Part shown: one piece after another, positions 1 to 64,000 of the stretch
Layout: each line of letters starts with the position of its first letter
How positions within the stretch are numbered: the first letter of the stretch is position 1
Source of the DNA: Candidatus Jorgensenbacteria bacterium GW2011_GWA1_48_11
Lineage (GTDB): Bacteria; Patescibacteriota; Minisyncoccia; UBA6257; GWB1-50-10
Length of the DNA: 64,000 nt
Assembly: GCA_001003475.1 (NCBI GenBank)
Contig: LCPF01000001.1
Coordinates: 328,549-392,548, forward strand
Reading direction: 5' to 3'
Notes under the pieces: generated by a model
Told to the model about the DNA's origin: nothing
Database searches by the model: none
What the model saw: the letters and a program-made list of their open reading frames with translations, nothing else
Program-made: the position numbers and the translations under genes

Positions 1-541
1 TGATTTCGCCGACATCAGATCCATTCTGAAAGAAGCCGGTCCGACCCTGGTCGGCGTCGGCACGGCCTCCGGTCAGGATCGAAGCATGAAATCAGTGAAC
101 GCGGCCATCAACTCGCCGCTCCTTGAGGTCTCGATGGAGGGCGCTAAGGGTCTGCTTTTCTCCGTTGCCGGCGGCCGGGATTTGAAGATGTCCGAAATTA
201 ACGATATTGCGAAAGCCATCGCCGCCAACCTCGATTCCAATGCCAAGGTCATTTTCGGCGCTTACCACGACCGCAATTTGAAGGACAAGAGTCTTAAGGT
301 GACGGTGATCGCGACGGGTTTTAACGGCATTTTCAGCAATCCGCGGATCGCGAACTCGGCGCCGACGCTTTTCGTGACCGGTTTGGGAAACAAAAGCGAA
401 GGGGATGAGTCGGATCAGGAAATAAGGGACAGGAAACGCCATGTAACGGTCGAGGAGCCTTCGAAGTCAGCCAAAAGCGGCGAATCCCAAAAGACCGAAG
501 TCTGGGAAGTGCCGGCCTTCCTCCGAAAAAAGAAGCGTTAA
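1..541 (+). CDS. ftsZ: Cell division GTPase FtsZ, C-terminal portion (5' end lies outside the window)
   Basis: Frame 2 reads through from position 2 (DFADIRSILKEAGPTLVGVGTASG...). It contains FtsZ C-domain motifs and the conserved basic C-terminal peptide (PAFLRKKKR). Confidence 0.85.
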   Translation, partial: DFADIRSILKEAGPTLVGVGTASGQDRSMKSVNAAINSPLLEVSMEGAKGLLFSVAGGRDLKMSEINDIAKAIAANLDSNAKVIFGAYHDRNLKDKSLKVTVIATGFNGIFSNPRIANSAPTLFVTGLGNKSEGDESDQEIRDRKRHVTVEEPSKSAKSGESQKTEVWEVPAFLRKKKR

Positions 542-572
542 AGAAAACGAAAAGGAATTTTTGTCAAAAAAG

Positions 573-600
573 CGGCCGTCCCTGGACGGCGTTTTTATTA
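573..600 (+). terminator. Rho-independent terminator after ftsZ
   Basis: A GCCGTCC/GGACGGC stem with a CTG loop is followed by a T-run. Confidence 0.5.
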
Positions 601-813
601 TTTGCGGCAGGAGTTGTCAAAAATAAAAAATTGGTATATTCTGGGGTTTTCTGGGGATAACTCGAGCTTGCCGCCCCCTTTTCAAGTTCGGTCCAGAACC
701 TAGAATGAATTTGTACCTCGTTGGAAAATTTAAAAATCTGAAAGCGGATTATTCGGAGAGCGGTTTGTGAATTTTCTAATGGGGTAAAACGGTCCCAAAT
801 CAATTTTTATTTC

Positions 814-3264
814 ATGAAGAACGGAAAAATCGGTTCTAAGAAAGTGTCGAGAATGAGCGACGATAAAGTCAATGCTTATTTTTCGGAAAACGCCTTAAAG
901 ATGATGCGCAAGCGATATCTGACGATCGACGAAAAGGGCAATCAGGAAATGCCGGCGCAAATGTTTCGCCGAGTCGCCCATTATTTGGCGACCGTGGAGA
1001 AAAATTACAAACACGACGACGAGTTTGTAAAAAATATTGAGCAGGATTTTTTTGAAATTATGGCGCGGCGAGAATATACGCCGGCGGGCCGAACCCTGAC
1101 GAACGCCGGGAGCGCGACGCCTTTGATCGCGAACTGCATTGTCTTGCCGATCCACGACTCGATGGACAGCATCTTTCAAACATTGAAAGACGCGGCGCTT
1201 CTCCAGCAAGCCGGTTCGGGGCTGGGATTCGCAATCGACGAAATGCGACCGGCGATGACGAAGACCGTGAAGTCGCGCGGCAACTCGTCCGGTCCGGTTT
1301 CCTTTTTGAAGATTTATAACGAAGCTTTCGGTACGATCAAGCAGCAGGGCCGGCACGGCGCGAATATGGCGATGATGTCGGTTGATCATCCGGATATTTT
1401 GGATTTCATCAGATCGAAAGAAACGGAAGGCGAGCTCCGGAATTTTAATATTTCCGTGAAGGTTACCGACGAATTTATGCGTCAAGCGACAGAAGCACCG
1501 GACACGCAATGGTACTGCGTTTGGAAAGGCGAAAAAATGAAACCGCACAAGATTTTGCGGCATCCGAACGGCGCGGTTTACGGCGTTGAGGAAATAAACA
1601 TCACCGCTGGTCAGCTTTTTGAAGAACTCGTAAACTATGCCTGGCTGAACGGTGAACCGGGAATTGCTTTTGAAGACGCTTGGCAGAGAACCAATCCCTT
1701 GCCGGGCTTGGGGCCGCTTCGGGCGACCAATCCTTGCGGCGAACAGGTTCTTCATCCTTACGACAATTGTAATTTGGGTTCCATTAACTTGGCGGTTTTT
1801 GCGAAGGGCCGGAGCGTGGATTATGACCGGTTGCGTTTCGTGACAAAGACAGCCGTCCGTCTCATGGACAATGTCATTGACCGTTTTGATTTTCCGGTGC
1901 CGCAAGTGACGGAACTCGCCAAAAAGAATCGCCGGATCGGATTGGGCATCATGGGTTTTGCCGATCTGCTTTACCAATTGGGCATTAGATATAATTCGGA
2001 AGCCGGTTTGGCGGTGGCCGAAAAAGTGATGGGTGTAATTCAGGAGACCGCCCACAAGACCTCGCGGGAATTGGCCAGGGAAAAAGGCGTTTTTCCGAAC
2101 ATCAGCCTCAGTGTTTTCAAGAAAAAACGGCTTAAAATGCGAAATGCCGCCCTCACGACCGTAGCCCCGACCGGTTCCATTTCCATGATGCTTGATACTT
2201 CTTCGGGCGTGGAGCCGAATTTTGCCCTGGCTTACGTGAAACAGGACAAGGACGGCCTGCAGTATCAGTATTTGAACAGGCATTTTGAAAAAGAACTGCA
2301 CCGGCGTCATTTTGACGAGAAGGTGATTGCCCGGATCAAGGAAGAAATTTTGAAGACCGGCAGTATCCAGGCTTTGACGGATTTGCCGAAGGATTTGCGC
2401 GACACTTTCGTGGTGGCGATGGATATGTCCGGCGAAGACCACGTGAAAATACAGGCGGCTTTCCAGCGGCACGTTGATAATTCCATTTCGAAGACGATCA
2501 ATTTTCCAAACAGCGCCACCTACGAAGACGTGCGGCAGGGTTTTGTTCAGGCTTGGAAATTCGGCTGCAAGAGCTGCACGGTTTACCGCGACGGCAGCCG
2601 CAATATCCAGATCTTGAATTTGGGGACGGGCGAAAACATCGTTTCCACCACCGAAGCGCCGACCAAGCTCGTCAAGGAAAAAGCCAATTTGGAAATTGAT
2701 AAAGGCAAGCTTTCGCCGCGGGTGCGGCCGGTTGTGATGAACGGCAAGACTTATAAAGTGAAAACCGGCTACGGCAATCTTTATATTACCGTGAACAACG
2801 ATGAAGTCGGCGCGCCTTTCGAAGTTTTTGCCACCCTGGGCAAGACTGGCGGTTTTTTCCAGGAGCAGACCGAGGGTCTTTGCCGCTTGATCTCCCTCTC
2901 GCTGCGGGCCGGCATTAAAGTGGAAGAAATCATCGATCACCTCAAAGGCATTCGGGGGCCGATGCCGACCTTTACCGAGAAAGGGACGATTCTTTCTCTG
3001 CCGGATGCGATCGCTAAGGTTTTGGAAGAGCACGTGAAAACGAATGGCCACATGAAGACCGATATGACGGTGCAAGAGATCGATAGTTTGAAAAAAGAAG
3101 TCTTGGAACCGGTTGCGGTGCACACGGCCGTGGGCGAAGAAGGAACCGCGAGATCGATGGCCGATTACGGTTTGATGCCCGGTTGTCCGGAATGCGGCGA
3201 AGCCCTGACTTTAAGCGAAGGCTGTTTGAGCTGCAAGCATTGCGGCTATTCGCGGTGCAGCTAA
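814..3264 (+). CDS. nrdJ: Class II (adenosylcobalamin-dependent) ribonucleotide reductase
   Basis: An 816-aa ORF carries the ATNPCGEQ active-site motif typical of class II RNR and a C-terminal CxxC...CxxC zinc ribbon. The antisense ORF 895-3123 is rejected. Confidence 0.9.
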   Translation: MKNGKIGSKKVSRMSDDKVNAYFSENALKMMRKRYLTIDEKGNQEMPAQMFRRVAHYLATVEKNYKHDDEFVKNIEQDFFEIMARREYTPAGRTLTNAGSATPLIANCIVLPIHDSMDSIFQTLKDAALLQQAGSGLGFAIDEMRPAMTKTVKSRGNSSGPVSFLKIYNEAFGTIKQQGRHGANMAMMSVDHPDILDFIRSKETEGELRNFNISVKVTDEFMRQATEAPDTQWYCVWKGEKMKPHKILRHPNGAVYGVEEINITAGQLFEELVNYAWLNGEPGIAFEDAWQRTNPLPGLGPLRATNPCGEQVLHPYDNCNLGSINLAVFAKGRSVDYDRLRFVTKTAVRLMDNVIDRFDFPVPQVTELAKKNRRIGLGIMGFADLLYQLGIRYNSEAGLAVAEKVMGVIQETAHKTSRELAREKGVFPNISLSVFKKKRLKMRNAALTTVAPTGSISMMLDTSSGVEPNFALAYVKQDKDGLQYQYLNRHFEKELHRRHFDEKVIARIKEEILKTGSIQALTDLPKDLRDTFVVAMDMSGEDHVKIQAAFQRHVDNSISKTINFPNSATYEDVRQGFVQAWKFGCKSCTVYRDGSRNIQILNLGTGENIVSTTEAPTKLVKEKANLEIDKGKLSPRVRPVVMNGKTYKVKTGYGNLYITVNNDEVGAPFEVFATLGKTGGFFQEQTEGLCRLISLSLRAGIKVEEIIDHLKGIRGPMPTFTEKGTILSLPDAIAKVLEEHVKTNGHMKTDMTVQEIDSLKKEVLEPVAVHTAVGEEGTARSMADYGLMPGCPECGEALTLSEGCLSCKHCGYSRCS

Positions 3265-3286
3265 TAAATTTATAATAATTAAAAAA

Positions 3287-3310
3287 AGTCGCCTTCTTAG
3301 GCGATTTTTT
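3287..3310 (+). terminator. Terminator hairpin after nrdJ
   Basis: A TCGCCT/AGGCGA stem with a TCTT loop is followed by a T-run. Confidence 0.45.
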
Positions 3311-3311
3311 G

Positions 3312-3384
3312 TCCGCCCACTAGGAATCGAACCTAGAACCTTCTCCTTAAAAGGGAGCTGCTCTGCCAATTGAGCTATGGGCGG
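3312..3384 (-). tRNA. tRNA-Lys (anticodon UUU)
   Basis: The reverse complement folds as a cloverleaf: acceptor CCGCCCA/TGGGCGG, D-arm GCTCAATTGGCAGAGC, anticodon loop CTTTTAA and T-loop TTCGATT. CCA is not encoded. Confidence 0.8.
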
Positions 3385-3523
3385 GTTTAACTTTTAGAGT
3401 TTAACTTATCATTTATTTTAATTCAAGGTTGATTTTTAGAACAGTGTTCAGTTGACCGTTTAAGAATTAGAAATTAAAATGATTCTGCAATTTGATATTC
3501 GAAAAAGCATAAGAAGGTTCAGC

Positions 3524-3784
3524 TCCGCGGTAGCTCAGCGGTAGAGCGGCTCCCTGTCGAGATAATGGCAGCCCCAGGCAGTAATGTTTGGAGGAAAAAC
3601 CGGGCTAATTCGGGGAACTCTTGTATAAAGACAATCCCGAGCTAAATTCGCCCCAGGGCGATAAACGTGTAGAGACTATATACCCGGGCCCCTTAGAAAA
3701 AGGGACATGAGATAGTCCAGCCCCCTTGGCGACAAGGGAAAAACTGTAAGGAGATGGTCGTAGGTTCGAATCCTACCCGCGGAG
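3524..3784 (+). tRNA. tRNA-Asn (inferred anticodon GUU) interrupted by a 189-nt group I intron in the anticodon loop
   Basis: The 5' exon (3524-3557) reads TCCGCGG-TA-GCTCAGCGGTAGAGC-G-GCTCC-CTGT. The 3' exon (3747-3784) reads TAA-GGAGA-TGGTC-GTAGG-TTCGAAT-CCTAC-CCGCGGA-G. The spliced anticodon loop is CUGUUAA. The exon boundary is inferred from a U at the 5' exon end and a G at the intron end. Confidence 0.65.
3558..3746 (+). ncRNA. Group I intron (subgroup IC3-like, tRNA-type) inside the tRNA anticodon loop
   Basis: Core blocks resemble the small bacterial pre-tRNA group I introns (Azoarcus tRNA-Ile-like): GCTAAATTCG, GTGTAGAGACTA and a 3'-terminal G. Length is 189 nt and no ORF is present. 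Confidence 0.6.
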
Positions 3785-3837
3785 CTGAGCCTTTTTGTAT
3801 GGACGTTGAAAGCGGAATAACCAAGTTGCCGGTCAAA

Positions 3838-3868
3838 AATGGCAGGTTCGAATCCTGCTCCCGGAGCC
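3838..3868 (+). other. tRNA-like 3' fragment (T-arm plus acceptor 3' strand with encoded CCA) with no matching 5' half
   Basis: GGCAGGTTCGAATCCTGCTCCCGGAGCCA lies immediately downstream of the tRNA-Asn. No D-arm or complementary 5' acceptor strand was found nearby. Confidence 0.3.
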
Positions 3869-3919
3869 AAGAAGGAAGAGCGGAGACAAAATCCCCGCTT
3901 ATCTTTATCTAACAGTCTC

Positions 3920-4660
3920 TTATTCCGAGGTCTGTAATATCACTTCTTTTGCTCTTTGAGTAAAATGAACAATGAGGTTTTTGGAAAACTTGGATTCCTT
4001 GAGAAAGGCCATGCCGTCGGAAATGGTTGCTCCGAAAAGCAAAAGCCTGTTTAAGGCCGTAGGCCTTACCCGCGCTCGACCCTTGCGGTAATCTTCTTTA
4101 AGATCGATAAAGGTATCGAAACTGTTTGCCGCCCTCCCCAACCTGGTTAAAACTTTCAATAACGCCGGGAATTTTTCGCTCTTGCGGTATTCTTCGGGCA
4201 GAAAAGGAATGAAAACCTTCCCCATTACTTGTCCCTCGAGCCTCGTGAGAGTCGTAAATTTCGAAGATTCTTCTTCTGTTTTGATCTTCTCCGTTATATT
4301 CAAAATCCTCGATATTGAATCAAGGAAGGATTTTCTCTGAACTTCCGACAAACCGTCAACCAAATCTTTCACATTGCCCAAGGCGTTATTAAGCCTCTCG
4401 TCCTGGGAAAAACTTGATACCTCGCCGTTTAAAAAATTCATTACCCCCGATGCGAACTGCTCTCTTTCTTTTTCTTCCGGAATGGCATCAAGCCGGTCAT
4501 CGATGATCCGCACCGCACCCAAAATTGCCCGCCACTTCCCGACCGTTTCCGGAGGGAGAGCCAATCCCGTGATTTGTTCCGTAACCTCCCGAAGCGTATC
4601 CGAAGAATTCTCGTAGTGTTCTTGGGATACATCGAGTCTTGATTCGCCCATTTCTCTCAT
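3920..4660 (-). CDS. Hypothetical protein (246 aa)
   Basis: The long ORF has balanced composition. No recognisable motif. Confidence 0.55.
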   Translation of the reverse strand: MREMGESRLDVSQEHYENSSDTLREVTEQITGLALPPETVGKWRAILGAVRIIDDRLDAIPEEKEREQFASGVMNFLNGEVSSFSQDERLNNALGNVKDLVDGLSEVQRKSFLDSISRILNITEKIKTEEESSKFTTLTRLEGQVMGKVFIPFLPEEYRKSEKFPALLKVLTRLGRAANSFDTFIDLKEDYRKGRARVRPTALNRLLLFGATISDGMAFLKESKFSKNLIVHFTQRAKEVILQTSE

Positions 4661-4746
4661 ATCCGTAATTATACAAGTTTATCGGCCGCCAACAATTTCC
4701 ACTGTGGTAGGCTATTAATCAGCAAACCCTAGCTACGAGGTGAATC

Positions 4747-5172
4747 ATGAAAGCGCTGAAGTTGTGGTGTCTTGCCGGAGCGGCGATCTTCGCCGTCGGT
4801 TGCCGGCTCCCTCTCGAGCCCTTGAGGGAGCACGTGGACGTGACGGTCGGCAGGCTTTCACTTCTGCACCTCACGCTCGGCCTCTCGATCAACGGCGAGC
4901 CCCAGGCTCAAGTCCTCGACGACTCCGTGTCGGAGCGCAGGTTCTCGCCCAGGATCAAGGTGGACCAGCAGTACAACCAGTACGGCATCGGCCAGGTCTA
5001 TTGCGGCTATGTCACGGTGAGCGCCGTGATCGTCGAGACCGGACTGCGTTCCAATCCGAAGACGGCCCACGTCTGTACCAACAACGGCCAGAGCCGGGCC
5101 GGCTACTTCACCTTCGGGCCATACGATTTCCCGGGCTACTTCAGCTCGGTGAACGCCACCGCCAGTCCCTAA
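4747..5172 (+). CDS. Hypothetical secreted/lipoprotein (141 aa) in a GC-rich patch
   Basis: An N-terminal signal peptide with a lipobox-like AVGC is present and an SD (GAGGTGA) lies upstream. The overlapping R/P-rich ORF 4740-5321 is rejected. Confidence 0.5.
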   Translation: MKALKLWCLAGAAIFAVGCRLPLEPLREHVDVTVGRLSLLHLTLGLSINGEPQAQVLDDSVSERRFSPRIKVDQQYNQYGIGQVYCGYVTVSAVIVETGLRSNPKTAHVCTNNGQSRAGYFTFGPYDFPGYFSSVNATASP

Positions 5173-5215
5173 CCGGACTGGCGGTTCCACATTTTACGCA
5201 TCAGTCGTCCGATGT

Positions 5216-5467
5216 TTATCCTTTGGCGTTACCAGTCGGGTTAGTCCCGGCGATTTGGTGGCGAGTTTGGGTTTTGGTCAAGGGCACCGGCACTTGCTCG
5301 GGCTTCGGGCCCGGTTCTTGAGCAGCTTGCGGCGCGGTGTTTTCATCCTTGAGCGAGGTGGAAAAGGGCTCAATGCTGGTTTTAGCGAGGCCGGAAGCGG
5401 CAAAAACAATGCCAATCAGGCTGATCACGCCGAAAATCAAAATAAAATTGGTTTGCAGGAAGTTCAT
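5216..5467 (-). CDS. Small membrane-anchored Pro-rich protein (about 84 aa)
   Basis: Reading from the internal Met (MNFLQTNFILIFGVISLIGIVF...) gives one TM helix followed by a P/Q-rich tail. The longer annotated ORF would run through the promoter of the divergent gene. Confidence 0.35.
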   Translation of the reverse strand: MNFLQTNFILIFGVISLIGIVFAASGLAKTSIEPFSTSLKDENTAPQAAQEPGPKPEQVPVPLTKTQTRHQIAGTNPTGNAKG

Positions 5468-5564
5468 GTGTTTCTCTATAGAATATAACGGGGGAATCGG
5501 GCAAATAGTTTCAAAATAAGCCTCGTTTTTTAAAAAGTCGGCATTTTTCTGGTATAATGTTTCA

Positions 5565-5951
5565 ATGAAAAAAGACACAAAAACCGTTATTGGCGTATTG
5601 GTTTTGATCGTAGCCGCTGTCGTAATTGTCATGGCGGTCTCGGCGAATCGGCCGCGCACCCCGGGCAAACTGGATGCTTTCGCCGCCTGCCTCAAGACGA
5701 GCGGCGTGGTCTTCTACGGCGCTTACTGGTGCTCCCACTGTCAGAATCAAAAAGCCATGTTCGGCAAATCCGAGGATTTATTGCCTTACGTCGAATGCTC
5801 CAATCCCAGCGGTACGGGCCAAACGGCGATTTGCACCCAAAAAGGAATTCAGGGCTATCCCACCTGGATCTTCAAGGACGGGAGCGAGTTGACCGGCGAA
5901 GTGCCGCTCGACCAATTGGCGCAAAAAACCGGCTGCGCCCTGCCCCAATAA
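5565..5951 (+). CDS. Thioredoxin-like membrane-anchored protein (CxxC; DsbB/VKOR-associated type)
   Basis: An N-terminal TM helix is followed by a YGAYWCSHCQNQK CxxC motif. The gene sits immediately upstream of a DsbB-like gene. A paralog lies at 40369-40731. Confidence 0.75.
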   Translation: MKKDTKTVIGVLVLIVAAVVIVMAVSANRPRTPGKLDAFAACLKTSGVVFYGAYWCSHCQNQKAMFGKSEDLLPYVECSNPSGTGQTAICTQKGIQGYPTWIFKDGSELTGEVPLDQLAQKTGCALPQ

Positions 5952-6506
5952 ATGGCGCCTTTCGTTGATTTGGCGACCAAGGTTTTTTCCGGCCTGACTC
6001 TTATCGGGGATATCGGGGTCGCAATCGTTGTTTTCGCCCTGATCTTTAAGGGTTTGGCCTGGGCCAGATTGGTGCTGGGCTTTTTGCGGAGCCAGTCCCT
6101 GTTTTTGGCTTTCGTGATCGCCTTGGGGGCGACCCTGGGCAGCCTTTTTTATTCGGAGGTGGCCGGCTTCGTGCCTTGCTCTTTGTGCTGGTGGCAGCGG
6201 CTTTTCCTTTATCCGCAGGTTCTCATTTTGGGTTTCGGCCTTTGGAAAAAAGACAGCCGGGTTTGGAATTGCGTTCTGGGCTTGTCCGTGATCGGGGCCC
6301 TCATCGCGGTTTACAACACTTACCTGCAGTTCGGCGGATTTTCTTTCTTGCCTTGTCCCCCCTCCGGCGTTTCTTGCGCCCAGCGTTATTTCCTGGAATT
6401 CGGCTACATTACCATTCCCACAATGTCCCTCACCGCCTTTCTTCTGCTCATTGTTCTGGGCTTGGCCGGCAAATCCAAAGCCGAAAAAGAACCCGGTAAT
6501 TCTTAA
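5952..6506 (+). CDS. Disulfide bond formation protein, DsbB/BdbC family
   Basis: A 4-TM protein with a CSLCWWQR motif (compare BdbC CxxCWYQR) and a second Cys pair (PCPPSGVSC). Confidence 0.7.
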   Translation: MAPFVDLATKVFSGLTLIGDIGVAIVVFALIFKGLAWARLVLGFLRSQSLFLAFVIALGATLGSLFYSEVAGFVPCSLCWWQRLFLYPQVLILGFGLWKKDSRVWNCVLGLSVIGALIAVYNTYLQFGGFSFLPCPPSGVSCAQRYFLEFGYITIPTMSLTAFLLLIVLGLAGKSKAEKEPGNS

Positions 6507-6604
6507 AAAATCGTATATAATGGAAAGAGACCACGGTTCCCGTCTCAACAGGCGGGGACGGATGTTGTTCAATAGCATAAGGTCGAAAAAATCAATTATT
6601 CATT

Positions 6605-6910
6605 ATGATGGACGAAAACAAGAAAAATCATCCGGCAGATTGCCGTTGCTGGATGTGCGAGGGGTGCGGCTCGTGTTGCCAGGGCCGGCGCCATTGGGCT
6701 TGGCTTATCGTGAAGATTCTGGTTATCCTGATCGTCTTCTGGTTCGGCGTGAAAGTCGGCGAATTGAAGTCCTTTATCGGTTATTCCTGGGGTTATCCCG
6801 GCGGGTATTCCAATATGCGCTCGATGATGTGGGGCGGCAATTACGGCGCGAACGCCTATGGCCCGGGCATGATGGGCTGGTATTGGAACGCCACTTCTAC
6901 AGAGAAATAA
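6605..6910 (+). CDS. Small Cys-rich membrane protein (101 aa)
   Basis: The N-terminal CRCWMCEGCGSCC cluster is followed by a TM helix and a Gly/Met/Tyr-rich tail. A strong terminator follows. Confidence 0.55.
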   Translation: MMDENKKNHPADCRCWMCEGCGSCCQGRRHWAWLIVKILVILIVFWFGVKVGELKSFIGYSWGYPGGYSNMRSMMWGGNYGANAYGPGMMGWYWNATSTEK

Positions 6911-6924
6911 CGGTTGGAAAACAA

Positions 6925-6955
6925 GACGCCCCTTCGGGGGTGTTTTGTTTTTTTC
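6925..6955 (+). terminator. Rho-independent terminator
   Basis: ACGCCCCTTCGGGGGTG hairpin followed by TTTTGTTTTTTT. Confidence 0.6.
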
Positions 6956-6995
6956 AACCGTTATTTTTTCTTACGTATGTTTATAATTATATGAG

Positions 6996-7367
6996 ATGAA
7001 AAAAGACGAAGAATTAACGCCCGAGCTTTACAAAGTGGCGCGGCAAAAAGGAACCGAGGCGCCTTTTACGGGCAAGTATTGGGATAATCACGGGAAAGGG
7101 ACGTACAAATGCGCGGTTTGCGGCGCCGAATTATTTTCCTCGGAGACGAAATTCGATTCGGGCACGGGCTGGCCGAGTTTTACCGAGCCGTCTGATTCGA
7201 GGAACGTTGAGTTGAAAGAAGATCTGAGTGGCGGCCTGCGCCGTACCGAAGTCGTCTGCAAAAATTGCGGTGCCCATCTGGGTCACGTTTTCGACGACGG
7301 TCCCAAGGAAAAAGGCGGGAAGCGTTTTTGCATCAATTCCGTCTGTTTGGAAATCGAGAAGAAATAA
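6996..7367 (+). CDS. msrB: Peptide methionine-(R)-sulfoxide reductase MsrB
   Basis: Carries the CxxC...CxxC zinc site and the GWPSF / [21 protein letters not shown] catalytic motifs. Confidence 0.9.
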
Positions 7368-7381
7368 GTTAAAATGAATTT

Positions 7382-7705
7382 ATGAAAATTTCTTTGGGCC
7401 TCAGGGCTTTTCTTCAGGCGGCCGGCGTCACAGCCTACGTGATTGTTTTCGCCTTTACGGTGCAGAATGCCGAGGCCTGGTTTACGGCTCATAACTTTCC
7501 GCCGAGCCCGATTTTGTCGATGGTCATCTTTCTTTTGACCTTCATTGTTTCGGCCCTGATCTGCAGTTCGCTGGTTTTTCTCCAGTCGGTCCGCCTTTTC
7601 GCCGAAGGCCAAAAAGACGCCGCTTGGAAATTGTTCTTTGGAAGCGTGGCTTGGCTCGCCTTCTTCCTCGTTTTTTTCGGCGCAATAACCCTGCTTACGC
7701 TTTAG
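7382..7705 (+). CDS. Hypothetical membrane protein (107 aa)
   Basis: Three predicted TM helices. No motif. Confidence 0.5.
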   Translation: MKISLGLRAFLQAAGVTAYVIVFAFTVQNAEAWFTAHNFPPSPILSMVIFLLTFIVSALICSSLVFLQSVRLFAEGQKDAAWKLFFGSVAWLAFFLVFFGAITLLTL

Positions 7706-7772
7706 GCGCTTCGGTTTTTCTCGTGAGCCAGAAGTAGAGATAAACGCCGGCTAATTATGTTAGAATGAAAAT

Positions 7773-7985
7773 ATGATCATTGACGGCCGTACTGTTGAGG
7801 GCGACGCCCGGGGCCTCCGTTATCTCCAGTCTCTGCAGGCGGATGAATCGAAGGTTTTGTTCGATGAGGCTCGCGACCACGGCAAGGCCAAATTCAAATA
7901 TTTGGACAAGCATTACGGTCTCCTCCGAACTTCGGCCGGCACCTACGTCGTCACCGACCTGCACCAGTCTTCCGGATTTTTTTAG
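7773..7985 (+). CDS. Hypothetical small protein (70 aa)
   Basis: Third-position GC bias is consistent with coding, and a TAGAAT -10-like box lies upstream. The antisense ORF 7755-8036 is rejected. Confidence 0.4.
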   Translation: MIIDGRTVEGDARGLRYLQSLQADESKVLFDEARDHGKAKFKYLDKHYGLLRTSAGTYVVTDLHQSSGFF

Positions 7986-7989
7986 GCTT

Positions 7990-8104
7990 ATGGATCCCGT
8001 TAGAAACATCCCCCTACGCCCATTTAAGAATATCAACCAGATGATCGAAGGTAATATAAACGGTCTAAATCAAACGTGGCATTTGTTCCGCTTCTAACGG
8101 GATG
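7990..8104 (+). promoter_or_regulatory. Conserved ~110-nt intergenic element, copy 1, whose 3' end includes the ATG of the downstream gene
   Basis: The 5' arm TCCCGTTAGAAAC pairs with the 3' arm GCTTCTAACGGGA. An internal block AAACGGTCTAAATCAAACGTGGCATTTGTTCC is shared with 50661-50767. Confidence 0.5.
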
Positions 8105-8314
8105 GATTTTTTAAATGCGCATCCGTTTTTGGTGATTCTGGGCGTGATCTGGACCTTGCCTTGGAAAGGCGTGGCGCTCTGGAGGGCCGCGAAACTGAAC
8201 CAGCCAAAATGGTTCGTTGCCCTTCTCATCGTGAATACCTTGGGCATCCTGGAGATCCTCTATATTTACGTCTTCAGCAAGAAGCAGGCGATCAAGAGCG
8301 GCGATTCCCAATAG
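8102..8314 (+). CDS. Small membrane protein (70 aa)
   Basis: Two TM helices. The start codon is embedded in the 3' arm of the conserved element. Confidence 0.5.
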   Translation: MDFLNAHPFLVILGVIWTLPWKGVALWRAAKLNQPKWFVALLIVNTLGILEILYIYVFSKKQAIKSGDSQ

Positions 8315-8317
8315 CCG

Positions 8318-9583
8318 ATGAAAATAAAAAACTTCGAGATTCTGGCCTCGAACGGCTTGCGGCGCAAGGCCTTGGCCGTCATTGAAGCCGGGCTGGAGGC
8401 GATCGATACGCCGACGGTGATCAAGAAAGACGTTTCGTTCGAAAAAGACGTTCTTCGGGTGAAAAACGAGTCTTTCCCGCTCAATTCCTTTGAGCGCGTT
8501 TTTTTTGTGGGGGTGGGCAAGTGCGCCTTGGAGGCCGGCGCCGCAGTCGAGGGGATTTTGGGCGAGCGGCTCTCGGACGGCATTATTTTGGACGTTCATA
8601 GGGGTGAGCTCAAAAAAATAAAAACCTTCGGCGGCACCCATCCTTTGCCGAGCATTGAGAACGAACGGGCGACGCGGGCGATTATCGGGCTTTTGGAAGG
8701 CGCGACCGGAAAAGATTTGGTTATTTTCGCGATTTCGGGCGGCGCCTCGACTCTGCTTTGCCAGCCGCAGGATTTGACCTGTGATGAGGAAGGGGAGATT
8801 TTCAGGATGCTTATGCGGCAGGGGGCGGCCATCGAGGAAATCAATACCGTGCGCAAACATTTGTCCCTGGCCCGCGGCGGCTATCTGGCCAAGCATGCTT
8901 ATCCGGCCAAGGTTCTCTCCTTGATTTTTTCCGACGTGCCGGGCGATGATTTGGAATTCGTCGCTTCCGGGCCGACCGTAAAGGACATAACCACGGTTGC
9001 AGACGCGAAAAAGGTTTTTGAAAAGTTCGGCTTGGAAAAGACGCACGGTCTCATCGAAACGCCCAAAGAAGACAAGTATTTCGAGAAAGTGAAAAATATT
9101 TTGCTTATTTCGAACAAAACAGCCTTGGAAGCGATGGCCGCAAAAGCGCGGACGTCGGGTTTCACGCCCGAAATCTGCACCGACTGCCTGCGCGGCGAAG
9201 CCAGGGAAGAAGGAGAAAAAATTATGGCCGCCCTCCATAAATCGAAACCAGGCGCGGCTCTTCTTTATGGTGGCGAGACCACGGTTACGGTGCGTGGGAA
9301 TGGGAAAGGCGGCCGCAATCAGGAACTCGCCCTTTCGGCCTTGCACTTCGTCAAGGACGGGGAGATTCTTGTTTCGATCGCTTCGGACGGCTGGGACAAC
9401 GGCGAAGCGGCCGGCGCCATTTGTGATAAAATAACGAAAGAAAAAGCCGGTAATTTGGACGTCGAGGATTATCTGGCGCGGAACGATTCCTACGCTTTTT
9501 TTGAAAAAACCGGCGCTCAAATTATGACCGGCGAAACCGGCTCCAATGTTTCGGATTTGATTATTGCAATAAAAACCCGATGA
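8318..9583 (+). CDS. Glycerate kinase, MOFRL family (glycerate 2-kinase / hydroxypyruvate reductase-like)
   Basis: A 421-aa protein with MOFRL-type motifs (GGETTVTVRGNGKGGRNQELAL). The antisense ORF 8111-9595 is rejected. Confidence 0.8.
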   Translation: MKIKNFEILASNGLRRKALAVIEAGLEAIDTPTVIKKDVSFEKDVLRVKNESFPLNSFERVFFVGVGKCALEAGAAVEGILGERLSDGIILDVHRGELKKIKTFGGTHPLPSIENERATRAIIGLLEGATGKDLVIFAISGGASTLLCQPQDLTCDEEGEIFRMLMRQGAAIEEINTVRKHLSLARGGYLAKHAYPAKVLSLIFSDVPGDDLEFVASGPTVKDITTVADAKKVFEKFGLEKTHGLIETPKEDKYFEKVKNILLISNKTALEAMAAKARTSGFTPEICTDCLRGEAREEGEKIMAALHKSKPGAALLYGGETTVTVRGNGKGGRNQELALSALHFVKDGEILVSIASDGWDNGEAAGAICDKITKEKAGNLDVEDYLARNDSYAFFEKTGAQIMTGETGSNVSDLIIAIKTR

Positions 9584-9759
9584 TTTGCATTTCAATATTA
9601 GGAGGCAACAGCCATTTTTTAAGAAAAGTGTGTCGGAGGCCGAGCGGGCATGGTGCCCGAAGGGCGAGCAAGGCCGAGGAACAAGCGGTGATTTTCTCGC
9701 TCCGAAGGAGTCCCTTTGGGACCGGGAAAATCAACCGCGTCTTTTCGTAAAGATGGCTG

Positions 9760-12186
9760 GTGCTGATTAAAACAATGAAATCAAAAAGCCGACAATTTAT
9801 TCTCTGGTTCAAGGATATCCGCTTGAAGGACGTGGCGCTCGTGGGCGGCAAAAACGCGGCTTTGGGCGAAATGTACGGCGAGCTCGTGAAATTGGGGGTG
9901 AATATCCCGAACGGTTTTGCTCTGACCGCGGCGGCTTACCGCTTTTTCCTCAAGAAAACGGGACTGGACAAAGAAATCCGGGAAATTTTGAAGGGCTTGG
10001 ATACGAAGGATTTGAAAAATCTCCAGGCGCGGGGCCAGGCCGTGCGCCAGGCGGTTCTAAGAGCCGAGTTGCCTCGGGAGCTTACGAACGAAATAAAAAA
10101 GTCCTACAAAAAGCTCGAAAAGATTTACGGTGCCGAAACGGACGTGGCCGTGCGTTCCTCGGCTACGGCCGAAGATCTGCCCGGCGCTTCTTTTGCCGGC
10201 CAGCAGGAGACTTATCTGAACGTCCGCGGCCTGGACGAGCTTTTTTTGGCCGTCAAGAAATGCATTGCTTCGCTTTTCACCGACCGGGCCATTTCTTACC
10301 GCGCGGACAAGGGTTTTGGCCAGTTGGACGTCGCGCTTTCGGTCGGCATCCAGAAAATGGTGCGTTCGGATTTGGGCGCGAGCGGCGTCACTTTCACCAT
10401 TGACACCGAATCCGGTTTTGACCAGGTCATTGTCATTGATTCGATTTACGGTTTGGGCGAATACATTGTCCAAGGCAAGGTCGTGCCCGATGAGTTCGTG
10501 GTCTGGAAGCCGGGTTTGGAAAAGGGTTTGAAGTCGATTATTGCGACCGATCTGGGGAAGAAAAACGTGAAGCTCGTTTACGGCCGGATCGGCACCAAGA
10601 TGGCGAAGGTGAGCGAAGCAAGCCAAAACAAATTTTCCCTGAAAGAAAGCGAGGTCCTCATTTTGGCCAAGTGGTCGCTCCAAATCGAAAAGCATTTTTC
10701 AAAACTTCACCGCAAATACACGCCCATGGATATCGAGTGGGCCAAGGACGGGAAAACCAAGGAACTTTTCATTGTCCAAGCCCGGCCCGAAACCGTGCAC
10801 GCCCTCGAGAGCAAAAATATTTACAAAGAGTACCGCTTGAGCGGCAAGGGCCGCGAGCTTTTATCCGGCATTGCCGTGGGCAATCGGATCGGTTCGGGCA
10901 AAGTGCGGGTCATCCTGGATGCGAAGCACATCGGCCAATTCAAAAAAGGCGAAGTGCTGGTGACGAAGATAACCGATCCCGATTGGGAACCGATAATGAA
11001 AATCGCCTCGGCGATCGTGACCGACGAGGGCGGCCGCACGTCGCATGCCGCGATCGTCTCGCGCGAGCTTGGTATTCCCTGCATCGTGGGTGCGGGGAAG
11101 GCCACCCGGGTTTTGAAAACGGGGGGGCCGGTCACCGTTGACTGTTCGGCAGGCGAGCGGGGCCGGGTTTTCTCCGGCCTAGTGCCTTTCCATGAGGTTA
11201 TCCACCGTTTGGACAAATTACCGAGGCCTAGAGCGAAAATAATGGTGAATATTGCCGCGCCGGATGAGGCTTTCAAGAACCACCATCTGCCGGTAGAGGG
11301 CGTGGGCTTGGGCCGGCTTGAGTTTATCATTGCTTCGCACATCCTGATCCATCCGAACGCCCTTTTGAATTTCAAGAAGCTTAAAAAAGGAAAGACAAAG
11401 GACGCGATCGAGAAACTGACTGCCGGTTATGCGGACAAAACCAAATATTACGTCGATGAGCTCGCCGAAGGCATCGCGAAAATCGCCGCCGCCTTTTGGC
11501 CTCACCCGGTCATCATCCGCTTTTCCGATTTCAAGACCAATGAGTATGCCACTCTTCTGGGCGGCGAAGCTTACGAGCCCAAGGAAGAAAATCCCATGCT
11601 CGGGTTTCGCGGCGCCTCGCGCTATTACGACCCGAAATTCGAAAAAGCTTTCGGCCTCGAAGTGAAGGCCATGAAAAAAGTGCGGGAGGCGATGGGGCTT
11701 ACGAACGTCATTCCGATGATCCCTTTCTGCCGCACGCCCGAAGAAGGCGAGAAGGTCATTAAGGTAATGGCCAAATATGGCTTAAAACGTAATCAGCATA
11801 AATCCGCCAAAAATCCGCATGCATCAGCGTTAAAGGTTTACGTCATGGCTGAGATTCCCTCGAATATATTGCTTGCCGACGAGTTTTTGAATATCTTTGA
11901 CGGCATGTCCATTGGTTCGAATGATCTGACCCAATTGGTTTTGGGTTTGGATCGGGACTCTGGCATCGTGACGCACATTGCGAACGAGAATAACCCGGCT
12001 GTTCGAAAAATGATTGCCGAGATTATTGCGAAATGTAAGAAGCGGAAAAAATACATCGGCATTTGCGGTCAAGCGCCGTCGGATTATCCCGATTTCGCCG
12101 CTTTTCTGGTCAAGCAAGGCATCGAAAGCATTTCCCTGAATCCCGACACGGTCATCAAGAATATCCTCGCTTTGGGCAAGCGCTAG
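9760..12186 (+). CDS. ppsA: Phosphoenolpyruvate synthase (pyruvate, water dikinase)
   Basis: An 808-aa protein with the GGKNAALGEM nucleotide-binding region, the phospho-His motif (GGRTSHAAIVSRELGIPCIVG) and a C-terminal PEP-utilising domain. Confidence 0.9.
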   Translation: MLIKTMKSKSRQFILWFKDIRLKDVALVGGKNAALGEMYGELVKLGVNIPNGFALTAAAYRFFLKKTGLDKEIREILKGLDTKDLKNLQARGQAVRQAVLRAELPRELTNEIKKSYKKLEKIYGAETDVAVRSSATAEDLPGASFAGQQETYLNVRGLDELFLAVKKCIASLFTDRAISYRADKGFGQLDVALSVGIQKMVRSDLGASGVTFTIDTESGFDQVIVIDSIYGLGEYIVQGKVVPDEFVVWKPGLEKGLKSIIATDLGKKNVKLVYGRIGTKMAKVSEASQNKFSLKESEVLILAKWSLQIEKHFSKLHRKYTPMDIEWAKDGKTKELFIVQARPETVHALESKNIYKEYRLSGKGRELLSGIAVGNRIGSGKVRVILDAKHIGQFKKGEVLVTKITDPDWEPIMKIASAIVTDEGGRTSHAAIVSRELGIPCIVGAGKATRVLKTGGPVTVDCSAGERGRVFSGLVPFHEVIHRLDKLPRPRAKIMVNIAAPDEAFKNHHLPVEGVGLGRLEFIIASHILIHPNALLNFKKLKKGKTKDAIEKLTAGYADKTKYYVDELAEGIAKIAAAFWPHPVIIRFSDFKTNEYATLLGGEAYEPKEENPMLGFRGASRYYDPKFEKAFGLEVKAMKKVREAMGLTNVIPMIPFCRTPEEGEKVIKVMAKYGLKRNQHKSAKNPHASALKVYVMAEIPSNILLADEFLNIFDGMSIGSNDLTQLVLGLDRDSGIVTHIANENNPAVRKMIAEIIAKCKKRKKYIGICGQAPSDYPDFAAFLVKQGIESISLNPDTVIKNILALGKR

Positions 12187-12214
12187 TCCTGAGCCACGTC
12201 GAAGGAAAACAATA

Positions 12215-12646
12215 ATGCAGAAAACCCTCGAGAAATTCCGCCATCCCAAATCCCTGGTCAAAGAATACGGGCATTGGCTCTTGCTTTGCCGCTACAAACA
12301 GGCGACTCTAGGCTCCTTGATTCTTATTTGCAAGGATAAGGTCTATGCTTTTTCCGAAATTTCCGCCGAAAGCTTCGCCGAATTTCCGAAGATCGTGAAA
12401 GAGATAGAGAAGAATCTCAAAGAGCTCTTCCAAAACGACAAAATAAATTATCTGATGTTCATGATGGCCGACCCCGAAGTGCATTTTCACATCCTGCCGC
12501 GGTATGCGAGCGATCGGAAATTCGAAAACAAGGTCTTTAAGGATGTCGGGTGGCCGAATCCGCCGGACACGAAGGCCGTGAACGAGATAAGCGAGGAGAT
12601 TTTCGAAAAATTAGTGGCGAAATTGAAGGAAAAATTCGCAAATTGA
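12215..12646 (+). CDS. HIT-family hydrolase-like protein
   Basis: Carries a histidine-triad-like motif (VHFHILPRY). Confidence 0.65.
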   Translation: MQKTLEKFRHPKSLVKEYGHWLLLCRYKQATLGSLILICKDKVYAFSEISAESFAEFPKIVKEIEKNLKELFQNDKINYLMFMMADPEVHFHILPRYASDRKFENKVFKDVGWPNPPDTKAVNEISEEIFEKLVAKLKEKFAN

Positions 12647-12801
12647 GTTTTTTGAGGCGAAAAATACGATTTGCGTTGAAGCGCCTGCACCGAGCCGCGT
12701 CGAGGTGTTGATAAAAACGCTTTCAATATTCCCCGGCAGACTTAAAATTAAATCAGCAACTTCCGCAGTCGTGGTCCAACTTCTTCGAGAGGGACGGCGA
12801 A

Positions 12802-13122
12802 TTGAACGGCAAGTCGAGGTTCTTTCGTCTTCACGCCAAACGGCGTCTCTCCAGGCGTTACGGCCTGAACCCCAGCAATGACGATGCCCGCGAATTGCGG
12901 CGTCTCATTACGTCCGGAAAGGCGGACGTGCTGCATGTGAAGAAGAACGGGGTGAACCGAATGACGGTCAGATTCAAAGGGAGGATCCTCTATCTTCTCT
13001 TCGATCCGCTGAAGCAGCAGATATTGACCTTCCTCACGCCGCCGGGTTCGCGGCAGCGCTGCCGGAAGGACAGAAGGACCATGACGTTCGTGAATCAGGG
13101 ACGGCGAGCGATTCGCCGCTAA
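12802..13122 (+). CDS. Hypothetical basic small protein (106 aa, alternative TTG start) in a GC-rich patch
   Basis: Periodic GC3 bias. Followed by a terminator. The antisense ORF 12748-13140 is rejected. Confidence 0.35.
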   Translation: MNGKSRFFRLHAKRRLSRRYGLNPSNDDARELRRLITSGKADVLHVKKNGVNRMTVRFKGRILYLLFDPLKQQILTFLTPPGSRQRCRKDRRTMTFVNQGRRAIRR

Positions 13123-13126
13123 GCCG

Positions 13127-13175
13127 CCGAGAGCCGCCAAGGCATCGGCGGCTCTCTCTTTGTTCTTGGTAACAC
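13127..13175 (+). terminator. Rho-independent terminator
   Basis: A GAGAGCCGCC/GGCGGCTCTC stem followed by TCTTTGTTCTT. Confidence 0.55.
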
Positions 13176-13290
13176 CGAGGGGCTTGTCCTGAATGGCATT
13201 GAAGGATTGTTTCTGTCATAAGTTTCTGATACGCTTTTATCCAGCAGTTCACATTCGGGAAGGACCAAACCAAAAACAAGGGGGACGAAG

Positions 13291-14214
13291 ATGGCTCTGT
13301 CGGCTAGTATTGCCAAGGAGAGTAGGGGCTATCTTCTCATCCCTACGAAGCGCATCCGCCGCTATCCGGGCCAGCCGAGGCTCTACATCGAGCCGCTCGC
13401 TCTCATGGGTCTTGAGGCGAGCATCAGACACATCGGTCAGCGACGGGCGATAACCGTAAAAGCGGTTACCGGTGATCCGGACCACGACTACGAGCTGATC
13501 GACGGCGAACGGCGCTGGCTTTGCTGCAAGCGCATCGGCACCGCGAAGATGAAGGCGGTCGTCGAGGAGCCGGAGAACGACGACGAGCAGTTCATCAGCT
13601 CGGTCATTCTGAACATTCCTTCGCAGGAGCACACGCCGCTCGAGATCGCCCACGCGATCGAGCGGATCCGGAAGAGCGAGAAGTTGAAGAGGATGCCGCG
13701 GACCGAGCAGATGAAGTACATCGGCGCGATGTTCGGCCACGACGAGATCTGGGCTTACCGGTATCTTCGTCTGCTCGAGCTCGATCATCGGGTGCACGTT
13801 CTGATGGACGGCAAGCGGTCCGAGGACGAGCGGTTGAATGTTTCGATCGCGTATTTCCTGCTGGGCTACTCGCCTGAGATCCAGGTGAAGAGTGCCTTGC
13901 GGGCGGTGACGATGGGCTGGAGCCTGCGGCAAGTCGAGGTCTACGCCGCGGGCCTTGCCGCCGAATCCGGGGAGATCAGGTCTGGCGTCCGGCCGAAAAG
14001 GCCCTCCGACAACTACCGGAATCTCCTGAGTTTCTTGAGGAGGCTCCACGAGGGGGCCGAGCTCGTTTTGAGCATGCCGAACCGGTCGTTCGAAGAGATG
14101 TTCCTGGCGCGCGACCCCAAGGATCGGGAGAAGACGATCGGGGAAGTGAGGGCCTGCCGGGCCGATCTCGCGGAGATCGAGCAGGTTCTCGAGCGCCTGA
14201 AGCAGAATGCGTGA
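13291..14214 (+). CDS. ParB-like nuclease (ParB/Srx) domain protein
   Basis: ParB N-terminal motif ELIDGERRWLCCKRIG. A strong SD (AAGGGGGA) lies upstream. The antisense ORF 13249-14049 is rejected. Confidence 0.7.
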   Translation: MALSASIAKESRGYLLIPTKRIRRYPGQPRLYIEPLALMGLEASIRHIGQRRAITVKAVTGDPDHDYELIDGERRWLCCKRIGTAKMKAVVEEPENDDEQFISSVILNIPSQEHTPLEIAHAIERIRKSEKLKRMPRTEQMKYIGAMFGHDEIWAYRYLRLLELDHRVHVLMDGKRSEDERLNVSIAYFLLGYSPEIQVKSALRAVTMGWSLRQVEVYAAGLAAESGEIRSGVRPKRPSDNYRNLLSFLRRLHEGAELVLSMPNRSFEEMFLARDPKDREKTIGEVRACRADLAEIEQVLERLKQNA

Positions 14215-14220
14215 GTAAAG

Positions 14221-14280
14221 CGATTAGCCCTGTTACGGAAAGGCCTAGTAGTCCTTTCCGGGACAGGGCCTTTTCTTTTT
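14221..14280 (+). terminator. Rho-independent terminator
   Basis: An imperfect 16-bp stem (CCCTGTTACGGAAAGG / CCTTTCCGGGACAGGG) followed by CCTTTTCTTTTT. Confidence 0.55.
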
Positions 14281-14323
14281 ATCTTGAACGGCATCGAAGG
14301 ATTTATACGGTGAAAATTCGGGG

Positions 14324-14347
14324 GGTGGTATACTGTAGTATACCACC
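14324..14347. promoter_or_regulatory. Perfect palindrome GGTGGTATAC-TGTA-GTATACCACC, about 80 nt upstream of dinB: candidate SOS/LexA-type operator
   Basis: A 10-bp perfect inverted repeat with a 4-nt spacer contains a TACTGTA half-site resembling CTGT-type SOS boxes. Confidence 0.4.
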
Positions 14348-14426
14348 TGGATTTTTTGATTTTAACTCTGTTTTTGGGGCGGAGTTTTCGGGAAAGGCGT
14401 TCTTTTGACTAAGCGCGGGATGTGGC

Positions 14427-15512
14427 ATGATAACGCCGATGCGCATAATCGGGCATTTGGACATGGATGCTTTCTTTGCCGCTGTCGAGGAGCGGGATAA
14501 TGACCGGTTCCGGGGGAAGCCGATCGTGGTCGGCGCCGATCCCGCGGGGGGCCGGGGCCGGGGCGTGGTTTCGACCGCCAATTACAAAGCGCGCGAATAC
14601 GGCATCCATTCGGCGATGGCTATTTCCGAAGCTTGGCGCCGGGCCGAGGAAGGCAAGCGCAAGGGCGGGCCGGCCGTTATATTTCTCGGCGGCAATTTCA
14701 AAAAATACGGCGCGGTCTCGGCCGAAATAATGGTCATTATCCGCGGGTACGCGCTCCTTGTCGAGGAAGCGAGCATTGACGAGGCTTATTTTGATCTGAG
14801 TTCCTGCGGCAGTTATGAAAAAGCCAGGGAGTTGGCTCTAAAGATCAAAGCCGAGGTTAAGGAAAAGGAAAGGCTCACGGCTACGATCGGCATTGGGCCG
14901 AACAAGTTGATCGCGAAGATCGCAAGCGATATGCAGAAGCCGGACGGCCTTACGGTCGTGAAAGATGATGAGGCCGAAAAATTTCTGGAGCCGCTCGCCA
15001 TTCGGAAAATTCCGGGCATCGGCCCCAAGACCCAAGAGTTTTTCAGGGCGAAGGGCGTGAAAATCGTCCGTGACCTTAAGAAATTCTCCAAAGCCGACCT
15101 TGAAAAATTTATGGGCAAGTGGGGGCTGGAACTTTACGAAAAGATCCGCGGCAAAGATGATTCGCCGATCGTTGAAGATTATGAAGTAAAGTCCATTGGC
15201 GAGCAGGAGACTTTTATGGCCGACACCCGCGACCTGAATTTCATTTCCGAGCGGCTTAGCGGGCTTTGCGAAAGCGTCATTGCCCGCTTCAAAGCAAGCG
15301 GTTTCAAGACCTATAAAACTATCATTTTGAGCGTTCGTTTTGCCGATTTCGAGACCAAGTCTCGCGCTCATACCTTGGAAAAGCCGGCCTGCGACCTTGC
15401 TACGCTCCGCTTCGAGGCCATGCGTCTTTTAGTGCCGTTTTTGGACAAAAGGGAAAACCCGCGCGGCAAGTTGATAAGGCTTATTGGCGTTAGGGTGGAG
15501 AAGCTGGTTTGA
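14427..15512 (+). CDS. dinB: DNA polymerase IV (Y-family translesion polymerase)
   Basis: N-terminal motif HLDMDAFFAAVE plus palm/finger/little-finger domains. 361 aa. Confidence 0.9.
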   Translation: MITPMRIIGHLDMDAFFAAVEERDNDRFRGKPIVVGADPAGGRGRGVVSTANYKAREYGIHSAMAISEAWRRAEEGKRKGGPAVIFLGGNFKKYGAVSAEIMVIIRGYALLVEEASIDEAYFDLSSCGSYEKARELALKIKAEVKEKERLTATIGIGPNKLIAKIASDMQKPDGLTVVKDDEAEKFLEPLAIRKIPGIGPKTQEFFRAKGVKIVRDLKKFSKADLEKFMGKWGLELYEKIRGKDDSPIVEDYEVKSIGEQETFMADTRDLNFISERLSGLCESVIARFKASGFKTYKTIILSVRFADFETKSRAHTLEKPACDLATLRFEAMRLLVPFLDKRENPRGKLIRLIGVRVEKLV

Positions 15513-15518
15513 ATAAAA

Positions 15519-15552
15519 AATCTCCTAAAAAAGGAGATTTCTTTTGTTTTTC
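15519..15552 (+). terminator. Rho-independent terminator after dinB
   Basis: AAATCTCCTAAAAAAGGAGATTT hairpin followed by a T-run. Confidence 0.6.
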
Positions 15553-15621
15553 AATTTTACCCAGCTTAGATTCTAAATTCTGAATTCTATATTCTAGACT
15601 TTGGGTGGTATAATTTAGGTA

Positions 15622-18309
15622 ATGAAAATTGAGGATTTTAGAAGCAAAATAGCTGATCTTATTCAAAAATATGAACGCGCTAAACAGTCAGGTTTAGTGA
15701 AGAAATATAGCGAAGAAGAGACAAAAAAGGATTTTATTTTGCCCCTTTTTGAGGCATTGGGTTGGGACGTTCGCGAAAAAAGAGAAGTTTCTGCTGAGGA
15801 AAAAATATCAGGAGATCGTGTTGATTATGGTTTTTATATCGACGGCCATATTAAATTCTATCTAGAAGCAAAACCATTAAGAGCAGATATACATAAGGAA
15901 GAATACGCTAAGCAAGCCATAAAATATTCTTGGAATAAGGGCGTTACTTGGGCAGTTCTTACCGACTTTGAAAGTCTTATCGTATTTAATACGCAAGACG
16001 TAAAGGCTTCTCTAGCGAGTAAGTTACTTTTTGAGATTCCATACAGTGAATATCTAGAACGATTCGACCAATTATCGCTTTTGTCTCGAGAATCTTTTAA
16101 AGAGAATTCTATCGATGATTGGGCTGAAAAAAATGGTAAAAAGTTTCAAAAAGTCCCGATTACTGCACTTCTGTATAACGATCTAAACGAATGCCGTGAA
16201 ATGCTTACAAAATCACTTGTTGCTTGGAATCCAAATCTCAAAAAAGATAGAAAACTTTTAGACGAAGGCGTCCAGAAATTATTAGATCGCCTTATTTTCT
16301 TGAGGGTAGCAGAAGATCGTGGCATTGAGCCACCTACACTTATTCCACTTTTACGTGAATGGCATTCCCGTAAGGATAAAAATGAAGTTCCATTATACGC
16401 TCATATGGTTAAAAAGTTTAGGGATTTGGACAAAACTTATAACTCTAATTTATTTTCTGAGCATCCATTTGAAAAATGGGAAGAATATGGAGATGCCACA
16501 GAAGAAGTCATTAAAATTTTATATGGTAAACCCGGTTATTATGAATATGATTTTAAAGTTATGCCTGCCGATATTTTGGGTACGGTCTATGAAAATTACC
16601 TCGGCTATAAGCTTTCTCAATCGAAAAAAGGAATTGATGTTCATAAAGATGCGAAGAAGCGCAAAGAACAAGGTATTTATTACACGCCTCATTTTATTGT
16701 TGAGTATATTGTTAAGAATGCACTTGGTCCTGTTTTAGATAGATGTGAAACAATTGAGGATCTAAAAAAAGTTAAGGTTCTGGATCCTGCTTGTGGTTCT
16801 GGTTCTTTTCTTGTTCAGGCACTTGAACTTATTAATGAAAAATATAAGCGGATGGGCGCGCCCGGCAACATTTTTACAAAAACCCAAATTCTTCTCCTAA
16901 ATATTTTTGGCGTTGATTTGGATGAACAAGCGGTTGAAATTGCTCGTCTTAATCTTTTAGTAAGCGCTTTAGATGGTAAAAATCCTTTACCCAAACTTGA
17001 TCAGAATATTAAATGTGGTAATTCTCTTATTTATGGTACTGATGCCGAATTAAAAAAGTATTTTGGTACGACCTTTAAGGATCAAAAACCCTTCAATTGG
17101 GAAGAAGAATTTCCCGATGTATTTGAGAAGGGTGGTTTTACCGTAGTAATTGGGAATCCGCCGTGGGGAGCGAGCATAGATAAGTTTAATAAGAGCTTTT
17201 ATAAAGATTTCTTTGTTTCTGGTAAGGGAATAATAGATACATTCGCATTATTTATAGAGAGATCACTTGGTCTTTTGAAAGAAGAGGGATATTTGGGTTT
17301 TATTCTCCCCGATATCGTTTTGTTGAAAAATTATCCTCAGATAAGAAAATTTATTTTGGATAATTGTCTTATTAAAAATCTTTATTATACAGGTATGGCG
17401 TTCCATGGTGTCAATTTAGATTCTGTGATTGCAATTTTAAAGAAGGAAAAATCAGAGGGAAAAAGGAATGAAAATTATATAGAAATTATTATGGACAGTA
17501 GGGAGAAAAGAATTAAACAACAACTATTTTTAAATAATTCTGATTATAAATTTAATTTATATTTCGATGACTACATCATTAAACTGAAAAATAAAGTAGA
17601 TAGTCAATCAATTAAGTTGGGGGGTTTGTTAGAAATTCATGAAGGAATACACTCTGGAAATATTAGGGATAAATTATTTTTGGATTCGCGATTGTCTAAT
17701 AAGTGCCAAAAACTTTTATTTAAAGGTGTTGAGGTAGAACGATATTTTGAAAAATGGGGAGGAAAATTCGTGAATTATGATAAAAGCATTATCAATAAAA
17801 CGGCAGGTAATTATGCAAACCTAGGTAAAGAAGAATATTTTTTAAGCAAAAAGATATTAGTTAGAAGAACCGGTGATAGGATTATTGCTACGATTGATAA
17901 CGATAAGTATTTCGTGAGTAATAATTTTTTTGTTTTGTATTATAAGAAATCTTTAAAAGAAGAAATTGATTTAAAATGTATTCTAGCGATTCTAAATTCC
18001 AAACTAGGAACATGGTATTTTACTGCAATTCAACCTCGTAAAGGGAAGTTATTTGCTGAAATTAAAATTAATCATTTAGCAGAGATCCCTATTTCTAAAA
18101 AGCGAGAATTCGATAAGATTTTTGTACTAGTTGATCAAATGTCTGAATCGCAGAAGAAATTTCATATCACTAAAGAGAATTCAAACGACTGGGAACGATT
18201 AGAATCCGAAATTGAAAAAACCGACAAGAAAATAGACGAAGAGATATATAAGCTTTACCGCCTTACGCCGGAGGAGATTAAAATAGTAGAAACAACAATA
18301 AAGGATTAA
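15622..18309 (+). CDS. Type IIG (MmeI-like) restriction-modification enzyme: N-terminal nuclease fused to a gamma-class N6-adenine methyltransferase and TRD
   Basis: HsdR-N/Mrr-like N-terminus (EEETKKDFILPLFEALGWDV), MTase motif I (VLDPACGSGSFLV) and motif IV (GNPPWG). 895 aa. Located in a ~33% GC island. Confidence 0.75.
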   Translation: MKIEDFRSKIADLIQKYERAKQSGLVKKYSEEETKKDFILPLFEALGWDVREKREVSAEEKISGDRVDYGFYIDGHIKFYLEAKPLRADIHKEEYAKQAIKYSWNKGVTWAVLTDFESLIVFNTQDVKASLASKLLFEIPYSEYLERFDQLSLLSRESFKENSIDDWAEKNGKKFQKVPITALLYNDLNECREMLTKSLVAWNPNLKKDRKLLDEGVQKLLDRLIFLRVAEDRGIEPPTLIPLLREWHSRKDKNEVPLYAHMVKKFRDLDKTYNSNLFSEHPFEKWEEYGDATEEVIKILYGKPGYYEYDFKVMPADILGTVYENYLGYKLSQSKKGIDVHKDAKKRKEQGIYYTPHFIVEYIVKNALGPVLDRCETIEDLKKVKVLDPACGSGSFLVQALELINEKYKRMGAPGNIFTKTQILLLNIFGVDLDEQAVEIARLNLLVSALDGKNPLPKLDQNIKCGNSLIYGTDAELKKYFGTTFKDQKPFNWEEEFPDVFEKGGFTVVIGNPPWGASIDKFNKSFYKDFFVSGKGIIDTFALFIERSLGLLKEEGYLGFILPDIVLLKNYPQIRKFILDNCLIKNLYYTGMAFHGVNLDSVIAILKKEKSEGKRNENYIEIIMDSREKRIKQQLFLNNSDYKFNLYFDDYIIKLKNKVDSQSIKLGGLLEIHEGIHSGNIRDKLFLDSRLSNKCQKLLFKGVEVERYFEKWGGKFVNYDKSIINKTAGNYANLGKEEYFLSKKILVRRTGDRIIATIDNDKYFVSNNFFVLYYKKSLKEEIDLKCILAILNSKLGTWYFTAIQPRKGKLFAEIKINHLAEIPISKKREFDKIFVLVDQMSESQKKFHITKENSNDWERLESEIEKTDKKIDEEIYKLYRLTPEEIKIVETTIKD

Positions 18310-18338
18310 AATTACGTTTAAGGCTATTAGAAAATAGT

Positions 18339-19232
18339 ATGAAAAACAGAATTCAAAAAATTCAAAAGTATTTAGAAGGAAAGAATATTAAGAACAAGCT
18401 TATTTCTAAAAATAAGTCAGATCATCTTCTTATTAATGGTGATTGTGATGAGGTAATGATGTTATTGCCCGAAAAGAGTGTCGATCTAATCATTACTGAT
18501 CCGCCGTATAATCAATCTCTAGATTACGGATTACGTTTTAATGATAATAAAAGCTGGGCGGAATATTATGCATGGTTGGAGCAAAAGCTTTCACAGATTC
18601 CAAGATTACTAAGTGATAAAGGAAGTTTCTATTTAATAAGTTATCCAGAAATTAACGCGCGAATATTACCATTTCTTGAGGATAGACTAAAGCTAAATTT
18701 CAGACGTTGGATTACTTGGCATTATCCAACAAATATTGGCCATTCATATAAAAATTTTACAAGAAGCCAACGCTCGATACTCTTTTTTACTAAGAGGGGA
18801 AAAGGATACGTTTTTAACCAAAAAGAAATCATACAACCATATAAGAATCCTACTGCTCCCGTAATTAAAGAACGCTACCGTCTGGGTTATAAAGGAAGAG
18901 CCGCTTACGATGCACTAGGTTTAGAGGATTTGATAGAGATAGATTTGCTTAAGAATAACTCTCCAGAAAGATTTCGAAATATTGATTCTAAATTTGTTTC
19001 TTTAGATAACAATAAGGAAAAGCTTAAAAAAATTGATCACCCATGCCAATTGCCGCTTAGTTTATTGGAGCTATTTATAAAAGTTAGTAGTAAATCAAAT
19101 TCTGTGATATTTGATCCTTTTGCTGGCACGTTCACCACGTCAGCCGCCGCAGCGAATTTGGGCAGAAATTCTATAGGAGTGGATTTAAATCCTAAATTTA
19201 TTAAATTTGGTGTTAAGAGATTAAAAAAATAA
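18339..19232 (+). CDS. DNA methyltransferase, beta class (N4-C or N6-A; DPPY before FxGxG)
   Basis: Motif IV (DPPYN) precedes motif I (FDPFAGTFTTSAAA). Confidence 0.8.
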   Translation: MKNRIQKIQKYLEGKNIKNKLISKNKSDHLLINGDCDEVMMLLPEKSVDLIITDPPYNQSLDYGLRFNDNKSWAEYYAWLEQKLSQIPRLLSDKGSFYLISYPEINARILPFLEDRLKLNFRRWITWHYPTNIGHSYKNFTRSQRSILFFTKRGKGYVFNQKEIIQPYKNPTAPVIKERYRLGYKGRAAYDALGLEDLIEIDLLKNNSPERFRNIDSKFVSLDNNKEKLKKIDHPCQLPLSLLELFIKVSSKSNSVIFDPFAGTFTTSAAAANLGRNSIGVDLNPKFIKFGVKRLKK

Positions 19233-19234
19233 AA

Positions 19235-20983
19235 ATGACTGGAGAAGAAGAATTAAAAAGTCTATTAGGATCTCTTGGTTTTAATGTTTTTGTATTTGAT
19301 GAGGGAGATGATAAAAGTGGTATTACCATACAACGCACGAAAGATCAGGAGCCTTGTGAAATAGATGCTATAGCTATACACGAAAACGTTATTATCTTAA
19401 TTAACGCTTATAGAGGTTTACGCAGTAGAAAGGCGTTTGATAAAATACCTGATTTTTTTCGACAACTAAGATATTTAGACACCCCTGATAAACTAAATCT
19501 AGTTGTTAGTAATCAGAAATTACCAGCTGGTAATAAAAATTTAAAATCCATAGGTCTTATCAAAGACCTTATACAAAAAAGTTCTTATGATTGGTTACTT
19601 ATAAAATTAGCATTTTCTCCAAACGTCCATATTCCCATCGGGAAAATTGAACTTAATAATCAGGAGATAATTTTTGATAAAAAACATAACGATTATTTTG
19701 GATATGGTATAGAAAATATAGGAGGAGAATACATGAGACAAGAATTTCTTTATTTTCTTAAGATTAAAATGCGGGAATTCAAACGTTTAAAGGGAAGTAG
19801 AGTTGGTGATGAGCCGGAGTTAACTGCAGATTTTCAAAGTATAGAAACTAAATTGAATGATAATCAGACAATGTATTCAACTAGTGTTTCTGTAAGTGAT
19901 ATTATTCCTTATATTCAGGTGTTGCGAGTTGCCGATGAATATAATGAACAGGCATTTCAACGAATGATAAATGGGGAAATTATAAAAAGAATTTCCAATG
20001 AGTATCTTAATAAAAATAAATCTTTCCCCAATAATATAATTCTTGCCTTTAATCCAGATATATATAATCATGGACGCGCTATTAATTTCGCAGGAGCTAA
20101 AAGAATAAAGTTTTATAAGGAGTTTGGTTCGCTAATCGTCATAGATGGACAACATAGATTACTTGCTCACCTTTTAGAAAAAAATAGAGATTATCTAAAA
20201 TCAGTTTTGGTAAATGTAATTTTATTTGAAACTAAAGATAGAGCTAAAGCATTTGATCAAATGGCTGAGTTGTTTTATCTCATTAATACTAAACAAAAGA
20301 AACTTACATCTCTGGTGTCGTTAAGAATACGTTCCAAAATTATTCCTTCCGATATGGAGTCAATATGGTATAGGGTTTTTGAAAAATTAAATAACATGGA
20401 TCAAAGAGACAATTATCTTTTTGAAAAAATTTCATTTGATGAAAAAGAAATACGTAAAGAGAAAAACGGGATTAATATAAGTAGTATAATATCTTATTCT
20501 GGCCTTAAAAGGATTTCTAATGGAGTAAAGAAAGGGAAAAAGAATTTAATAGGCTTAAAAGATATTTATTTACAGCAGGTCGTATTTAAGAACGAAGAGC
20601 AATTTTACGAAAATTTTGTTAGAAAATATTTCAGTATTATTGGAGAAATAATCGATAGAAATACAAAAATGGCGGCTCGTGATTTCGGTGGTTTATTAAG
20701 AATAGCAATACATTTCTTAAATGATTCTAAAACAAAAGATGTATTTAAAAACTTTGCTTTGGAAAATAATGCATTGCCTACAAAAATCGTTGAAGATATA
20801 AAAAGCTATTTTATTAGGATACCTTTTAATAAACTTGATCAATTAGAATATGGCGCTAATGCGTGGGCAATAATGGAAGGTTTTTTCCTTGGGAATATTC
20901 GAAAACATCATAGAGGATTTGGTATTTCTTCACTGTTGAGTAAAAAAGGACAGGCGGCAATGAAGAAAGGCAAAAAGTTTTAA
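19235..20983 (+). CDS. DGQHR-domain protein (DndB/DpdB-like ParB-fold) with an N-terminal nuclease-like region
   Basis: An exact DGQHR motif (SLIVIDGQHRLLAHL) sits at about residue 300. The start is only 3 nt downstream of the MTase stop. 582 aa. Confidence 0.65.
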   Translation: MTGEEELKSLLGSLGFNVFVFDEGDDKSGITIQRTKDQEPCEIDAIAIHENVIILINAYRGLRSRKAFDKIPDFFRQLRYLDTPDKLNLVVSNQKLPAGNKNLKSIGLIKDLIQKSSYDWLLIKLAFSPNVHIPIGKIELNNQEIIFDKKHNDYFGYGIENIGGEYMRQEFLYFLKIKMREFKRLKGSRVGDEPELTADFQSIETKLNDNQTMYSTSVSVSDIIPYIQVLRVADEYNEQAFQRMINGEIIKRISNEYLNKNKSFPNNIILAFNPDIYNHGRAINFAGAKRIKFYKEFGSLIVIDGQHRLLAHLLEKNRDYLKSVLVNVILFETKDRAKAFDQMAELFYLINTKQKKLTSLVSLRIRSKIIPSDMESIWYRVFEKLNNMDQRDNYLFEKISFDEKEIRKEKNGINISSIISYSGLKRISNGVKKGKKNLIGLKDIYLQQVVFKNEEQFYENFVRKYFSIIGEIIDRNTKMAARDFGGLLRIAIHFLNDSKTKDVFKNFALENNALPTKIVEDIKSYFIRIPFNKLDQLEYGANAWAIMEGFFLGNIRKHHRGFGISSLLSKKGQAAMKKGKKF

Positions 20984-21014
20984 TATTATTATTGTTTCTA
21001 GCTTTAGTTATATC

Positions 21015-21055
21015 GAAGCCTGCGCAAAGTGCGCGGGCTTCATTATTTTATATTT
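21015..21055 (+). terminator. Hairpin terminator at the end of the RM operon
   Basis: A GAAGCCTGCGC/GCGCGGGCTTC stem followed by an A/T-rich run. Confidence 0.4.
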
Positions 21056-21075
21056 TGGCGGCGGATTTGACGATT

Positions 21076-21501
21076 TTATTTTGAATAAGGAATTATATTT
21101 TCTTCCAAGAACATTCTTATTTTTGAAAGATAAAGATCTTTTTCTTTTGGTTTGCTTTCCGCGATTTCAACTGCGAATCGGTAGAGCTCGTTGTTCGAAA
21201 CCTTAAGCCACTTCCGGTTTTTGAAGAGAAAAACCAAAAGCGTCATTACCGCTAACCGCTTATTGCCGTTCTCGAACGGATGATTTTTTATCATCAAATA
21301 AAAAAGGATAGCTGCCTTCCCGGTTAATTTCCGATAAAGCGGCTTGCCGTACGTTTGGAACGGCGTTTGAATGTAGCTTTCAAGAACATTCGGGAACCTC
21401 GTGCCAAAGTCCGGTATTGGCTCATCGAAGGTCATCAATTCCTTGGCTAGCCTGAAAGCAGTATATTCAACCTCTTTTAAGTTGATTATTTTTATCTTCA
21501 T
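21076..21501 (-). CDS. doc: Doc (death-on-curing) family toxin, Fic fold
   Basis: Fic/Doc motif HPFENGNKR. Overlaps the upstream antitoxin gene by 4 nt (ATGA). Confidence 0.85.
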   Translation of the reverse strand: MKIKIINLKEVEYTAFRLAKELMTFDEPIPDFGTRFPNVLESYIQTPFQTYGKPLYRKLTGKAAILFYLMIKNHPFENGNKRLAVMTLLVFLFKNRKWLKVSNNELYRFAVEIAESKPKEKDLYLSKIRMFLEENIIPYSK

Positions 21502-21749
21502 TCCTGGCCGAGTTTTTTGAAAGCCGTTCCATATTCGGTCACGGCTCGCCGCACGGCTTTGTCTATTTCGCTTTTATTTTCTTCGCCGATCGATTTACCG
21601 AGGAGTTTCAAGACTTCTTCTTTGGGGATGACATAGTTCCGACCGATCTTGCTGGCCTTAATCTGGCCATTCACTATTTTTTTATGGATGGCTATTCGGC
21701 TGACTTTAAGCGCTTTCGCGACTTCGGCGGTGGAAAGGAAATCCGTCAT
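21498..21749 (-). CDS. HTH (MerR/excisionase-like) DNA-binding antitoxin
   Basis: N-terminal HTH (TAEVAKALKVSRIAIHKKI). The 83-aa gene is co-oriented and translationally coupled with doc. Confidence 0.7.
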   Translation of the reverse strand: MTDFLSTAEVAKALKVSRIAIHKKIVNGQIKASKIGRNYVIPKEEVLKLLGKSIGEENKSEIDKAVRRAVTEYGTAFKKLGQE

Positions 21750-21750
21750 A

Positions 21751-21780
21751 TTTATAGGTTAACATATGTTAACCTATAAA
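21751..21780. promoter_or_regulatory. 30-bp perfect palindrome TTTATAGGTTAACATATGTTAACCTATAAA abutting the antitoxin start: candidate TA autoregulatory operator
   Basis: Perfect dyad symmetry located 1 nt upstream of the antitoxin ATG. Confidence 0.6.
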
Positions 21781-21917
21781 TTCAAGACCGCAAGTAGATT
21801 TATGCCCTTAGAACCTGGACGACTGGCGTCGGCTTTGCCGGTTTTTTTTGGAGATTTACTTGACGAGAAGTGTAAAGAGTGCCATCCTTTTTAACAGTAC
21901 GAAAGGTGGTGATACCG

Positions 21918-22115
21918 ATGAAGGAAGAGCTGATTGGTTTGGTCCTTCTACTCGTCTACTGGGGCGTCTTCGTGGCCGTAGTGGTCTACCCGTACTTCAG
22001 ACAGCGGCGGGAGACAGAAGCGCTCCGGAGAACGGCATGCACGCTCATGGGCTTGCCGCCGGATACGAGCATTAAGGAGTTGAGGGAGATGCACCGGAAG
22101 ATGACGGAGAAGTAG
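21918..22115 (+). CDS. Small membrane protein (65 aa)
   Basis: SD AAGGTGGTGA is 6 nt before the ATG. One TM helix. Confidence 0.4.
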   Translation: MKEELIGLVLLLVYWGVFVAVVVYPYFRQRRETEALRRTACTLMGLPPDTSIKELREMHRKMTEK

Positions 22116-22310
22116 TATCACCATAGAACAATGGAATAGAAGCGGGATTCGTCCCCGCCCGGAGAAAGCGAAATTTCTCCCGTGAGACCCCTGCCCGGGC
22201 AATTACTCGGGTTAACCGTTAAGGGGTCTTTTTTTTCGACTAAATGGCGGCGGCTTTGCCCCCAGATCGTTATGTTTCAGTCGTCTCATTTCATCCGTCC
22301 CGCCACCCGC

Positions 22311-22340
22311 CTCAAAATCGCGTATATACGCGATTTTGAG
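22311..22340. promoter_or_regulatory. 30-bp perfect palindrome CTCAAAATCGCGTATATACGCGATTTTGAG upstream of tspO
   Basis: Perfect dyad. It is followed by a second 10-bp palindrome (GGATGCATCC) and a T-run. Confidence 0.4.
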
Positions 22341-22401
22341 GATGCATCCTTGTCTGGTTTTTATTGGCGGCGCCGTGTTTTGAAAATGATAGAATGAATT
22401 T

Positions 22402-22797
22402 ATGCAAACCTACGCGCAATTTTACGAAGCGATAAAAAAGCCGTTCTTTGCCCCGCCGGGGTGGGTTTTCGGGACGGCCTGGGGGATCATCTACCCGCTC
22501 ATCACGATCGCTTTCATCTATACCTGCGTTCTCGTGATCCGGAAAAGGGTTCCGACCAATCTCCTTTGGGTCTTGATCGCAAACCTCATTGCCAATTTTC
22601 TCTTTACGCCCATTCAACTCGGGTTCGCCGCTCTATGGCCGGCGTCTTTGGTCATTCTCTTCATTTTCGGCACGCTCGCTTTCTTCGAATACAAAATTTG
22701 GCGTCATTCGAAAGTCGTTTTCTTCCTCCTTCTGCCGTATCTTTTGTGGGGCGCCTTCGCGACGATTTTGCAGATCACGATAACTTTCATAAACTAA
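22402..22797 (+). CDS. tspO: TspO/MBR family tryptophan-rich sensory protein (short form)
   Basis: A Trp/Pro-rich 4-5 TM protein (PPGWVFGTAWGIIYPLI). Confidence 0.7.
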   Translation: MQTYAQFYEAIKKPFFAPPGWVFGTAWGIIYPLITIAFIYTCVLVIRKRVPTNLLWVLIANLIANFLFTPIQLGFAALWPASLVILFIFGTLAFFEYKIWRHSKVVFFLLLPYLLWGAFATILQITITFIN

Positions 22798-22950
22798 AAG
22801 CGACTCTCTGAAAAAAGAAGCCCTAGTTCTATTTTTTAATTCGAGCGCCTGCCTGCGCAGGCAGGAATAGAAGAATAGATGGTTTTCGAAAGTGAAACGA
22901 GCCCGTTGCTTTTGGCGCGGGGCCCGTTTGCGGTTCTGGCCGGCGAAAGG

Positions 22951-23097
22951 TCATTCGTCCTGGTCTCCCAGTTCGAGCGCGATATCGGCCAGGCGGACTT
23001 CGTCTTCGTCATCGAAACACTCCCCGACTTCGTCATCGAAACACTCTTCGCCTTCGTCGTCGAGGCATTCCTCGTTCTTTTCTCCCGGACCGAGCAC
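22951..23097 (-). CDS. Candidate 48-aa highly acidic Cys-containing repeat peptide (GTG start)
   Basis: SD GGGGAGGTG is 6 nt before the GTG. The sequence is M-LGPGEKNEECLDDEGEECFDDEVGECFDDEDEVRLADIALELGDQDE. It contains a tandem 24-bp nucleotide repeat. A TGcTATAAT extended -10 lies upstream. Confidence 0.3.
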   Translation of the reverse strand: MLGPGEKNEECLDDEGEECFDDEVGECFDDEDEVRLADIALELGDQDE

Positions 23098-23232
23098 GCG
23101 AATCACCTCCCCGGTTCTGGTTCTGCCATAATTATAGCATTTTTCCGGGTTTTTAAGCGGTTAATAATCCAGCTTTGACGGACTTTGGCCTTAGTGCTAT
23201 ATTCATTTTGGTAATTCCAACCAGGAGAGGGA

Positions 23233-23433
23233 ATGCGCTGCGATGATAAAATCGAGAGGGGCAGGACTTGCTTGCGTTGCGGCAAGTACTACTACGGCGG
23301 CAACGAGCATCTGAACTGCCCGGCTCGACGGAAACGGACCGCTTCATCGCGTTCGATCGATGACATTCTTCTTACTCCTGTTCCGCCGCGGGAACCGAAC
23401 ACGGTTGAAGGCCGGTTCGTCCTCCGGCGCTGA
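23233..23433 (+). CDS. Small zinc-ribbon protein (66 aa)
   Basis: SD AGGAGAGGGA. CxxC...C...C pattern (CLRCGKYYYGGNEHLNCP). A sigma70-like promoter (TTGACG-17-TATATT) lies at about 23176-23205. Confidence 0.45.
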   Translation: MRCDDKIERGRTCLRCGKYYYGGNEHLNCPARRKRTASSRSIDDILLTPVPPREPNTVEGRFVLRR

Positions 23434-23585
23434 GTTCGCATCGCCGCCCGAGAAGCCGCCCGCTCTCCGGGCGGCTTCTCTTTAATAAATTTCTTGACAT
23501 AAAACCGTTTTTATTTTAGACTTTCAGGTAGTTCCAAGGGGTATTCCCGAAAAAAAATCCAACGGATAAGGAAAGGAGGCGGACC

Positions 23586-24479
23586 GTGAGAGACGGAAGT
23601 CTTTTCCTCGGACTCATCGGAGTACTGGGAATCTGGTTGGGCAACGGGATCGGCCTGCCTCTGGTTCAGAGGTTCAAGGGTGAATTTTCTTCCCGCCAGC
23701 TGATGATCCTGCGCGGCGCAATGACGGCAATGATCGCGATGGGAATCCTGGGCGGCAGCCTCGAGGCGCCGTCCTGGGGCGTCGTCTGGATCGGCGTTAC
23801 GTTCGCCGTCGCCTGCCTCGCTCTCTACGAAGGCATCCATGCCTGGGGAGCAAACCTCACGATCGCGGTCATTACGACGACGCCGGTCGTGAACTTCGTC
23901 GCGGCCTTGCGCGACCGCCGGCCGGTGGCCGCGGTCGAGATCGCAAGCCTCGCCGTGATGTTCTTCGGCGTCGGCCTGGTCGTTTATTACGCCGAGCGCG
24001 AGTCGCGAACCGAAGCTTGCCGTTCCGGCAAGGAAAAGCCGAAGCGGAATTTCCGCGCCGGTCTTTTCTGGAGCGGGCTCGGGGTCTTGATGAACGGCCT
24101 TTATTACGAGGCGCTCCGTTCGACCCAGGGCGTGCCGTGGCTCGAACGTTGCTTCTGGCAGGCGGTGGTGCTTTTCCTCATCGGATTCGCGATGAGCCGG
24201 CGCGCCGACTGGTCGCCGCTCTGGTCGGGCTGGCGGAAACTCTCCGCCGTCGCCACCTTTGCGCTTCTCACCGGCTTCTTCTACTTCTGGGCGAACATCG
24301 CCGCCTTCGACAATTTGTCGACGACGGTGGCGAGCGTTCTGGCTCAGGGCGAGACGCCGGCGGTGATGCTCCTGGCCTATTTCCTGGTCGGCGAGCGCCT
24401 CAATCTTGTCCAGAAGTTCGGGGTCGCCGTCGCCCTCCTTGGCGCCGGATACCTCAGTTTCGTCTATGCCGGGGCCTGA
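23586..24479 (+). CDS. EamA/DMT-superfamily transporter
   Basis: A 10-TM, 297-aa protein with two EamA-like halves. Located in a GC-rich patch. The antisense ORF 23511-24482 is rejected. Confidence 0.7.
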   Translation: MRDGSLFLGLIGVLGIWLGNGIGLPLVQRFKGEFSSRQLMILRGAMTAMIAMGILGGSLEAPSWGVVWIGVTFAVACLALYEGIHAWGANLTIAVITTTPVVNFVAALRDRRPVAAVEIASLAVMFFGVGLVVYYAERESRTEACRSGKEKPKRNFRAGLFWSGLGVLMNGLYYEALRSTQGVPWLERCFWQAVVLFLIGFAMSRRADWSPLWSGWRKLSAVATFALLTGFFYFWANIAAFDNLSTTVASVLAQGETPAVMLLAYFLVGERLNLVQKFGVAVALLGAGYLSFVYAGA

Positions 24480-24493
24480 CACGTGTCAGGCCC
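24468..24493 (+). terminator. Strong hairpin GGGGCCTGACACGTGTCAGGCCCC overlapping the stop codon
   Basis: An 11-bp perfect inverted repeat. Confidence 0.5.
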
Positions 24494-24606
24494 CATTGCT
24501 TTTAAAAAGAGAACGGGCCAGTTGATGTTATCGCAGAGCTCAGTTTGAAGCGTCGGGCATGAGGCCGGAGAAGCGGCAAGTTTCGATTTTGAGGTAGAAT
24601 GTTCGT

Positions 24607-24984
24607 ATGGATCGTGAACGATTTGAGGAATTGGTGGCAGTCGGTCTAAAACGGATACCGGCCCGGTTTCTGGAAAAATTGAAGAATGTGGCGATTATGG
24701 TGGAGGACGAGCCGACCGCAGAACAGCTCCTAAGCGTGGGGATAAGGAAAGATGGCGGCGATACGCTTCTCGGCCTTTACGAGGGCGTCTCGAATCTTGA
24801 AGGCGGCCACACCCACCGGATTTTTCCGGACCGCATCACTATTTTTCGTTTTCCGATCCTTGAGCAAGCCGGGCGCGACGAAGAAATATCGATTATCGTC
24901 GCCGATACTATCCGGCACGAGATCGCCCACCATTTCGGCATGAGCGAGGACGAAGTGGCGCGCGCCGAGCGCGGCCGCCGTTAA
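24607..24984 (+). CDS. Minimal zinc metallopeptidase-like protein (HExxH)
   Basis: HEIAHHFG motif. 125 aa. Confidence 0.6.
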   Translation: MDRERFEELVAVGLKRIPARFLEKLKNVAIMVEDEPTAEQLLSVGIRKDGGDTLLGLYEGVSNLEGGHTHRIFPDRITIFRFPILEQAGRDEEISIIVADTIRHEIAHHFGMSEDEVARAERGRR

Positions 24985-25050
24985 AGTGACGGCCCGAATG
25001 GTAGAATTGAAAATTTTGACCGCTATAAAAATAAGGATTAGAATTTATTT

Positions 25051-25725
25051 ATGAAAAAAAGCGTAAAGTTTTTTCTCGATACCGCTAACTTAGACGATAT
25101 TAAGGGGGGTATAACTCTGGGAGTTTTTTCGGGCGTAACAACAAATCCAGTTATTGTTTCTAAGGAAACACACAACTACAAGGATTTTCTCATCAAAATA
25201 TTGGATACGATTCCCAAAAATTGGGAGTTAAGCGCAGAAGTGAAGGCGGGGAACACAGCAGATATGGTAAAACAGGCGAAGTTGTTGGCTGTTATGGATA
25301 AGCGGATTCGCGTGAAACTGCCGACAAACGTGGAAGGTCTTAAGGCTGCAGAGCAGTTGATCGAAAAGATTCCTTTGAACATGACTGTTGTAAAGCTTCC
25401 TGCGCAAGCCATGATGTGTCAGGCGTTGGCCGCGCGACATAAACCGAAAGACATCTTACTTTCCGTATTTTGCGGCCGAATCAATCAAGCCGGCTATGAC
25501 TGGAGGCCTATCCTTGAGAAAATATCACAGGTAGATTGGCCCGGAAAAATTTTGGCCGCATCTATAAAAACTCCGTTCGATATTGCGGAAGCCGTGGCTC
25601 ATGGCGCAGAAATCGTTACGGCACCGCTTGATGTTTATCAAACATCCCTCAGTTCGAAATTAGTTCAGGAGGACGTTGATTTGTTCAATAAGCCGTTTGA
25701 CGGCAAGGATTTTGAGGTCCGGTAA
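25051..25725 (+). CDS. Transaldolase / fructose-6-phosphate aldolase family protein (short TalC/FSA type)
   Basis: N-terminal FLDTANLDDIK...GVTTNP motif. 224 aa. Confidence 0.8.
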   Translation: MKKSVKFFLDTANLDDIKGGITLGVFSGVTTNPVIVSKETHNYKDFLIKILDTIPKNWELSAEVKAGNTADMVKQAKLLAVMDKRIRVKLPTNVEGLKAAEQLIEKIPLNMTVVKLPAQAMMCQALAARHKPKDILLSVFCGRINQAGYDWRPILEKISQVDWPGKILAASIKTPFDIAEAVAHGAEIVTAPLDVYQTSLSSKLVQEDVDLFNKPFDGKDFEVR

Positions 25726-25726
25726 A

Positions 25727-26605
25727 ATGAAATGTCTTCTGTGTAAAAACACGGAATTTGACCAAATTGCTCATTCACTCCGAGGAGGAGAGTTAATAAA
25801 TGTAAAAAAGTGTCTAAAATGCGGACACGTGCAGTTATATCCATTGCCAACCGAAAAAGAAATACAGGAGCGATACGAGACCGCGGCCGTATCAATACCG
25901 CAATCGGAAAAGAAAAGATTGAGCGATAAAGAGGTATTTTCTCTTCGAGATACTATTTATAATGCCGATCTTGTTTCTTCTCTCATCCCCAAAGGAGCAA
26001 CTGTTCTTGATTATGGATGCGGCTACGGCTTCTTTCTTAAAGAAATGAAAAAAAGGAAATATAATATAAGCGGAGTGGATATTTCTACAATCCGTACTGC
26101 CGTAGCAAAAAAAAATGCATCGAAGATAGAAATTAAACAAAATCTTACGGATCTTTCGCAAAAATCTTTTGACTGTATTACTGCTTTTCATGTTCTTGAA
26201 CATGTTCGTGATCCAATTGGTTTACTTATAACGCTGAAATCATATTTAAAACCGGGAGGCAGATTGATCATTGAGGTGCCAAACCTCGACGACCATTTGA
26301 TATCTCTCGTCCCGGAATATAAAGATTTTTATTGGAAAATAGAACATTTGTCGTACTTTAACGCGAAAACGCTAGCTTATTGTGTTCGTAAGGCCGGTCT
26401 TAAATTGCAAAAGACTTTTTACTACCAACGTTGGGATATTTTCAATTTGATGAATTGGGTATTACGGCGAGCGCCTCAACCGCCAGCCGAAGTCGTTTAT
26501 TTTGCCGAACGGCCGAAATTAATCAGCTGGTTGCAAAATCATTACAAGGAATATTTATCCAAGAATAAAACGGCGGACGCGGTTTTCATGGTGATAAAAT
26601 CGTGA
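25727..26605 (+). CDS. Class I SAM-dependent methyltransferase with N-terminal zinc ribbon
   Basis: CLLCKN...CLKCGH zinc ribbon followed by methyltransferase motif I (VLDYGCGYGFF). The start is 1 nt after the upstream stop. Confidence 0.75.
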   Translation: MKCLLCKNTEFDQIAHSLRGGELINVKKCLKCGHVQLYPLPTEKEIQERYETAAVSIPQSEKKRLSDKEVFSLRDTIYNADLVSSLIPKGATVLDYGCGYGFFLKEMKKRKYNISGVDISTIRTAVAKKNASKIEIKQNLTDLSQKSFDCITAFHVLEHVRDPIGLLITLKSYLKPGGRLIIEVPNLDDHLISLVPEYKDFYWKIEHLSYFNAKTLAYCVRKAGLKLQKTFYYQRWDIFNLMNWVLRRAPQPPAEVVYFAERPKLISWLQNHYKEYLSKNKTADAVFMVIKS

Positions 26606-27213
26606 CTAACGTAAAAAAAGACTTTTATGTAGTTGGGCTATACGGAATAAATTCTGCCGGTAAGACCGCTATTTCTCGGTTGCTTATGAAAGAAATCCCC
26701 ATATGCGAAATACAATCTACCGACAATTTAATGAAATTGTTTAAGTCTTATCACAAGGATCCAAAATACGTCGGCCTTTCGAGTCGTACGGCGTGGAAGC
26801 TTATCGGCGAAGAGAACGAAACTAACATTATTGAAGGGTTTAAAATATACAGGAGTATTGTTTCGTCCGATATAGATGTTTTAATAAACCGGGTGCCGAC
26901 AGAAAATTTTACAATGATATTTGAGGGAATCCATTTTTCGCCAAAGAATAGAGAAGCGGATAAAGCCGTAAAGATAATTCCCATATTACTTACCCTTCAG
27001 GACAAAGAGGCGCATAAGAGAAGAATTATTGAAAAATGCAATGGAAGAAACGAACTAGAACAGAGGTTGCTTGACGGCATGAAAACAGCAAGATTAATTC
27101 AGGAATTCCTTATAAGAGAAGCAAAAGAAAACGGGACGATTGTTGTGGATACAAGTTTTGATATCGTAAAACAAACTCTTAATAAAATTCTTAAAATTAT
27201 CAGTGATTACTGA
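26602..27213 (+). CDS. P-loop NTPase / predicted kinase
   Basis: Walker A motif GLYGINSAGKTAIS. Confidence 0.55.
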   Translation: MTNVKKDFYVVGLYGINSAGKTAISRLLMKEIPICEIQSTDNLMKLFKSYHKDPKYVGLSSRTAWKLIGEENETNIIEGFKIYRSIVSSDIDVLINRVPTENFTMIFEGIHFSPKNREADKAVKIIPILLTLQDKEAHKRRIIEKCNGRNELEQRLLDGMKTARLIQEFLIREAKENGTIVVDTSFDIVKQTLNKILKIISDY

Positions 27214-28162
27214 TCATACGCATATACTGACAAAGTGGGGAGATATAGTAACCGCAAGGGGTTTTAACGACGGTGATTTAATTTATGTAGTGCCTCTTTA
27301 TTTCCTTTCAGATAAAGGTAGCCGCACTTATAGCGGGGAAAAATACGAAAAATACGTCGATGAATTTGCAGAACGTTATCGGCATTTTCACCCGGAATTG
27401 GTTCGGTCTACGCCTTACGGCCAGCGAGTAGCGATACGGGAGGACCAGATTACGCGCGCCTTCGATCCTTTTGCAAACCCTCGGCTTATTTATGATTCTT
27501 TTGACAAAAAAATTTATCGGCGGGTTGTCGATATTCTTACTAAATTTGTCCCCAGAGAGAGCATTGGATTTATCGGGTCGAGCCTGGTCGGTTTCCAGAC
27601 GGCTGGTTCCGATTTGGATATAGTAATTCGCGGTCTAGAGAATTACCGGACCTTACGCGGCCAGTTCAAGGATTTTCTGAATGCTTTAGGGGCATGCGCC
27701 ACGATAACCAGGGAACAGTTTTATAAATCTGTTGTAAAATACGAACGGTTATTCAATGGAGTCAATAACGATTTCGCGACAATGATTAAAAACCGTTGGC
27801 CCACAATTCATATGCCAGGTGAATTGTTTTGTAAAATCCGTTTCACGTTGAATCCGGCCAATGACGTTATTTTCTCCGCACCTTCCAACCTTTCTTTAAG
27901 GGAAGGATCGGTCAATGGGAAAGTTATAGAGGACGAGGGCGTCGCTTTCATGCCCAGACATTTTCGATTACGTCTGAACGAAGGTGCAGAATACGAGACC
28001 ATTACTTACCATTGGGATTATTCTTACTGCGTAATGGTAGGCGACGAAGTGACGGTTAGAGGAGCAATTGATGAGAGCGAGAAAATTATAGTCGTTAGTG
28101 ATCGGAAGAATCACGGCATAACTTTTAAAAAACAGAATAATATTGCCTGTGCTATTGTATAA
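27203..28162 (+). CDS. Nucleotidyltransferase (Pol-beta superfamily) domain protein
   Basis: GS...D.D motif (IGSSLVGFQTAGSDLDIVI). Confidence 0.55.
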   Translation: MITDHTHILTKWGDIVTARGFNDGDLIYVVPLYFLSDKGSRTYSGEKYEKYVDEFAERYRHFHPELVRSTPYGQRVAIREDQITRAFDPFANPRLIYDSFDKKIYRRVVDILTKFVPRESIGFIGSSLVGFQTAGSDLDIVIRGLENYRTLRGQFKDFLNALGACATITREQFYKSVVKYERLFNGVNNDFATMIKNRWPTIHMPGELFCKIRFTLNPANDVIFSAPSNLSLREGSVNGKVIEDEGVAFMPRHFRLRLNEGAEYETITYHWDYSYCVMVGDEVTVRGAIDESEKIIVVSDRKNHGITFKKQNNIACAIV

Positions 28163-28166
28163 ATTT

Positions 28167-29138
28167 ATGGAAACACAAACCCTTTATAGAACTTTCGATA
28201 CGAGATTTGAAAAGGAAGTACTGCCTTACATTGAGAAAAAGCTTCCACGGGATTATTTTTCAGAACCGATTTATTACTATATTGATAATTTTCAAATGCG
28301 TCGTTTCCGCGCAGTATTGCCTCTTATTATCGCCGAACATACCGGCGTCAATTATGAAGACGCTTTGGCGCTTGGAGCGGCATCCGAGCTCATCTTTACC
28401 ATCGCCTTAGTTCAGGACGACTTTATAGACGGCGATAAGATGAGGGGTGATATTTTAGCAGCTCACGAGAAATACGGCGCAGGGCGAGTCTTAGCATCGG
28501 CTGATTATGCGTATGGTGCGGTCTACGATATGATTTCGGATTTATCTCGTGGCGATGTGCCTGCGGCCGCTTTTAAAACAATCCTGGAAGGATTTCAGAA
28601 ATCCCATAGAGATCTTTATCAGAGTTTTATTATGGAATTAGGCTTTCAATTTCCCACCATTGAGATTACCAAAGAATATGTGAGGAAGGTGCATTTAGCG
28701 AAAACGGCACAGGGAATTAACGCTCTTTATTGTATCGGGGTACTAGCAGAACAAAAATCGGCCGGAAAGTTATCTCGAATATTTAAACGCTACGCGGAAC
28801 TGTTGGGAAGCGCCGGACAGATTAAAAATGATGTTTATGATTTCACGCGATATGCCGAATCAAGGGGATTATCCGATTTTCGCAATGGATATATCACATA
28901 CCCTCTCGCATATCTTGCAGAAGTAGTCGATCGAGTTCATTTAAGCGATATTCTTAAGAAGAAAGACGTGGATGGTTTTATGGATTTAATGAAGGAATAT
29001 AATGTAGTTGAAATATTGCGTAAAGAGATAAATGATCTTGCCGATCAAGCGATTTCAATTATCAAAGAAATTCCTTTGCCGATGCCGCTTAAGGAGATCT
29101 TAGAGTGTTGGGCGGAAGGCAATAGATTTACTCGTTAA
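28167..29138 (+). CDS. Isoprenoid (polyprenyl/terpene) synthase-fold protein
   Basis: First Asp-rich motif DDFIDGDKMRG (DDxxD...RRG-like) and a second motif NDVYD. Confidence 0.55.
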   Translation: METQTLYRTFDTRFEKEVLPYIEKKLPRDYFSEPIYYYIDNFQMRRFRAVLPLIIAEHTGVNYEDALALGAASELIFTIALVQDDFIDGDKMRGDILAAHEKYGAGRVLASADYAYGAVYDMISDLSRGDVPAAAFKTILEGFQKSHRDLYQSFIMELGFQFPTIEITKEYVRKVHLAKTAQGINALYCIGVLAEQKSAGKLSRIFKRYAELLGSAGQIKNDVYDFTRYAESRGLSDFRNGYITYPLAYLAEVVDRVHLSDILKKKDVDGFMDLMKEYNVVEILRKEINDLADQAISIIKEIPLPMPLKEILECWAEGNRFTR

Positions 29139-30301
29139 TTTTCTTGATTAAAATAATGTTCATTCCTTAAAAGATTTTTATTAAAAATATCTAAGACTTG
29201 TCTTGCTCGGTTACGCCATTCATAACTTTTAACGTCAATTATTGCTTGTTTCGCTAGAGAACTAGCCAATTTTTTATCTTGAATAAGTTTTGCAATACCA
29301 TCAGCCAGTATTTTTGGATTATTCGGTTCAACCAAGAGAGCATTAGCATCATTTAATACTTCACGTATTGATGGCAAATTGCTAGCTATTATTGGTGTGT
29401 TGCTGGCCATATACTCAAAAAGTTTTAACGGAGAAGTCAGTTTTTCCGAGATTTGATTCCCCTTTTTATTAGGTAGTATCAGAATATCGGCTGCTTTAAG
29501 ATAGAGAGGGATTGAGGCGTGTGGCTGACGACCAACACATAAGACGTTTTCGGGCAAGAATTCTCCGGTAGATTTTTCCGCGTCCGACGAATTTCCACCC
29601 ACGACTACGAAAATAAAATCATTGGTGAAAAATTTCGCGGCTTTGATAAAAACATCTTCTCCTTTCCAATCCTTGTAAAATCCTACACTACCGCTATATA
29701 GGATAATTTTCTTGTTTAAGGGCAGATTTGTGATTTTTCTGGCTTCCAAATGATTTGTATTTAGGTCAAATTTTTTCAAATCGACCCCATCTGGAAGAAG
29801 AGAGATTTTTTGCGGTGAGATATAATACTGATTCTTAATTATTTCAACCATCGCTTTTGTAATGGTTACGATAAGATCGACTCGAGGAAAAACATATCGA
29901 TCAAGCGGAAAAGGTACGTGAGCTTCCATAACAATTCTAATGTTGCTGGAAAAAAGTTTTTTCCAAATCAAGGCGTAAGTCGCAAGACGCGTGTCTTTAA
30001 AATACAGAATGGTTTGGGAAACGGTTGATCGATTTGAGATCAATAAAAAAGGCATCCATAAAAAATAATAGTAGATGGAGAAAAAGCGTTTAAAGAAAGG
30101 GGGGTTTACGATATGGTGCGGTATTTTTGAAAGATTTTCATTTTCTTCTCCAGAGCAGACAAGAATAAATCCGTTACCGAGTAGTTGGCTGAAGGCTTGA
30201 GCCATCGAGAGTACTTGGATTTGGTTGGCAAAGCACGTCCTAAAGTTGAGAGGTGTAATATAAATAAGTTTTTTATTCTCCAGCATATCAATTATTTCCA
30301 T
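29135..30301 (-). CDS. Glycosyltransferase family 1 (GT-B, GT4-like)
   Basis: C-terminal EX7E-type motif region (EYMASNTPIIASNLPSIREVL). 388 aa. Confidence 0.8.
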   Translation of the reverse strand: MEIIDMLENKKLIYITPLNFRTCFANQIQVLSMAQAFSQLLGNGFILVCSGEENENLSKIPHHIVNPPFFKRFFSIYYYFLWMPFLLISNRSTVSQTILYFKDTRLATYALIWKKLFSSNIRIVMEAHVPFPLDRYVFPRVDLIVTITKAMVEIIKNQYYISPQKISLLPDGVDLKKFDLNTNHLEARKITNLPLNKKIILYSGSVGFYKDWKGEDVFIKAAKFFTNDFIFVVVGGNSSDAEKSTGEFLPENVLCVGRQPHASIPLYLKAADILILPNKKGNQISEKLTSPLKLFEYMASNTPIIASNLPSIREVLNDANALLVEPNNPKILADGIAKLIQDKKLASSLAKQAIIDVKSYEWRNRARQVLDIFNKNLLRNEHYFNQEN

Positions 30302-30422
30302 TTAGTAATTTATTTAATTTCATAAGATATGTTGTTTTTGGAATTCTAACCATCGATTTATAGATACTATACAATTCTCAAAGTACTATTCCAATTGGGG
30401 AATTCCGGGCGGGTTTGCTAGA

Positions 30423-30890
30423 ATGAATCTTATGTGGGAATTTCTGAAGCAGACTCATCTTGGATTAAAGGCGAAGAAAAGAAAGGAGCAGTTTCTTATT
30501 TTTTTGAGTTTTCTCGTTACTTTCATTGTCGCGCGGTTCGTCGCCGATCTGCAGGATTCCGGCTATCTTTCCTTTCTTTTCGTGGGCGGCGTCCACATCC
30601 ATCATTTGGTTTTCGGGATTTTCTTCCTGATCATGAGCGGCTACCTGGCCATTTCTTACAGCCACAAGGAAGATTTCAAATCATTTACGGCCGTGCTCTT
30701 CGGCATCGGCGCCGCTCTGACCGTGGACGAGTTCACGCTCTGGCTTTTCTTGGACAACAATTATTGGGATCGGGTTGGTCGCTACAATGTCGACGCCATG
30801 ATAGTACTCGCCGGCGTTTTTTTCATCATCTACCTTTTGGGCGAGGCCCACGACTGGAAGCTTTCGAAAAAGATAAAAAGCGGAGTTTGA
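30423..30890 (+). CDS. Hypothetical membrane protein (155 aa)
   Basis: Four TM helices. No motif. Confidence 0.5.
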   Translation: MNLMWEFLKQTHLGLKAKKRKEQFLIFLSFLVTFIVARFVADLQDSGYLSFLFVGGVHIHHLVFGIFFLIMSGYLAISYSHKEDFKSFTAVLFGIGAALTVDEFTLWLFLDNNYWDRVGRYNVDAMIVLAGVFFIIYLLGEAHDWKLSKKIKSGV

Positions 30891-30918
30891 GGAACTTTGG
30901 CAATGTTAGAATTGATTA

Positions 30919-32010
30919 ATGACTGAAAAGCAGTGGCGTTCGACGATTCTGGCTCTTGTGGCGGTGTTCCTCGTTGTGTTTTTTTTCATTCCCGGCGAAG
31001 GGAAGCGGCCAGCCCAAACCGAGGAGACGGTTTCTTTTATTCCTCCTCTTTCGATCCCGATGGCTTCGGTCGACGACGTCCGGGCGATCTATCTTACGGC
31101 TCAGACGGCGGCCAGGCCCGAACGGGTTCAGGCCCTGATCGATCTCGTGAAGACCACGGAATTGAATGCGGTCGTCATTAACGTCAAGGACAGTGACGGC
31201 ATTTATCTCGACGGGAACATGAGGCGGGTGGTCGAGAAACTTTTGGCGAACGGCATTTACCCGATCGCCCGGATGGTGGTTTTCCAAGACAACTTTTTGG
31301 CGAGAACCCGGCCGGAACTGGCTTTAAAGAACCGGGACAATTCCCTTTGGCGGGGCAATAACGGCGCTTTATGGATCGACCCCGCGAGCATCGCGGTCTG
31401 GGATTACAATGCCAATATCGCCGAAGAAGCGCTCGCCATCGGTTTCAAGGAAATAAACCTTGACTACATCCGTTTTCCCTCGGACGGCGACGTTTCGGAG
31501 ATAGTTTATCCTTTTTACAACGCCTCAAGCTCGAAGAGCGCGGTCATGCGGGATTTTTTCGATTATTTTTCTTCGCGTCTCAAAGCCGACCGGCCGCAAG
31601 CCGTTCTTTCGGCGGATCTTTTCGCTTTCAGTTTCATTCAGGATGACGGTTTGGGCGTAGGCCAAAGAGTGCCCGTGGCCGCCGAATATTTCGACGTTCT
31701 TTCGCCGATGATCTACCCTTCGCACTACACGCCCGGCAATTTCGGCTTCGAGAACCCGGCCGAGCACCCTTACGAGGTCGTCTCGAGCACCTTGGCTTCC
31801 GGCCAAAAGTTTTTTCCGGATTCTTTGAAGAAGGCGATCGTCCGACCCTGGCTCCAAAGTTTTAATTTGGGGGCCGAATATACGCCGGCAATGGTGCGGC
31901 AGGAAATTCAAGCTTTGCTCGATCGGGGTTTCCGCAACAGCTGGATGCTGTGGAATCCGAATAATGTCTATAATCCGGACAATTTTTTGAAACGCCGGGA
32001 GTATAATTAA
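30919..32010 (+). CDS. Putative glycoside hydrolase-like TIM-barrel protein (GHL/DUF4015-type), membrane-anchored
   Basis: An N-terminal TM helix. The central region resembles GHL-family putative glycosidases. Confidence 0.5.
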   Translation: MTEKQWRSTILALVAVFLVVFFFIPGEGKRPAQTEETVSFIPPLSIPMASVDDVRAIYLTAQTAARPERVQALIDLVKTTELNAVVINVKDSDGIYLDGNMRRVVEKLLANGIYPIARMVVFQDNFLARTRPELALKNRDNSLWRGNNGALWIDPASIAVWDYNANIAEEALAIGFKEINLDYIRFPSDGDVSEIVYPFYNASSSKSAVMRDFFDYFSSRLKADRPQAVLSADLFAFSFIQDDGLGVGQRVPVAAEYFDVLSPMIYPSHYTPGNFGFENPAEHPYEVVSSTLASGQKFFPDSLKKAIVRPWLQSFNLGAEYTPAMVRQEIQALLDRGFRNSWMLWNPNNVYNPDNFLKRREYN

Positions 32011-32013
32011 TTC

Positions 32014-32598
32014 ATGCGCAGGGTTTTTTTGATTCACGGCTGGATGGGTTCGCCGCACGGCGACTGGTTGCCGTGGCTGAAGAGGGAGCTTGAGAAAAAA
32101 GGTTTTGACGCCTTCGCGCCGCATATGCCCGAACCGGCCAAGCCGGAAATCAAATCTTGGATCTCGCAAATAGACGGTGCGGTCGGTTTGCCCGATGCAG
32201 AAACCTATTTCGTGGGCCATAGCGTCGGCTGTCAGGCCGTCCTGCGGTATTTGGCTGCGACGGGCGGCGAAATCGGCGGCGCCGTGCTCATCGCGCCCTG
32301 GTTTTCGCTCGCGGCCGGCGCCCTCGAGACTGCGGAAGACGAAGCGATCGCCGAGCCGTGGCTTAAGACGCCGATCGATTTCGAAAAGATCCGCGAAGCG
32401 ACCGGCAAATTCACGGCTATTTTTTCCGACAACGACCCTTGGGTGGATTGGCAGGAAAATTCGGAGATCGTGAAGGAAAAACTCGGCGCCAAGACCGTTA
32501 TTCTGCACGAGCAGGGGCATTTTTCCGAGATGGTTGGCGGCGTTTTGGAATTGCCGGTTGTTTTAGCCGAAATCCTGAAAATCGCCGGTAGGGTATAA
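32014..32598 (+). CDS. Alpha/beta hydrolase (RBBP9/YdeN-like serine hydrolase)
   Basis: Nucleophile elbow GHSVG. 194 aa. Confidence 0.65.
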   Translation: MRRVFLIHGWMGSPHGDWLPWLKRELEKKGFDAFAPHMPEPAKPEIKSWISQIDGAVGLPDAETYFVGHSVGCQAVLRYLAATGGEIGGAVLIAPWFSLAAGALETAEDEAIAEPWLKTPIDFEKIREATGKFTAIFSDNDPWVDWQENSEIVKEKLGAKTVILHEQGHFSEMVGGVLELPVVLAEILKIAGRV

Positions 32599-32607
32599 TA
32601 AAAACGT

Positions 32608-33621
32608 ATGCGGGGGATGAAAATCGCTTTTTTTGAGCTTGAAGGCTGGGAAGAAAAGATCATCCGAGCCAATTTTCCGAACGAAGAACTCTCATTTTTC
32701 GATGGGCATTTCGACGACCTGACGCCGCCGCCGAAAAACGAGTTCGACGTCGTCTCTATTTTCGTCGATTCCAAGATCACGCCCAAAACCCTGGCTCGGT
32801 TCCCGAACTTGAAATTTTTAACCACCCGTTCGACGGGTTATGACCATATTGATCTGAAAGCCCTGAAAAAAAGGAACGTTCAGGCGGCTTACGTGCCGGG
32901 CTACGGCGACAACACCGTGGCCGAGTTCGCCTTCGGCCTGATCCTGAACTTGACCCGCAAGATCTATCTGGCGATCGATCAGGTCAAGGAAATCGAATCA
33001 TTCGATTTGAAAAATCTGCGGGGCATGGATTTGAAGAATAAGACGATCGGCGTCGTCGGCACCGGCCGCATCGGCAAAGAGGTGATCAGGATCGCGAAGG
33101 GGTTCGGCCTGAACGTGCTGGCCTACGATCCTTTCCCGAAGAACGACTTGGCGAAGCTCATTGGTTACGAATATGTGAGCCTTACGGATTTGCTCAAGAA
33201 TTCGGACATCGTGACCATTCACTGTCCTTACAACAGGAAAACCCGCCACCTGCTGAATAAAAAGAACATTAAGTTCGTGAAACGCGGCGCCTATCTCGTG
33301 AATACCGCTCGGGGCGGCATTGTCGAAACCGAGGCTCTGGTTTTGGCACTGAACGAGGGGATTTTGGCCGGCGCGGCCTTGGACGTGCTTGAGGAAGAGG
33401 GCGAAACCAAGGACGAAATGAAATTTTTGAGCGCGATCGGCGGGCACGGCGAGAATCTCCGGACCATCCTCGAAAACCACATTTTGATGAAAATGCCGAA
33501 CGTTTTGATCACGCCCCACAACGCTTTCAATTCCCAGGAAGCGCTGGAGCGGATTCTGAATACGACGATCCAGAATATCAAAAGCTTCCTCGCCGGCCGG
33601 CCGGAAAACCTCGTGCCTTAA
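32608..33621 (+). CDS. D-isomer-specific 2-hydroxyacid dehydrogenase (NAD-dependent)
   Basis: GxGxxG motif (VVGTGRIGKEV) and a catalytic R/E/H region. Confidence 0.85.
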   Translation: MRGMKIAFFELEGWEEKIIRANFPNEELSFFDGHFDDLTPPPKNEFDVVSIFVDSKITPKTLARFPNLKFLTTRSTGYDHIDLKALKKRNVQAAYVPGYGDNTVAEFAFGLILNLTRKIYLAIDQVKEIESFDLKNLRGMDLKNKTIGVVGTGRIGKEVIRIAKGFGLNVLAYDPFPKNDLAKLIGYEYVSLTDLLKNSDIVTIHCPYNRKTRHLLNKKNIKFVKRGAYLVNTARGGIVETEALVLALNEGILAGAALDVLEEEGETKDEMKFLSAIGGHGENLRTILENHILMKMPNVLITPHNAFNSQEALERILNTTIQNIKSFLAGRPENLVP

Positions 33622-33691
33622 ATGAATTCAGAAACAAGGAATTGTCAGAATTGCCAGCCCAAGGCTGGTCCGCCTCGGGCGGACAAACATC

Positions 33692-35398
33692 ATGGCTGAA
33701 TCACAAACTAAAGTTTGTCAGAATTGTCATGGTTCATTCGTCATTGAACCGGAGGATTTCCAGTTTTACGAAAAAATCCAGGTCCCGCCGCCCACCTGGT
33801 GCCCGGAGTGTCGTAATCAGAGGCGCTTGGCTTTCCGAAACGAGCGTAGTTTGCACAAAAGAAAATGCGATTTTTCTGGAGAAAATATGATTTCGTTGTA
33901 TCCACCGAATACCCCATTCCCCGTTTATCAACAAAAATATTGGTGGAGCGACAAGTGGGACCCCCTTTCGTATGGAAAGGAAATAAATTGGAATGAGCCG
34001 TTTTTGAAACAGATACAAGAATTAAGAAACAGAACCCCGCGCATGAACCTAATCGGTTTGCATCAAACACTTGAGAATAGCGAATACGTGAATATGGCTC
34101 ATAATTTGAAGAATTGCTATCTTATTTTCAACTCCGACTATAACGAGAATTGTTTATATGGTTCTGAAATAGAAAGTTCCAAGGATTGCATTGATAACCT
34201 GATGATCGATTCTTGTACGCTCTGTTACGAATGCATTAATTGCAACAAGTGTTATAAAACTTTTTTCTCCGAGGACTGTAATGAATGCAACGACGTCTAT
34301 TTCTCAAAAGATTGCATCGGGTGCAATAATTGTTTCGGTTGCGTCAATCTCCGGAAAAAAAGCCATCACATTTTTAACAAACCTTATACGAGGGAAGAAT
34401 ATGAAGCAAGAATTAAGGAGTATAACCTGTCGTCTCGAGCGTCGCTTAGGGGTTGGCAAAAGAAAACCCAAGATTTTTGGGAAACCAAGGGAAAATATAA
34501 ACACTTTCACGGTTTACAAAACGATGACGTTTCCGGCGACTATATTAATAATTCAAAGAACATTCACAATTGCTTCATTGTTCGGGGGTCGAAGAATTGT
34601 AAATACTGCATGTGGTTGATTGTTGGAAACAATGAAGATTGTTACGACTATGCCCAATTTGGTCAGAATACAGAACTCATGTACGAAGTGATGCAAGCCG
34701 GATACCAAACCTCCAATGTGAAGTTTAGTTATCTTGTTGCCGCGATGAGCTCAAGTATCGAATACTCCGACTCTGTTTATGGTTCTTCCAACTGTTTCGG
34801 TTGCAGCAATCTGAGAGATAAGGAGTACTGCATTCTGAACAAGCAATATTCTAAAGAAGAATATAACGAATTTATTCCGAAGATTAAAAAGCATATGAAC
34901 GAAAAACCCTATGTTGATAAAAAGGGCAGGGTTTATAAATACGGCGAATTTTTCCCCATCGAGTTAAGTGTAATTCCGTACAATCAATCATCGGCTCAAG
35001 ATTTTTATCCTCTTTCCGAAAAAGACGCCGAAGAAAAAGGGTATTCTTGGAGCGAGATAAAGCTAACCGAGCACGAAATTTCACTATCGTTTGATAAGAT
35101 CCCGGATACAATCGATAAAACCGACGACACCATTATTAAAGAAGTAATTGCTTGTCGTGAATCGGGCAAAGCTTTTCGGATAGTTCCCGATGAACTCAGA
35201 TTGCATCGAGTTTTTAATCTGCCTCTTCCTGATTGTTTGCCAGAAGTGCGCCAAAAGAGAAGAATAGGGAGGCGGAACAAGCCCGTTCTTTACAATCGTG
35301 CCTGTGCCAAGTGCGGCAAGGGGATTCAAACTTCCTACGCTTCCGAGAGGCCGGAGGTAGTGTACTGTGAGCAGTGTTACAACGCCGAAGTGGTATGA
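33692..35398 (+). CDS. Cys-rich repeat protein with duplicated N- and C-terminal zinc-ribbon modules (568 aa)
   Basis: The N-terminus (CQNCHGSF...PPPTWCPECRNQRRLAFRNERSLHKRKCDFSG) is mirrored at the C-terminus (CRESGKAF...LPDCLPEVRQKRRIGRRNKPVLYNRACAKCG). The central region carries 11-12-residue repeats with regularly spaced Cys. Confidence 0.6.
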   Translation: MAESQTKVCQNCHGSFVIEPEDFQFYEKIQVPPPTWCPECRNQRRLAFRNERSLHKRKCDFSGENMISLYPPNTPFPVYQQKYWWSDKWDPLSYGKEINWNEPFLKQIQELRNRTPRMNLIGLHQTLENSEYVNMAHNLKNCYLIFNSDYNENCLYGSEIESSKDCIDNLMIDSCTLCYECINCNKCYKTFFSEDCNECNDVYFSKDCIGCNNCFGCVNLRKKSHHIFNKPYTREEYEARIKEYNLSSRASLRGWQKKTQDFWETKGKYKHFHGLQNDDVSGDYINNSKNIHNCFIVRGSKNCKYCMWLIVGNNEDCYDYAQFGQNTELMYEVMQAGYQTSNVKFSYLVAAMSSSIEYSDSVYGSSNCFGCSNLRDKEYCILNKQYSKEEYNEFIPKIKKHMNEKPYVDKKGRVYKYGEFFPIELSVIPYNQSSAQDFYPLSEKDAEEKGYSWSEIKLTEHEISLSFDKIPDTIDKTDDTIIKEVIACRESGKAFRIVPDELRLHRVFNLPLPDCLPEVRQKRRIGRRNKPVLYNRACAKCGKGIQTSYASERPEVVYCEQCYNAEVV

Positions 35399-36597
35399 AT
35401 ATAAAAGATTTAAATATTAAAGAGATTAAGGATTCGCGGGGCAACCCGACGATCGAGGTCGGTCTTGTGAGCGAAACAGGCGATTTTTTCAACGCTCAAG
35501 TTCCTTCGGGCAAGAGCGTGGGCGAGCGGGAGGCCATTGTTCTGCCTTTTGGGAAAGCGCGGGAAGTTTTGGACGGCCTTCTCAAAAAAGAGCTGATCGG
35601 CCGCGATTTCGGCGGTGTGAAAGAACTGGACGCGTTCTTGCTCCAGCTCGACCCCACTTCCCAAAAAGAAAGGCTGGGCGGCAATCTGACGCTGGGCCTT
35701 TCCTTGGCTTTCGCCCGGGCCTTGGCCGGGGAGAAAAAATTGGAGCTTTGGGAAATTCTGCGGGGAGAATTTTTTCCGGGTGAAACCGGCAAAATTCTGC
35801 CGCGGATTTTCTCAAACCTCATTAACGGCGGCGTCCACGCCGAAAACAATCTCGATTTCCAGGAATTTTTGGCGGTCGTTGAGCCGAAAGATTCGGTCGA
35901 GGCGGCCGTGGCCAAACTCGGGGATTTTTACGAAAAACTCGGCGAATGGTTCAAGAACGAAAGTGGCTTGGCAAACACTCGCTTGGGCGACGAGGGCGGC
36001 TATGCGCCGAATTTCAAGGACAATTTCGAGCCGTTCCGGATCTTGGGCGAGAGGATTGCGGCTGAAAACCTGGAAGGGGAATTTTCTTTGGGGATGGACG
36101 CGGCCGCCTCGGAACTCTGGAGCGAAGGCAAATACCGGTTCGAAAACCAGCGTCTTTCGGCCGATGAATTGAAACAGGTTTATTTGAACTATTTCCGCCG
36201 GGCACCGTTCCTGTTTTCGCTGGAAGATCCGTTCGACGAGGACGACGGCCAAAGCTTCGGCAATCTTCTGGCGCAGGCGCCGGGCAAGCTCATTATCGGC
36301 GACGATCTCACGACTACGCGGCCGGAAATGATCCAGTCCTGCGCCAGCCACAAATTCGTGAACGGCGTGATCATCAAAGCCAATCAGATCGGCACCCTGA
36401 AGGAGACCTGCGAAGCGGTCAAGGCGGCCAAGGAATCGAAAGTAGATGTGATCGTTTCCCATCGTTCCGGCGAAACAGCGGATAATTTTCTGATCCACAT
36501 CGCCCGGGCCGGGAACGCCCAAGGGGTGAAGATCGGCTCGCCTTACGGCGACCGACTCAGTAAATTTAAGGAACTGGTGAGGGTTTTTTCCCGATGA
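35395..36597 (+). CDS. eno: Enolase (phosphopyruvate hydratase)
   Basis: SRGNPTIEV motif. Overlaps the upstream stop by ATGA. Confidence 0.9.
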   Translation: MNIKDLNIKEIKDSRGNPTIEVGLVSETGDFFNAQVPSGKSVGEREAIVLPFGKAREVLDGLLKKELIGRDFGGVKELDAFLLQLDPTSQKERLGGNLTLGLSLAFARALAGEKKLELWEILRGEFFPGETGKILPRIFSNLINGGVHAENNLDFQEFLAVVEPKDSVEAAVAKLGDFYEKLGEWFKNESGLANTRLGDEGGYAPNFKDNFEPFRILGERIAAENLEGEFSLGMDAAASELWSEGKYRFENQRLSADELKQVYLNYFRRAPFLFSLEDPFDEDDGQSFGNLLAQAPGKLIIGDDLTTTRPEMIQSCASHKFVNGVIIKANQIGTLKETCEAVKAAKESKVDVIVSHRSGETADNFLIHIARAGNAQGVKIGSPYGDRLSKFKELVRVFSR

Positions 36598-36606
36598 AAA
36601 GACAAA

Positions 36607-36632
36607 CCCGCCCGATGATTTCGGGCGGGTCG
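36607..36632. terminator. Hairpin CCCGCCCGA-TGATT-TCGGGCGGG between convergent genes
   Basis: A 9-bp perfect stem. Confidence 0.5.
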
Positions 36633-36649
36633 GCGCTCAGGCGCCGCTT

Positions 36650-36853
36650 TTAGGCGAATTTCTTCTTGAAGATGGGACCCTTAGTGTTTCCTTCGACGAG
36701 CACGTAGAGCCAGAGGAGTTTCGGCCGGAGCTTGTCCCGGACGTCGAGGAGGAGCGAAGCGCAGATGCCGGCTCCCGAGGCCATTTTCTCCAGCCGTTCG
36801 CCGAAAGCGGCGAGAGCTTCGTCTAGGGTCTTGAAGAGGTCGGTCCGCTCCAT
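36650..36853 (-). CDS. Hypothetical small protein (67 aa from the internal ATG)
   Basis: The ATG lies 10 nt after the stop of the upstream ORF, in a different frame. GC-rich patch. Confidence 0.35.
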   Translation of the reverse strand: MERTDLFKTLDEALAAFGERLEKMASGAGICASLLLDVRDKLRPKLLWLYVLVEGNTKGPIFKKKFA

Positions 36854-36863
36854 GGCCCAGCGG

Positions 36864-37232
36864 TCAAGCCAGGGGTTCAGGACGATGAATCTCCGGGCCA
36901 GGAACGCCAAGCGCGTGGTTCACGAGGGTCTGGCCGGTTTCGAGGTCGAGCAAGAATTTCGTCTCGTTCGACGGACCCGGCTTCTGGAGGTCTTCCCAGG
37001 CCTCGCCGCGGATCGGGTAGAACTGGATGTTGGAGATGATGCTGTTCGGCCCGCTGTTGATGACGCGGACAATGGCCCAGTCCCCCCAGGGAAATATCTC
37101 CCCCAGCCGCTCGAGGATTTGCGACTCCTGGCCGAAGAACGGCTCGTCCAGCTGGACCTTTACCCGGCTGTCGGGGTAGCCCAAGCTGTTCACCGTTCCG
37201 AAACCGAATCTGGTAATCACTCTCATGTTCAC
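36864..37232 (-). CDS. Hypothetical protein (122 aa)
   Basis: SD AGAGGTGA upstream. Balanced composition. Confidence 0.5.
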   Translation of the reverse strand: MNMRVITRFGFGTVNSLGYPDSRVKVQLDEPFFGQESQILERLGEIFPWGDWAIVRVINSGPNSIISNIQFYPIRGEAWEDLQKPGPSNETKFLLDLETGQTLVNHALGVPGPEIHRPEPLA

Positions 37233-37378
37233 GGGTCACCTCTTTCGGAAGAATTGCCATGTATCAGGGCCGGAAGGAATTATCGGCTTCTATCGGGGAA
37301 TTTGCAAATTTCCGGGCGCTCATTGCTTTTATCCGGCGGCGGGTCTATAAAGTAAGCAGACCCTTTCCCGGAGCGTAT

Positions 37379-37639
37379 ATGGCCGATGCGGGCGAAGACC
37401 GGAATCCGCTGCCGATCCCGGCAGGGGTGACGCAGCAGAAGATCGAGGCGATGCTCGTGACCGACGGCAATTGGCGGCCGGCCAAAGGCTTCGTCTGCCT
37501 CAAGTGCGACGGTCCGGCCATGAAGAACCCCTACACGGACCAGATCTGGGGCTGCGGGCAGTGCGGTCGGACCACTCATTTGCCGGACGTATTCTTCGTG
37601 CCGGCGTCGACCGAGGTGCCCGCCGCCACTCCCGCCTAG
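37379..37639 (+). CDS. Small zinc-ribbon protein (about 87 aa from the internal Met; 126 aa from 37259)
   Basis: CLKCDG...CGQCG motif. Followed by a terminator. Confidence 0.35.
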   Translation: MADAGEDRNPLPIPAGVTQQKIEAMLVTDGNWRPAKGFVCLKCDGPAMKNPYTDQIWGCGQCGRTTHLPDVFFVPASTEVPAATPA

Positions 37640-37651
37640 CCGGAGGAGGTA

Positions 37652-37690
37652 TACCGCCGAGAACCGCTTGCGTTTCCGGCGGTTCTCTTT
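37652..37690 (+). terminator. Rho-independent terminator
   Basis: GAGAACCGC/GCGGTTCTC stem followed by TTTTTT. Confidence 0.6.
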
Positions 37691-38074
37691 TTTGACAAAC
37701 AGCGCCGGAAAGTGCTATTTTTATTTCCAGCATCAGGAAAGGATTTGGCAGATGCTGGCGCGCAGCTGGCAAGTGACCGACAGTGGGCGCTTGTGAGATT
37801 GTCCCGGTGGCCTTCTTCTTCGCCAACCATCGCCAAGCGTGGTGGCGCCGCTAACAGAGCCGGGGCTGCTCGCTTCCCGAAACAGTCTGCCTCGGGCCGG
37901 TGGCGCCTCGAGGAAAGCGGATGCCGATGATCTCGGCGATATCCGCGGCCGCCAGCCTGCCAAATCCGCTTTGCTCCCGGGACACGCCCATCCCGGGAGA
38001 ATCCAGTGAGCCGCTCGGTCGCCCGGCGGCTCATTTTATTCCCACTTCTTTACAAAAAAAGTTCGCGGTTTATA

Positions 38075-38482
38075 ATGAAACCAATGAAAACCTTGTTCAC
38101 CCCGTTCGTTGTTCTGATTTTCCTTGGAATTTCGGTTTTCGGCTTTGCGGCCCTGCATAACGGCATGCACGGCGCGAGTTGCCTGGCTTCCACCTTGGGC
38201 GGCGGCGTTTGCGTGCCCTCGGGCGACGGGTTTGGCTTCGCTTCTTTCCATCTGAACGCTTTTAAGATCTTTTCCAACGCCACTTTTGAACTGGCCTTGA
38301 TCGTACTCGTCATTTTTTTGATCGTGAGCTTGGCTTTGGTCTTCGCTCCGGGCGGCAGCGGCGGTCTTTTGAATCCGTCCGGGGAAATCAATTTCCGTCC
38401 GAGGGAGGTAAGACCGGACAATTCGAGCTTGAGGCAATGGCTAACGCTTTTTGAGAAGCGTGATCCGGCCCTTTCTTTCTGA
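38075..38482 (+). CDS. Hypothetical membrane protein
   Basis: The internal start MKPMKTLF follows an A-rich leader. Two TM helices and a Cys-containing loop. Confidence 0.5.
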   Translation: MKPMKTLFTPFVVLIFLGISVFGFAALHNGMHGASCLASTLGGGVCVPSGDGFGFASFHLNAFKIFSNATFELALIVLVIFLIVSLALVFAPGGSGGLLNPSGEINFRPREVRPDNSSLRQWLTLFEKRDPALSF

Positions 38483-38576
38483 GGTTATTCTGACAACTCT
38501 TCCTAGGAACGAATTTTTCGTCAGAAGAACCTTGATTTGGGAAAGGGCGTTTTTATTTGTCGAAAAAATCAAAAAC

Positions 38577-39080
38577 ATGAAAAAAAACAAAGATATAGTT
38601 ATAGGAATATTGGCCAGTTTGGCGATCGTGGCCGGCTTGATCGCCTGGTCGCAGTCAGCCGAGACCGGCGAAACAGCAGCCTTGAAAAACCTGGGGCCGA
38701 GCCAGCTTGTGGCCAATGAGTCCAGTTTCGATTTCGGCACGATTTCCATGGCCCGCGGCAAGGTGAGCCGCGTCTTCAAGTTCAGGAATGACGGGAGCGG
38801 CCCGGCTGTCCTAAGCCGGGTCTACACCTCCTGTATGTGCACGGAAGCGAGTCTTATTTCGGCGGCTGGCCGGCTCGGACCGTTCGGCATGCTGGGAATG
38901 GGCTTTAATCCGCCGATTAGGGAGACTATCCCGCCCGGCGGCGAAGGCGAGGTGGAAGTTGTTTTCGATCCGGCGGCGCACGGTCCGGCCGGCGTCGGCC
39001 GCATCAATCGGGTCGTCAGTTTGGAGCAGGCGTCGGCCGCGCCCCTCGAATTCAGCTTCACGGCCAACGTCATTCCCTAA
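38577..39080 (+). CDS. DUF1573 domain protein, membrane-anchored
   Basis: FDFGTI...FKFRNDGSGPAVLSRVYTSCMCT signature. Sits upstream of ccdA. Confidence 0.7.
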   Translation: MKKNKDIVIGILASLAIVAGLIAWSQSAETGETAALKNLGPSQLVANESSFDFGTISMARGKVSRVFKFRNDGSGPAVLSRVYTSCMCTEASLISAAGRLGPFGMLGMGFNPPIRETIPPGGEGEVEVVFDPAAHGPAGVGRINRVVSLEQASAAPLEFSFTANVIP

Positions 39081-39082
39081 CC

Positions 39083-39865
39083 ATGACCAGAAGATTCATC
39101 GTTCTCGTGTCTTTTGCAGTCGTGCTTTTGGCCGGCGTTCTTTTCTTCAAGCTGAGCGGTTTTGGCACGCAGGCCCTTTGGGGAATTTCGAACGGCGGCC
39201 AGTGGTTTTTCCCGCTGGTCCTCGTGGCGGCCCTGATTGATAGCGTAAATCCCTGCGCTTTCTCGATTCTGGTCCTTACGATTGCTTTTCTTTTCAGCTT
39301 GGGCCGCCTGCGGCAGGATATTCTGAAGATCGGTGGATTCTACATTCTGGGAATTTTCCTGGTTTATGTCCTGATCGGGCTGGGTATTGTGGGCACTCTT
39401 CATCTCTTTTCCATCCCGCATTTCATGGCTAAAGTCGGCGCCGTCCTGCTTATCGCTTTCGGCGCGATCAATCTCGTGAACGAATTTTTCCCGGCTTTTC
39501 CGGTGAAGCTGAGGATTCCGCACGCGGCCCATCGGAAAATCGCCGAGCTCATGGAAAAAGCCTCGCTGCCGACCGCTTTCCTCTTGGGCGTCCTGGTCGG
39601 GCTTTGCGAATTTCCCTGCACCGGCGGACCGTACCTGATGATCTTGGGATTCTTGCACGACCAGGCCCGGTTTTGGAGCGGTTTTGCCTACCTCGTTTTC
39701 TACAACGTCGTTTTCGTCCTGCCGCTCGCGATCATTCTTTTGATCGGCAGCGATAAAAACCTGTTAGAAAAGGTCCAAGCCTGGCGGAAATCGGAGACCG
39801 GCAAAATGCGCCTGTGGAGCGGAGTGGCCATGGTCGTTTTAGGTCTTTTGGTCTTCGCGATATAA
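39083..39865 (+). CDS. ccdA: Cytochrome c-type biogenesis / thiol-disulfide electron transporter CcdA (DsbD TM domain)
   Basis: NPCAFSIL and CEFPCTGGPYL motifs. 6-8 TM helices. Confidence 0.85.
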   Translation: MTRRFIVLVSFAVVLLAGVLFFKLSGFGTQALWGISNGGQWFFPLVLVAALIDSVNPCAFSILVLTIAFLFSLGRLRQDILKIGGFYILGIFLVYVLIGLGIVGTLHLFSIPHFMAKVGAVLLIAFGAINLVNEFFPAFPVKLRIPHAAHRKIAELMEKASLPTAFLLGVLVGLCEFPCTGGPYLMILGFLHDQARFWSGFAYLVFYNVVFVLPLAIILLIGSDKNLLEKVQAWRKSETGKMRLWSGVAMVVLGLLVFAI

Positions 39866-39875
39866 TTAAATCGAC

Positions 39876-40376
39876 ATGACTCAAGATAGAAAAAGTTTCG
39901 ACGCGCTTCTCGAAAAGATCGAGGGCTTGAAGAAGGCGGGCCAGATCGATTTGTCCATGGACGAGGACTTGTCGATCGCAGTCATGAATCTTTTGAGTTT
40001 GGAGGAACACTTCTTTTTCACGGCCGAGAAAACCGGCAAGACCGATTATTTCGATCTCTTGAAGGAAGTAAGGGAAGCGAGAAAGGTCTTGATGGGCCGT
40101 TTGATCCCGAGCCATGAGGGCGAGACTTGGTGCATTTCGAAGCACTTGCTTGCCACGACCATGCGCCTCATCGAAGTCGGCACCAAGCTCCATAAAGAAG
40201 GGAAGCCGGCCGAAGCCAAAGAGACGTTCGATTACGCCTACAAAATGTACTCGTTCTTCTGGGGTTTGCGTTTGAATTTGATCAAGACTGCGGATTTCAA
40301 GGAAACGGCGGCAAAAGACAAGCCTTGGACCTTGGGCGATATCGTGGATAAGCTGGTGGATTGTTGCGATGAATAA
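39876..40376 (+). CDS. Hypothetical protein (166 aa) with C-terminal CCDE
   Basis: Balanced composition. Overlaps the next gene. Confidence 0.5.
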   Translation: MTQDRKSFDALLEKIEGLKKAGQIDLSMDEDLSIAVMNLLSLEEHFFFTAEKTGKTDYFDLLKEVREARKVLMGRLIPSHEGETWCISKHLLATTMRLIEVGTKLHKEGKPAEAKETFDYAYKMYSFFWGLRLNLIKTADFKETAAKDKPWTLGDIVDKLVDCCDE

Positions 40377-40731
40377 AGACAAGAAAGCGGTCGTAACCCT
40401 CCTTGTTTTGGCGGTCGTCGTACTGGCGGTTTATCTTTTTTACAGGCGGGGACCGGTCTTCGGCCAGTACGACGATTTCGCCAAATGCCTCGCCTCAAAA
40501 CCAGTGACGATGTACGGCGCTTACTGGTGCGCGCATTGCGAGAGCCAAAAAAATGCTTTCGGCGGTTCTTTCAAGTACGTGCCTTATGTTGAGTGCACGC
40601 GGGACGTCCAGGAATGCCTGGTTCAGAAGATCAACGGTTATCCGACCTGGATTTTTCCCGACGGCAGGAGACTGGAAGGCGAAATGAGTTTGAACGATTT
40701 GTCGGCGCAAAGCGGGTGCGTGTTGAATTAA
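40369..40731 (+). CDS. Thioredoxin-like membrane-anchored protein (paralog of 5565-5951)
   Basis: YGAYWCAHCESQK. Same architecture as 5565-5951. Confidence 0.75.
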   Translation: MNKDKKAVVTLLVLAVVVLAVYLFYRRGPVFGQYDDFAKCLASKPVTMYGAYWCAHCESQKNAFGGSFKYVPYVECTRDVQECLVQKINGYPTWIFPDGRRLEGEMSLNDLSAQSGCVLN

Positions 40732-40764
40732 GTCAGATAACTGATAACAAATAACCAATAACAT

Positions 40765-41679
40765 ATGACTAATAACACAGAAGAGGAAATTAAAAATAAA
40801 AAAGACAGGTTTTTGCCAGTAAGCATTGTTTTGGCGGCGATATTGATCGCTGGCGCTTTTGTGTACAAAACCGGCGTCAATACGAATAACATCACGGCGC
40901 AGTCGAGCGATTTCGAGGCTGATAGTCTGGCGGCGATGCTTTTCGCGACAGACGGCATTCAACTGCCGGTAAGGTGGGGGGATTTGGGAAAGCAGCTTAT
41001 CGCGAAAGGCGTAATCGATGCCGACAAATTCGAAGCGATTTATGCCAACCGGGGCGGACTCACGCCTGAAGAGAAACAGCTGCTTTACGGCGCGGCTAAC
41101 GGCAATTTGACCATTAATGCCCGAAATTCCGGCGTTATCCTCAATTTGCTCTGGGCTTTCGGTTTGGCTAATAAGAATGAAATCCTTGAAAACGGGCCGA
41201 TGACGGATCCGCGCTACGGCGGTGCGGGGAATTTCGCCTCGACCGGCGGCTGGACCATTGCCAAAGGCGGCGCCATGGATCATTACAGCAAGTATTCTTT
41301 GGTGGTTTTGAATTCCGAGCAGCAGAAATTGGTGGAGGCGGTGAGTGGGGGTATTTACCGGCCCTGCTGCGGCAATTCCGCTTATTTTCCGGACTGCAAC
41401 CACGGCATGGCCATGCTGGGACTCTTGGAACTCATGGCGAGCCAGGGCGCGAGCGAGGCCGACATGTACAAAGCGGCCTTGGTCGTCAATTCTTTCTGGT
41501 TCTCGGACACTTATCTTACGATCGAAAAATACTTGCAAAGCAAGGGCATCGGTTGGCAGAGCGTTGACCCGAAACAGGTTTTGGGAGTGGATTTTTCGAG
41601 CGGTTCCGGCTTCCAAAACATCTTGAAGCAAATTGCGCCAGTCCAGAATTCAACCGGCGGCGGCTGCAGTGTGCAGTGA
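40765..41679 (+). CDS. Hypothetical membrane-anchored extracytoplasmic protein (304 aa) with PCCGNS/PDCNHG Cys motifs
   Basis: An N-terminal TM helix. No recognised family. Confidence 0.5.
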   Translation: MTNNTEEEIKNKKDRFLPVSIVLAAILIAGAFVYKTGVNTNNITAQSSDFEADSLAAMLFATDGIQLPVRWGDLGKQLIAKGVIDADKFEAIYANRGGLTPEEKQLLYGAANGNLTINARNSGVILNLLWAFGLANKNEILENGPMTDPRYGGAGNFASTGGWTIAKGGAMDHYSKYSLVVLNSEQQKLVEAVSGGIYRPCCGNSAYFPDCNHGMAMLGLLELMASQGASEADMYKAALVVNSFWFSDTYLTIEKYLQSKGIGWQSVDPKQVLGVDFSSGSGFQNILKQIAPVQNSTGGGCSVQ

Positions 41680-41733
41680 TTTTTGAACGAATTTACTTTG
41701 GTTAGGCTGTGGATGATCGCGACTTGATTTTAA

Positions 41734-41750
41734 ATACCCCCAGGGGGTAT
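41734..41750. promoter_or_regulatory. CsoR-type operator ATACCCCCAGGGGGTAT overlapping the -10 region upstream of csoR
   Basis: A GC-rich 8-1-8 palindrome of the kind bound by CsoR-family repressors. It is 11 nt upstream of the csoR ATG. Confidence 0.6.
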
Positions 41751-41760
41751 CATATAAGGC

Positions 41761-42030
41761 ATGAGGAGGCAAATCAAGAAAAAAGTTCTGCGGCGACTTC
41801 AAATTATCAAGGGTCAGGTGAACGGTTTGGAAAGAATGGTTGATGATGAAAAATATTGCATTGATATTATTACTCAATCCTCTGCCGTAAGGCAGGCGCT
41901 TTCTGGTTTTGAAAACTTGATTTTGGAAAACCATTTAGCCAGTCACGTCGTGGAACAGGTTAAGCTCGGTCAAAAATCAAAAGCCATGCGAGAAATCCTT
42001 TCTGTTTATAAACTTTCGCAAAGAAAATGA
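41761..42030 (+). CDS. csoR: CsoR/RcnR-family metal-sensing transcriptional repressor
   Basis: RLQIIKGQVNGLERMVDDEKYCIDIITQSSAVRQAL signature (C...H...C ligands). Confidence 0.85.
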   Translation: MRRQIKKKVLRRLQIIKGQVNGLERMVDDEKYCIDIITQSSAVRQALSGFENLILENHLASHVVEQVKLGQKSKAMREILSVYKLSQRK

Positions 42031-42072
42031 AAATCTTGAATCCAAAGGTCGCGTTAAATGTATTGTAAAAAT

Positions 42073-42327
42073 ATGGAACTAAACAAAAAAAGATTCGCTT
42101 TAGCGGCCACTGAAGTCATAGGCGTTTGGTACGTCATTTGTGCGTTATTGGTAGCTATCGTTCCCGATTTAGCCATGAAGCTTTTCAGTTGGATGGTCCA
42201 TTTGGTGAATCTTCAAGCGGGCGTGAGTTTTCCGGAGGCCATTTATGGATTTTTGGAGGTGGTGATATTGACTTATGCGACGGCTTATATTTTCGCCTGG
42301 CTGCACAATAGATCAATTACGAAGTAG
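42073..42327 (+). CDS. Small membrane protein
   Basis: Two TM helices. In the csoR-copA operon. Confidence 0.4.
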   Translation: MELNKKRFALAATEVIGVWYVICALLVAIVPDLAMKLFSWMVHLVNLQAGVSFPEAIYGFLEVVILTYATAYIFAWLHNRSITK

Positions 42328-42381
42328 TTTCTGAACGGCAGTATTGTCGGGTTTTTATCCGGCAATTTTAGATTAAATCAT

Positions 42382-43101
42382 ATGCAATATGCTTGGTTAA
42401 TTTGGAGTTTGCTTTTTCTGGTTCTTTGGGCGGTGTTTTATTTTTCTCTCAAAAACAAAGAAAGCAAAAAAGAAATGTTTAGAGTGAGCTTATGGACAAT
42501 GCTTGCCGGTTTCACCGAACCTTTTTTCGTGCCCCGATATTGGAATCCGCCATCACTCTTCGATTTGACCCAGAGGACCGGTTTTGACATAGAAAGCTTC
42601 ATTTTCGCCTTTGCGGTCGGCGGCCTGGCCGTCGTGATTTACGAGGGACTGTTTAGAACTGAGCATCAGCCGATGCGGCCGGCCGAAAAGCATGAAGTGC
42701 GTCACAAATACCACCTTTGGGCGCTTGTTTCCGGGCCGGTCTTATTTGTCGCGTTCGTGATTTTTACCGATTGGAATCCGATTTATTCGGCTTTTATCGC
42801 TCTCATGGCCGCCGGACTTTTCGCCTGGTATTGCCGCCCCGATTTGAAAAAGAAAATGATCGTAAGCGCTTTCTTGTTCCTGGGCCTGTACGTTTTTTAT
42901 TTTTTAACTCTTATTATTTTGTACCCCGGTTATGTCGAGCGGGTTTGGAACCTAAAAGCCTTATCAGGCATTTTGATATTGGGTATTCCGCTTGAAGAGT
43001 TGATGTTCGCTTTTGGGGTGGGGTTTTTGTGGTCGAGCTATTACGAGCATTTTACCTGGCATAAAGTAAGATTAAATATAAATAATCGTCATGAATCATA
43101 A
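42382..43101 (+). CDS. Hypothetical polytopic membrane protein (239 aa)
   Basis: Six TM helices. No motif. Confidence 0.5.
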   Translation: MQYAWLIWSLLFLVLWAVFYFSLKNKESKKEMFRVSLWTMLAGFTEPFFVPRYWNPPSLFDLTQRTGFDIESFIFAFAVGGLAVVIYEGLFRTEHQPMRPAEKHEVRHKYHLWALVSGPVLFVAFVIFTDWNPIYSAFIALMAAGLFAWYCRPDLKKKMIVSAFLFLGLYVFYFLTLIILYPGYVERVWNLKALSGILILGIPLEELMFAFGVGFLWSSYYEHFTWHKVRLNINNRHES

Positions 43102-45304
43102 TCATTGTCATCACGACCATTCGGCTGGGCATCACGAAGAGGCGGCCGGCACCGGGAAAATTTACATTTGTCCCATGCATCCCAACGTCAGATCGGACAA
43201 GCCGGGGCTTTGTTCGGAGTGCGGAATGAACTTACTGCCGCAGAAAGCCGGCAAAAAAGAGAGTCACGAGCATCATGGGGGCGGCGAAAACGGTTTCGAC
43301 AAGCATGCCGGCCACAACGTAAATATTTTCGCCAAAAAATTCTGGCTGAGTTTGGTTTTGACCGTACCGATCGTTTTGTATTCGGATTTGTTTTTCAATT
43401 TGTTCGGTTGGACCGCGCCGGCTTTTCCCGGGTCAGCTTATTTGCCGTTTTTCCTGGGATCCATCGTTTTCTTTTACGGCGGCTGGGTTTTCATCGGCAG
43501 CGCTTGGCGCGAGCTCAAGGCGAAATTGCCGGGCATGATGACCCTGATCGCTTTGGCCATTACGACGGCTTACGTTTGGAGCGTTTATGAAATAATCGTC
43601 GGCGAAACGCATACGCTTTTCTGGGAATTGGCGACCCTGATTACCATCATGCTTTTGGGCCATTGGGTGGAAATGAAAGCCGTCCAGGGCGCCCAAGGCG
43701 CTTTGAAAGAACTTTCGAAACTCCTGCCTGACAAAGCCGAAATAATCCGCGACGGCCAGAACGTCGTCGTAAATTTGAGCGAGCTTAAAACCGGCGACAT
43801 TGTCGTCGTGCGGCCGGGTGCGAAAATCCCCGCCGACGGCGTGATTACGGACGGCCGTTCCCAGGTAAACGAGTCGATGATCACCGGCGAATCGAAACCG
43901 GTCGAAAAGAACGTCGGGAACGAAGTCATTGCCGGCACCATTAACGGCGACGGCGCTTTCAAAGCGAAAGTGACGAAAATCGGCGAAGGGACTTTCCTGG
44001 CCGGCGTGATGCGCCTCGTTGCCGAAGCCCAGGCTTCGAAATCGCGTTTGCAGATTCTTTCGGACAGAGCCGCTTTTTACCTGACTTTGGTGGCCGTGGG
44101 CGTGGGCGCCCTGACTTTGGTTTTATGGCTTTTGGCGAAAGCCACACCGTCTTTCGCTCTGGAACGGCTGGTGGCGGTTCTCGTGATCGCCTGCCCGCAT
44201 GCCTTGGGCCTGGCTATCCCTCTCGTGGCTTCGATCTCCACGACTCTCGCGGCCAAAAACGGATTTCTGGTGCGAAACCGCCTGGCCTTGGAACTTGCGA
44301 GGAAAATTGACGTGGTTCTTTTCGATAAAACTGGCACTTTGACCAAGGGCGAATACGGCGTGGAAAAAATCCGGGTGATCGAAGGAAGCGAAGAAGAGAT
44401 TCTGCGTTTGGCGGCTTCGGTTGATTTTCATTCCGAGCATTTCGTGGCCAAGGCCATCGTGGCCAAGGCTAAAGAAAAAAATCTAAGCTTGTTCGACGTG
44501 AAGAATTTCAGCCGTCTAGCCGGCAAAGGGACGCAGGGTGACATCGGGAATGAAAGAATTTCCGTGGGCGGGCTGGGGATGCTGGTTCAGCCGCTGCCGC
44601 CGCCGATCGAAGACGAAGTCGGGGCCGAAGGCCGGAAGGGCAAAACCGTCATTTTCGTTTTGAAGAACGGGAAGTTACTGGGTTTTTTCGCGCTGGCCGA
44701 TTTGATTCGGGAAGAATCGAGAGCGGCCATAAAAACCCTGACGCAAATGGGCGTAAAAACGGCCATGGTGACCGGCGATTCGGAAGAAGTCGCTAAACGG
44801 GTAGCTGGGGAATTGGGAATCGATTTTTACTTTGCTAGGGTGTTACCGGACGGAAAAGCGAAAATAGTAAAGGAACTCCAAGAGAAAAAATTTGAAAATT
44901 GGAAATTAGAAATTGAAAATTCCAGCCGGCGACTGACCGTGGCTATGGTCGGCGACGGCATTAATGATGCGCCGGCCCTGACCCAGGCCGATTTGGGGAT
45001 TGCCATCGGTGCCGGCACGAACGTGGCCATTGAATCGGCTGGTATCATTCTGGTTCGGAACGACCCGCGCGACATCGCGAAGATCTTCGAGCTTTCCAAA
45101 GCCACCTACAATAAAATGGTTCAGAATCTGTTCTGGGCGACGGGCTACAACGTCATTGCCATGCCTTTGGCCGCCGGCATTCTGGCCTCGAAGGGGATTT
45201 TGCTCCAGCCGGCTTTGGCGGCGGTTTTCATGTCTTTAAGCACGGTCATTGTGGCTTTTAACGCCCTCCTGTTGAAAAAAGTCGGAGGTAAATTAAAATC
45301 ATAA
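43091..45304 (+). CDS. copB: Copper-translocating P1B-type ATPase (CopB-like: His-rich N-terminus, CPH motif)
   Basis: His-rich N-terminus HNHCHHDHSAGHH, metal-binding CPMH...CSECGM, CPH motif, DKTGTLT and GDGINDAPAL. Confidence 0.9.
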   Translation: MNHNHCHHDHSAGHHEEAAGTGKIYICPMHPNVRSDKPGLCSECGMNLLPQKAGKKESHEHHGGGENGFDKHAGHNVNIFAKKFWLSLVLTVPIVLYSDLFFNLFGWTAPAFPGSAYLPFFLGSIVFFYGGWVFIGSAWRELKAKLPGMMTLIALAITTAYVWSVYEIIVGETHTLFWELATLITIMLLGHWVEMKAVQGAQGALKELSKLLPDKAEIIRDGQNVVVNLSELKTGDIVVVRPGAKIPADGVITDGRSQVNESMITGESKPVEKNVGNEVIAGTINGDGAFKAKVTKIGEGTFLAGVMRLVAEAQASKSRLQILSDRAAFYLTLVAVGVGALTLVLWLLAKATPSFALERLVAVLVIACPHALGLAIPLVASISTTLAAKNGFLVRNRLALELARKIDVVLFDKTGTLTKGEYGVEKIRVIEGSEEEILRLAASVDFHSEHFVAKAIVAKAKEKNLSLFDVKNFSRLAGKGTQGDIGNERISVGGLGMLVQPLPPPIEDEVGAEGRKGKTVIFVLKNGKLLGFFALADLIREESRAAIKTLTQMGVKTAMVTGDSEEVAKRVAGELGIDFYFARVLPDGKAKIVKELQEKKFENWKLEIENSSRRLTVAMVGDGINDAPALTQADLGIAIGAGTNVAIESAGIILVRNDPRDIAKIFELSKATYNKMVQNLFWATGYNVIAMPLAAGILASKGILLQPALAAVFMSLSTVIVAFNALLLKKVGGKLKS

Positions 45305-45307
45305 TAT

Positions 45308-45784
45308 ATGACTAAATCGCAAAAATCGTCTTTGTTCATTTTGAGGATCGTTCTCGGCTGGCTTTATTTTTACGCCGGCATCACCAAGGTTTTGAATCCG
45401 GCCTGGTCAGCGGGCGGTTATTTGGAAAAAGCGAAAACTTTCCCTGACTTTTATCACTGGCTAGCCGGTCCCTCGATCCTGCCGGTCATTAATTTTTTGA
45501 ATGCTTGGGGGCTAACCCTGATCGGGGCGGCTTTGATTCTGGGGGTATTCGTCAGGTTAAGTTCTTTTTCCGCGATCATCTTAATGGTTCTTTACTATTT
45601 GCCGGTTTTGGATTTTCCCTACCCCAATACCAATTTTTTCATCGTTGACGAGCATATAATTTTTATCGGCGCCCTGATCGTGCTCGCGGTTTTCCGGGCC
45701 GGCCGGGCTTGGGGCTTGGAAAATTGGTGCGCGAACCTGCCGCTTTGCCGCAAATTTCCGAAATTGCGCGAGTGGTTGGGTTAA
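45308..45784 (+). CDS. DoxX-family membrane protein
   Basis: A 4-TM DoxX-like protein. 158 aa. Confidence 0.65.
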   Translation: MTKSQKSSLFILRIVLGWLYFYAGITKVLNPAWSAGGYLEKAKTFPDFYHWLAGPSILPVINFLNAWGLTLIGAALILGVFVRLSSFSAIILMVLYYLPVLDFPYPNTNFFIVDEHIIFIGALIVLAVFRAGRAWGLENWCANLPLCRKFPKLREWLG

Positions 45785-45816
45785 TCCGGAAAAATTGATA
45801 TAATGAAGGCGTTTCG

Positions 45817-47259
45817 ATGAACTTTCTAAAGCGAAAATGGTTTATTGTTGCCGGCCTGGTTCTGATCGTCGTTCTGGGCGGTTATTTTTTGTTCAGCGGT
45901 AAAGACAAATCGGCGTTCCAGACCGTGACCGTGGTCCGGGGCGATGTTTCCGAGGAGGTTTCGGTGACCGGCCAGGTCGAACCGATCAAAAGCGTCGATT
46001 TGGCTTTCGAGCAGTCGGGCCGGATCGCCGGCGTTTACGCCGAAGTCGGGGACAAGGTTTATGCGGGCGAGGCCTTGGTGACCCTGGATAAATCCGCTCT
46101 CGCGGCCCAACTGGCCAAGGCCGAGGCGGACTTGGCCACCCAAGAGGCCGATTTGAACAAAGATAACGTCGATCTGGCGAATTACTACGGCGTCATCCCG
46201 AATCTCTTGAACGACGCTTATGCCAAGGCCGATGACGCAACGAGAAAACAACTGGACGGACTTTTCAATAACGACGAATCGCGGAACCCGACGTTGACTT
46301 TCGTGGTCGCGGATATCGCCGTCGATAACGACGTGAGGGGTTTAAGACTTAATGCGACGGGTATTTTAAACCAGTGGGCCGGCGAGCTCAAGGGAATCAG
46401 TGGCGTTTCCGTGCCGGCGGATTTGCGGGTCGAGCTCGACAAGGCCGAAGGTTATTTGCTGACCATCCGTTCCCTGCTTTCGCGATCAATGGATGCGGTC
46501 GTGGGCGCGGCCAGCGGCGGATCATTGAGTTCTTCCACCGCCGACGCTTATAAAGCGAACATCAATACGGCCCGGACCAATGTCAATGCGGCCCTGTCCG
46601 ATCTGACGGCCCAATCCCAGTCCATCGCCGCCCAGGAAGCGACGATCGCCTCGGTTCGGGCCGGCGTCAAATCTTACGAAGCCAGCATTGATAATATCAA
46701 GGCCCAGATGGCGAAGATGACGATTCATTCTCCCATAAACGGCGTGGTCACCGTCGAGAATGCCAAGGTCGGCGAAATCGCGGCGGCCAATACCGCGATG
46801 GTTTCGGTGATTTCCGGGAGTAAGTTCGAAGTGGAAGCGAACGTGGCCGAAGCCGACATTGCCAAAGTGAAAGTCGGCGATTCCGCCCAGATCACCCTCG
46901 ACGCTTACGGCAACGACGTAATTTTTGACGCCGCGGTTTCTTCGATCGATCCCGGCGAAACAATGATCGAGGGCGTCGCCACCTACAGAACGAAATTTCA
47001 ATTCGTCAAATCGGACGACCGGGTAAAATCCGGCATGACGGCCAATATCGATATTTTCACGAATAAAAAAGAAAACGTTTTGGTCATTCCCCAGCGGGCG
47101 GTCACGACCAAGAACGGCATCAGAAGCGTGACAGTGGATTTAGGCAAGGGTTTTTCCGAAGAAAGGCAGATCGAGATAGGCCTCAGGGGCGCGGACGGCA
47201 GCGTGGAAGTGCTCGGGGGCCTCCAGGAAGGCGATAAAGTCATTGTCAACAATTCCTGA
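45817..47259 (+). CDS. Efflux transporter periplasmic adaptor / membrane-fusion protein (HlyD/MacA-like)
   Basis: An N-terminal TM helix, long coiled-coil region and a beta-barrel C-terminus. Confidence 0.8.
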   Translation: MNFLKRKWFIVAGLVLIVVLGGYFLFSGKDKSAFQTVTVVRGDVSEEVSVTGQVEPIKSVDLAFEQSGRIAGVYAEVGDKVYAGEALVTLDKSALAAQLAKAEADLATQEADLNKDNVDLANYYGVIPNLLNDAYAKADDATRKQLDGLFNNDESRNPTLTFVVADIAVDNDVRGLRLNATGILNQWAGELKGISGVSVPADLRVELDKAEGYLLTIRSLLSRSMDAVVGAASGGSLSSSTADAYKANINTARTNVNAALSDLTAQSQSIAAQEATIASVRAGVKSYEASIDNIKAQMAKMTIHSPINGVVTVENAKVGEIAAANTAMVSVISGSKFEVEANVAEADIAKVKVGDSAQITLDAYGNDVIFDAAVSSIDPGETMIEGVATYRTKFQFVKSDDRVKSGMTANIDIFTNKKENVLVIPQRAVTTKNGIRSVTVDLGKGFSEERQIEIGLRGADGSVEVLGGLQEGDKVIVNNS

Positions 47260-47262
47260 TTC

Positions 47263-47979
47263 ATGGCTCTGATCGAAGTCAGCCGTCTTGAAAAGATATA
47301 TGCCGACGACGGCGTCATGACGCCGGCGGTGCGGGGCGTGACTTTTGAAGTTCAAAAAGGGGAATTTGTGGCGATCATGGGTCCGTCGGGTTCCGGCAAA
47401 TCGACCCTGCTCCACGTCCTGGGTTTTCTGGACCGGCAGACCGCCGGTTCTTACCGTTTTAGCGGCAAAACCATCGATGATTATTCGTCCAAAGAATTGG
47501 CTCGAGTGCGCAACAAGGAAATGGGTTTTGTTTTCCAGACTTTCAATTTATTGGCGCGGATAAACGTTTTGGAAAACGTGAAACTGCCTTTGCTTTATTC
47601 GGGCATCAAAGAATCGTTGTGGGATCACATGGCTAAGGAAGCCATTGAAGCCGTCGGCCTTTCCCACCGGCTGGAACACGAATCAGCGAAGCTCTCGGGC
47701 GGCGAAAAGCAGCGGGTGGCGATCGCCCGAGCCCTGGTCCTGAATCCGCAGGTGATTTTCGCGGATGAGCCGACCGGCAACCTCGATTCCAAATCCGGCC
47801 AGGCGATCATGGAAACCCTCCAGCATTTGAACGAGGAGCACGGCCACACCGTGATCCTCATTACCCACGAGACTTACACGGCGGAACACGCCCAAAGGAT
47901 CATCCATATTTTGGACGGAAAAATAGACAGCGATGAAAAAGTCGACCGGCGCCGCAAAAGCAACGAATTTTCAAAATGA
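47263..47979 (+). CDS. ABC transporter ATP-binding protein (MacB/LolD-type)
   Basis: Walker [13 protein letters not shown] signature [15 protein letters not shown] and Walker B. Confidence 0.9.
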
Positions 47980-49217
47980 CGCTGAAATACAGTTTTAAAA
48001 CAGCCTTAAACGGCCTCAAAACCCACAAGTCGCGTTCGGTTTTGACGATTTTGGGCATCGTGATAGGCATCATGGCCATAATCCTCGTGATGTCTTTGGG
48101 CCAGGGCGCGCAAGACCTGATATTGGGCCAGATACAGGGCCAGGTCAGTTCGAGCGTCATCGAAATCGCTCCGGGCCGGCAGCCGAAAGGACCGACGGAT
48201 TTTCTATCCATGTTTTCCGACTCTTTGAAGCAAAAAGACCTTGAAGCGCTCATGAAAAAAAGCAACGTGCCCCACGCGGAAAAGATCATGCCCTTGGTTT
48301 TTGGCAGCGAGAGCGCCGTTTACGGCAGTGAGACTTACCAGGCGACGCTTTACGGAATGACCGACGCCGCCGGCACGATGTACAACGTTTATCCGGGCGA
48401 CGGCCGATTCATTACCGAAGAAGACGTGAAGAGCTATGCCGATGTCGTAGTCCTGGGTTCGAAGGTGAAAGAGGAGCTTTTCGGCAACGATAGCGCCGTC
48501 GGCCAGAAAATAAAGATAAAAGGAAGAAATTTCAATGTCGTCGGCATTCTGGCCAGCAAGGGGCAGGGGATGATCATTAGTTTTGACGATACGGTGATCG
48601 TCCCGTACACCACGGCCCAACGCTACATCTTGGGCATAAAGTATTTCAATCACATAATCATTCAGGCTGACTCCGACGCCAACGTTCCGGAGACCGTGAA
48701 CGACATAAAAATCACCTTGAGGAATTCCCATAACATTACCGATCCGGCCAAAGACGACTTTAACGTGAACAGCCAAGCCGATGCCTTGAAGATGGTCAGT
48801 ACGATTACCGATGCGCTCACGCTTTTTCTGGCGGCCATCGCCACGATTTCGCTTTTGGTTGGCGGCATCGGCATCATGAATATCATGCTTGTTTCGGTGA
48901 CCGAACGGACGCGGGAAATCGGTTTGCGCAAGGCCTTGGGAGCGACCGAAAGCGACGTTTTAACCCAATTTCTTTTGGAAGCCGTGATTTTAACGGCCAT
49001 CGGCGGCATTATCGGGATTTTCTTGGGCGCATCGCTTTCATTTTTGACTTCCTTGGTGCTGAGCAATGTTTTGGCCACGAATTGGGCTTTTACTTTTCCG
49101 GTCGGTGCGGCGATCCTGGGCTTGGGCGTGGCGGCTTTGGTCGGCTTGATCTTCGGCCTTTATCCGGCCCGCCAAGCCTCCCGCAAGAGTCCCATTGAGG
49201 CTTTAAGATATGAGTAA
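47976..49217 (+). CDS. ABC transporter permease (FtsX/MacB family)
   Basis: An N-terminal TM helix, a large periplasmic domain and three C-terminal TM helices. Overlaps the ATPase gene by 4 nt. Confidence 0.85.
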   Translation: MTLKYSFKTALNGLKTHKSRSVLTILGIVIGIMAIILVMSLGQGAQDLILGQIQGQVSSSVIEIAPGRQPKGPTDFLSMFSDSLKQKDLEALMKKSNVPHAEKIMPLVFGSESAVYGSETYQATLYGMTDAAGTMYNVYPGDGRFITEEDVKSYADVVVLGSKVKEELFGNDSAVGQKIKIKGRNFNVVGILASKGQGMIISFDDTVIVPYTTAQRYILGIKYFNHIIIQADSDANVPETVNDIKITLRNSHNITDPAKDDFNVNSQADALKMVSTITDALTLFLAAIATISLLVGGIGIMNIMLVSVTERTREIGLRKALGATESDVLTQFLLEAVILTAIGGIIGIFLGASLSFLTSLVLSNVLATNWAFTFPVGAAILGLGVAALVGLIFGLYPARQASRKSPIEALRYE

Positions 49218-49249
49218 AATTATTTTTCATGGAAGTCTGGTTCGACTTG

Positions 49250-49280
49250 CCCCGTACCAACGCGTAGCTTCGGTGCGGGG
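49250..49280. repeat. Short GC-clamped palindromic element (CCCCGTACC...GGTGCGGGG), a member of the family seen at the uvr locus
   Basis: The ends match the termini of the elements at 54981, 56990 and 60161. Confidence 0.4.
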
Positions 49281-49302
49281 TTGAAGCTTTGCGCTACGAA
49301 CA

Positions 49303-50106
49303 ATGCTTTACAAAAAAACAGCCATCGCCGCGTTTTCCCTTTTAGTCGTTCTGGCTTTGGCTTTGATATTGGTTTTTAATCTCCGGGAAAAAACCTCGGC
49401 CGAAGTGACGGTTTCCGTGACGCCGAACCAAATCATCGAGAGTCCGTTGGCCGTGAGCGGCGAGGCGCGGGGGTATTGGTTTTTCGAAGCGAGTTTTCCG
49501 GCCAAGGTTTTTGACGGCAACGGCCGCGAACTTGGGGTGGGCATCATGCAGGCTAAAAGTGACTGGATGACGGAAAATTTCGTGCCGTTTTCCGGCACGA
49601 TCGAGTTTCAGCCGCCGGTTACGGCGACCGGCAAGCTGGTTATCCAAAAAGACAATTCCTCAGGTCTCCCGGAAAACGACAAACAGATCGAAATCCCGAT
49701 CCGTTTCAATAAAACCGAATCGCAAACGATCCAGGCGTTTTTCAACAACAGCCGGCTTGATCCGGAATTTTCCTGCAACAGGGTTTTTAGCGTGACGAGA
49801 ACAATTCCGAAAACGCAAAGCGTGGGCCAAGCCGCCCTGAACGAGCTCTTGAACGGCCCGACCCAAGCCGAAAAAGACAATGGTTTTTTCACGAGTTTCA
49901 ACCCGGGCGTCCGGCTCCAGAGCCTGGTTATAACCGGCGGTTTGGCCAAGGCTGATTTCGATGAGGCTTTGGAGTGGGCCGTGGGCGGATCCTGCCGCGT
50001 TTCGGCTATCCGCGCCCAGATTACGGAAACCCTGAAACAGTTTCCGACCGTGCGCGACGTGATTATATCCATAAACGGTCGGACCGAGGATATTCTGCAG
50101 CCGTAA
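49303..50106 (+). CDS. GerMN-domain (plus Gmad2-like Ig) lipoprotein-like protein
   Basis: C-terminal GerMN signature (LNELLNGPTQAEKDNGFFTSF). An N-terminal TM/signal sequence. Confidence 0.6.
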   Translation: MLYKKTAIAAFSLLVVLALALILVFNLREKTSAEVTVSVTPNQIIESPLAVSGEARGYWFFEASFPAKVFDGNGRELGVGIMQAKSDWMTENFVPFSGTIEFQPPVTATGKLVIQKDNSSGLPENDKQIEIPIRFNKTESQTIQAFFNNSRLDPEFSCNRVFSVTRTIPKTQSVGQAALNELLNGPTQAEKDNGFFTSFNPGVRLQSLVITGGLAKADFDEALEWAVGGSCRVSAIRAQITETLKQFPTVRDVIISINGRTEDILQP

Positions 50107-50165
50107 CGGTCCCCAGGGAAACCCGGGATGTTGAAAGTTTGCCGCCGGAAAGTTAAAATTAACCA

Positions 50166-50654
50166 ATGATCGATTCAAATCCGCTCAAAACCTCGCCCAA
50201 GGATTTTTTCCTTCACCTCTTGAGCATCATCGCCCTTTATACGAGCGCGACGGCTTTTTTGGTTTTGATTTTCCAGTACGTGAACATTTGGTTCCCGGAC
50301 GTCCTTGAAGGGGGCGGTTACTACGCCCGCTTTGCCAATTACGGCCCGATTCGTTGGTCTTTGGCGACGCTTCTGGTTTTCTTTCCGATTTACCTTTTCG
50401 TCGGCCGGTTCTTGAATAAGAACTACGAATCTAATCCAGCCAAGAGAAATCTTCGCATCCGGAAGTGGCTTTTGTATTTCACGCTTTTTGCGGCGGCCCT
50501 GATCATCATCGGCGACCTCGTTGTCCTGATCAACAACTTTTTGGAAGGGGGATTGACCATTAGGTTCATCTTGAAGGTTCTGGCCGTGTTTTTCGTCGCC
50601 GGTTCGGTTTTTTACTACTATTTTTCCGATTTGAAAAAGCACGGTACGGAATGA
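50166..50654 (+). CDS. Hypothetical membrane protein (DUF5671-like)
   Basis: Four TM helices. Confidence 0.5.
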   Translation: MIDSNPLKTSPKDFFLHLLSIIALYTSATAFLVLIFQYVNIWFPDVLEGGGYYARFANYGPIRWSLATLLVFFPIYLFVGRFLNKNYESNPAKRNLRIRKWLLYFTLFAAALIIIGDLVVLINNFLEGGLTIRFILKVLAVFFVAGSVFYYYFSDLKKHGTE

Positions 50655-50660
50655 CATGAA

Positions 50661-50767
50661 TCCCGTTAGAAGCGGCCCCAATATCCAAAAAATACTTGCA
50701 AGATGATTCATCATAATTTAAACGGTCCAAACCAAATGCGGAATTTTGTTCCGTTTCTAACGGGATG
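50661..50767 (+). promoter_or_regulatory. Conserved ~110-nt intergenic element, copy 2, ending at the ATG of the downstream gene
   Basis: The 5' arm TCCCGTTAGAAGC pairs with the 3' arm GTTTCTAACGGGA. The internal block AAACGGTCCAAACCAAATGCGGAATTTTGTTCC is shared with copy 1. Confidence 0.5.
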
Positions 50768-51226
50768 AAATTCTTCGTTTATGCCGTTATTTTGATAGTT
50801 GCGGCGGCCGTCGTCGCCGGTTTTTTTATGGTCGGTTCGCCGCAGGAAGAAAGACTGAGGCGGTTCGACGACAAACGGGTGAGCGATCTGCAGTTCCTGC
50901 AGTCGGAAATAATAAGTTATTGGCAGAATAAGAACAAATTGCCGGACGATCTCGTTGCCCTGCGCGACGACATCCGCGGCATTTACCCGCCTAACGATCC
51001 CGAAAGCGGCGCCGCTTACGGTTACGAAGTCCGGGGGCCGCTTTCTTTTTCGCTCTGTGCGAATTTTGTTTTGCCCAGCCTTGACCGGAACGAACCGGCC
51101 GTCGCCGCTCCCTATGGCCCAACCTCCTATTACGCCAGCCAGAATTGGACCCATGATGCCGGCAGCGTTTGCTTCGAACGGACGATCGACAAGGATATTT
51201 ACGGTTTGAAGACGTTAAGGCAATGA
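50765..51226 (+). CDS. Hypothetical membrane-anchored protein (153 aa)
   Basis: An N-terminal TM helix. Unrelated in sequence to the protein downstream of copy 1. Confidence 0.5.
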   Translation: MKFFVYAVILIVAAAVVAGFFMVGSPQEERLRRFDDKRVSDLQFLQSEIISYWQNKNKLPDDLVALRDDIRGIYPPNDPESGAAYGYEVRGPLSFSLCANFVLPSLDRNEPAVAAPYGPTSYYASQNWTHDAGSVCFERTIDKDIYGLKTLRQ

Positions 51227-51978
51227 ACGGAAAAACGAACGGTCAGCGCACGAAAAATCTCTTTAATCCCTCCTCTGACGAACCATTCAAACTGAGCCGT
51301 TCCAAGCTGGAGCTTTTTACCGAATGCCCGCGCTGTTTTTACCTGGACCGCCGACTGGGCGTGGGCCGGCCTCAGGGCCCGGGTTTCACTTTGAATGCGG
51401 CCGTTGACCATCTTTTAAAGAAAGAATTTGACGTTCATCGCGCCGCCGGCTCCGCCCACCCCTTGATGGAAGCTTACGGCATCGACGCCGTGCCATTCCA
51501 GCACGAGATGCTGGCTGAGTGGCGGGAAAATTTTAAAGGCGTCCAATATTTGGACCGCGACAACAATCTGATTATTACCGGGGCGATTGACGACGTTTGG
51601 ATCAATCCCAAAAAAGAACTGATGGTCGTTGATTATAAGGCGACGAGCATTCAAGGCGAGATTACCCTTGAGACCGAATATCGCCAGTCTTACAAGCGGC
51701 AAATGGAGATCTATCAGTGGCTCTTGCGCCGCAACGGTTTTAAGGTTTCGGATACGGGTTATTTTGTTTATGCGAACGGCCGGAAAGACAAGGAGGCTTT
51801 CGATGCTAACCTTGAATTCAGGGTTCAGATCATTCCTTATAAGGGCGATGATAAATGGGTGCCGGTGACGATTTTGGCCGCCAAAAAATGCTTGTTGGGC
51901 GACTTGCCGCCGCCGGGCGCGCGTTGCGAGTACTGCTTTTACCGTTCGGCCGCCGAAAAATACGAAAATCAGTTATAA
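51223..51978 (+). CDS. PD-(D/E)xK nuclease superfamily protein (Cas4/RecB-like, Cys-containing)
   Basis: Catalytic motifs D...IDDVW...VVDYK, N-terminal ECPRC and C-terminal CEYC cysteines. Confidence 0.6.
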   Translation: MNGKTNGQRTKNLFNPSSDEPFKLSRSKLELFTECPRCFYLDRRLGVGRPQGPGFTLNAAVDHLLKKEFDVHRAAGSAHPLMEAYGIDAVPFQHEMLAEWRENFKGVQYLDRDNNLIITGAIDDVWINPKKELMVVDYKATSIQGEITLETEYRQSYKRQMEIYQWLLRRNGFKVSDTGYFVYANGRKDKEAFDANLEFRVQIIPYKGDDKWVPVTILAAKKCLLGDLPPPGARCEYCFYRSAAEKYENQL

Positions 51979-51986
51979 TCAAAAAA

Positions 51987-52289
51987 ATGGCCATCATTTC
52001 CAAGGTTCATCGCGGTCTGCTCGGTCTTTTGGAGAAAGTCTTGATTTTCGTGGAAGTCATTTTGGCCTTGCGGTTGGTCTTGAAGTTTTTGACGGCCAAT
52101 CCCGATGCCTGGATCGTGAATCTCCTTTATCAAACGACGCAAATTTTGATCTGGCCGTTTAATTTCATTTTTCCGAACGCTTATTTGGGCCGGCATCTTT
52201 TTGACGTCGTCGCTCTTTCAGCCATGATCGGTTACCTGATACTTTTTTTCCTCGCGCAGTGGTTCTTAAGACTGATCTGGAAAGAATGA
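51987..52289 (+). CDS. YggT-like small membrane protein
   Basis: About 100 aa and two TM helices, YggT-family-like. Confidence 0.45.
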   Translation: MAIISKVHRGLLGLLEKVLIFVEVILALRLVLKFLTANPDAWIVNLLYQTTQILIWPFNFIFPNAYLGRHLFDVVALSAMIGYLILFFLAQWFLRLIWKE

Positions 52290-52298
52290 TTCAAACCG

Positions 52299-52640
52299 AT
52301 GATCTCTCTGGAAGATTTTAAAAAGCTGGATTTGCGGGTGGCCCGGATTCTTGCGGCGGAAAAAGTAGAGGGAGCCGATAAGCTCCTGAAATTGCAATTG
52401 GATTTGGGCGACCCTGCGACGGGCTCGGGGCTGGGTCAAAAACAGATCGTTTCCGGCATCGCCGGATCTTACGCGCCCGATGATTTAATCGGACGGGAAA
52501 TCATCGTGATTGCCAATTTGGAGCCTCGCGTCCTGCGGGGCGTGGAAAGCCAAGGCATGCTCTTGGCTGCAAGCGACAACGGCCAAATAATATTGCTTCA
52601 GCCCGACAGGGAAGCGGCGCCCGGCAGCAAAGTCAGTTAA
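52299..52640 (+). CDS. tRNA-binding domain protein (CsaA/Trbp111-like OB fold)
   Basis: DLRVARI...VESQGMLLAAS signature of the MetG-C/EMAP tRNA-binding domain. Confidence 0.8.
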   Translation: MISLEDFKKLDLRVARILAAEKVEGADKLLKLQLDLGDPATGSGLGQKQIVSGIAGSYAPDDLIGREIIVIANLEPRVLRGVESQGMLLAASDNGQIILLQPDREAAPGSKVS

Positions 52641-52973
52641 TTAACTTTGTATCATTTTCTCGCTAGATCTCCAAGGCAAATAAATAATATTCGTGCCGCT
52701 GGATTTTCCGGCTAAATCTTGTGTCATCGGAAAATCATCGCCTCACTCATTTATTTATTATTGCCTTTCCGGCATTCGTTCGAAAACAATACGAAGTTAA
52801 TTTTAGTTGAGAGTTATAAAGAAGGCTTCTTCGGAAAGAAAAAGGTTTTTCGGACGTATGAAAAACCGGGTCTTGGAAATTATTGGAAGAGAGGTTTGAC
52901 TTTTCGGCTTTAGAAAACTAGATTGGAGTAAAGGTTCTCCGGAGGCAAGACTTCCGGAGGTTTTGGATTTTAA

Positions 52974-54980
52974 TTGCAGATGGATAAATTTAAACTGATT
53001 TCAAAAAATAAGCCCGCTGGGGATCAACCCAGGGCAATAAAAGAGCTGGTTAACGGCCTCTCGAAAGGTTTGAATCGTCAAACGCTTTTGGGCGTGACCG
53101 GTTCGGGCAAGACCTTTACTGTGGCGAACGTGATTGCCGAAACCAATCGGCCGACATTGGTTATTGCTCATAACAAAACCCTGGCGGCCCAGCTTACGAA
53201 CGAATTCCGAGAGCTTTTTCCCCAAAATTCCGTGAATTATTTCGTTTCTTACTATGATTATTACCAGCCCGAGGCTTACATTCCCACGACCGACACTTAT
53301 ATCGGCAAGGAAGCGATGATCAACGATGAGATTGACAAGCTGCGGCATGCGGCGACAACGGCCCTGCTCACGCGGCGGGACGTAATCGTGGTGGCCTCGG
53401 TTTCCTGCATTTACGGCTTGGGCGCGCCCGAGGTTTACGCCGAAAACATCTTTCATTTCAAGATTGGTGACAGGATTAAACGGGCGGAATTCGCCAAAAA
53501 ACTGATTGAACTGCAGTTCAGCCGGACCAACGCCGATCTCACGCGCGGCACCTTCCGTCTGCGGGGCGATAACTGGGAGATCATGCCGCCGGACAGGGAA
53601 TTGATTTACAATTTCGAGCTCAAGGACGATACGATTCGGAAGATCTACGAGATCGATCCGGTTTTGGGCTTCGTTCCGGAAAAGACGAAAACCTTGCCTA
53701 AGCTTTACATTTCGCCGGCCAAACATTTCATTACTCTCACGCCGGAGCGGGAACGGGCTATCAAGGCTATTAGGGAGGAATTGAAAGAGCGGCTGAAATA
53801 TTTCGAGAAGAACGGCAAATTATTGGAAGCCGAAAGGCTGGAGCGCCGGACAAAATTCGACCTGGCTATGATCAAGGAGGTCGGCTACTGCCACGGTATC
53901 GAGAATTATTCCCGCCCCTTGTCGGGCCGGGCGCCCGGCGCGCCGCCGGACACGCTTCTGGATTATTTCCCCGATGGTTTTTTGACGGTGATCGACGAAT
54001 CACACGTTTCAGTGCCCCAGATCCGGGGAATGTATGAGGGGGACGCTTCGCGCAAGAAGACGCTTATCGAATACGGTTTCCGGCTGCCTTCGGCCGCCGA
54101 TAACCGGCCTTTGCGCTTCGCTGAATTCGAGAAAAGAATCGGCCAGACCGTTTTCACCTCGGCCACGCCCGGCCCTTATGAAAGAAAAACGAGCGCGAAA
54201 GTGGTGGAGCAGATCATTCGGCCGACCGGCCTCATTGACCCCGAAATCGTGATGAAGCCGGTGAAGGGCCAGGTGCCGGATTTGATCGCGAGAATAAAAG
54301 AAAGAGCCGACAAAAAGGAAAGGGTGCTCGTGACGACCCTGACCAAGCGGATGGCCGAGGATTTATCGGCTTATCTCGAGGATTTGAAAATCAAGGTTAC
54401 TTATTTGCACAGCGACGTGAAGACTTTGGATCGGATCAGGATTTTGACCAGTTTGCGGAAAGGGGATTTTGACGTTTTGGTCGGCGTGAATTTGTTGCGG
54501 GAAGGCTTGGACTTGCCCGAGGTGTCCCTGGTGGCGATTCTGGATGCGGATAAGGAGGGGTTTTTGCGAAGCGAGACTTCCTTGATCCAAACGATCGGCC
54601 GGGCGGCCCGGAATGTTCGCGGCCAGGTTCTGATCTACGCCGACCATATCACCGGCTCGATCGAGCGGGCAGTCGGTGAGACCGAACGCCGGCGAAAAAT
54701 CCAGCTTGCCTACAATAAAAGGCACCGGATCACGCCCAAGACCATTATTCGGGCGATTACCGATATTTTGCCGACCGAGGAGATTTTGAAATTGGAAATG
54801 AAACCGATTCCGAAATCCAAGAAGGCTCTAGAGCAAACAATAAAAGACAAAGAAAGGGAGATGAGAAATGCTGCAAAACGTTTGGATTTTGAGTTAGCTA
54901 CTATATTGAGAGATGAAATTAGGGCTTTGTCTAAAAATTTGAGTCCAGCTGGACGAAAAATTTTTAGTAACAAAATCTAA
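52974..54980 (+). CDS. uvrB: Excinuclease ABC subunit B. The probable true start is 52980 (MDKFKLIS). The last ~37 codons are AT-rich relative to the gene body.
   Basis: Helicase motifs ([10 protein letters not shown]), beta-hairpin and a C-terminal UVR domain. Confidence 0.9.
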
Positions 54981-55058
54981 CCCCGTCACTAAAAGAGCAT
55001 TATTAAAAATCGCTCCGAGCGGAAGCTCGCAGAGCACAATGCTCTTTTTGGTGCGGGG
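54981..55058. repeat. GC-clamped palindromic element, copy 1
   Basis: Arms CCCCGTCACTAAAAGAGCATT ... AATGCTCTTTTTGGTGCGGGG. They are exact reverse complements of the arms of the copy at 56990-57066. Confidence 0.6.
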
Positions 55059-55060
55059 TG

Positions 55061-55144
55061 CGGGAAGCGGCTAAGCGGCTGGATTTCGAACTGGCGGCGA
55101 TTTTGCGGGATGAGCTTAAGGAATTAAGCAGGAAAATAAAATAA
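55061..55144 (+). pseudogene. Displaced duplicate of the uvrB 3' end (27 codons plus stop) with its own terminator
   Basis: Translates to [27 protein letters not shown]. It matches the current UvrB C-terminus ([22 protein letters not shown]) but uses GC-richer codons. The terminator at 55148-55180 follows. Confidence 0.6.
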
Positions 55145-55147
55145 AAC

Positions 55148-55180
55148 TCCGCCGCTCAAGAGAGCGGCGGTGAGACGTTT
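55148..55180. terminator. Terminator hairpin CCGCCGCTC-AAGA-GAGCGGCGG, bidirectional between the uvrB remnant and a minus-strand gene
   Basis: A 9-bp perfect stem. Confidence 0.55.
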
Positions 55181-55189
55181 GCGGCGGCG

Positions 55190-55558
55190 TTAGGCATTGC
55201 AGTAGCGGGTATACCAGGCCCGAGCCGCCTTTTCGATGATCTCGCGATCGGCCCGCTCTTCGAGAAGCTGGTGGGCGGCAAGAGGAGAAAAGGAAAGGTC
55301 AAGCGTCCGGAAGTGCGGCGACCGCCAGGCGCAGAAGCCGAGCGCTTGCGCCTGGGAGAGGGTAGTGTGAAATTCCTTGTAGCGTCCGGTGACGGGGTCG
55401 CGGTAGAAGAAAGCTAATTCGTCGCGCAGAATTTCGAGGGCGGCCGGGAGCGCTTTTTCCAGTTTGTCCCCGTCAAGGCCCATTCTCCCGCTGAGTTTCG
55501 CCATTGCGGCCAGGAGAGCGAGCACGATGTCGACATTCTGCTGTTCTGGAGTCGGCAT
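55190..55558 (-). CDS. Hypothetical protein (122 aa), GC-rich cargo gene
   Basis: Ends at the bidirectional terminator. No motif recognised. Confidence 0.5.
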   Translation of the reverse strand: MPTPEQQNVDIVLALLAAMAKLSGRMGLDGDKLEKALPAALEILRDELAFFYRDPVTGRYKEFHTTLSQAQALGFCAWRSPHFRTLDLSFSPLAAHQLLEERADREIIEKAARAWYTRYCNA

Positions 55559-55716
55559 TCTGACCTCACGGAAGAACGTGGGAACGTCAAGATGGCTGAT
55601 TTCATTATTCGATTTTTTTCAAAAAAGACAAGCTTTTAAAAGCGAAAATCTCCCGGCAGAGGGCCTGCCGGGAGATTCGGATGCGGTGGGAAATTCGTTT
55701 AAGCGGCGGTCCGGTT

Positions 55717-56649
55717 CTAAACCATTTCCGGCTTGAAGCCGGTGGCCCAGCCGGATTGCCCGGAGCCGCCGCCGAAAAGGCAGAGCTCGAGCGAAAGCGT
55801 CTTCTCGCGCTTGAGGTAGCTGAAGCAGACGGTGCGTCTCGGTCCGTTTCCGTCCGTGACGATCTGGTTGCCGCCGCAGCCGACCGTGAGATTCCGGCCG
55901 TTCACGAGCCGTTCGGGGTGGGTGAGGAGCGTGGCGGTGACGCACACCAAGTCCAGGTGAAACTCGTTCTCCATGAACCTGGCGATGCTGCCCTTGGCCG
56001 AGTCGCCGCCGTGCTGACGGCCGAATTGGCCGTCGATGACGAGGATCGGGTTGCCTTCCTGATCGTCGGCGACGGCATCCAGGGCTTCGGCGGTTTCGGG
56101 CGCGATGAAGATCTGGTCCGGCGTGATCGTCATGTCCGGATCGATCTCGAGTCCCCGCTTCTTGCCGAGAATTTCGACCAGGTGCCGGACGACGGCGCAG
56201 TAGCGGCTCCGCGGGTCGCGGAATCGGTTGAAGAAGGTGCCGCTGAGGTGTTGATGCCAGGGGACGGCGAACTTGCCTTCGGCGCCGATCGAAACGTCTG
56301 CCGCGAGCCTGTTCTCGATGAAGGCGAGGGTGCCCTCGACCGGGAGGTCGAGAAGCTGGCCGAGTTGGATCGCCTGCTCGGCGATGTCCCGCAGGCGGTA
56401 GCTCGCGGGGTAGGCGTTGGGGACCATCTGCTGGATCGCGTCGAATGGTCTCGATACGCCGAGGTTCGCGATCTCCCTTCTCACGATGGCGGCGAGTGCG
56501 GGGAAGTGCTTGAGGACGTTTCGGATCTGGCTGTCGTGGCCAGCCAGATCCTTCTCGGCTTGCCGGCCGAGGCCCTCCATGAGCTCGCTCAGGGTTGCTT
56601 CGGTCGCGATGCCTTCGAGGGTGGGGGCTAGCGTGGCGGTCATTATCAC
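55717..56649 (-). CDS. Hypothetical protein (310 aa), GC-rich cargo gene
   Basis: The minus-frame composition is diverse. The plus-strand ORF 55681-56631 is Ala/Gly/Asp/Arg-rich and is rejected as antisense. Confidence 0.5.
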   Translation of the reverse strand: MIMTATLAPTLEGIATEATLSELMEGLGRQAEKDLAGHDSQIRNVLKHFPALAAIVRREIANLGVSRPFDAIQQMVPNAYPASYRLRDIAEQAIQLGQLLDLPVEGTLAFIENRLAADVSIGAEGKFAVPWHQHLSGTFFNRFRDPRSRYCAVVRHLVEILGKKRGLEIDPDMTITPDQIFIAPETAEALDAVADDQEGNPILVIDGQFGRQHGGDSAKGSIARFMENEFHLDLVCVTATLLTHPERLVNGRNLTVGCGGNQIVTDGNGPRRTVCFSYLKREKTLSLELCLFGGGSGQSGWATGFKPEMV

Positions 56650-56950
56650 CAGTCCTTTATATGGGTGGTTGGGCGGACGACTGCCGTTAGAATTCCCTTT
56701 TACCTTATTGTCAAATCAAAGAGCGGTAATATTATATTTCTAATTCACGTTTTTGTCAAATCAATTTCTCTTTTTTGCTTTGACTTTCCCGGTTTCGAAC
56801 CTTAAACTGGTGATACTACCCCCCGTGACCTTAAGAAGGGGGACGGTTTCTTGTTTAGTCGTCCGCCTTCTCTAAAAGCTTCGGCGGGATGCTCATAATT
56901 GTAGTGAAATTTTCTTCGCTATAAACTATGAGCTAGAAAATTTCAACAAT

Positions 56951-56992
56951 TATGGCACAGGATAAAATAATCATTAAAGGCGCCCGCGAGCA
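56951..56992 (+). pseudogene. Displaced duplicate of the uvrA 5' end (ATG plus 13 codons)
   Basis: Translates to [14 protein letters not shown], against the current uvrA start [13 protein letters not shown]. It is GC-rich in codon use and abuts element copy 2. Confidence 0.55.
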
Positions 56993-57066
56993 CCCCGCAC
57001 CAAAAAGAGCATTGCTTGCTTCGGCTACCGCCGGCAAGCCTTTGAAAATGCTCTTTTAGTGACGGG
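56990..57066. repeat. GC-clamped palindromic element, copy 2 (inverted relative to copy 1)
   Basis: Arms CACCCCGCACCAAAAAGAGCATT ... AATGCTCTTTTAGTGACGGGG. Confidence 0.6.
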
Positions 57067-57084
57067 GCAGGCAATCTTAAACAT

Positions 57085-59601
57085 ATGCAAGATAAAATCA
57101 TTATAAAAGGAGCAAGAGAACATAACCTGAAAAATATAAATCTCGAGATCCCGCGCGATAAGATGGTGATTTTTACGGGTCTTTCCGGTTCGGGCAAGTC
57201 TTCTTTGGCCTTCGACACGATTTTTGCCGAAGGCCAGCGCCGCTATATCGAGTCGCTCTCGGCTTATGCCCGGCAGTTTTTGGGCCGGCTCGACAAGCCG
57301 GACGTGGATGAGATTGACGGCTTATCGCCCGCGATCTCGATTGACCAAAAAAGCCATTCTTCGAACCCGCGCTCGACCGTGGCGACGATCACGGAAATCT
57401 ACGATTATCTGCGGGTGCTTTTTGCCCGGGCCGGCAAGCCGCATTGCCCGATTTGCGGTCTCGAGATTAAAAAAATGACGAATGAGGAGATAGTGGACGT
57501 CGCCACCGAGGTGTACAAAGAAAATGTTTCCCGGAAAAACATGGTGGTTTTGGCGCCGGTCGTGCGCGGCCGCAAAGGCGAGTATTACCAGATGCTTTAC
57601 GATTTTTTGGGCGCCGGGTTTTCCGAAGTGCGGGTGGACGGCATTTTCATGTCGTTGCGCGACCGAATCGAGCTCAGCCGTTACAAGATCCACAGCATTG
57701 ATTTGGTCGTGGATCGGTTGCCGGCCGGACTTGATTTCGGGACCAAGGAAAACCGTTTGCGTTTGGCCGAAGCCGTGGAGACGGGGTTGAAATATGGCCA
57801 CGACGTCGTGACCCTGATTACCGACAAAGAAACCTCCCTTTCGGCCAAATTCACCTGCCCCCACGACGGTTTTTCTTTTCCGGAGATCGAGCCGCGGCTT
57901 TTCTCTTTCAATAGTCCCTACGGGGCGTGCCCGGCCTGCAACGGCTTGGGTACGGAAACCGTCTGGTCGGAAAAGATCTGCCCGGTTTGTTTGGGAAAAA
58001 GATTGCGGCCTGAAGCCCTGAACGTCCTCATTAATAAGAAGAACATCGCGGCGACCACGGCTTTTTCCATCGCCGAGGCTTATGATTTTTTCAACAAGCT
58101 GGAATTGACCGGCAAAAACACTTTTAAGGAGATTTCGGAAGTGCCTTTGCGCGAGATTAAGAACCGTTTGAAATTCATGATCGACGTCGGTTTGGATTAT
58201 TTGACCCTGGCCCGCAAGGCCGGCACCCTTTCGGGCGGCGAAGCCCAGCGTATCAGGCTGGCTTCCCAGATCGGTTCGCGCTTGACCGGCACCCTATATA
58301 TCCTGGACGAACCGACGATCGGTCTCCACCAGCGGGATAACGCCAAATTGATCCGGACGCTTCATGATTTGCGCGATTTGGGCAATACCGTGATTGTCGT
58401 GGAGCATGACGAGGAGACCATCTGTTCCGGCGATTATCTGGTGGACATCGGCCCGGCGGCCGGGGTCCACGGCGGAAAAATCGTGGCGTACGGCAAAATG
58501 CCGGAGATTATAAAAGACAAAAACCAAAATTCGCTTACCCTGGAATACCTCCGTGGCAAGCGTTTTATTGAAGTGCCGTCACGTAGGCGGAAAGTGACGA
58601 AAGACCACGATTTTTTGAAGATCAAGGGCGCCGCCGAAAATAATCTTCAGAACATCGACGTCAACGTTCCTTTGCGGCGGTTCACGGCCGTGACCGGCGT
58701 TTCCGGCTCGGGCAAAAGCACTTTGGTTTACGACGTGCTCTATAAGACTTTGGCCAATAAATTCAACGGCGCGGCTTACAAGGCCGGTGTTCATAAAACC
58801 ATGACCGGTCTCGAATACGTCAATCGGGTGGTGAATATTGACCAGTCTCCGATCGGCCGCACGCCCCGTTCCAATCCAGCGACCTATGTCGGCGCCTGGA
58901 CCTTCATTCGGGATCTGTTTGCTTCGACTGAAGACGCCCGCGTCCGCGGCTATAAGCCCGGCCGGTTCAGTTTCAACGTCAAGGGCGGCCGCTGCGAAAA
59001 CTGCGAAGGCCACGGCTTGATTGCGATCGAGATGCATTTCCTGCCCACGGTTTACGTGGTTTGCGACATTTGCAAAGGCAAGCGTTTCGACCGGGAAACC
59101 TTGGCCGTGGAATACAAAGGCAAAAATATTTATGACGTGCTTCAAATGACGGTTGAGGAAGCGGTTAGTTTTTTCGAGGACATTCCCTGGCTGCATGACC
59201 GGCTGCGGGTTTTGAACGAAGTGGGCTTGGGCTATCTGGAACTCGGCCAGTCGGCCACGACCCTCTCCGGCGGCGAAGCCCAGCGTATTAAGCTTACGGC
59301 CGAGCTCGGCAAGCGCGACACCCGAAAAACGATCTATCTTTTGGATGAACCGACGACGGGCCTTCATTTCGCCGACGTGGACAATTTATTGAACGTTTTG
59401 AACCGGCTCGTGGAGCGGGGGAATACAATTGTCGTGATCGAGCATAATTTGGACGTGATCAAAACCGCGGATTGGGTGATCGATCTGGGGCCCGAGGGCG
59501 GGGACAAGGGTGGCCGGATCGTGGCCCAAGGTACGCCCGAGGACATTTCCAAAAAAAACGGCAGCTTTACGGCCGAATATTTGAGGAAAGTTCTAAAATA
59601 A
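57085..59601 (+). CDS. uvrA: Excinuclease ABC subunit A (838 aa; the insertion domain between the zinc-finger pairs appears to be absent)
   Basis: Two ABC modules ([24 protein letters not shown]), zinc fingers and the UvrB-binding region are present. The protein is about 100 aa shorter than typical UvrA. Confidence 0.9.
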
Positions 59602-59738
59602 TCCCTCACCCTTCAAAGATAAGAAGCTTAATCGATAAACCGATTTATGAACTCATTAGAAAACAATATTAGTCTAAAAAGGTCTTTATTGATCAAAGAT
59701 TACTTCCTTAGAAGTGTAATCTTTGAAGGGTGAGGGAT
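59601..59738. repeat. 138-bp MITE-like element with perfect 20-bp terminal inverted repeats, lying exactly between the uvrA stop and the uvrC ATG
   Basis: ATCCCTCACCCTTCAAAGAT at 59601-59620 is the reverse complement of 59719-59738. The right terminus supplies GAAGGGTGAGGG and then the ATG of uvrC. Confidence 0.55.
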
Positions 59739-61098
59739 GGAAAAGCTTTATAAAAATTTGCCTGAGACGCCCGGCGTTTATCTGATGAAAGACGCCGCCG
59801 GCCGGATTTTATACGTCGGCAAGGCCGTCAATCTGCGGCGGCGGGTGGCGAGTTATTTCACGTTTACCCGCCGAAGCGAAGGCGAAGGAGGGCGGTCCCC
59901 CGCCGTCGCTTACGCTTTGGCGGGCAAGCATGATTTGCGCTTGGAAAAATTGGTCCGGGAGATAAAAAAAATAGATCTTAAGAAAACCGATACGGCTTTG
60001 GAAGCATTGATTCTGGAGTCGGCGCTCATAAAAAAACACCAGCCGCCCTGGAATATCCGGGAAAAGGACGATACGAGTTTCCTCTATGTCGGCATCACTG
60101 ATGATTATTTCCCGAGAGTAATTTTGGTACGAGGTAAGGTTATAAAAGGGAAGGCGCTTGCCCCGTCACTAACCGAGCGCTACCAAAATCGCTTCGCGCG
60201 GAAGCGCGAAGAGCGCGGTGCTCGGTTTAGTGCGGGGTTCGGGCCGTATACTTCAGCTTCGGATATCCGGGAGGCCCTAAGGATCATCCGCCGGATTTTT
60301 CCCTTTAGTACTCATTCGGCCGAAGCCATCGGTAAATTTAAAAGACCTTGCTTTGACTATCAGTTGGGTTTGTGCCCGGGTACTTGTATCGGCATCATTG
60401 ACCGTGGGGATTATCTCAAGAACATCAAAAACATAATTTTGCTTTTCCAGGGTAAAAAAAAGGAAATTTTGAAAAATCTTCAGTCGGCCATGAAATCGGC
60501 TAGCAAAAAGCTGGAATTCGAAAAAGCCGGGAAAATCCGCCGTCAGATCTTCGCCTTGCAGCATATTCAGGATACTGCGCTCATCACGGATGGGCGAATT
60601 CAAAATTTAAAATTTAAAATTCAAAATTCCTTCCGGATTGAAGGGTATGACATATCGAATATTTCGGGGCTCTCGGCCGTGGGGAGCATGGTGGTTTTTT
60701 CCGCCCAAGGCGGACCAGCCTCGGGCAGGATATTAAAGCCGGACAAAAACCAATATCGGAAATTCAAAATCGGCACGGTTTTTGGCTCTAATGACACGGC
60801 TATGCTTGCGGAAATGCTGGGTCGCCGGTTGAACCACCGCGAATGGCCCTTGCCGGATCTGTTCCTGATCGACGGCGGCAAGCCCCAAGTGAACGCCGTT
60901 CGCTCGGTTTTGGACGAATTTGGATTGCAACTGCCCGTCGTGGGCATTGCGAAGGGCGCAAAGAGGAAGAAAAACGAATTTATCGGTCCGGTGCCGAAAG
61001 AAATCGGTGAAAAAACCCTGATTCAGGTTCGGGATGAAGCTCATCGTTTCGCCGTGAGTTATCACAAAAAATTAAGAAGTTATAGCTCTCTGTTATAA
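59737..61098 (+). CDS. uvrC: Excinuclease ABC subunit C, short form (453 aa: GIY-YIG, UVR and RNase H-like endonuclease domains, no C-terminal (HhH)2), with an in-frame palindromic-element insertion
   Basis: GIY-YIG motif (GVYLMKD...YVGKA), UVR motif (FEKAGKIRRQIFALQ), endonuclease motifs (IEGYDISN, LIDGGK). Confidence 0.8.
   Translation: MEKLYKNLPETPGVYLMKDAAGRILYVGKAVNLRRRVASYFTFTRRSEGEGGRSPAVAYALAGKHDLRLEKLVREIKKIDLKKTDTALEALILESALIKKHQPPWNIREKDDTSFLYVGITDDYFPRVILVRGKVIKGKALAPSLTERYQNRFARKREERGARFSAGFGPYTSASDIREALRIIRRIFPFSTHSAEAIGKFKRPCFDYQLGLCPGTCIGIIDRGDYLKNIKNIILLFQGKKKEILKNLQSAMKSASKKLEFEKAGKIRRQIFALQHIQDTALITDGRIQNLKFKIQNSFRIEGYDISNISGLSAVGSMVVFSAQGGPASGRILKPDKNQYRKFKIGTVFGSNDTAMLAEMLGRRLNHREWPLPDLFLIDGGKPQVNAVRSVLDEFGLQLPVVGIAKGAKRKKNEFIGPVPKEIGEKTLIQVRDEAHRFAVSYHKKLRSYSSLL
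60161..60237. repeat. GC-clamped palindromic element, copy 3, inserted in-frame within uvrC
   Basis: CCCCGTCACTAACCGAGCG...CGCTCGGTTTAGTGCGGGG. It is translated as APSLTERYQNRFARKREERGARFSAGF with no stop. Confidence 0.55.
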
Positions 61099-61105
61099 TT
61101 AGGAA

Positions 61106-62743
61106 ATGCTTGCAGGCGAAATTAAGAAGTTTTTCAGCGGCGACGTTTCAAACGACGAGAAAACCCTAAATCTTTACAGCGAGGACTATTCAATTTTTAA
61201 GGTCAGGCCCGAGGTCGTGGTTTTTCCCAAAAACGCCGAAGATTTGAAAAAACTTGTCAAATTCGCCGCAGAGAAAGCCAAAACCGGAGAAAAAGTATCC
61301 CTGACCGGCCGGGCGGCCGGCACGGACATGAGCGGCGGTCCTTTGAACGATTCGATCATCGTTTCTTTCACCAAATATTTCAACCATATCAGGGAAATCG
61401 GCAAGGATTACGCCGTGGTCGAGCCGGGCGTTTATTTTCGGGATTTTGAAAAAGAACTCGCGAAGCGGGAGTTGCTCTACCCGCCTTATCCGGCCTCGAA
61501 AGACTTGTGCGCTTTAGGCGGCATGATCAATAATAATTCCGGCGGCGAAAAAACCCTCTTCTACGGCAAAACCGAAGATTATGTGGAGGGTATTGATATT
61601 GTTTTGGCCGACGGCGAAGAGCATCGTTTCGAGCCTCTCGAAGGCGAAGAACTACGGGCCAAGCTCAGGAAAAAAAGTTTTGAAGGCGACATTTACCGCC
61701 AACTTTACAAGCTCATCGAAGACAATTACGAAATGATCCAAAAGGCCAAGCCGGGGGTTTCCAAGAACTCGGCTGGCTATTATTTATGGAACGTTTGGGA
61801 CAGGAAAACCTTTGATATCACGAAGTTGCTCGTGGGCTCCCAGGGTACGCTGGGGCTTTTAACCGCGGCCCGTCTGAAGCTTGTGCCGGCAAAGAGATAT
61901 TCGAGGCTCGTCGTGGTTTTTAGCAAAAGCCTTGCGCCAATTCCAGATTTGGTCAGGGATTTGCTAAAAATGGATCCGGAAAGCATCGAATCTTATGACG
62001 ATAAGACTTTCGGTTTGGCACTGAGATTTTTCCCGGCCATGTTGAAGCTGATGAAAGGAGATGTTTTTAAATTGGCTTTCAGGTTCCTGCCGGAGCTTTG
62101 GATGTTCATCCGCGGCGGCAATCCCAAGATGGTGCTTTTAATATCGCTCACGGCGGACAACGAAAAGGATTTGGAGGAAAAAGCCGCCGCCGCCACAGTC
62201 GTCGCCAAAAAATACCCGGTTCTGGCGCGGAACGTTAAAAACGATGCCGAAGCCCAGGAATATTGGACGATCCGGCGGCAGAGTTTCAACCTTCTCCACA
62301 GTCACGTCAAGGGCCTTTACGCCGCGGCTTTCATAGACGACATTATCGTGGACCCGAAATACATGCCCGAGTTTTTGCCGCAAGTGAACGCGATTCTGGA
62401 TAAATACAAAAAACAGCTGATTTACACCATTGCCGGCCATCCGGGCAACGGCAATTTCCACATCATCCCGCTCGTGAAGCTCAGCGATCCGGAGACGAGA
62501 AGGATTATTCCGATCGTGACCGAAGAGATCTACCAATTGGTTTTCAAATATCACGGCTCGATTACGGCTGAACACAACGACGGCCTGATTCGGACGCCTT
62601 ATTTGGCGGAAATGTACGGCGATAAGATCGTCGCTTTATTCGAAAAGGTCAAGAATATTTTCGATCCCCTGAATATCATGAATCCCGGAAAAAAGGTTTT
62701 TGCCGGCCTGAATTATTCCCTGGATCACATCAAAAACGCCTGA
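61106..62743 (+). CDS. FAD-linked oxidase (PCMH-type FAD-binding; GlcD/D-lactate dehydrogenase-like)
   Basis: N-terminal FAD-binding domain (GRAAGTDMSGG) and a C-terminal oxidase domain. 545 aa. Confidence 0.8.
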   Translation: MLAGEIKKFFSGDVSNDEKTLNLYSEDYSIFKVRPEVVVFPKNAEDLKKLVKFAAEKAKTGEKVSLTGRAAGTDMSGGPLNDSIIVSFTKYFNHIREIGKDYAVVEPGVYFRDFEKELAKRELLYPPYPASKDLCALGGMINNNSGGEKTLFYGKTEDYVEGIDIVLADGEEHRFEPLEGEELRAKLRKKSFEGDIYRQLYKLIEDNYEMIQKAKPGVSKNSAGYYLWNVWDRKTFDITKLLVGSQGTLGLLTAARLKLVPAKRYSRLVVVFSKSLAPIPDLVRDLLKMDPESIESYDDKTFGLALRFFPAMLKLMKGDVFKLAFRFLPELWMFIRGGNPKMVLLISLTADNEKDLEEKAAAATVVAKKYPVLARNVKNDAEAQEYWTIRRQSFNLLHSHVKGLYAAAFIDDIIVDPKYMPEFLPQVNAILDKYKKQLIYTIAGHPGNGNFHIIPLVKLSDPETRRIIPIVTEEIYQLVFKYHGSITAEHNDGLIRTPYLAEMYGDKIVALFEKVKNIFDPLNIMNPGKKVFAGLNYSLDHIKNA

Positions 62744-62745
62744 AC

Positions 62746-63681
62746 ATGACGGATTTTATTTTACTCATTTTATCGTTGTTCATCGTCGTGAAGAGCGCCC
62801 AGTTTGCCGTCCGTTACTCCTCGCGGATTGGAAGGAGTTTTCAAATCACCGAATACATCATTGGTTTTCTGGTCGTGGCCGTCATCTCCATACTGCCGGA
62901 AGCGTTCATTTCGATCATCTCCGCCCTCAAGGGCGTTCCCGAATTCGGGTTGAGCGTTCTCTTCGGTTCCAACGTGGCTGATTTGGCTTTGGTTTTCGCC
63001 ATCGTCGTTTTAGCTTCGCGACATAAAGGACTGCGGGTGCAAAGCAGCGTTTTGAAGGAAAGTAGCTTTTTTCTTTATCTTCTGGCGTTGCCGATCGCGT
63101 TGGGACTGAACGGCTATTATTCGCGTCTCGACGGGTTTATTTTGGTGTCGGCCGGCATCTTTTTCTACCTTCGGCTTTTGAGAAATGATCACAAGTTTCT
63201 AGCTGGCAATCGCGGCTTGAGGCCGCCGCAAAATTTTTCGAACTTTGTTTTTCTATTGATCAGTTTGGGAGTGATGCTTTTTGGCGCCTATCTCACCGTT
63301 CGCTTCGGCAACTCGTTAGCCCGCGTTATCGCCATTAATCCGGCTTTCATCGGCTTGCTTTTTGTCGGGTTAAGCACGACCATGCCCGAACTTTTCTTTT
63401 CGCTCCGGGCATCCCGCGTGCGGCACGACGAACTGGCCTTGGGCGACATTTTGGGAACGGTTATCAGCGACGCCGTCATCGTGGTGGGCGTGATGGCGTT
63501 GATCCATCCTTTCGACTTTAACCCGCGCATCGTCTACGTCACCGGCATTTTCATGCTTTTGGCCGGTTTGATTCTGTTCCGTTTCATGAAAACCGGCCGC
63601 TTGATCACGAAAAGAGAAGGCGTGGCATTGCTCGCTTTTTATTTGATTTTCATAATCGTTGAATATATTTTCAACCATTAA
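62746..63681 (+). CDS. CaCA-family cation/Ca2+ antiporter (YrbG-like)
   Basis: Two alpha-repeat motifs (ISILPEAF, LSTTMPELFFSL). About 10 TM helices. Confidence 0.7.
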   Translation: MTDFILLILSLFIVVKSAQFAVRYSSRIGRSFQITEYIIGFLVVAVISILPEAFISIISALKGVPEFGLSVLFGSNVADLALVFAIVVLASRHKGLRVQSSVLKESSFFLYLLALPIALGLNGYYSRLDGFILVSAGIFFYLRLLRNDHKFLAGNRGLRPPQNFSNFVFLLISLGVMLFGAYLTVRFGNSLARVIAINPAFIGLLFVGLSTTMPELFFSLRASRVRHDELALGDILGTVISDAVIVVGVMALIHPFDFNPRIVYVTGIFMLLAGLILFRFMKTGRLITKREGVALLAFYLIFIIVEYIFNH

Positions 63682-63704
63682 CCATTCTCTGCTGTTTGGC
63701 CGTT

Positions 63705-64000
63705 ATGTTTCAGGTAATAAAATCCGCCGATGATTCAAGGGCTCGTTTGGGTTTGTTAAAGATTGGACACGGCGTTGTGGAAACGCCGGCTTACGTGGTT
63801 GTCGGCACCCACGCCGCCGTGCGGACTTTGGCGCCGGCGGATCTGGTCGCCACGAAGATCCAGGTCGTTATCGCGAACACCTATCATCTTTGGCGGACAT
63901 TGGGAGATGAGCTCGATCGTTTCGAGGGCTTGCATAAGAAAATGGATTGGCCGGGACCGATCATGACCGACAGCGGCGGGTTTCAAGTTTTTAGTTTGGG
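63705..64000 (+). CDS. tgt: Queuine tRNA-ribosyltransferase, N-terminal part (3' end lies outside the window)
   Basis: ETPAYVVVGTHAAVRTLAP...NTYHL...GLHKKMDWPGPIMTDSGGFQVFSL. Confidence 0.85.
   Translation, partial: MFQVIKSADDSRARLGLLKIGHGVVETPAYVVVGTHAAVRTLAPADLVATKIQVVIANTYHLWRTLGDELDRFEGLHKKMDWPGPIMTDSGGFQVFSL

Follow-up and report, generated by a model that had tools for sequence, protein, structure and literature searches.

At the uvrB–uvrA junction, a small, polar cassette that has no open reading frame and is widespread in CPR/Patescibacteria was probably inserted twice, independently. In the window, by which we mean the whole 64-kb stretch of DNA that was analyzed, the junction is composed of the following features, where A denotes a displaced native gene terminus and A′ its replacement.

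52974–54861, plus strand: native uvrB body (ORF listing; public protein 100% identical)
54862–54980, plus strand: replacement uvrB 3′ end A′, stop codon included
54981–55058, plus strand: hairpin copy 1 (covariance model, 81 bits)
55059–55144, plus strand: displaced native uvrB 3′ end, GC-richer, with its own stop, detached from the gene
55149–55170, minus strand: native terminator-like hairpin serving the enclosed 122-aa gene
55190–55558, minus strand: native cargo gene, 122 aa
55717–56649, minus strand: native cargo gene, 308–310 aa
56731–56971, both strands: native divergent promoter region
56952–56992, plus strand: displaced native uvrA start (ATG GCA CAG GAT … GAG CA), GC-richer, with its own ATG
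56993–57067, minus strand: hairpin copy 2, inverted relative to copy 1 (covariance model, 77 bits)
57068–57122, plus strand: linker (57068–57084) and replacement uvrA start A′ (57085–57122)
57123–59601, plus strand: native uvrA body

The uvrB ORF (52974–54980) opens with TTG at 52974, and the public gene call opens with ATG at 52980. The uvrA ORF spans 57085–59601, and its A′ reads ATG CAA GAT AAA ATC ATT ATA AAA GGA GCA AGA GAA CA. The original prediction described AT-rich outer ends of both genes and GC-richer duplicates of these ends farther inside; all are present, with slightly refined coordinates. The GC content is 0.32 in the working uvrB end (54870–54980) versus 0.52 in the gene body, and 0.29 in the uvrA start (57085–57126) versus 0.54. 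The two inverted palindromic elements, described with reverse-complementary arms and differing centers, were confirmed as well. Arm for arm, one element is the exact reverse complement of the other (100% over 25 nt and 93% over 27 nt), and the centers differ in sequence while retaining the same fold through compensatory changes. Within the window, each 21-nt arm has exactly two occurrences; in dinucleotide shuffles the mean numbers of matches were 0.00 and 0.02, and not one shuffle in 100 contained two. In copy 1, A54980 is paired with T55059, and the arm with the bulged T (CCCCG-T-CACTAA) faces the working uvrB; in copy 2 it faces the working uvrA.

In-silico deletion of 54862–55058 (197 nt; the new uvrB end and the hairpin) gives an intact native uvrB, and deletion of 56993–57122 (130 nt; hairpin, linker, and new start) gives an uninterrupted native uvrA. 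Cassette removal likewise yields a continuous native reading frame in L004, a distant AT-rich relative. The earlier proposals that the outer AT-rich termini are replacement ends brought by insertion, so that both uvr genes stay intact, and that the palindromic element marks the junctions, are supported. The GC3 values of the old inner termini (0.64 and 0.58, versus 0.71 in the gene bodies) correspond to host codon usage. Relatives with empty sites were found, and the hairpin is absent from relatives L007–L011. The old inner copies are closer to the orthologues of the empty-site relatives than the new ones, with identities of 77–85% versus 67–71% for the uvrB ends and 82–91% versus 70–76% for the uvrA starts.

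The 1.9-kb GC-rich segment could also be read as a single island carrying the uvrB end and uvrA start of another genome, which would suit the perfect 25-nt inverted repeats flanking it, its GC content (58% over 55145–56950 versus a window average of 0.49), and its rare or unknown genes. This reading is very improbable, as the inner, not the outer, termini match host codon usage and the closest relatives, and the native genes reappear when the outer modules are taken out, which is not so for the inner segment. Moreover, the segment shows ordinary gene organization, with divergent promoters and a terminator, the uvrB–uvrA spacer of relatives likewise holds variable small genes, and the module stands alone at at least 15 other loci. 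Because the inner termini are host-like, the inner segment is self-contained, and the module is single elsewhere, the junction is better explained by two independent small insertions than by one island. The facing orientation of the two cassettes is a coincidence of gene order.

Native DNA makes up the enclosed 1.9 kb, which has its own promoters and terminator. The prediction of a GC-rich segment with two minus-strand genes held, but not that of an inserted unit. Similarly, the duplicated uvrB end does possess its own stop, whereas the terminator assigned to it does not belong to it: the hairpin at 55149–55170 scores as a terminator on the minus strand only and thus ends the 122-aa gene, not uvrB. 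The 122-aa gene had no family match in any library searched. The 308–310-aa protein is a member of an unnamed family with 621 representatives, and its core is modeled with a C-type-lectin-like fold, the kind that DGR variable proteins have; the protein is not a mobility enzyme. The minus-strand TTGACA-17-TATAAT (56759–56731) is the predicted promoter of this gene, and plus-strand promoter-like sites, among them 56943–56971, are located upstream of the displaced uvrA start. The divergent promoter region contains six promoter-like sites versus 1.1 ± 1.0 in shuffles. The displaced uvrA start opens a 35-codon leader ORF (56952–57059), which reads into hairpin copy 2, stops 28 nt upstream of the new uvrA ATG, and is annotated as a 35-aa gene in L002.

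A rearrangement of the junction by inversion or gene conversion between the two hairpins had been offered as an equal possibility, given the inverted arrangement of the copies and the identity of their arms. It is now scarcely credible. Inverting the segment would regenerate no simpler gene arrangement, the duplications are direct and not inverted, partnerless single modules with the same anatomy occur elsewhere, and only one orientation was observed in all three assemblies. An assembly chimera, in which a GC-rich and an AT-rich strain were joined at a shared repeat, has a precedent in scaffold L052, which is indeed chimeric with its break inside the hairpin. For the present locus, the probability of such an artefact is negligible: among the matches listed, the 2.8-kb junction region is 100% identical in independently assembled contigs of three different samples (two from ENA and one from JGI), the UvrB of the window is present on 11 contigs, the reading frames are intact, and the same architecture is found in MAGs of many studies.

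The window contains two more hairpins, located as follows.

49195–49217, plus strand: replacement 3′ end A′ of a MacB/FtsX-type permease gene (47976–49217)
49246–49280, plus strand: miniature hairpin (CTTG-CCCCGTACC…CGGTGCGGGG; covariance model R1, 23 bits, E = 0.001)
49281–49301, plus strand: displaced native permease end (TTGAAGCTTTGCGCTACGAA = IEALRYE)
60157–60238, plus strand: hairpin copy 3, inside uvrC (covariance model, 86 bits; protein alignment)

The permease A′ reads ATT GAG GCT TTA AGA TAT GAG TAA (…IEALRYE*) with AT-shifted codons (GC3 of 0.29 versus 0.69 in the gene body) and is separated from the miniature hairpin by a 28-nt linker (49218–49245). The displaced end begins at the T directly 3′ of the hairpin and overlaps the start of the next gene; its stop codon appears to have decayed. 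In-silico deletion of 49195–49280 (86 nt) rejoins the permease reading frame. In uvrC, the hairpin is translated as an in-frame 26-codon insert (LAPSLTERYQNRFARKREERGARFSAG). The uvrC copies have no flanking duplication; the identical site is occupied in L021, L030, and L035/L047, and the hairpin is absent from L007. Here a short rescue is impossible, and the hairpin is kept only as a tolerated in-frame insert. The copy number is apparently low (four in 64 kb), and three copies lie on the plus strand and one on the minus strand, with a uniform GC skew across the window.

Pattern searches and covariance-model searches gave 14 genome and 18 metagenome matches; five were discarded as chance, and the remainder came from CPR or unclassified MAGs. 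The hairpin sample was built from exact-match patterns and is therefore biased to well-conserved copies. Within it, the terminal 12 nt are invariant, double compensatory changes occur at eight stem pairs with almost none broken, and all 25 copies (25/25) share one fold. The cassette consists of A′, a linker of 0–53 nt, and a conserved hairpin of ~75 nt, and measures 86–197 nt overall. Its order is polar: the working gene, the recoded terminus, the short linker, the hairpin, and, from the next base, the displaced native terminus. The bulged-T arm is always on the working-gene side. In the resolved non-uvrC copies, the flank duplication always starts at +0 (17 clear loci, besides which two are decayed and two unresolved). 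The 3′ base of the hairpin (…GTGCGGGG) is directly joined to A, which always starts with T, giving an R|T junction. The left boundary is defined with a precision of only about ±15 nt, and the identical core repeat at both junctions is usually only 1–4 nt.

In conserved genes, cassettes are placed among the last ~7–28 or the first ~5–14 codons; others lie within a tRNA or the CIRCE operator. The targets include secA, tsaD, gatB, holA, htpX, uvrA/B, tRNAs (with T-loops among the sites, L036), and the CIRCE operator. Sites are reused between genomes at tsaD (L023, L039), at uvrC, and at CIRCE (four clear loci and one probable). R|T is the sole feature that the targets have in common, and it cannot explain how the cassette locates its cognate gene. 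No recurring gene was found beside the hairpins across the loci compared, the 64-kb window holds no obvious candidate for a mobility enzyme, and the family is absent from the viral contigs searched. A circular junction, a within-species polymorphic empty site, or an ectopic cassette was not seen.

The relation between A′ and A bears on the origin of the new ends. Over 106 aligned codons, 93 encode the identical amino acid, with pS of about 1.09 and pN of 0.10; essentially every synonymous site is different. At the differing sites, AT in the new copy faces GC in the old one 58 times and the reverse 18 times (P = 5e-6). Codon pairs with the same amino acid use the same codon in 26 of 89 cases, versus 34 ± 3.2 expected (P = 0.007). 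The GC3 of A′ falls below the body value in 10 of 11 cases, and A with the adjacent 20 codons has body-like GC3. A′ is foreign or long-separated sequence, and A is the host's own. The dissimilarity is not absolute, since A′ and A share 21 identical nucleotides in L028. The uvrB A′ is composite: 54861–54905 is recoded without a close match in any sampled relative, and 54906–54980 shows 89% identity with the uvrB tail cassette of L004. Between the window and L004, the first 45 nt of the tails are 58% identical and the last 75 nt 89%, although the UvrB proteins are only 77% identical. This match in a distant lineage implies that cassettes are passed from genome to genome and can grow through nesting.

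An in-situ duplication of the target (A–hairpin–A), followed by fast synonymous divergence of the working copy through hypermutation or selection for dissimilarity, was weighed against these data. It would accommodate the duplication start exactly at the hairpin 3′ end, the near identity of hairpins that occupy different targets in a single genome or sample (copies 1 and 2 here; L026 and L037), the shared nucleotides of L028, and a codon identity under random expectation. Nevertheless, we consider it unlikely. Synonymous sites are saturated, yet the nonfunctional A keeps its frame, start or stop, and 88% amino-acid identity, which would be impossible had A drifted equally long. The changes span all transversion kinds and six-fold codon switches (AGA↔CGG, TCA↔AGC), indicating neither deamination nor DGR-type mutagenesis. 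Furthermore, the uvrB tail and its extension past the native stop are common to a distant lineage, identical direct repeats of 40–110 bp flanking a hairpin would be unstable, and the uvrC copies have no duplication. The near-identical hairpins are compatible with transposition or gene conversion alike; transposition alone cannot provide a source for the matching A′.

A two-step history, in which a bare hairpin first damages a gene end and foreign homologous DNA is later patched in by homology-facilitated illegitimate recombination after transformation, draws on the bare insertion into the coding DNA of uvrC and on the foreign nature of A′. Natural competence is commonly assumed for CPR bacteria, and the AT-rich tract of uvrB may start about 40 nt upstream of the duplication. 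We regard this history as quite unlikely, because several targets are essential (secA, tsaD, gatB, holA, and tRNAs), and a disrupted intermediate could hardly have persisted. In addition, the rescue is present in nearly all non-uvrC copies, more often than a rare second event would allow; in most cases codon usage changes abruptly where A′ begins; and a donor and recipient only ~65–75% identical offer a poor homologous anchor.

Here, we propose how the independent cassettes could be inserted. The hairpin would act single-stranded as a structure-specific recombination site, and an enzyme acting in trans, possibly of the HUH, Xer, or integron-integrase type, may link the 3′ end of the hairpin with the target. 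On the left, the boundary may arise by a second precise cut or by resolution on a short, highly conserved motif split by the insertion. As A′ completes the gene, nothing is lost. The extreme recoding probably persists for one of two reasons: direct repeats resembling each other would cause the cassette to be deleted, or they would restore its target. Where a cassette replaces a 5′ end, the displaced start probably remains in use as a leader ORF that carries ribosomes across the hairpin to the replacement start.

Several known systems share parts of this anatomy. Rickettsia palindromic elements are also translated in frame within conserved proteins, as is the uvrC copy; to our knowledge, they have no association with duplicated, recoded gene termini, whereas most CPR hairpin copies do, and the CPR copy number is apparently low. 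Prophages and genomic islands that rebuild the 3′ end of a tRNA or protein gene likewise supply a gene end and leave the displaced piece at the far junction, and tRNA T-loops are among the CPR targets. Unlike them, the CPR cassette has no integrase or cargo and only 86–197 nt, its core repeat is short, and its far junction is the conserved hairpin base, not a duplex att core. Integron attC sites and the single-stranded attP of CTXφ resemble the hairpin in being imperfect, with structure conserved above sequence, an extrahelical base, and a variable center. As in integron cassettes, the site forms the 3′ end of a discrete, polar cassette that has no promoter, and the crossover falls at a G|T step, but the CPR cassette lacks RYYYAAC/GTTRRRY core boxes, arrays, and a nearby intI or attI, and it carries a piece of sequence corresponding to the target gene, not an independent ORF. 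HUH elements mobilized in a one-ended or rolling-circle manner (IS91/ISCR and Helitron-like) and the hairpin-dependent IS200/IS605 and REP–RAYT systems share one fixed hairpin end with variable adjacent donor DNA, no fixed-length target duplication, and a hairpin with a bulged T; in contrast, the CPR cassette has no conserved 4–5-nt target motif, no transposase was found, and the hairpins have no consistent orientation relative to replication.

The closest analogue is the mORFs of fungal mitochondria, endonuclease genes that carry foreign C-termini. These are free-standing LAGLIDADG or GIY-YIG genes in Allomyces atp6 and in Glomus atp6, atp9, cox2, and nad3; the native copy is 91–98% identical to relatives and the inserted copy 64–81% at the nucleotide level with amino acids nearly unchanged, and the termini were read as horizontal transfer (PMC3630166). 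The mORFs encode their own homing endonuclease, whereas the CPR cassette has no ORF, only the ~75-nt hairpin; they act at 3′ ends of organelle genes, whereas CPR cassettes also occupy 5′ starts, tRNA parts, and a transcriptional operator in bacterial chromosomes. In both, the insertion lies near a gene end, the gene body continues into an inserted, diverged replacement terminus, and the native one remains downstream.

At the uvrB–uvrA junction, the original prediction had placed AT-rich gene ends on the outside, GC-richer second copies of the same ends on the inside, and a palindrome of about 78 nt between the members of each pair, and this layout was confirmed. The hairpins of the window and the genes around them are as follows.

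49246–49280, miniature hairpin (fourth copy), 3' end of a permease gene
52974–54980, uvrB, complete with all expected domains
54981–55058 (+), hairpin copy 1
55059–55144, second uvrB end with a stop codon
55190–55558 (−), enclosed gene for a 122-aa protein
55717–56649 (−), enclosed gene for a 310-aa protein
56952–56992, second uvrA start with an ATG
56993–57067 (−), hairpin copy 2
57085–59601, uvrA, complete with all expected domains
60157–60238, hairpin copy 3 within uvrC, translated as a 26-residue in-frame insert

The GC content of the outer ends is 0.32 (uvrB) and 0.29 (uvrA), compared with 0.52 and 0.54 in the gene bodies. GC3 is 0.23 and 0.08 in the outer termini, 0.64 and 0.58 in the inner copies, and about 0.7 in the gene bodies. 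The arms of copies 1 and 2 are exact reverse complements, and each 21-nt arm occurs exactly twice in the window (shuffle means, 0.00 and 0.02; 0 of 100 reaching two). The centres are unlike in sequence, yet compensatory changes let them form the same two-part apical stem (z about −6). A 2.8-kb stretch is 100% identical in contigs from three different samples, and the duplicated termini therefore cannot be dismissed as an assembly artefact. Exact matches for the UvrB and the 310-aa protein of the window appeared only with the public start codons.

The host lineage, Candidatus Jorgensenbacteria, belongs to the CPR/Patescibacteria. In its relatives (loci L007–L011), uvrB and uvrA are adjacent and the hairpin is absent. 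The identity to these relatives is 77–85% for the inner uvrB piece versus 67–71% for the outer one, and 82–91% versus 70–76% for the inner and outer uvrA starts. In-silico removal of exactly 54862–55058 (197 nt) gave a canonical uvrB end, and removal of 56993–57122 (130 nt) gave uvrA without interruption. The enclosed 1.9 kb carries a perfect TTGACA-17-TATAAT promoter ahead of the 310-aa gene; it also has promoter-like sites before the old uvrA start and a terminator on the minus strand. In relatives, the same spacer holds other small genes. Based on codon usage, the relatives, the deletions, and the promoters, the inner DNA is native, and the foreign parts are two small modules facing each other. 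The earlier suggestion that replacement ends were supplied by insertion was therefore upheld. Its two other proposals, that the enclosed segment is a single inserted island or that it was inverted between the hairpins, are contradicted both by the native inner termini and DNA and by the same hairpin modules being the rule at other loci.

Predicted joins (slash, point of joining)
uvrB empty site: …GGGAGA/TGCGGGAAGCGG
uvrA empty site: …CGCGAGCA/TAACCTGAAA
Circle or excision product of the cassette: …GGTGCGGGG/TGAGAAATGCTG

The 310-aa product of the enclosed gene is a member of a family that has 621 representatives and no name, and it had no match in Pfam, PDB, PADLOC, or NCBIfam. It was considered as a mobility enzyme and rejected, because its homologues occur in unrelated contexts and its modelled fold is C-type-lectin-like; one homologue adjoins a DGR. 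This protein is cargo rather than an enzyme of mobility.

Copy 3 was found by six-frame self-comparison and repeat search, and the miniature copy by a covariance model. Pattern scans with the shared termini yielded 14 genome loci and 18 metagenome loci, five of which were set aside as chance matches. The pattern hits excluded as chance were L019, L025, L031, L032, and L050; L024, a locus of tandem tRNA genes, was left out too. The non-chance loci belong to CPR groups (Saccharibacteria, Harrisonbacteria, Yanofskybacteria, and others) or to unclassified MAGs. In an alignment of 25 distinct copies, 12 nt at each end are invariant ((C/T)TG-CCCCGTCACTAA … TTAGTGCGGGG-T), double compensatory changes occur at eight stem pairs with almost no broken pairs, and one common fold fits all 25. 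No relevant covariance-model match was found in Rfam at E ≤ 5 across 54000–58000, and the strand preference of the fold was not significant.

In all resolved copies outside uvrC, the displaced gene piece (A) follows directly 3' of the hairpin, from +0 and with T as its first base. Across the hairpin, at a distance of 0–53 nt, is the working version (A'), fused to the gene body, and the arm with the bulged T is directed toward the working gene in every case. These modules are 86–197 nt long and ORF-free; 17 loci are clear, two are decayed, and two are unresolved. Additionally, hairpins are inserted in frame at two sites of uvrC in five genomes.

Targets of the cassettes
Gene 3' ends: uvrB, an HtpX-like gene, a MacB/FtsX-type permease, L040
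Gene 5' starts: uvrA, uvrB (L043, decayed), secA, tsaD (two genomes, same site), gatB, holA-like, cobO-like
tRNA genes: T-loop and D-loop
Operator: spacer of the CIRCE heat-shock operator (four clear loci and one probable)

At the CIRCE sites, the hairpin separates a full new operator from the old half-operator. Each cassette is a discrete, polar unit that can be removed precisely, and the joint is constant, with the 3' base of the hairpin adjoining a T. Conserved motifs close to gene termini are the targets; there, A' is foreign and A is native. The only target feature shared across loci is this R/T joint, with no tetra- or pentanucleotide motif by the hairpin. When the 4 nt preceding the hairpin on its 5' side were inspected by eye for pairing with the target, no consistent rule emerged, and tRNA stem compatibility was uninformative as a guide to the left boundary. 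A two-step history, in which a disruptive insertion was later rescued by a new terminus, is unlikely in view of the essential genes among the targets and the regularity of the arrangement. The junction carries two instances, and the window four, of a widespread, ORF-less, terminus-replacing hairpin cassette that is apparently undescribed; no earlier account of such elements in CPR was found in the literature searched. The cassette is a variant of an already known strategy, gene-end replacement.

The two termini of each pair encode nearly the same residues with largely different codons. Over 106 codon-aligned positions in ten A'/A pairs, 93 residues are identical, and pS and pN are about 1.09 and 0.10, respectively. 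The same codon was used in 26 of 89 same-residue pairs, compared with 34 ± 3.2 for shuffled pairings (P = 0.007), and the switches include AGA↔CGG and TCA↔AGC. At 58 sites A' has AT and A has GC, versus 18 sites with the reverse (P = 5e-6). In 10 of 11 cases, even with AT-rich hosts, GC3 is lower in A' than in the body of the host gene, and A and the adjoining 20 body codons look native. The start or stop codon and the reading frame of A are preserved, which rules out drift of A over the time that saturation of synonymous sites would take. A' and A must have diverged as working genes in separate lineages, or A' has long been independent within the mobile unit. DGR-type or deaminase-type mutagenesis was rejected as the source of the recoding because substitutions of all kinds occur; no RT was found in the window.

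The uvrB tail of another locus, L004, bears on the movement of the cassettes. The last 75 nt of the new uvrB end of the window, including its odd extension, are 89% identical to the L004 tail, whereas the two UvrB proteins are 77% identical and the 45 nt before the shared tail only 58%. On sequence comparison, this common tail is direct evidence of movement. The tail of L004 is a cassette in its own right: a short related hairpin comes after it, and its insertion point lies 15 codons farther downstream. Removal of this cassette gives the old end back in frame, and the old fragment is decayed to eight codons with one codon apparently lost. Both uvrB insertion sites start with TGCGGGA (55059 and 55104 in the window). 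Given the shared tail and these site starts, the window cassette is the L004 type extended 45 nt leftward; the right end of the cassette is fixed and its left end variable. A long target duplication that diverged in situ is contradicted by the substitution spectrum, by A copies that are still intact, by the tail common to L004, and by the uvrC copies that lack a duplication. To be set beside that account are near-identical hairpins at separate targets of one genome or sample (copies 1 and 2; L026 and L037), for which transposition or gene conversion is needed.

Different lineages share cassettes, and these can be nested. The L037 linker holds a second hairpin 3'-end remnant (AAAAAGGTGCGGGG/TTGCACG…) about 40 nt upstream of the hairpin (read in the hairpin orientation), which suggests nested or successive insertions beside tRNA-Val; the displaced piece A was not identifiable at this locus. 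A related hairpin type with the arms CCCAGCACTT…AAGTGCTGGG follows the uvrB tail in L004 (2433–2462) and flanks a whole tRNA-Arg gene in L036 (733–832), and another type (CCCCCACACCTAATGAGGAT…) is present in L004 (8868–8939). The TGCGGGA site start resembles the 3' end of the hairpin itself (GTGCGGGG), and AGTGCGG in the hairpin 3' arm resembles the Haemophilus uptake-signal core (AAGTGCGGT); either resemblance could be coincidence. A search for the uvrB tail returned fragments only: L051 has an ordinary uvrB end, and the public scaffold L052 (scaffold ANAN16-1 … scaffold_2806) is a chimera of uvrB from two related strains across an N-gap, and it stops midway through the hairpin. Evidently, assemblers are confused by the element where related strains co-occur.

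In the mechanism proposed here, the hairpin would be recognised by its structure, probably in single-stranded DNA, as the recombination site of an enzyme acting in trans. On the left side, the reaction may be completed by a second cut or by resolution on the short conserved motif interrupted by the insertion. The extreme recoding would persist because direct repeats that resemble each other would lead to deletion of the cassette or recreate its target. Neither the surroundings of the hairpins nor the window nor viral contigs yielded such an enzyme; on the viral contigs, the single hairpin match was due to chance and family members numbered zero. No nuclease gene recurs near the hairpins; across 28 hairpin loci, the recurrent neighbours are the target genes only, plus one DGR-type RT in a single MAG.

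A bolder version, which we regard as improbable, is that the cassettes are a natural ORF-less "home-and-rescue" drive, the hairpin and the native fragment specifying the wild-type target for a nuclease or recombinase that acts in trans and is guided by nucleic acid or by structure. The maximally recoded rescue terminus would make carriers immune and keep the essential gene working, by the same logic as in engineered cleave-and-rescue gene drives. The highly conserved motifs of essential genes as targets and the below-chance codon identity between rescue and target are consistent with such a drive, as is the tsaD pair, in which identity is 80–97% over the hairpin 3' end and the initial ~20 nt of the old piece, compared with ~70% for the gene body. 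In L028, however, A' and A share 21 identical nucleotides; moreover, the old fragment of L004 is decayed, the hairpin orientation does not fit co-transcription, and no nuclease was found. A possible RNA-guided reading, with the hairpin and the old fragment as guide, has against it the same features of L028 and L004 and an orientation that is inconsistent relative to transcription.

In 5'-type cassettes, the old start opens a leader ORF of 35–48 codons that runs through the reverse-complemented hairpin (56952–57059 in the window; L018, L022, L023, and L048). The start of its stop codon lies at −28, −78, +1, +5, −5, −43, and +20 nt from the new ATG in seven cases. It is within 20 nt in four of the seven, with an ATGA overlap in L022, and 28 nt upstream in the window. 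This spacing suggests termination–reinitiation coupling to the new start, and the predicted coupling is a possible reason for the intact old starts.

Several other inserts were observed in and around the uvr genes. A second, unrelated palindrome in uvrC (59859–59932) is translated in frame (…TFTRRSEGEGGRSPAVAYALAGK…); a similar insert occupies the same place in L021 and is absent from L007, L030, and L035. A perfect 20-nt inverted repeat (ATCCCTCACCCTTCAAAGAT and ATCTTTGAAGGGTGAGGGAT) surrounds the whole AT-rich uvrA–uvrC spacer (59601–59738), and its right arm overlaps the ribosome-binding site and ATG of uvrC; this looks like another small inserted element. The uvrB of L004 (307–2433) has a 31-residue in-frame insert (KRGSVQIKTRIGADIRVNQRGNPHESASQEG), and the uvrC of L007 (9511–10836) has one of about 26 residues. 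The uvr genes of CPR seem unusually prone to such in-frame inserts. Elsewhere in the window, 15622–21501 is an AT-rich island (GC 0.29–0.35) that carries defence-type genes, those for a PglX-like adenine methyltransferase, a DGQHR-domain protein, and a Doc toxin, together with a further ORF that looks like a methyltransferase by sequence.

If this account is true, the CPR/Patescibacteria, a large part of bacterial diversity, would harbor a previously undescribed type of selfish or domesticated DNA: a tiny cassette that enters the ends of conserved essential genes, tRNAs, and a heat-shock operator harmlessly by supplying a recoded spare part. The strategy of bringing one's own replacement terminus, as in fungal mitochondrial endonuclease genes and integrating islands, would then work without an encoded enzyme and act on 5' ends and regulatory sites besides 3' ends. 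The 12-nt invariant terminus, the defined joint, and the covariance model would give a handle on a putative recombinase or nuclease of folded DNA. The cassettes would also explain compositional mosaicism and apparent gene-end "pseudogenes" in CPR genomes, and short ORFs or fragments beside these hairpins should be annotated with caution as displaced gene ends. The recoding would be a natural case of the design principle of engineered rescue-type gene drives.

The cassettes were compared with known systems. They differ from DGR TR/VR pairs in that substitutions are of all kinds, not adenine-limited, and the window has no RT. Like MITEs, they have terminal inverted repeats, but a target-site duplication of fixed length is lacking: diverged repeats of 14–110 nt flank the hairpin, and none flank the uvrC copies. 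No autonomous relative with a transposase was found in about 390 kb of loci (partial genomes). The uvrC copy alone resembles a Rickettsia-type palindromic element in being a translated in-frame insert, whereas 17 loci carry a recoded duplicate terminus, unlike a simple insertion. The imperfect, structure-defined hairpin with extrahelical bases and a variable centre is reminiscent of integron attC sites; however, the ends are invariant (CCCCGTCACTAA … TTAGTGCGGGG) instead of RYYYAAC … GTTRRRY core sites, and the cassettes are single copies without arrays, a recombinase, or intI/attI nearby. One fixed and one variable end recall one-ended HUH mobilisation, although no target motif, transposase, or strand bias was seen. 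IS200/IS605 and REP–RAYT elements differ by a conserved tetra- or pentanucleotide motif, in place of which only R/T is found here, and no Y1 HUH transposase (TnpA or RAYT) was seen in the 64-kb window and the partial loci. The logic, though not the anatomy, is that of integrating islands which restore the 3' ends of tRNAs: the cassettes have no integrase and no cargo, only the linker and hairpin separate the new terminus from the old, and the start shared by A' and A is usually 1–4 nt and not the ≥7 bp of an att site, being longer at CIRCE and tRNA targets only. In function, the cassettes come closest to the mitochondrial mORF, an endonuclease gene with a foreign C-terminal segment that displaces the native one (PMC3630166), and the identity pattern is alike. 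In both, the gene continues in frame into the foreign terminus, the native one is left displaced on the downstream side, and the copies differ mainly at synonymous sites, with the native copy nearer to relatives. The hairpin cassettes do this without a homing endonuclease, and do so also at 5' ends, tRNAs, and an operator.

What the first reader, a model, noticed from the sequence alone, without database searches (positions are those of the whole stretch)
59601..59738. 138-bp element with perfect 20-bp terminal inverted repeats wedged exactly between the uvrA stop and the uvrC start
ATCCCTCACCCTTCAAAGAT ... ATCTTTGAAGGGTGAGGGAT. The left TIR begins with the last A of the uvrA TAA. The right TIR ends with the AT of the uvrC ATG and contributes the purine-rich GAAGGGTGAGGG ribosome-binding sequence. 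The element is either a MITE that has been domesticated as the uvrC translation-initiation region, or a long-range stem that couples or occludes uvrC translation.
Basis: seen in the sequence. Interest (0 to 1): 0.55.

Follow-up and report, generated by a model that had tools for sequence, protein, structure and literature searches.

The report
Mobile hairpin wedged between two genes
The 138-base palindromic insert between the DNA-repair genes uvrA and uvrC is real, and it is one copy of an apparently undescribed family of tiny mobile elements in ultra-small groundwater bacteria that almost always sit with one end fused to a gene's ATG and usually with the other end on the previous gene's stop codon.

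Summary
The 20-nt perfect inverted repeats lie at 59601-59620 and 59719-59738. They share the last A of the uvrA TAA and the AT of the uvrC ATG. Three independent assemblies are identical here.

The element is not a one-off. An 18-mer of the arm hits at least 111 metagenome loci and about 45 loci in Patescibacteria (CPR) genomes. Most hits are paired copies 120-175 nt apart, with up to 12 complete copies in the DNA sampled from one genome. In 59 of 61 distinct copies one arm is fused to an ATG exactly as here. The other side reads TAAT. In 55 of 89 copies a real upstream ORF stops within 2 nt of the arm.

Downstream genes are housekeeping genes, many of them ribosomal proteins. Close relatives show presence/absence at the same operon junctions. 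Near-identical copies sit at different junctions of one genome. Relatives of this organism lack the element at uvrA-uvrC.

It is therefore a MITE-like mobile element with an unusual, oriented placement fused to the start codon. No transposase partner was found, and only 1 of 88 copies has a target duplication.

In mRNA the arms should form a helix of -35 kcal/mol that buries the uvrC start. My best guess is that ribosomes open it. RNase III processing is a serious rival.

The parts
57085..59601 (+). uvrA (838 aa). Its TAA stop (59599-59601) shares its last A with the left arm.
   Evidence: ORF list; Pfam UvrA_inter and ABC_tran; C-terminus ends as in relative L188.
59601..59738 (+). The element: a 138-nt member of the ATCCCTCACCC...GGGTGAGGGAT family, oriented with its 3' hairpin and right arm towards uvrC.
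   Evidence: Family copies. Interior is 27.6% GC in a 48.9% GC host sequence. Closest interiors (about 70% identity) are L094, L096, L097 and L059, which sit in front of other genes (S5 and GreA confirmed by Pfam).
59601..59620 (+). Left arm ATCCCTCACCCTTCAAAGAT.
   Evidence: Family consensus on its outer side is T/A/A/T (52, 45, 55 and 57 of 59).
59621..59718 (+). AT-rich interior. Its sequence varies between copies, and it is mostly unstructured on the 5' side.
   Evidence: 5' 45 nt has median z = 0.31; 3' 45 nt has median z = -2.9.
59647..59733 (+). Loop uORF of 28 codons (MNSLENNISLKRSLLIKDYFLRSVIFEG*). It ends at the TGA inside the right arm, 3 nt before the uvrC ATG. Its functional status is inferred.
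   Evidence: 18 of 56 non-redundant copies have an ATG-uORF of at least 20 codons ending at one of the two in-arm TGAs, against a mean of 3.0 (maximum 8) in 300 interior shuffles. The uORF AUG has an unpaired probability of 0.53.
59701..59716 (+). P3, a small hairpin 2 nt before the right arm. This feature is conserved in structure and position across the family but varies in sequence.
   Evidence: Window fold. In the family the hairpin ends 0-6 nt from the right arm in 53 of 55 copies, with 49 distinct stem sequences and 36 of 55 at z < -2.
59693..59726 (+). Alternative local pairing, TCAAAGATTAC (59693-59703) with GTAATCTTTGA (59716-59726). An internal partial copy of the left arm's inner half competes for the right arm.
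   Evidence: I5. The same arrangement (CTTCAAnnAT just 5' of P3) was seen by eye in the family alignment and folds; it was not quantified.
59719..59738 (+). Right arm ATCTTTGAAGGGTGAGGGAT. It contains TGA in two frames (59724-26 and 59731-33), the purine tract 59725-59736, and the AT of the uvrC ATG.
   Evidence: The arm is followed by G in 59 of 59 oriented copies.
59737..61098 (+). uvrC (453 aa). Its ATG shares AT with the right arm.

Best explanation
SHOWN. The 138-nt sequence is one copy of a multi-copy, non-autonomous, MITE-like mobile element family of Patescibacteria (CPR). Its 20-bp terminal inverted repeats are nearly invariant. In one fixed orientation it occupies the space immediately upstream of a start codon, with its terminal AT forming part of the ATG. 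In most copies it starts on the last base of the preceding gene's stop codon (TA|AT...AT|G). Here it has landed between uvrA and uvrC in a lineage whose relatives lack it.

INFERRED. In the uvrA-uvrC mRNA the two arms pair into a 20-bp helix of about -35 kcal/mol. This loops out the 98-nt interior, brings UAA and AUG back side by side, and buries the uvrC start. uvrC is then translated only when the helix is opened. The most likely opener is a ribosome terminating at the uvrA UAA, whose footprint covers the outer half of the left arm. A second possible opener is a ribosome translating the 28-codon loop uORF, which stops 3 nt before the AUG. On this view the insertion preserves termination-reinitiation coupling despite adding 136 nt, and that is why such a parasite is tolerated inside operons of very compact, Shine-Dalgarno-poor genomes. 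How copies are placed so exactly is not explained.
For: Family and mobility.
Paired copies occur only in Patescibacteria MAGs. Single-arm hits in other phyla look like chance matches.
- 72 paired copies were found (60 distinct sequences), 65-173 nt long.
- 11-12 complete copies lie in the 71-88 kb sampled from each of two MAGs.
- In the S10/spc ribosomal-protein operon of close relatives, each junction has either a 4-22-nt spacer (in one case a different 69-nt palindrome) or the element. Copies at different junctions of these close relatives (three within the MAG of L129) are near-identical by eye, including the interior. The same junction (L2-S19) carries different subfamilies in two genomes.
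- Relatives have 17, 303 or 411 nt, or a patatin gene, between uvrA and uvrC. In the closest relative uvrC follows a divergent gene. None has the element.
- One copy (L175) has a perfect 9-bp flanking duplication.
- The interior is always more AT-rich than the host: median 20% against 37%, and 28% against 49% here.

Placement and orientation. These features were not part of the search pattern.
- ATG follows the arm in 59 of 61 copies. The left flank reads T, A, A, T in 52, 45, 55 and 57 of 59.
- 63 of 89 copies have TAA or TGA ending on the arm's first A.
- In 55 of 89 copies an ORF of at least 60 codons stops within 2 nt of the conserved core.
- Downstream ORFs are real, with a median of 185 aa. 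Pfam confirms L2, S19, L22, L29, L18, L21, L20, S15, S11, S2, S4, S5, S7, L6, L17, ClpP, SSB and GreA.
- The P3 hairpin is always on the ATG side.
- The arm that was not searched for is exact in 101 of 120 copies and has at most 1 mismatch in 119 of 120. Interiors diverge much more: even the nearest interiors are only about 70% identical to the window copy.

RNA level.
- Fold z = -6.2; helix -35.3 kcal/mol.
- Unpaired probability is 0.009 for positions -18 to -1 and 0.12 for the AUG. The AUG rises to about 0.8 when the stop codon plus 7-13 nt are blocked.
- uORFs ending in the arm are enriched: 18 of 56 against 3.0 expected.

Background.
- Termination-reinitiation coupling collapses once the spacer reaches about 20 nt (PMC10666635).
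- Structures directly after stop codons control reinitiation (PMC7518266).
- Long-range pairing that a translating ribosome opens is the classical rpmI-rplT (L35-L20) coupling mechanism (my own knowledge).
Against: - No transcript, structure-probing or translation data exist for any copy. Every RNA-level step is prediction.
- 20 of 89 copies have no co-directional ORF within 60 nt upstream. Some follow tRNA genes, or a promoter that lies upstream of the whole element, as at nusA.
- 7 of 55 analysed copies have neither an abutting ORF nor a uORF. uORF presence is not associated with lack of an upstream ORF (p = 0.39). Ribosome-driven opening therefore cannot be universal.
- With a ribosome on the stop codon the purine tract stays about 80% paired.
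- Stable structure right after a stop codon has been reported to insulate translation rather than couple it (PMC7518266).
- For the MITE label: 87 of 88 copies have no target-site duplication. At filled junctions the short native spacer is replaced rather than split. No longer element or transposase bounded by these arms was found in the fetched DNA.
- The copy number in the source genome itself could not be measured. There is one copy in 64 kb, and the source genome was absent from the species-representative scan.
Confidence: 0.45

Rival explanations
1. RNase III-type intervening sequence. The same mobile element is present, but the 20-bp perfect helix is a double-strand-specific endonuclease site. 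Cleavage would separate the uvrA and uvrC messages, remove the loop, and leave uvrC with a very short leader (about 10 nt, GGGUGAGGG-AUG). This would suit an organism that mostly starts translation close to the mRNA 5' end.
For: - The helix is a constant 20 perfect base pairs across the family. That is about two helical turns, the minimal RNase III substrate (my own knowledge).
- P3 ends 0-6 nt from the helix and could stack on it.
- This model works for copies with no upstream ORF, such as those in front of nusA, rpsO and rpsB or after tRNA genes.
- Many genes in the window carry TATAAT or TAGAAT 6-10 nt before the ATG, which implies leaderless or short-leader mRNAs.
- Precedents exist. Correia elements are bound and cleaved by RNase III (PMC2649163). 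RNase III removes rRNA intervening sequences and unmasks the adhE ribosome-binding site (my own knowledge).
Against: - It does not explain why the stop codon abuts the helix in most copies (55 of 89).
- It does not explain why uORFs ending in the arm are enriched.
- After a mid-helix cut, the GC-rich outer 9-10 bp (CCCUCACCC/GGGUGAGGG) could stay annealed and still mask the AUG.
- There are no end-mapping data, and the presence of an rnc gene in the source genome was not checked.
Confidence: 0.3
2. Selfish element with no RNA-level role. The exact placement would reflect only a target preference (about TAAT|G, a -1 stop/start overlap) plus purifying selection in genomes that have almost no other neutral sites. 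uvrC expression would simply tolerate the insert.
For: - The left-flank and right-flank consensus TAAT...G fits insertion into TAATG or TGATG with AT shared or duplicated.
- Removing 59602-59737 restores ...AAAATAATGGAAAAG.
- A second arm family, ATCCCGTTAGAA, shares the outer ATCCC/GGGAT and is also usually followed by G (the window copy at 50660-50766 is fused to an ATG). This is as expected if the termini define the cleavage or target chemistry.
- One copy has a 9-bp target duplication.
Against: - A helix of -35 kcal/mol over the start codons of essential, highly expressed genes cannot be neutral unless something opens it.
- The strict orientation, the position-conserved but sequence-variable P3, and the uORF enrichment all point to constraints beyond insertion.
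- Empty sister junctions read TAA-AAAT-ATG, TAA-AAGTTT-ATG and TAA-TTTTTT-ATG, not TAATG.
- -1 overlaps are rare in the host loci: 1, against 8 overlaps of -4, in one MAG.
Confidence: 0.2
3. Domesticated ribosome-binding site. The element would be kept because GAAGGGTGAGGG serves as the uvrC Shine-Dalgarno sequence.
For: The purine tract lies at -12 to -1. AAGG and GGGUGA are partly complementary to the canonical 16S 3' tail CCUCCUU/UCACCU (sequence inspection plus my own knowledge). Every copy delivers this tract to its downstream gene.
Against: - Most ORFs in the window lack an SD-like motif.
- In three host MAGs only 12 of 94, 4 of 60 and 3 of 44 genes without the element have an SD-like tetramer.
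- The tract is fully paired in the free RNA and stays about 80% paired even when the left arm is blocked.
- The 16S 3' ends of the hosts could not be checked; no rRNA was found in the fetched DNA.
Confidence: 0.12
4. Vertically inherited, gene-specific regulatory RNA of uvrC (for example a damage-responsive leader) rather than a mobile element. Other minor options are an attC-like cassette recombination site, a chance palindrome, or an assembly artefact.
For: The element lies inside a conserved uvrB-uvrA-uvrC cluster and folds far better than chance.
Against: - It is absent from the uvrA-uvrC junction of every relative examined.
- The same element precedes dozens of unrelated genes.
- No Rfam family matches.
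- The arms lack the attC core sites RYYYAAC/GTTRRRY, and the flanking genes are core housekeeping genes rather than cassettes.
- Three assemblies are identical.
- A chance origin is excluded.
Confidence: 0.03

Closest known systems
Correia repeat-enclosed elements (CREE/NEMIS) of Neisseria
   Same: They are about 100-155-bp non-autonomous elements with roughly 26-bp terminal inverted repeats and many copies. They often sit next to or between co-transcribed genes, and their RNA hairpin is an RNase III substrate that changes expression of neighbours (PMC2649163, PMC2229807).
   Different: CREE duplicate a TA target, can create promoters and carry an IHF site (PMC2649163 and my own knowledge). 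They are not fused to start codons in a fixed register or orientation. Here the arm sequence is unrelated, there is no TA duplication, and the hosts are Patescibacteria.
ERIC/IRU elements of enterobacteria and Yersinia
   Same: They are roughly 127-bp imperfect palindromes located in transcribed intergenic regions inside operons, where they act at the mRNA level (my own knowledge; reviewed in PMC3184786).
   Different: In ERIC the whole element is conserved in sequence. In this family mainly the arms are conserved. ERIC has no systematic stop/start abutment and occurs in a different phylum.
Rickettsia palindromic elements (RPE)
   Same: They are small palindromic selfish elements that survive in very compact genomes by inserting where they do least harm (my own knowledge).
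   Different: RPEs insert in frame inside coding sequences. The target element sits exactly between coding sequences. A different, GC-rich hairpin family in this same window does behave like an RPE (60161-60238 inside uvrC).
Long-range mRNA pairing that couples translation in ribosomal-protein operons (rpmI-rplT, L35-L20), and ribosome termination structures
   Same: A downstream start is sequestered by pairing with upstream sequence and is freed by a ribosome translating or terminating upstream. Structure placed directly after a stop codon tunes reinitiation (PMC7518266; L35-L20 from my own knowledge).
   Different: Those are resident, gene-specific structures. Here the device is portable, repeated at dozens of junctions, and brought in by a mobile element.
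Integron attC sites / Vibrio cholerae repeats
   Same: They are imperfect palindromes of 57-141 nt that sit between successive ORFs, with conserved ends and a variable centre (my own knowledge).
   Different: This family lacks the RYYYAAC/GTTRRRY cores. Its flanking genes are essential housekeeping genes inside conserved operons, not cassettes, and no array structure is present.

Membership tests
Prokaryotic MITE | Small (under about 500 bp) and with no transposase gene. | tested here: met
   The element is 138 nt. Family copies are 65-173 nt. The only ORF is a 28-codon uORF whose peptide is not conserved.
Prokaryotic MITE | Terminal inverted repeats. | tested here: met
   20/20 complementary here. 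The arm that was not searched for is exact in 101 of 120 copies.
Prokaryotic MITE | Multiple dispersed copies within genomes. | tested here: met
   11-12 complete copies lie in the 71-88 kb sampled from each of two MAGs, with several copies per contig. For the source genome itself only 64 kb could be read, and it holds one copy.
Prokaryotic MITE | Insertion polymorphism at orthologous sites. | tested here: met
   Junctions of the S10/spc operon are filled or empty among close relatives. The uvrA-uvrC junction is empty in relatives.
Prokaryotic MITE | Target-site duplication flanking the inverted repeats. | tested here: inconclusive
   87 of 88 copies have none in the AT..AT register. One copy (L175) has a perfect 9-bp duplication. 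The shared AT could itself be a 2-bp duplication.
Prokaryotic MITE | A related autonomous IS with the same inverted repeats. | tested here: inconclusive
   No 0.4-4 kb element bounded by these or other ATCCC-type arms was found in about 1 Mb of fetched loci. Whole genomes could not be scanned.
Correia/CREE | Characteristic roughly 26-bp Correia repeat with a TA duplication, in Neisseria. | tested here: not met
   No TA duplication is present. The hosts are Patescibacteria. That the arm sequence is unrelated rests on my own knowledge of the Correia repeat.
Integron attC | Inverse-core and core sites RYYYAAC...GTTRRRY at the ends, within cassette arrays. | tested here: not met
   The arms read ATCCCTCACCC.../...GGGTGAGGGAT. 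The neighbours are uvrA/uvrC and ribosomal-protein genes.
Curated structured RNA families (Rfam 15) | A covariance-model match. | tested here: not met
   Nothing reaches gathering score. At E <= 10 there are only spurious plant-miRNA and sRNA hits far below threshold.
Intrinsic terminator | GC-rich hairpin followed by a U tract. | tested here: not met
   No terminator-like site lies in 59601-59738. The right arm is followed by GGAAAAG.
RNase III processing site / intervening sequence | About 20 bp or more of uninterrupted double-stranded RNA, and cleavage in vivo. | not testable with these tools
   The helix requirement is met (20 bp, -35.3 kcal/mol). Cleavage cannot be tested here.

The most novel reading that the evidence does not exclude
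The ATCCC...GGGAT|G elements (at least two arm families) may be a class of mobile DNA specialised to live inside operons of ultra-compact, SD-poor genomes. On this reading they insert at, or are copied to, the stop/start junction in one orientation. They carry their own translation-reinitiation bridge: a helix that re-juxtaposes UAA and AUG, a hairpin next to the start, and in many copies a uORF that stops inside the arm. They may spread without a conventional transposase, given that there is almost never a target duplication and the native spacer is replaced. This would be a portable intercistronic coupler, with no described counterpart among bacterial MITEs.
Probability: 0.3. Interest if true: 0.8.

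Novelty: new variant of a known kind. Interest (0 to 1): 0.62.

Why it matters
CPR/Patescibacteria genomes are among the most compact known, and their mobile DNA and translation control are poorly understood. This family shows how a parasite can colonise even ribosomal-protein operons: it occupies the one site between a stop and a start codon and folds so that the two codons stay adjacent.

If the helix does mediate coupling or processing, it is a natural, transferable module for linking or insulating cistrons. It would also be a handle on how SD-poor bacteria start translation at internal genes.

Practically, these elements matter for annotation. They create 130-170-nt 'intergenic' gaps inside operons, and the arms fix the true start codon of the downstream gene. 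They could also serve as strain-level markers in groundwater metagenomes.

Tried and rejected
- Chance or artefact. Rejected by the shuffle controls and by three identical assemblies.
- Other copies in the window. None, even with 3 mismatches in the arm or 1 mismatch in AAGGGTGAGGG.
- Promoter or terminator inside the element. No consensus hit. By eye there is no conserved -10 box at a fixed distance from P3 in the family, so the 'portable promoter' idea was dropped.
- Known RNA family. No Rfam match.
- Published description. No paper contains the arm sequence. Searches on CPR with MITE or palindromic repeats found nothing relevant. A 2024 review of prokaryotic MITEs mentions neither Patescibacteria nor start or stop codons.
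- Phage or plasmid origin. No blastn hit was found. Viral contigs give only 10 single 16-mer hits and no paired copy.
- Autonomous partner. No long element with these arms was found.
- Target-site duplications. These were sought in all copies and only one was found.
- uORF as a substitute for a missing upstream ORF. No association was found.
- 16S anti-SD check. No rRNA is present in the fetched DNA.
- Empty site in a very close relative of the window organism. The closest UvrC homologue is only 74% identical in the alignment (65% by BLASTP), and there uvrC follows a divergent gene. The exact pre-insertion sequence therefore remains inferred.
Full report
1. THE OBSERVATION

The window carries ATCCCTCACCCTTCAAAGAT at 59601-59620 and its exact reverse complement at 59719-59738, with 98 nt between them. 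Even with 3 mismatches allowed there is no other match in the 64 kb. The chance expectation is 0.03. It is the only perfect 20-nt separated inverted repeat in the window.

The ORF ending with TAA at 59599-59601 is UvrA, and the ORF starting with ATG at 59737 is UvrC (Pfam). The UvrC N-terminus aligns with 37 homologues from its first residues. UvrA ends (...VLK*) where a Brennerbacteria homologue ends. The element therefore fits exactly between two intact genes and shares one base with the stop codon and two with the start codon.

As RNA, the region folds at -47.8 kcal/mol, against -26.8 +/- 3.4 for shuffles. The source is a Parcubacteria/CPR genome (GCA_001004035.1). The locus is base-for-base identical in ENA, NCBI and JGI assemblies.

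2. IT IS A FAMILY

These come mainly from groundwater sites such as Hainich. It also found 62 loci in species-representative genomes.

Paired copies occur only in Patescibacteria MAGs. These include MAGs labelled Saccharibacteria, several 'Patescibacteria group' bins, and Wolfe-, Lipton- and Brennerbacteria. A Harrisonbacteria copy has one arm with a single mismatch. About a dozen single-arm hits in unrelated phyla look like chance matches.

I found 72 paired copies (60 distinct sequences) of 65-173 nt, mostly 125-175 nt. After merging the two scans there were 89 distinct oriented copies and 56 with clearly different interiors. Two MAGs carry 11-12 complete copies in the 71-88 kb that I could read.

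3. THE UNUSUAL PROPERTY

None of the following was part of the search pattern.

- In 59 of 61 distinct copies one arm is followed by G, so that GGGAT|G forms an ATG. On the other side the flank reads T, A, A, T in 52, 45, 55 and 57 of 59 copies.
- In 63 of 89 copies a TAA (59) or TGA (4) ends on the first A of the arm.
- In 55 of 89 copies a co-directional ORF of at least 60 codons stops within 2 nt of the conserved core.
- The ORFs that start at the fused ATG are genuine, with a median of 185 aa and only 2 shorter than 60 aa.
- Pfam identifies ribosomal proteins L2, S19, L22, L29, L18, L21, L20, S15, S11, S2, S4, S5, S7, L6 and L17, plus ClpP, SSB and GreA. Other downstream proteins look like GroEL, NusA, FtsZ, MreB and SecY from their N-termini. 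I did not run those through Pfam.

The element is also oriented. A stable hairpin (P3) ends 0-6 nt before the ATG-side arm in 53 of 55 copies. It has 49 different stem sequences, and the median z of the 3' 45 nt is -2.9. The other end of the interior is unstructured, with median z = 0.31.

The arms are far more conserved than the interior. The arm I did not search for is exact in 101 of 120 cases and has at most one mismatch in 119. By contrast, the interiors nearest to the window copy are only about 70% identical to it.

4. EVIDENCE FOR MOBILITY

In the S10/spc ribosomal-protein operon of closely related genomes, each junction (L23-L2, L2-S19, S19-L22, L16-L29) has one of two states. Either it has a 4-22-nt spacer (TAA-AAAT-ATG, TAA-AAGTTT-ATG, TAA-TTTTTT-ATG), or in one case a different 69-nt palindrome, or it has TAA-T-CCC...GGG-ATG. 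The pattern differs between genomes. The L6-L18 junction was filled in both genomes I examined.

Copies at different junctions of these close relatives, three of them within the MAG that holds L129, are near-identical by eye, including the interior. The L2-S19 junction carries two different subfamilies in two genomes.

The uvrB-uvrA-uvrC cluster is conserved in relatives of the window organism. Their uvrA-uvrC spacer is 17 nt, 303 nt or 411 nt, or it contains a patatin gene. In the closest homologue uvrC follows a divergent gene. None has the element.

The interior is always more AT-rich than its host: median 20% against 37%, and 28% against 49% here. The subfamily closest to the window copy sits in front of other genes, including S5 and GreA, in hosts of 43-53% GC.

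Deleting 59602-59737 would restore ...AAAATAATGGAAAAG, a -1 stop/start overlap. That arrangement is one of the two commonest for co-directional prokaryotic genes (PMC10666635).

5. WHAT DOES NOT FIT A TEXTBOOK MITE

- 87 of 88 copies have no target-site duplication. One Brennerbacteria copy that is not fused to an ATG (L175) has a perfect 9-bp duplication, AAACTATAA.
- At filled junctions the short native spacer is gone rather than split.
- No 0.4-4 kb element bounded by such arms, and hence no candidate autonomous partner, occurs in the fetched DNA.
- A second arm family, ATCCCGTTAGAA..., shares the outermost ATCCC/GGGAT. It has about a dozen copies in the same loci, and most are followed by G. 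One copy lies in this window at 50660-50766, and its right arm is fused to the ATG at 50765. This suggests a superfamily defined by its termini.

The mechanism of exact placement is unexplained. The options are a TAAT|G target, copying through A-rich microhomology (AAAATAAT / ATGAAAAA), or selection after insertion.

6. LIKELY CONSEQUENCES IN THE mRNA (INFERRED)

The arm duplex is worth -35.3 kcal/mol. In the free transcript the 18 nt before the uvrC AUG have an unpaired probability of 0.009, and the AUG itself 0.12. The helix places UAA and AUG side by side at its base.

When the stop codon and the next 7-13 nt are blocked, which is roughly the reach of a terminating ribosome (my own knowledge), the AUG unpaired probability rises to about 0.8. 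The purine tract re-pairs locally and stays about 20% unpaired.

Termination-reinitiation coupling is lost with spacers of about 20 nt (PMC10666635). Structures directly after stop codons modulate reinitiation (PMC7518266). A 136-nt insertion at an operon junction should therefore be harmful unless something like this helix bridges it.

The right arm contains UGA in two frames. In the window a 28-codon uORF (59647-59733) starts in an accessible part of the loop (unpaired probability 0.53) and stops 3 nt before the uvrC AUG. Such uORFs of at least 20 codons occur in 18 of 56 non-redundant copies, against 3.0 expected (maximum 8) from shuffled interiors. The peptides are not conserved apart from the tail encoded by the arm and P3. 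These copies belong to a few subfamilies, so they are not fully independent.

7. CAVEATS AND RIVALS

The purine tract is a doubtful Shine-Dalgarno sequence. Most ORFs in the window lack an SD-like motif, and many have TATAAT or TAGAAT 6-10 nt before the ATG. In three host MAGs only 7-13% of genes without the element have an SD-like tetramer.

Ribosome-driven opening cannot be universal. 20 of 89 copies have no upstream co-directional ORF within 60 nt. Some follow tRNA genes, and at nusA a promoter lies upstream of the whole element. 7 of 55 analysed copies have neither an abutting ORF nor a uORF, and the two features are not complementary (p = 0.39).

For these copies, and possibly for all, cleavage of the constant 20-bp helix by RNase III is the obvious alternative. 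This is what happens with Correia elements (PMC2649163) and with rRNA intervening sequences.

I rate the identity as a member of a mobile, start-codon-fused inverted-repeat family at about 0.9. I rate formation of an occluding helix in vivo at about 0.7. For the window copy I rate ribosome-driven opening at about 0.4 and RNase III processing at about 0.3.

8. COMPARISON WITH KNOWN SYSTEMS, AND NOVELTY

The element works like the Correia and ERIC class of transcribed palindromic MITEs and like resident long-range coupling structures. It is not a member of any named family. There is no Rfam match. There are no phage or plasmid hits. No paper in the searchable library contains the arm sequence. 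A 2024 review of prokaryotic MITEs mentions neither Patescibacteria nor stop or start codons.

What is new is the combination of four things: a CPR host range, exact fusion to the start codon (usually with stop-codon abutment), strict orientation with a conserved hairpin next to the start, and colonisation of ribosomal-protein operons. I class it as a new variant of a known kind.

Limits of the analysis:
- Copies were found with an exact 18-mer, so diverged members are missed.
- Metagenome copies are partly redundant samples of related populations. I de-duplicated them by sequence and by 8-mer sharing.
- All functional statements are predictions.

Noticed in passing
window 54980-55059, 56993-57067 (reverse orientation), 60161-60238: A second, GC-rich palindromic family of about 80 nt (arms CCCCGTCACTAA..GAGC / GCTC..TT.GTGCGGGG) has three copies in the window. 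The third lies in frame inside uvrC and encodes ...APSLTERYQNRFARKREERGARFSAG.... Its arms carry compensatory AA>CC and TT>GG changes. Similar peptide inserts occur sporadically in UvrC of other Parcubacteria. This resembles Rickettsia palindromic elements.
   Followed up: partly
window 54750-55144 and 56952-57180: Gene ends are duplicated around the GC-rich hairpins. The functional uvrB C-terminus is an AT-rich patch (34-42% GC) ending in TAA followed by hairpin A. Behind it lies an intact older GC-rich C-terminus, [27 protein letters not shown] (55061-55144). An old uvrA start, [14 protein letters not shown] (56952-56993), runs into hairpin B and a stop codon. The real start at 57085 opens an AT-rich patch. 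This looks like patch replacement from an AT-rich donor, with homology at one end and the hairpin at the other.
   Followed up: partly
window 50660-50766: A third palindromic element has arms ATCCCGTTAGAAGCGG / CCGTTTCTAACGGGAT. It shares the outer ATCCC/GGGAT with the target family, and its right arm is again fused to the ATG (50765) of the next ORF. The stop of the preceding DUF5671 gene lies 5 nt before the left arm. About a dozen copies of this arm family occur in the fetched Patescibacteria loci.
   Followed up: partly
window-wide, e.g. upstream of the ATGs at 3920-4660(-), 6996, 15622, 32014, 32608, 39876, 45817, 61106: Most ORFs lack an SD-like motif. Many have TATAAT or TAGAAT only 6-10 nt before the ATG, which suggests that leaderless or very short-leader mRNAs are the norm in this organism.
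   Followed up: no
window 3312-3384 (-) and 3438-3739 (+): A tRNA gene has an Rfam group I intron match (56.7 bits) about 50 nt away on the opposite strand.
   Followed up: no
window about 15000-21000 and 25000-31000: Two AT-rich islands (29-42% GC) lie in a roughly 51% GC background and may be horizontally acquired blocks.
   Followed up: no
window 59870-59930 and the UvrC alignment A2: UvrC carries further sporadic in-frame inserts shared patchily with other Parcubacteria. Examples are RRSEGEGGRSPAVAYALAGK within the GIY-YIG domain and SAQGGPASG... near the RNase H-like domain. The first is encoded by GC-rich, partly palindromic DNA.
   Followed up: no
L175:238-361 (Brennerbacteria JACPKE010000009.1): This is the only copy of the target family with a perfect 9-bp flanking direct repeat (AAACTATAA). 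It is also one of the few copies not fused to a start codon; its ATG lies 26 nt downstream.
   Followed up: yes
L018 (reverse strand) 2553-2621; L140, L159, L132 intergenic spacers: Operon junctions and spacers of the host genomes hold several other unrelated palindromic elements. One is a 69-nt CAATTGAC-type palindrome at the L2-S19 junction. Others are GTATCGATGCGAATATAC... palindromes. Stop/start junctions seem to be general landing sites for hairpin elements in these genomes.
   Followed up: no

Follow-up and report, generated by a model that had tools for sequence, protein, structure and literature searches.

A DNA hairpin of about 81 nt, here called E, occurs in Candidatus Jorgensenbacteria bacterium GW2011_GWA1_48_11 and in other Patescibacteria, and at most of its sites it has a displaced stub of a conserved gene end on one side and a foreign-looking replacement of that same end on the other. 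A limited literature search turned up no description of this architecture for bacterial repeat elements, and it is apparently undescribed. The chances that E is a low-copy mobile DNA element confined to Patescibacteria appear about even. These bacteria have very small genomes, from which, to our knowledge, few mobile elements have been described.

The original prediction for the window, by which is meant the whole stretch of 64,000 nucleotides analysed, proposed a family of GC-clamped palindromic repeats with four copies, one of them an in-frame insertion in uvrC. The family is real, with further copies at 44 metagenome loci and 17 real matches among GTDB species genomes. Since these copies exist and the uvrC segment is absent from most orthologs, the insertion reading of that segment stands.

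The hairpin family and its copies in the window

The window holds three full copies of E and one internally deleted copy, all within 11 kb. E1 (54981..55058, + strand) lies immediately 3′ of the uvrB stop codon. E2 (56993..57071, − strand) is inverted, with its core at 56993-57067 and an end that includes CCTG at 57068-57071. E3 (60157..60237, + strand), an 81-nt in-frame insertion in uvrC, consists of CTTG and the 77-nt core delimited earlier (60161-60237). The short copy (49246..49280, + strand), CTTG plus a 31-nt hairpin, was recognised by its model match, its hairpin fold and its flanks. A covariance model built from 41 copies of other genomes, applied with its filters disabled to the entire window, recovered all four of the predicted copies and no other significant site; it scored E3 at 91.6 bits, E1 at 88.7, E2 at 87.1 and the short form (49246-49281) at 23.7 (E = 0.003). 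The fold of every full copy is a single long hairpin that contains a bulged T and an inner hairpin; relative to dinucleotide shuffles, z is about −6. Three of the four copies sit at uvrB, uvrA and uvrC, as had been pointed out, but the apparent preference for uvr genes is not real. E targets uvrA/B/C, tsaD, dnaK, dnaE, a holA-like gene, mnmA, htpX, prfA, ychF, rpsJ and a xerC-like gene, and also the D- and T-loops of tRNAs and the loops of CIRCE operators.

E is an imperfect palindrome, CTTG-CCCCGTCAC...GTGCGGGG, and being palindromic over its full length it has terminal inverted repeats. The GC-clamped foot is invariant (CCCCG-T-CAC / GTG-CGGGG), and its extra T, always present and bulged in 41/41 copies, gives the element a polarity. 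The tip is conserved (GCGG-N-AGC) and the middle stem covaries freely. Compensatory double changes were found at 14 of the 26 base pairs predicted over the 41 copies. Watson-Crick pairs fill 94% of the paired cells, and mismatches are equally rare whichever strand is transcribed (G-T 19, A-C 16). Since the pairing is thus Watson-Crick on both strands, it points to a structure maintained at the level of DNA, not RNA. A structured RNA was rejected for this equal rarity of G-T and A-C, for the flip in orientation between 5′ and 3′ sites, and because Rfam contained no family matching E, whether the cutoff was the gathering threshold or E ≤ 5. An intrinsic terminator was also rejected: only one T stands beyond the foot of E before host sequence resumes, and a terminator scan caught only sub-hairpins inside E1.

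All real matches, the 17 in GTDB species genomes and the 44 metagenome loci, belong to Patescibacteria. The same structures recur in independent NCBI, JGI and ENA assemblies, one of them an 805-kb chromosome-level record. Copy number is low: that chromosome contains three strict matches. The nearest relative of an E interior mostly sits at another site, which argues for movement between sites; the interior of E2, for example, is 91% identical to that of the E at the 3′ end of htpX in an AT-rich locus (L036). No transposase adjoins E in about 60 loci of 1–21 kb. Carriage by phage was ruled out by a search of viral contigs, which had no matches.

E3 adds exactly 27 codons (81 nt) in frame to uvrC (59737-61098), as the original prediction had it. 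The insert encodes LAPSLTERYQNRFARKREERGARFSAG, residues 141-167 of UvrC, and lies precisely between the R and the (F/Y)GPF of UvrC orthologs that lack E. These amount to about 100 of the 120 orthologs compared, among them the sister ortholog P0002, and the R|FGPF junction is clean. The orthologs that do carry E are scattered over the UvrC tree, and some hold internally deleted remnants. Within the coding region the palindrome has been preserved by compensatory changes, and the uvrC copies have no flanking repeat whatever. In the predicted structure of UvrC, residues 142-160 form a low-confidence loop (pLDDT <50), and the odds that the host tolerates E3 as a translated, 27-residue surface loop seem evenly balanced. 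An intron or translational bypass was rejected, since the insert measures exactly 81 nt and about 16 orthologs keep the frame open without stops.

Displaced stubs and replacement gene ends

For each of the other three copies (E1, E2 and the short form), the GGGG end touches a displaced stub of a gene end (uvrB 3′, uvrA 5′ and the 3′ end of an ftsX-like gene) and the CTTG end looks toward a complete replacement of that end. About 50 copies from other Patescibacteria show the same architecture. It is strongly polar. Among 35 testable copies the repeated block begins 0–2 nt from the GGGG end in 18 (binomial P about 2e-19) and 0–2 nt from the CCCC end in none, where the distance is 5–60 nt. The flanking gene-end repeat is 0 to about 80 nt long, with one of its two copies set off from E by a spacer of 5–60 nt.

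The short copy follows the stop codon of an FtsX/MacB-like permease gene (47976-49217, + strand) and on its far side the final codons of that gene are repeated. The stub (49281..49301, + strand) reads (G)TT GAA GCT TTG CGC TAC GAA, or IEALRYE, and the replacement 3′ end (...IEALRYE*; 49194..49217, + strand) uses AT-rich codons (att gag gct tta aga tat gag taa) in a gene whose body is GC3-rich; 5/6 codons differ, all synonymously. The copy retains the left CTTG and the right T flank, and a full-length E occupies the same permease target at another locus (L030). The short form is a true, internally deleted member of the family.

At uvrB (52974/52980-54980, + strand) the replacement 3′ end (54835..54980, + strand) is compositionally foreign, with a GC3 of 0.17–0.25 compared to 0.72 in the gene body and 0.67 in the displaced native stub (55059..55144, + strand). 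The 18 codons compared between stub and replacement contain 12 synonymous and 3 non-synonymous differences. The last 75 nt of the new tail are 89% identical in DNA to the tail in a distant lineage (L079/P0134), despite gene bodies that are only about 70% identical, and that lineage has a decayed E after its uvrB stop. The closest UvrB relative (L081/P0124, 87% amino acid identity) has a tail that is stub-like and unlike the replacement; identity to it is 78% for the stub and 67% for the replacement.

The uvrA stub (56952..56992, + strand) begins at its ATG and opens a 35-codon upstream ORF that passes through E2 and stops at a TAG within the end of E2. A 13-nt spacer, homologous to the spacer at locus L046, and the AT-rich replacement 5′ end follow (57072..57150, + strand; gene 57085-59601). 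Over 11 codons, stub and new start differ synonymously at 8 and non-synonymously at none. GC3 is 0.2–0.3 over the first 20 codons of the gene and about 0.7 beyond; in the native stub it is 0.57 by hand count.

Two ORFan genes of 122 and 310 aa (55190..56649, − strand) lie between the uvrB and uvrA stubs. Pfam and NCBIfam contained no match to them, and a search of 5.8 billion proteins gave a single weak homolog. Their arrangement is identical in all contigs of this population, and they belong to the native side and are not part of E. A composite transposon E1...E2 with the two genes as cargo was rejected, because the inner stubs are native in codon usage, the stub tail of uvrB fits the closest relative, and the ORFans are unlinked to E elsewhere.

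Read from their codons, stub and replacement are shown to be of two functional ancestries. Over all loci the differences at codon positions 1/2/3 are 33/24/100, and 80 codon differences are synonymous against 40 non-synonymous, a count that includes some misframed rows. Synonymous and non-synonymous differences number 3 and 0 in ychF (5 scored codons), 4 and 0 in ftsX, and 10 and 1 in htpX, and in the stubs of tRNA genes the stem bases differ yet would remain able to pair. Local hypermutation of the new copy was rejected by eye, in view of many C-to-A transversions and of arginine codons that switch families.

Codon composition likewise shows the stub to be the native end and the replacement the foreign one, by contrasts measured over short stretches of 6–40 codons. 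In prfA (L042), GC3 is 0.86 in the body, 0.84 in the stub and 0.47 in the replacement. The foreign tract runs about 13–20 codons past the repeat. The stub has the native composition from its very first bases on. A general test of flank GC was uninformative because the sequence is AT-richer on both sides of E.

At 5′ sites the upstream ORFs stop between −47 and +23 nt relative to the new ATG, with an ATGA overlap in four. The ORF of the old start crosses the hairpin to a stop that lies within the hairpin's end or on the new ATG; translational coupling is thus the probable route of expression for genes with E at the 5′ end. Where E is at a 3′ end, a new stop codon is provided by the substitute gene end. 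Junctions recur at the same nucleotide across lineages (KPAGD| in five uvrB genes, ETSCD| in tsaD), and the base beside the foot of E is T in 47/48 listed copies, the exception being L024. Pairwise profiles of new 5′ ends, compared for the same gene across genomes, showed no similarity beyond that of the gene bodies, which leaves the uvrB tail as the one documented case of a recently shared module. Two repeats are nearly identical (3 differences in 46 nt at L036, 21/21 identical at L019), and these young cases could equally be in-situ duplications.

Possible mechanism and alternatives

How these junctions arise is something we infer from their structure. It is an even call that E is a DNA-level hairpin which spreads laterally together with the adjoining gene end, by homologous recombination on one side and a joint at the hairpin foot on the other. 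E1, E2 and the short copy would be cases of "insertion with rescue", in which the GGGG end has been joined to the remnant of the host gene end, and what follows the CTTG end is a short spacer, then a full substitute for the gene end that continues into the body of the host gene. A fragment consisting of E, spacer and gene end would arrive from another lineage and pair with the conserved gene of the recipient through gene-end homology. The other end of the fragment, set and probably protected by the hairpin foot, would then be joined to the resident strand at a G^T step within the homologous region. The resident gene end would persist as the stub and a foreign copy would be gained.

Exact junctions that recur and a nearly invariant T would fit a site-specific enzyme better than illegitimate joining. 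Jumps to new sites, taken with the conserved foot and tip, suggest that a putative protein also recognises the folded strand of E. In the material covered, no such enzyme, free intermediate or population polymorphic for E-bearing and E-less alleles was observed.

Somewhat more tentatively, E might be regarded as a new kind of mobile element without an enzyme of its own, a "hairpin-capped gene-end cassette" that passes between species as a fragment of about 150–300 nt. Such a cassette would combine the hairpin with a conserved gene end and would enter by one-sided homologous pairing and a joint at the hairpin foot. It would be harmless because a working spare gene end and translational coupling come with it. 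The process would amount to a natural "insertion with recoded rescue" that uses DNA uptake in Patescibacteria.

Several other explanations are less probable. A non-autonomous transposon, MITE- or REP-like and served by a transposase in trans, would have flanking repeats that are target duplications made in situ and later diverged. We consider this rather unlikely, even though the conserved foot and tip and the polar, invariant extrahelical T are like the hairpins of HUH and tyrosine enzymes, and the likeness of interiors between different sites, the near-identical repeats of L036 and L019 and the T flanking 47/48 listed copies would all suit a transposon. A dead stub left in place should lose its likeness to protein, yet the differences are mainly synonymous and near saturation. 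Native GC3 is found in the stub and not in the replacement, and the foreign tract extends beyond the repeat. Repeats of 0 to about 80 nt, a 5–60-nt spacer before the second copy, a new uvrB tail in common with a distant lineage, and the lack of a transposase beside any copy in the loci read are further difficulties.

Gene-end duplication with synonymous divergence is a classic signature of integration, and tyrosine integrases prefer tRNA loops and the loops of inverted repeats. The targets of E include the T- and D-loops of tRNAs and other inverted-repeat loops (CIRCE, terminators), so that E and its spacer could be viewed as a miniature relic of integrase-type integrative elements, with the repeats as attL and attR. 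This has a lower probability than the transposon: a single 81-nt hairpin family with more than 20 unrelated targets would need many specificities, only about 100–140 nt separate the repeats, and the flanks contain no integrase. Crossover in a shared core would predict neither the tract past the repeat nor a stub native right up to the junction, and repeats are entirely absent from the uvrC copies. A foreign tract that starts 10–20 codons beyond the repeat, and a stub that is native from the outset, also weigh against the integration of a small circle in Campbell fashion and against a site-specific crossover placed precisely at the repeat boundary.

It is quite improbable that E is a host cis-regulatory hairpin and not selfish, whether as a stabiliser of mRNA, an attenuator or a protein-binding site of a stress or repair regulon. 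Many targets have roles in repair or heat shock (uvrA/B/C, dnaK, hrcA/CIRCE, clpB, htpX, dnaE), the structure is strongly conserved, and an upstream ORF that ends at the new start codon resembles designed coupling. However, the orientation to transcription reverses between 5′ and 3′ sites and tracks the side of the stub, pairing is Watson-Crick on both strands with no excess of G-U on the transcribed strand, and Rfam has no match. E is also patchy among close orthologs, leaves decayed remnants, and occurs in the flanks of tRNA genes and inside operators that it splits. The reading of the uvrC segment as ancestral protein sequence, with the repeats due to chance or assembly artefact, has nothing in its favour beyond the preserved frame and is refuted by the orthologs with a clean junction, by compensatory changes that uphold the palindrome inside the coding region, and by the recurrence of the structures in independent assemblies.

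The family colonises some of the most conserved sequences, repair and chaperone genes, tRNA loops and CIRCE operators, without destroying them, and would represent a compact natural case of gene disruption plus rescue. The proposed cassette, if real, would explain how selfish DNA can reside within essential genes, tRNAs and operators of minimal genomes, and a dedicated hairpin-recognising enzyme, if one exists, could be a new DNA-joining activity. Since E marks very short lateral imports between CPR lineages, it is a possible tracer of recombination in uncultured populations. E is also a hazard for annotation, where it gives rise to spurious upstream starts, N-termini that are fused, 27-residue "insertions" and orphaned pieces of genes.

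Likeness to known systems

Rickettsia palindromic elements (RPEs) are palindromic repeats found in frame in conserved protein genes and translated as additional surface segments, according to a review (PMC10969869, summarising Ogata et al., 2000). The original prediction of RPE-like in-frame colonisation applies to the uvrC copy, a palindromic in-frame insert absent from most orthologs; a stub and a regenerated end accompany the other three copies, which are located at gene ends. RPEs also resemble E in being located at RNA genes as well and in having no known transposase. E is shorter (81 compared to about 100–150 bp), occurs in another phylum and has a low copy number, and the stub and regenerated gene end that accompany most E copies are unreported for RPEs in that review. 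With all real matches in Patescibacteria, the relation to RPEs is one of analogy, not membership.

The terminal inverted repeats are MITE-like, as had also been proposed. E is nevertheless not a typical MITE, since it lacks a short target duplication of fixed length, a nearby transposase and a high copy number; its flanking repeats are diverged and 0 to about 80 nt long. MITEs and REP/REPIN sequences (Correia, ERIC, BOX) are, like E, short dispersed non-coding palindromes that form hairpins, and in the hairpins of REP and IS200/IS605, as in E, an asymmetric base sets strand polarity. In contrast to these, E favours coding sequence at the ends of strongly conserved genes over extragenic space and is accompanied by long, diverged gene-end repeats. 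REP/REPIN-RAYT units are 20–40 nt, extragenic and of high copy number, whereas E is 81 nt, with 3–4 copies in 64 kb mostly in or at coding sequence. Mycobacterial MIRUs are reportedly small repeats with an internal ORF that overlaps the stop and start codons of neighbouring genes and so preserves translational coupling, as E may do. MIRUs lie between operon genes and, unlike E, are not palindromic hairpins with gene-end duplications.

The attC sites of integrons offer a structural analogy. Like E, they are imperfect palindromes with conserved ends, a covarying middle and extrahelical bases that mark the strand, and their junction is at a G|T step; recognition by structure and not by sequence would be a further likeness. 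The RYYYAAC/GTTRRRY boxes, cassette arrays and nearby intI of attC are all absent from E, which ends in CCCCGTCAC / GTGCGGGG and occurs as singletons in core genes.

Integrative elements such as phage 21 and e14 at icd, and the islands in tRNA and tmRNA genes, bring a substitute gene end. In these elements and in E, a replacement end with synonymous divergence keeps the target intact, the original end becomes a distal pseudo-fragment, and T-loop sublocations of tRNA genes are used. As at att sites, direct repeats of the gene end surround the insert and the target gene is regenerated. E differs in its size of about 100–140 nt, in having no integrase, in its more than 20 targets per hairpin family and in the tract beyond the repeat.

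Homology-facilitated illegitimate recombination is said to occur in naturally transformable bacteria by means of a homologous anchor and a non-homologous joint. Such a scheme agrees with what is seen at E, where the foreign tract is one-sided and the stub is native. The joints in that process are scattered at microhomologies and recipient DNA is usually deleted, whereas in E the hairpin foot is invariably the site of the joint, and the resident DNA is duplicated.

Copies of the element in the window

The original prediction described four palindromic sites in the window, and their contents agree with that description on inspection of the sequence. Three are full-length copies of a palindromic hairpin element of about 81 nt, here termed E: E1 (54981-55058, + strand), E2 (56993-57067, - strand) and E3 (60161-60237, + strand), the last in uvrC. 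Their common ends are CCCCGTCAC...GTGCGGGG, and each forms a single long hairpin that has a bulged T and contains an inner hairpin (z about -6 relative to shuffles, on either strand); paired changes separate the middle and inner stems of the three copies. A covariance model trained on 41 copies from outside the window, and run without filters over the whole 64 kb, matched these copies (87-92 bits) and a short form at 49246-49281 (23.7 bits, E=0.003), and revealed no further E beyond the four sites. Rfam has no family matching E. It did give a group I intron match (56.7 bits, above the gathering score) at 3438-3739 (+), by a tRNA-Lys at 3311-3384 (-), in the gap that follows a class-II ribonucleotide-reductase-like ORF (814-3264); on the + strand, no gene hosting this intron was identified. 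A 24-nt unit (family D8) is present in three tandem copies at 23001-23072.

E1 lies directly 3' of the stop codon of an intact uvrB and is followed by a second, differing copy of the uvrB C-terminus (27 residues). E2 is inverted; upstream of it the start of uvrA (ATG...) is present a second time, and the intact uvrA begins 17 nt beyond it. The short form is 3' of an FtsX/MacB-like permease gene, past its stop codon (...SPIEALRYE*), and is succeeded by (G)TTGAAGCTTTGCGCTACGAA, coding for IEALRYE. At all three sites the GGGG end of the element touches the displaced gene-end fragment, or stub, and the CTTG-CCCC end is directed toward the functional copy. The in-frame insertion originally proposed thus describes the uvrC copy, but not these three, which are sited between a stub and a functional gene end.

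The uvrB-uvrA spacer is filled by two ORFan genes of 122 and 310 aa (55190-56649, - strand), for which protein searches gave no family matches and a single weak homolog; relatives have hpf (ribosomal S30AE family) at this position. A perfect TTGACA-17-TATAAT is present at 56759-56731 (-). A composite transposon, E1...E2, enclosing the two ORFans conflicts with stubs that are native in character.

A UvrB protein identical to that of the window is on record from Candidatus Jorgensenbacteria bacterium GW2011_GWA1_48_11, and all UvrC homologs found were from Patescibacteria. In an alignment of 120 orthologs, the window protein carries LAPSLTERYQNRFARKREERGARFSAG exactly at the junction R / (F/Y)GPF. 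A similar insert of 24-29 residues with the conserved ends LAPSL...RFSAG is present in about 16 orthologs, a few have only remnants, e.g., L..FGAE, and the remaining majority, including the sister sequence P0002, lack it. The clean junction and the many orthologs without the insert confirm an in-frame insertion. E-bearing orthologs are scattered in the UvrC tree. Comparison of the ortholog junctions defines the inserted unit as 81 nt (60157-60237), consisting of CTTG and a 77-nt core. UvrC residues 142-160, within the insert, have pLDDT <50 in an AlphaFold2 model with a mean pLDDT of 81. Rickettsia palindromic elements were used as a comparison, and the uvrC copy of E works likewise (PMC10969869); E comes from a different phylum, and is likened to them by behaviour with no claim of membership.

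Two more in-frame palindromic inserts are present in uvrC. One, at 59867-59924, encodes aa 45-64, RRSEGEGGRSPAVAYALAGK (DNA hairpin z -3.3); the other, at 60696-60734, encodes GGPASGRIL and has an inverted near-copy 27 kb away at 33649-33687. Both include stretches of low confidence in the model (residues 59-64 and 326-329, pLDDT <50). The related peptides LRQGFGGQ, RRNLGEGG and GGPASG are found again at several sites among UvrC orthologs; therefore other repeat families also colonise coding sequence.

Distribution, targets and polarity

Strict pattern scans of one genome per GTDB species and of metagenome contigs established that further copies exist outside the window. The GTDB scan gave 22 matches, 17 of them real palindromes, all in Patescibacteria MAGs; the other five, from Actinobacteria, are non-palindromic chance matches. 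Metagenome contigs contained 44 E loci, mostly from groundwater and sediment, and viral contigs scanned with the strict pattern contained none. Copy number is low, with three strict matches in one 805-kb chromosome-level record, and in relatives of the window locus the uvrC copy is the only E present.

The targets are varied. At 5' ends, E is found in uvrB after KPAGD and in tsaD after ETSCD (five and four lineages, respectively), in uvrA at codon 3-4 or after GAREH, and in dnaE, dnaK, holA-like, mnmA and cobA-like genes; 3' ends are targeted in htpX, prfA, ychF, rpsJ, ftsX-like and xerC-like genes. Other targets are the D-loops and T-loops of six tRNAs, which ARAGORN continues to call intact in every case, the loop of the CIRCE operator upstream of clpB/hrcA, a terminator loop and a promoter -35 box. 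The predicted clustering of three copies at uvrBAC is seen in the window, but given these many other genes, tRNAs and operators it does not represent a uvr-specific function. In the CIRCE cases (L019, L034, L067, L071), the heat-shock operator TTAGCACTC-N9-GAGTGCTAA is interrupted by E within its loop; a new operator, complete in itself, is found 14-60 nt away. At two tRNA-Thr 5' sites (L050, L065), the 53-59-nt gap between a variant of E and the regenerated tRNA contains one more small conserved hairpin, cagggagca...tgtcccgcacc. A shorter, 67-nt subfamily (L037, L063) is without the CTTG flank.

Duplication of the gene end beside E is general and polar. Best local alignment of 400 nt on the CCCC side with 130 nt on the GGGG side of 48 distinct copies placed the start of the repeat 0-2 nt from the GGGG end in about 27. 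Among the 35 copies with long flanks, the repeat was at the GGGG end in 18 (P ~2e-19) and at the CCCC end in none; on the CCCC side it was 5-60 nt distant, this gap being the spacer.

In the 5' cases, a short ORF from the old ATG runs through the reverse complement of E, mostly in the frame ...D-PAPKRAL..., and stops at a TGA/TAG within GGTGACGGGG or near or overlapping the new ATG. The stop and the new ATG overlap as ATGA in L011, L012, L015 and L046; the stop ends at -1 in L072 and -4 in L014, and the range over all cases is -47 to +23. The 35-codon upstream ORF in the window terminates 25 nt before the uvrA ATG. This arrangement would fit termination-reinitiation coupling.

Separate histories of the two gene ends

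Differences between stub and functional copy number 33, 24 and 100 at codon positions 1, 2 and 3, with 80 synonymous and 40 non-synonymous codon differences, some tRNA and misframed rows being included in these counts. Clean cases gave synonymous/non-synonymous differences over scored codons of 3/0 for ychF, 4/0 for ftsX, 3/0 for rpsJ, 8/0 for uvrA, 10/1 for htpX and 12/3 for uvrB (UVR motif). Arginine residues change codon family between the two copies (AGR and CGN), and the stem bases of tRNA stubs are unlike those of the new copy. Synonymous sites are near saturation and the stub is still protein-like, as a dead fragment decaying in place would not be, which argues for two lineages. Judged from these codon patterns, stub and functional end must derive from different lineages, in each of which they were functional.

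In uvrB, the stub (GC3 0.67) is close to the gene body (0.72), and the functional tail is far lower, at 0.17-0.25. uvrA has a GC3 of 0.2-0.3 in its first 20 codons and ~0.7 thereafter; its stub, counted by hand, has 0.57. In prfA of L042, GC3 drops from 0.86 in the gene body to 0.47 in the new copy, the stub being at 0.84, and the last 20 codons before the repeat already have a GC3 of 0.30. The nearest UvrB relative (P0124/L081, 87% aa identity) is without E and has a stub-like end, ...AAILRNEIKELAKKK*; over the first 54 nt, its uvrB end is 78% identical to the stub DNA and 67% to the new copy. The functional UvrB tail of the window was found again only in P0134/L079 (77% aa identity overall), where the last 75 nt of uvrB are 89% identical and the body ~70%. 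By GC3 and tail identity, the stub is the resident gene end and the functional end beside E an import, which reaches slightly past the repeat into the gene body. L079 also has a decayed 36-nt remnant of E (CCCAGCACTTATCGCAATAAGTGCTGTGGTGCGGGA) at 2434-2469, 3' of uvrB. It belongs to a distant AT-rich lineage, and no stub is visible beside the remnant; this may be the look of a donor-type locus. Two low-GC islands in the window, 15000-21000 and 25000-30000 (29-42% GC vs ~50% elsewhere), were probably acquired horizontally.

Mode of spread and comparison with known systems

The favoured mechanism is lateral import of a short fragment comprising E, the spacer and the gene end (+10-40 nt). One side would be fixed by homologous pairing within the conserved gene; on the other, the hairpin foot would be attached to the resident strand at a G^T step that lies within the region of homology, leaving the resident gene end as a stub. 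This would be a type of homology-facilitated illegitimate recombination, in which the hairpin may mark or shield the end of the incoming single-stranded DNA. Import of this kind accounts for the native stubs, a foreign tract that overshoots the repeat, repeats of variable length and a preference for ultra-conserved motifs, since no other sequences offer homology across lineages. It accommodates less easily the high precision of the joint, whose position recurs to the nucleotide across several lineages, the T flanking 47 of 48 listed copies, and the greater likeness of E interiors between different sites (e.g., 91% between E2 and the htpX copy of L036), which together point to a further activity specific to E. 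Between genomes, new 5' ends of one and the same gene were not unusually similar, so that most events do not represent recent transfer among the genomes sampled.

In-situ duplication of the target by a transposase is contradicted by the synonymous-biased divergence, the native stub and the imported functional end. An integrase att scar conflicts with the occurrence of one hairpin at >20 targets, with the tiny size of the "element" and with a tract that overshoots the repeat.

A regulatory RNA is contradicted by the patchy distribution and by evidence for pairing at the DNA level. Compensatory double changes occur in 14 of the 26 predicted pairs, paired cells are 94% Watson-Crick, mismatches (19 G-T, 16 A-C) are equally rare regardless of the transcribed strand, and orientation tracks the stub side, not the direction of transcription. 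These patterns argue for a constraint on DNA, as a folded single strand or cruciform, rather than on RNA. An invariant extra T and the conserved tip GCGG-N-AGC suggest, by analogy, that a protein may recognise one folded strand of E; integron attC sites and the hairpins of IS200/IS605 and REP are so recognised. Independent assemblies exclude an assembly artefact.

A limited literature search did not find this combination of three features described, and the mode of spread has a substantial probability of being new. The target gene is regenerated as in integrase-type integrations, the hairpin is of MITE/REP size, and the probable translational coupling is like that of MIRU. E belongs among the palindromic repeat elements that colonise genes.
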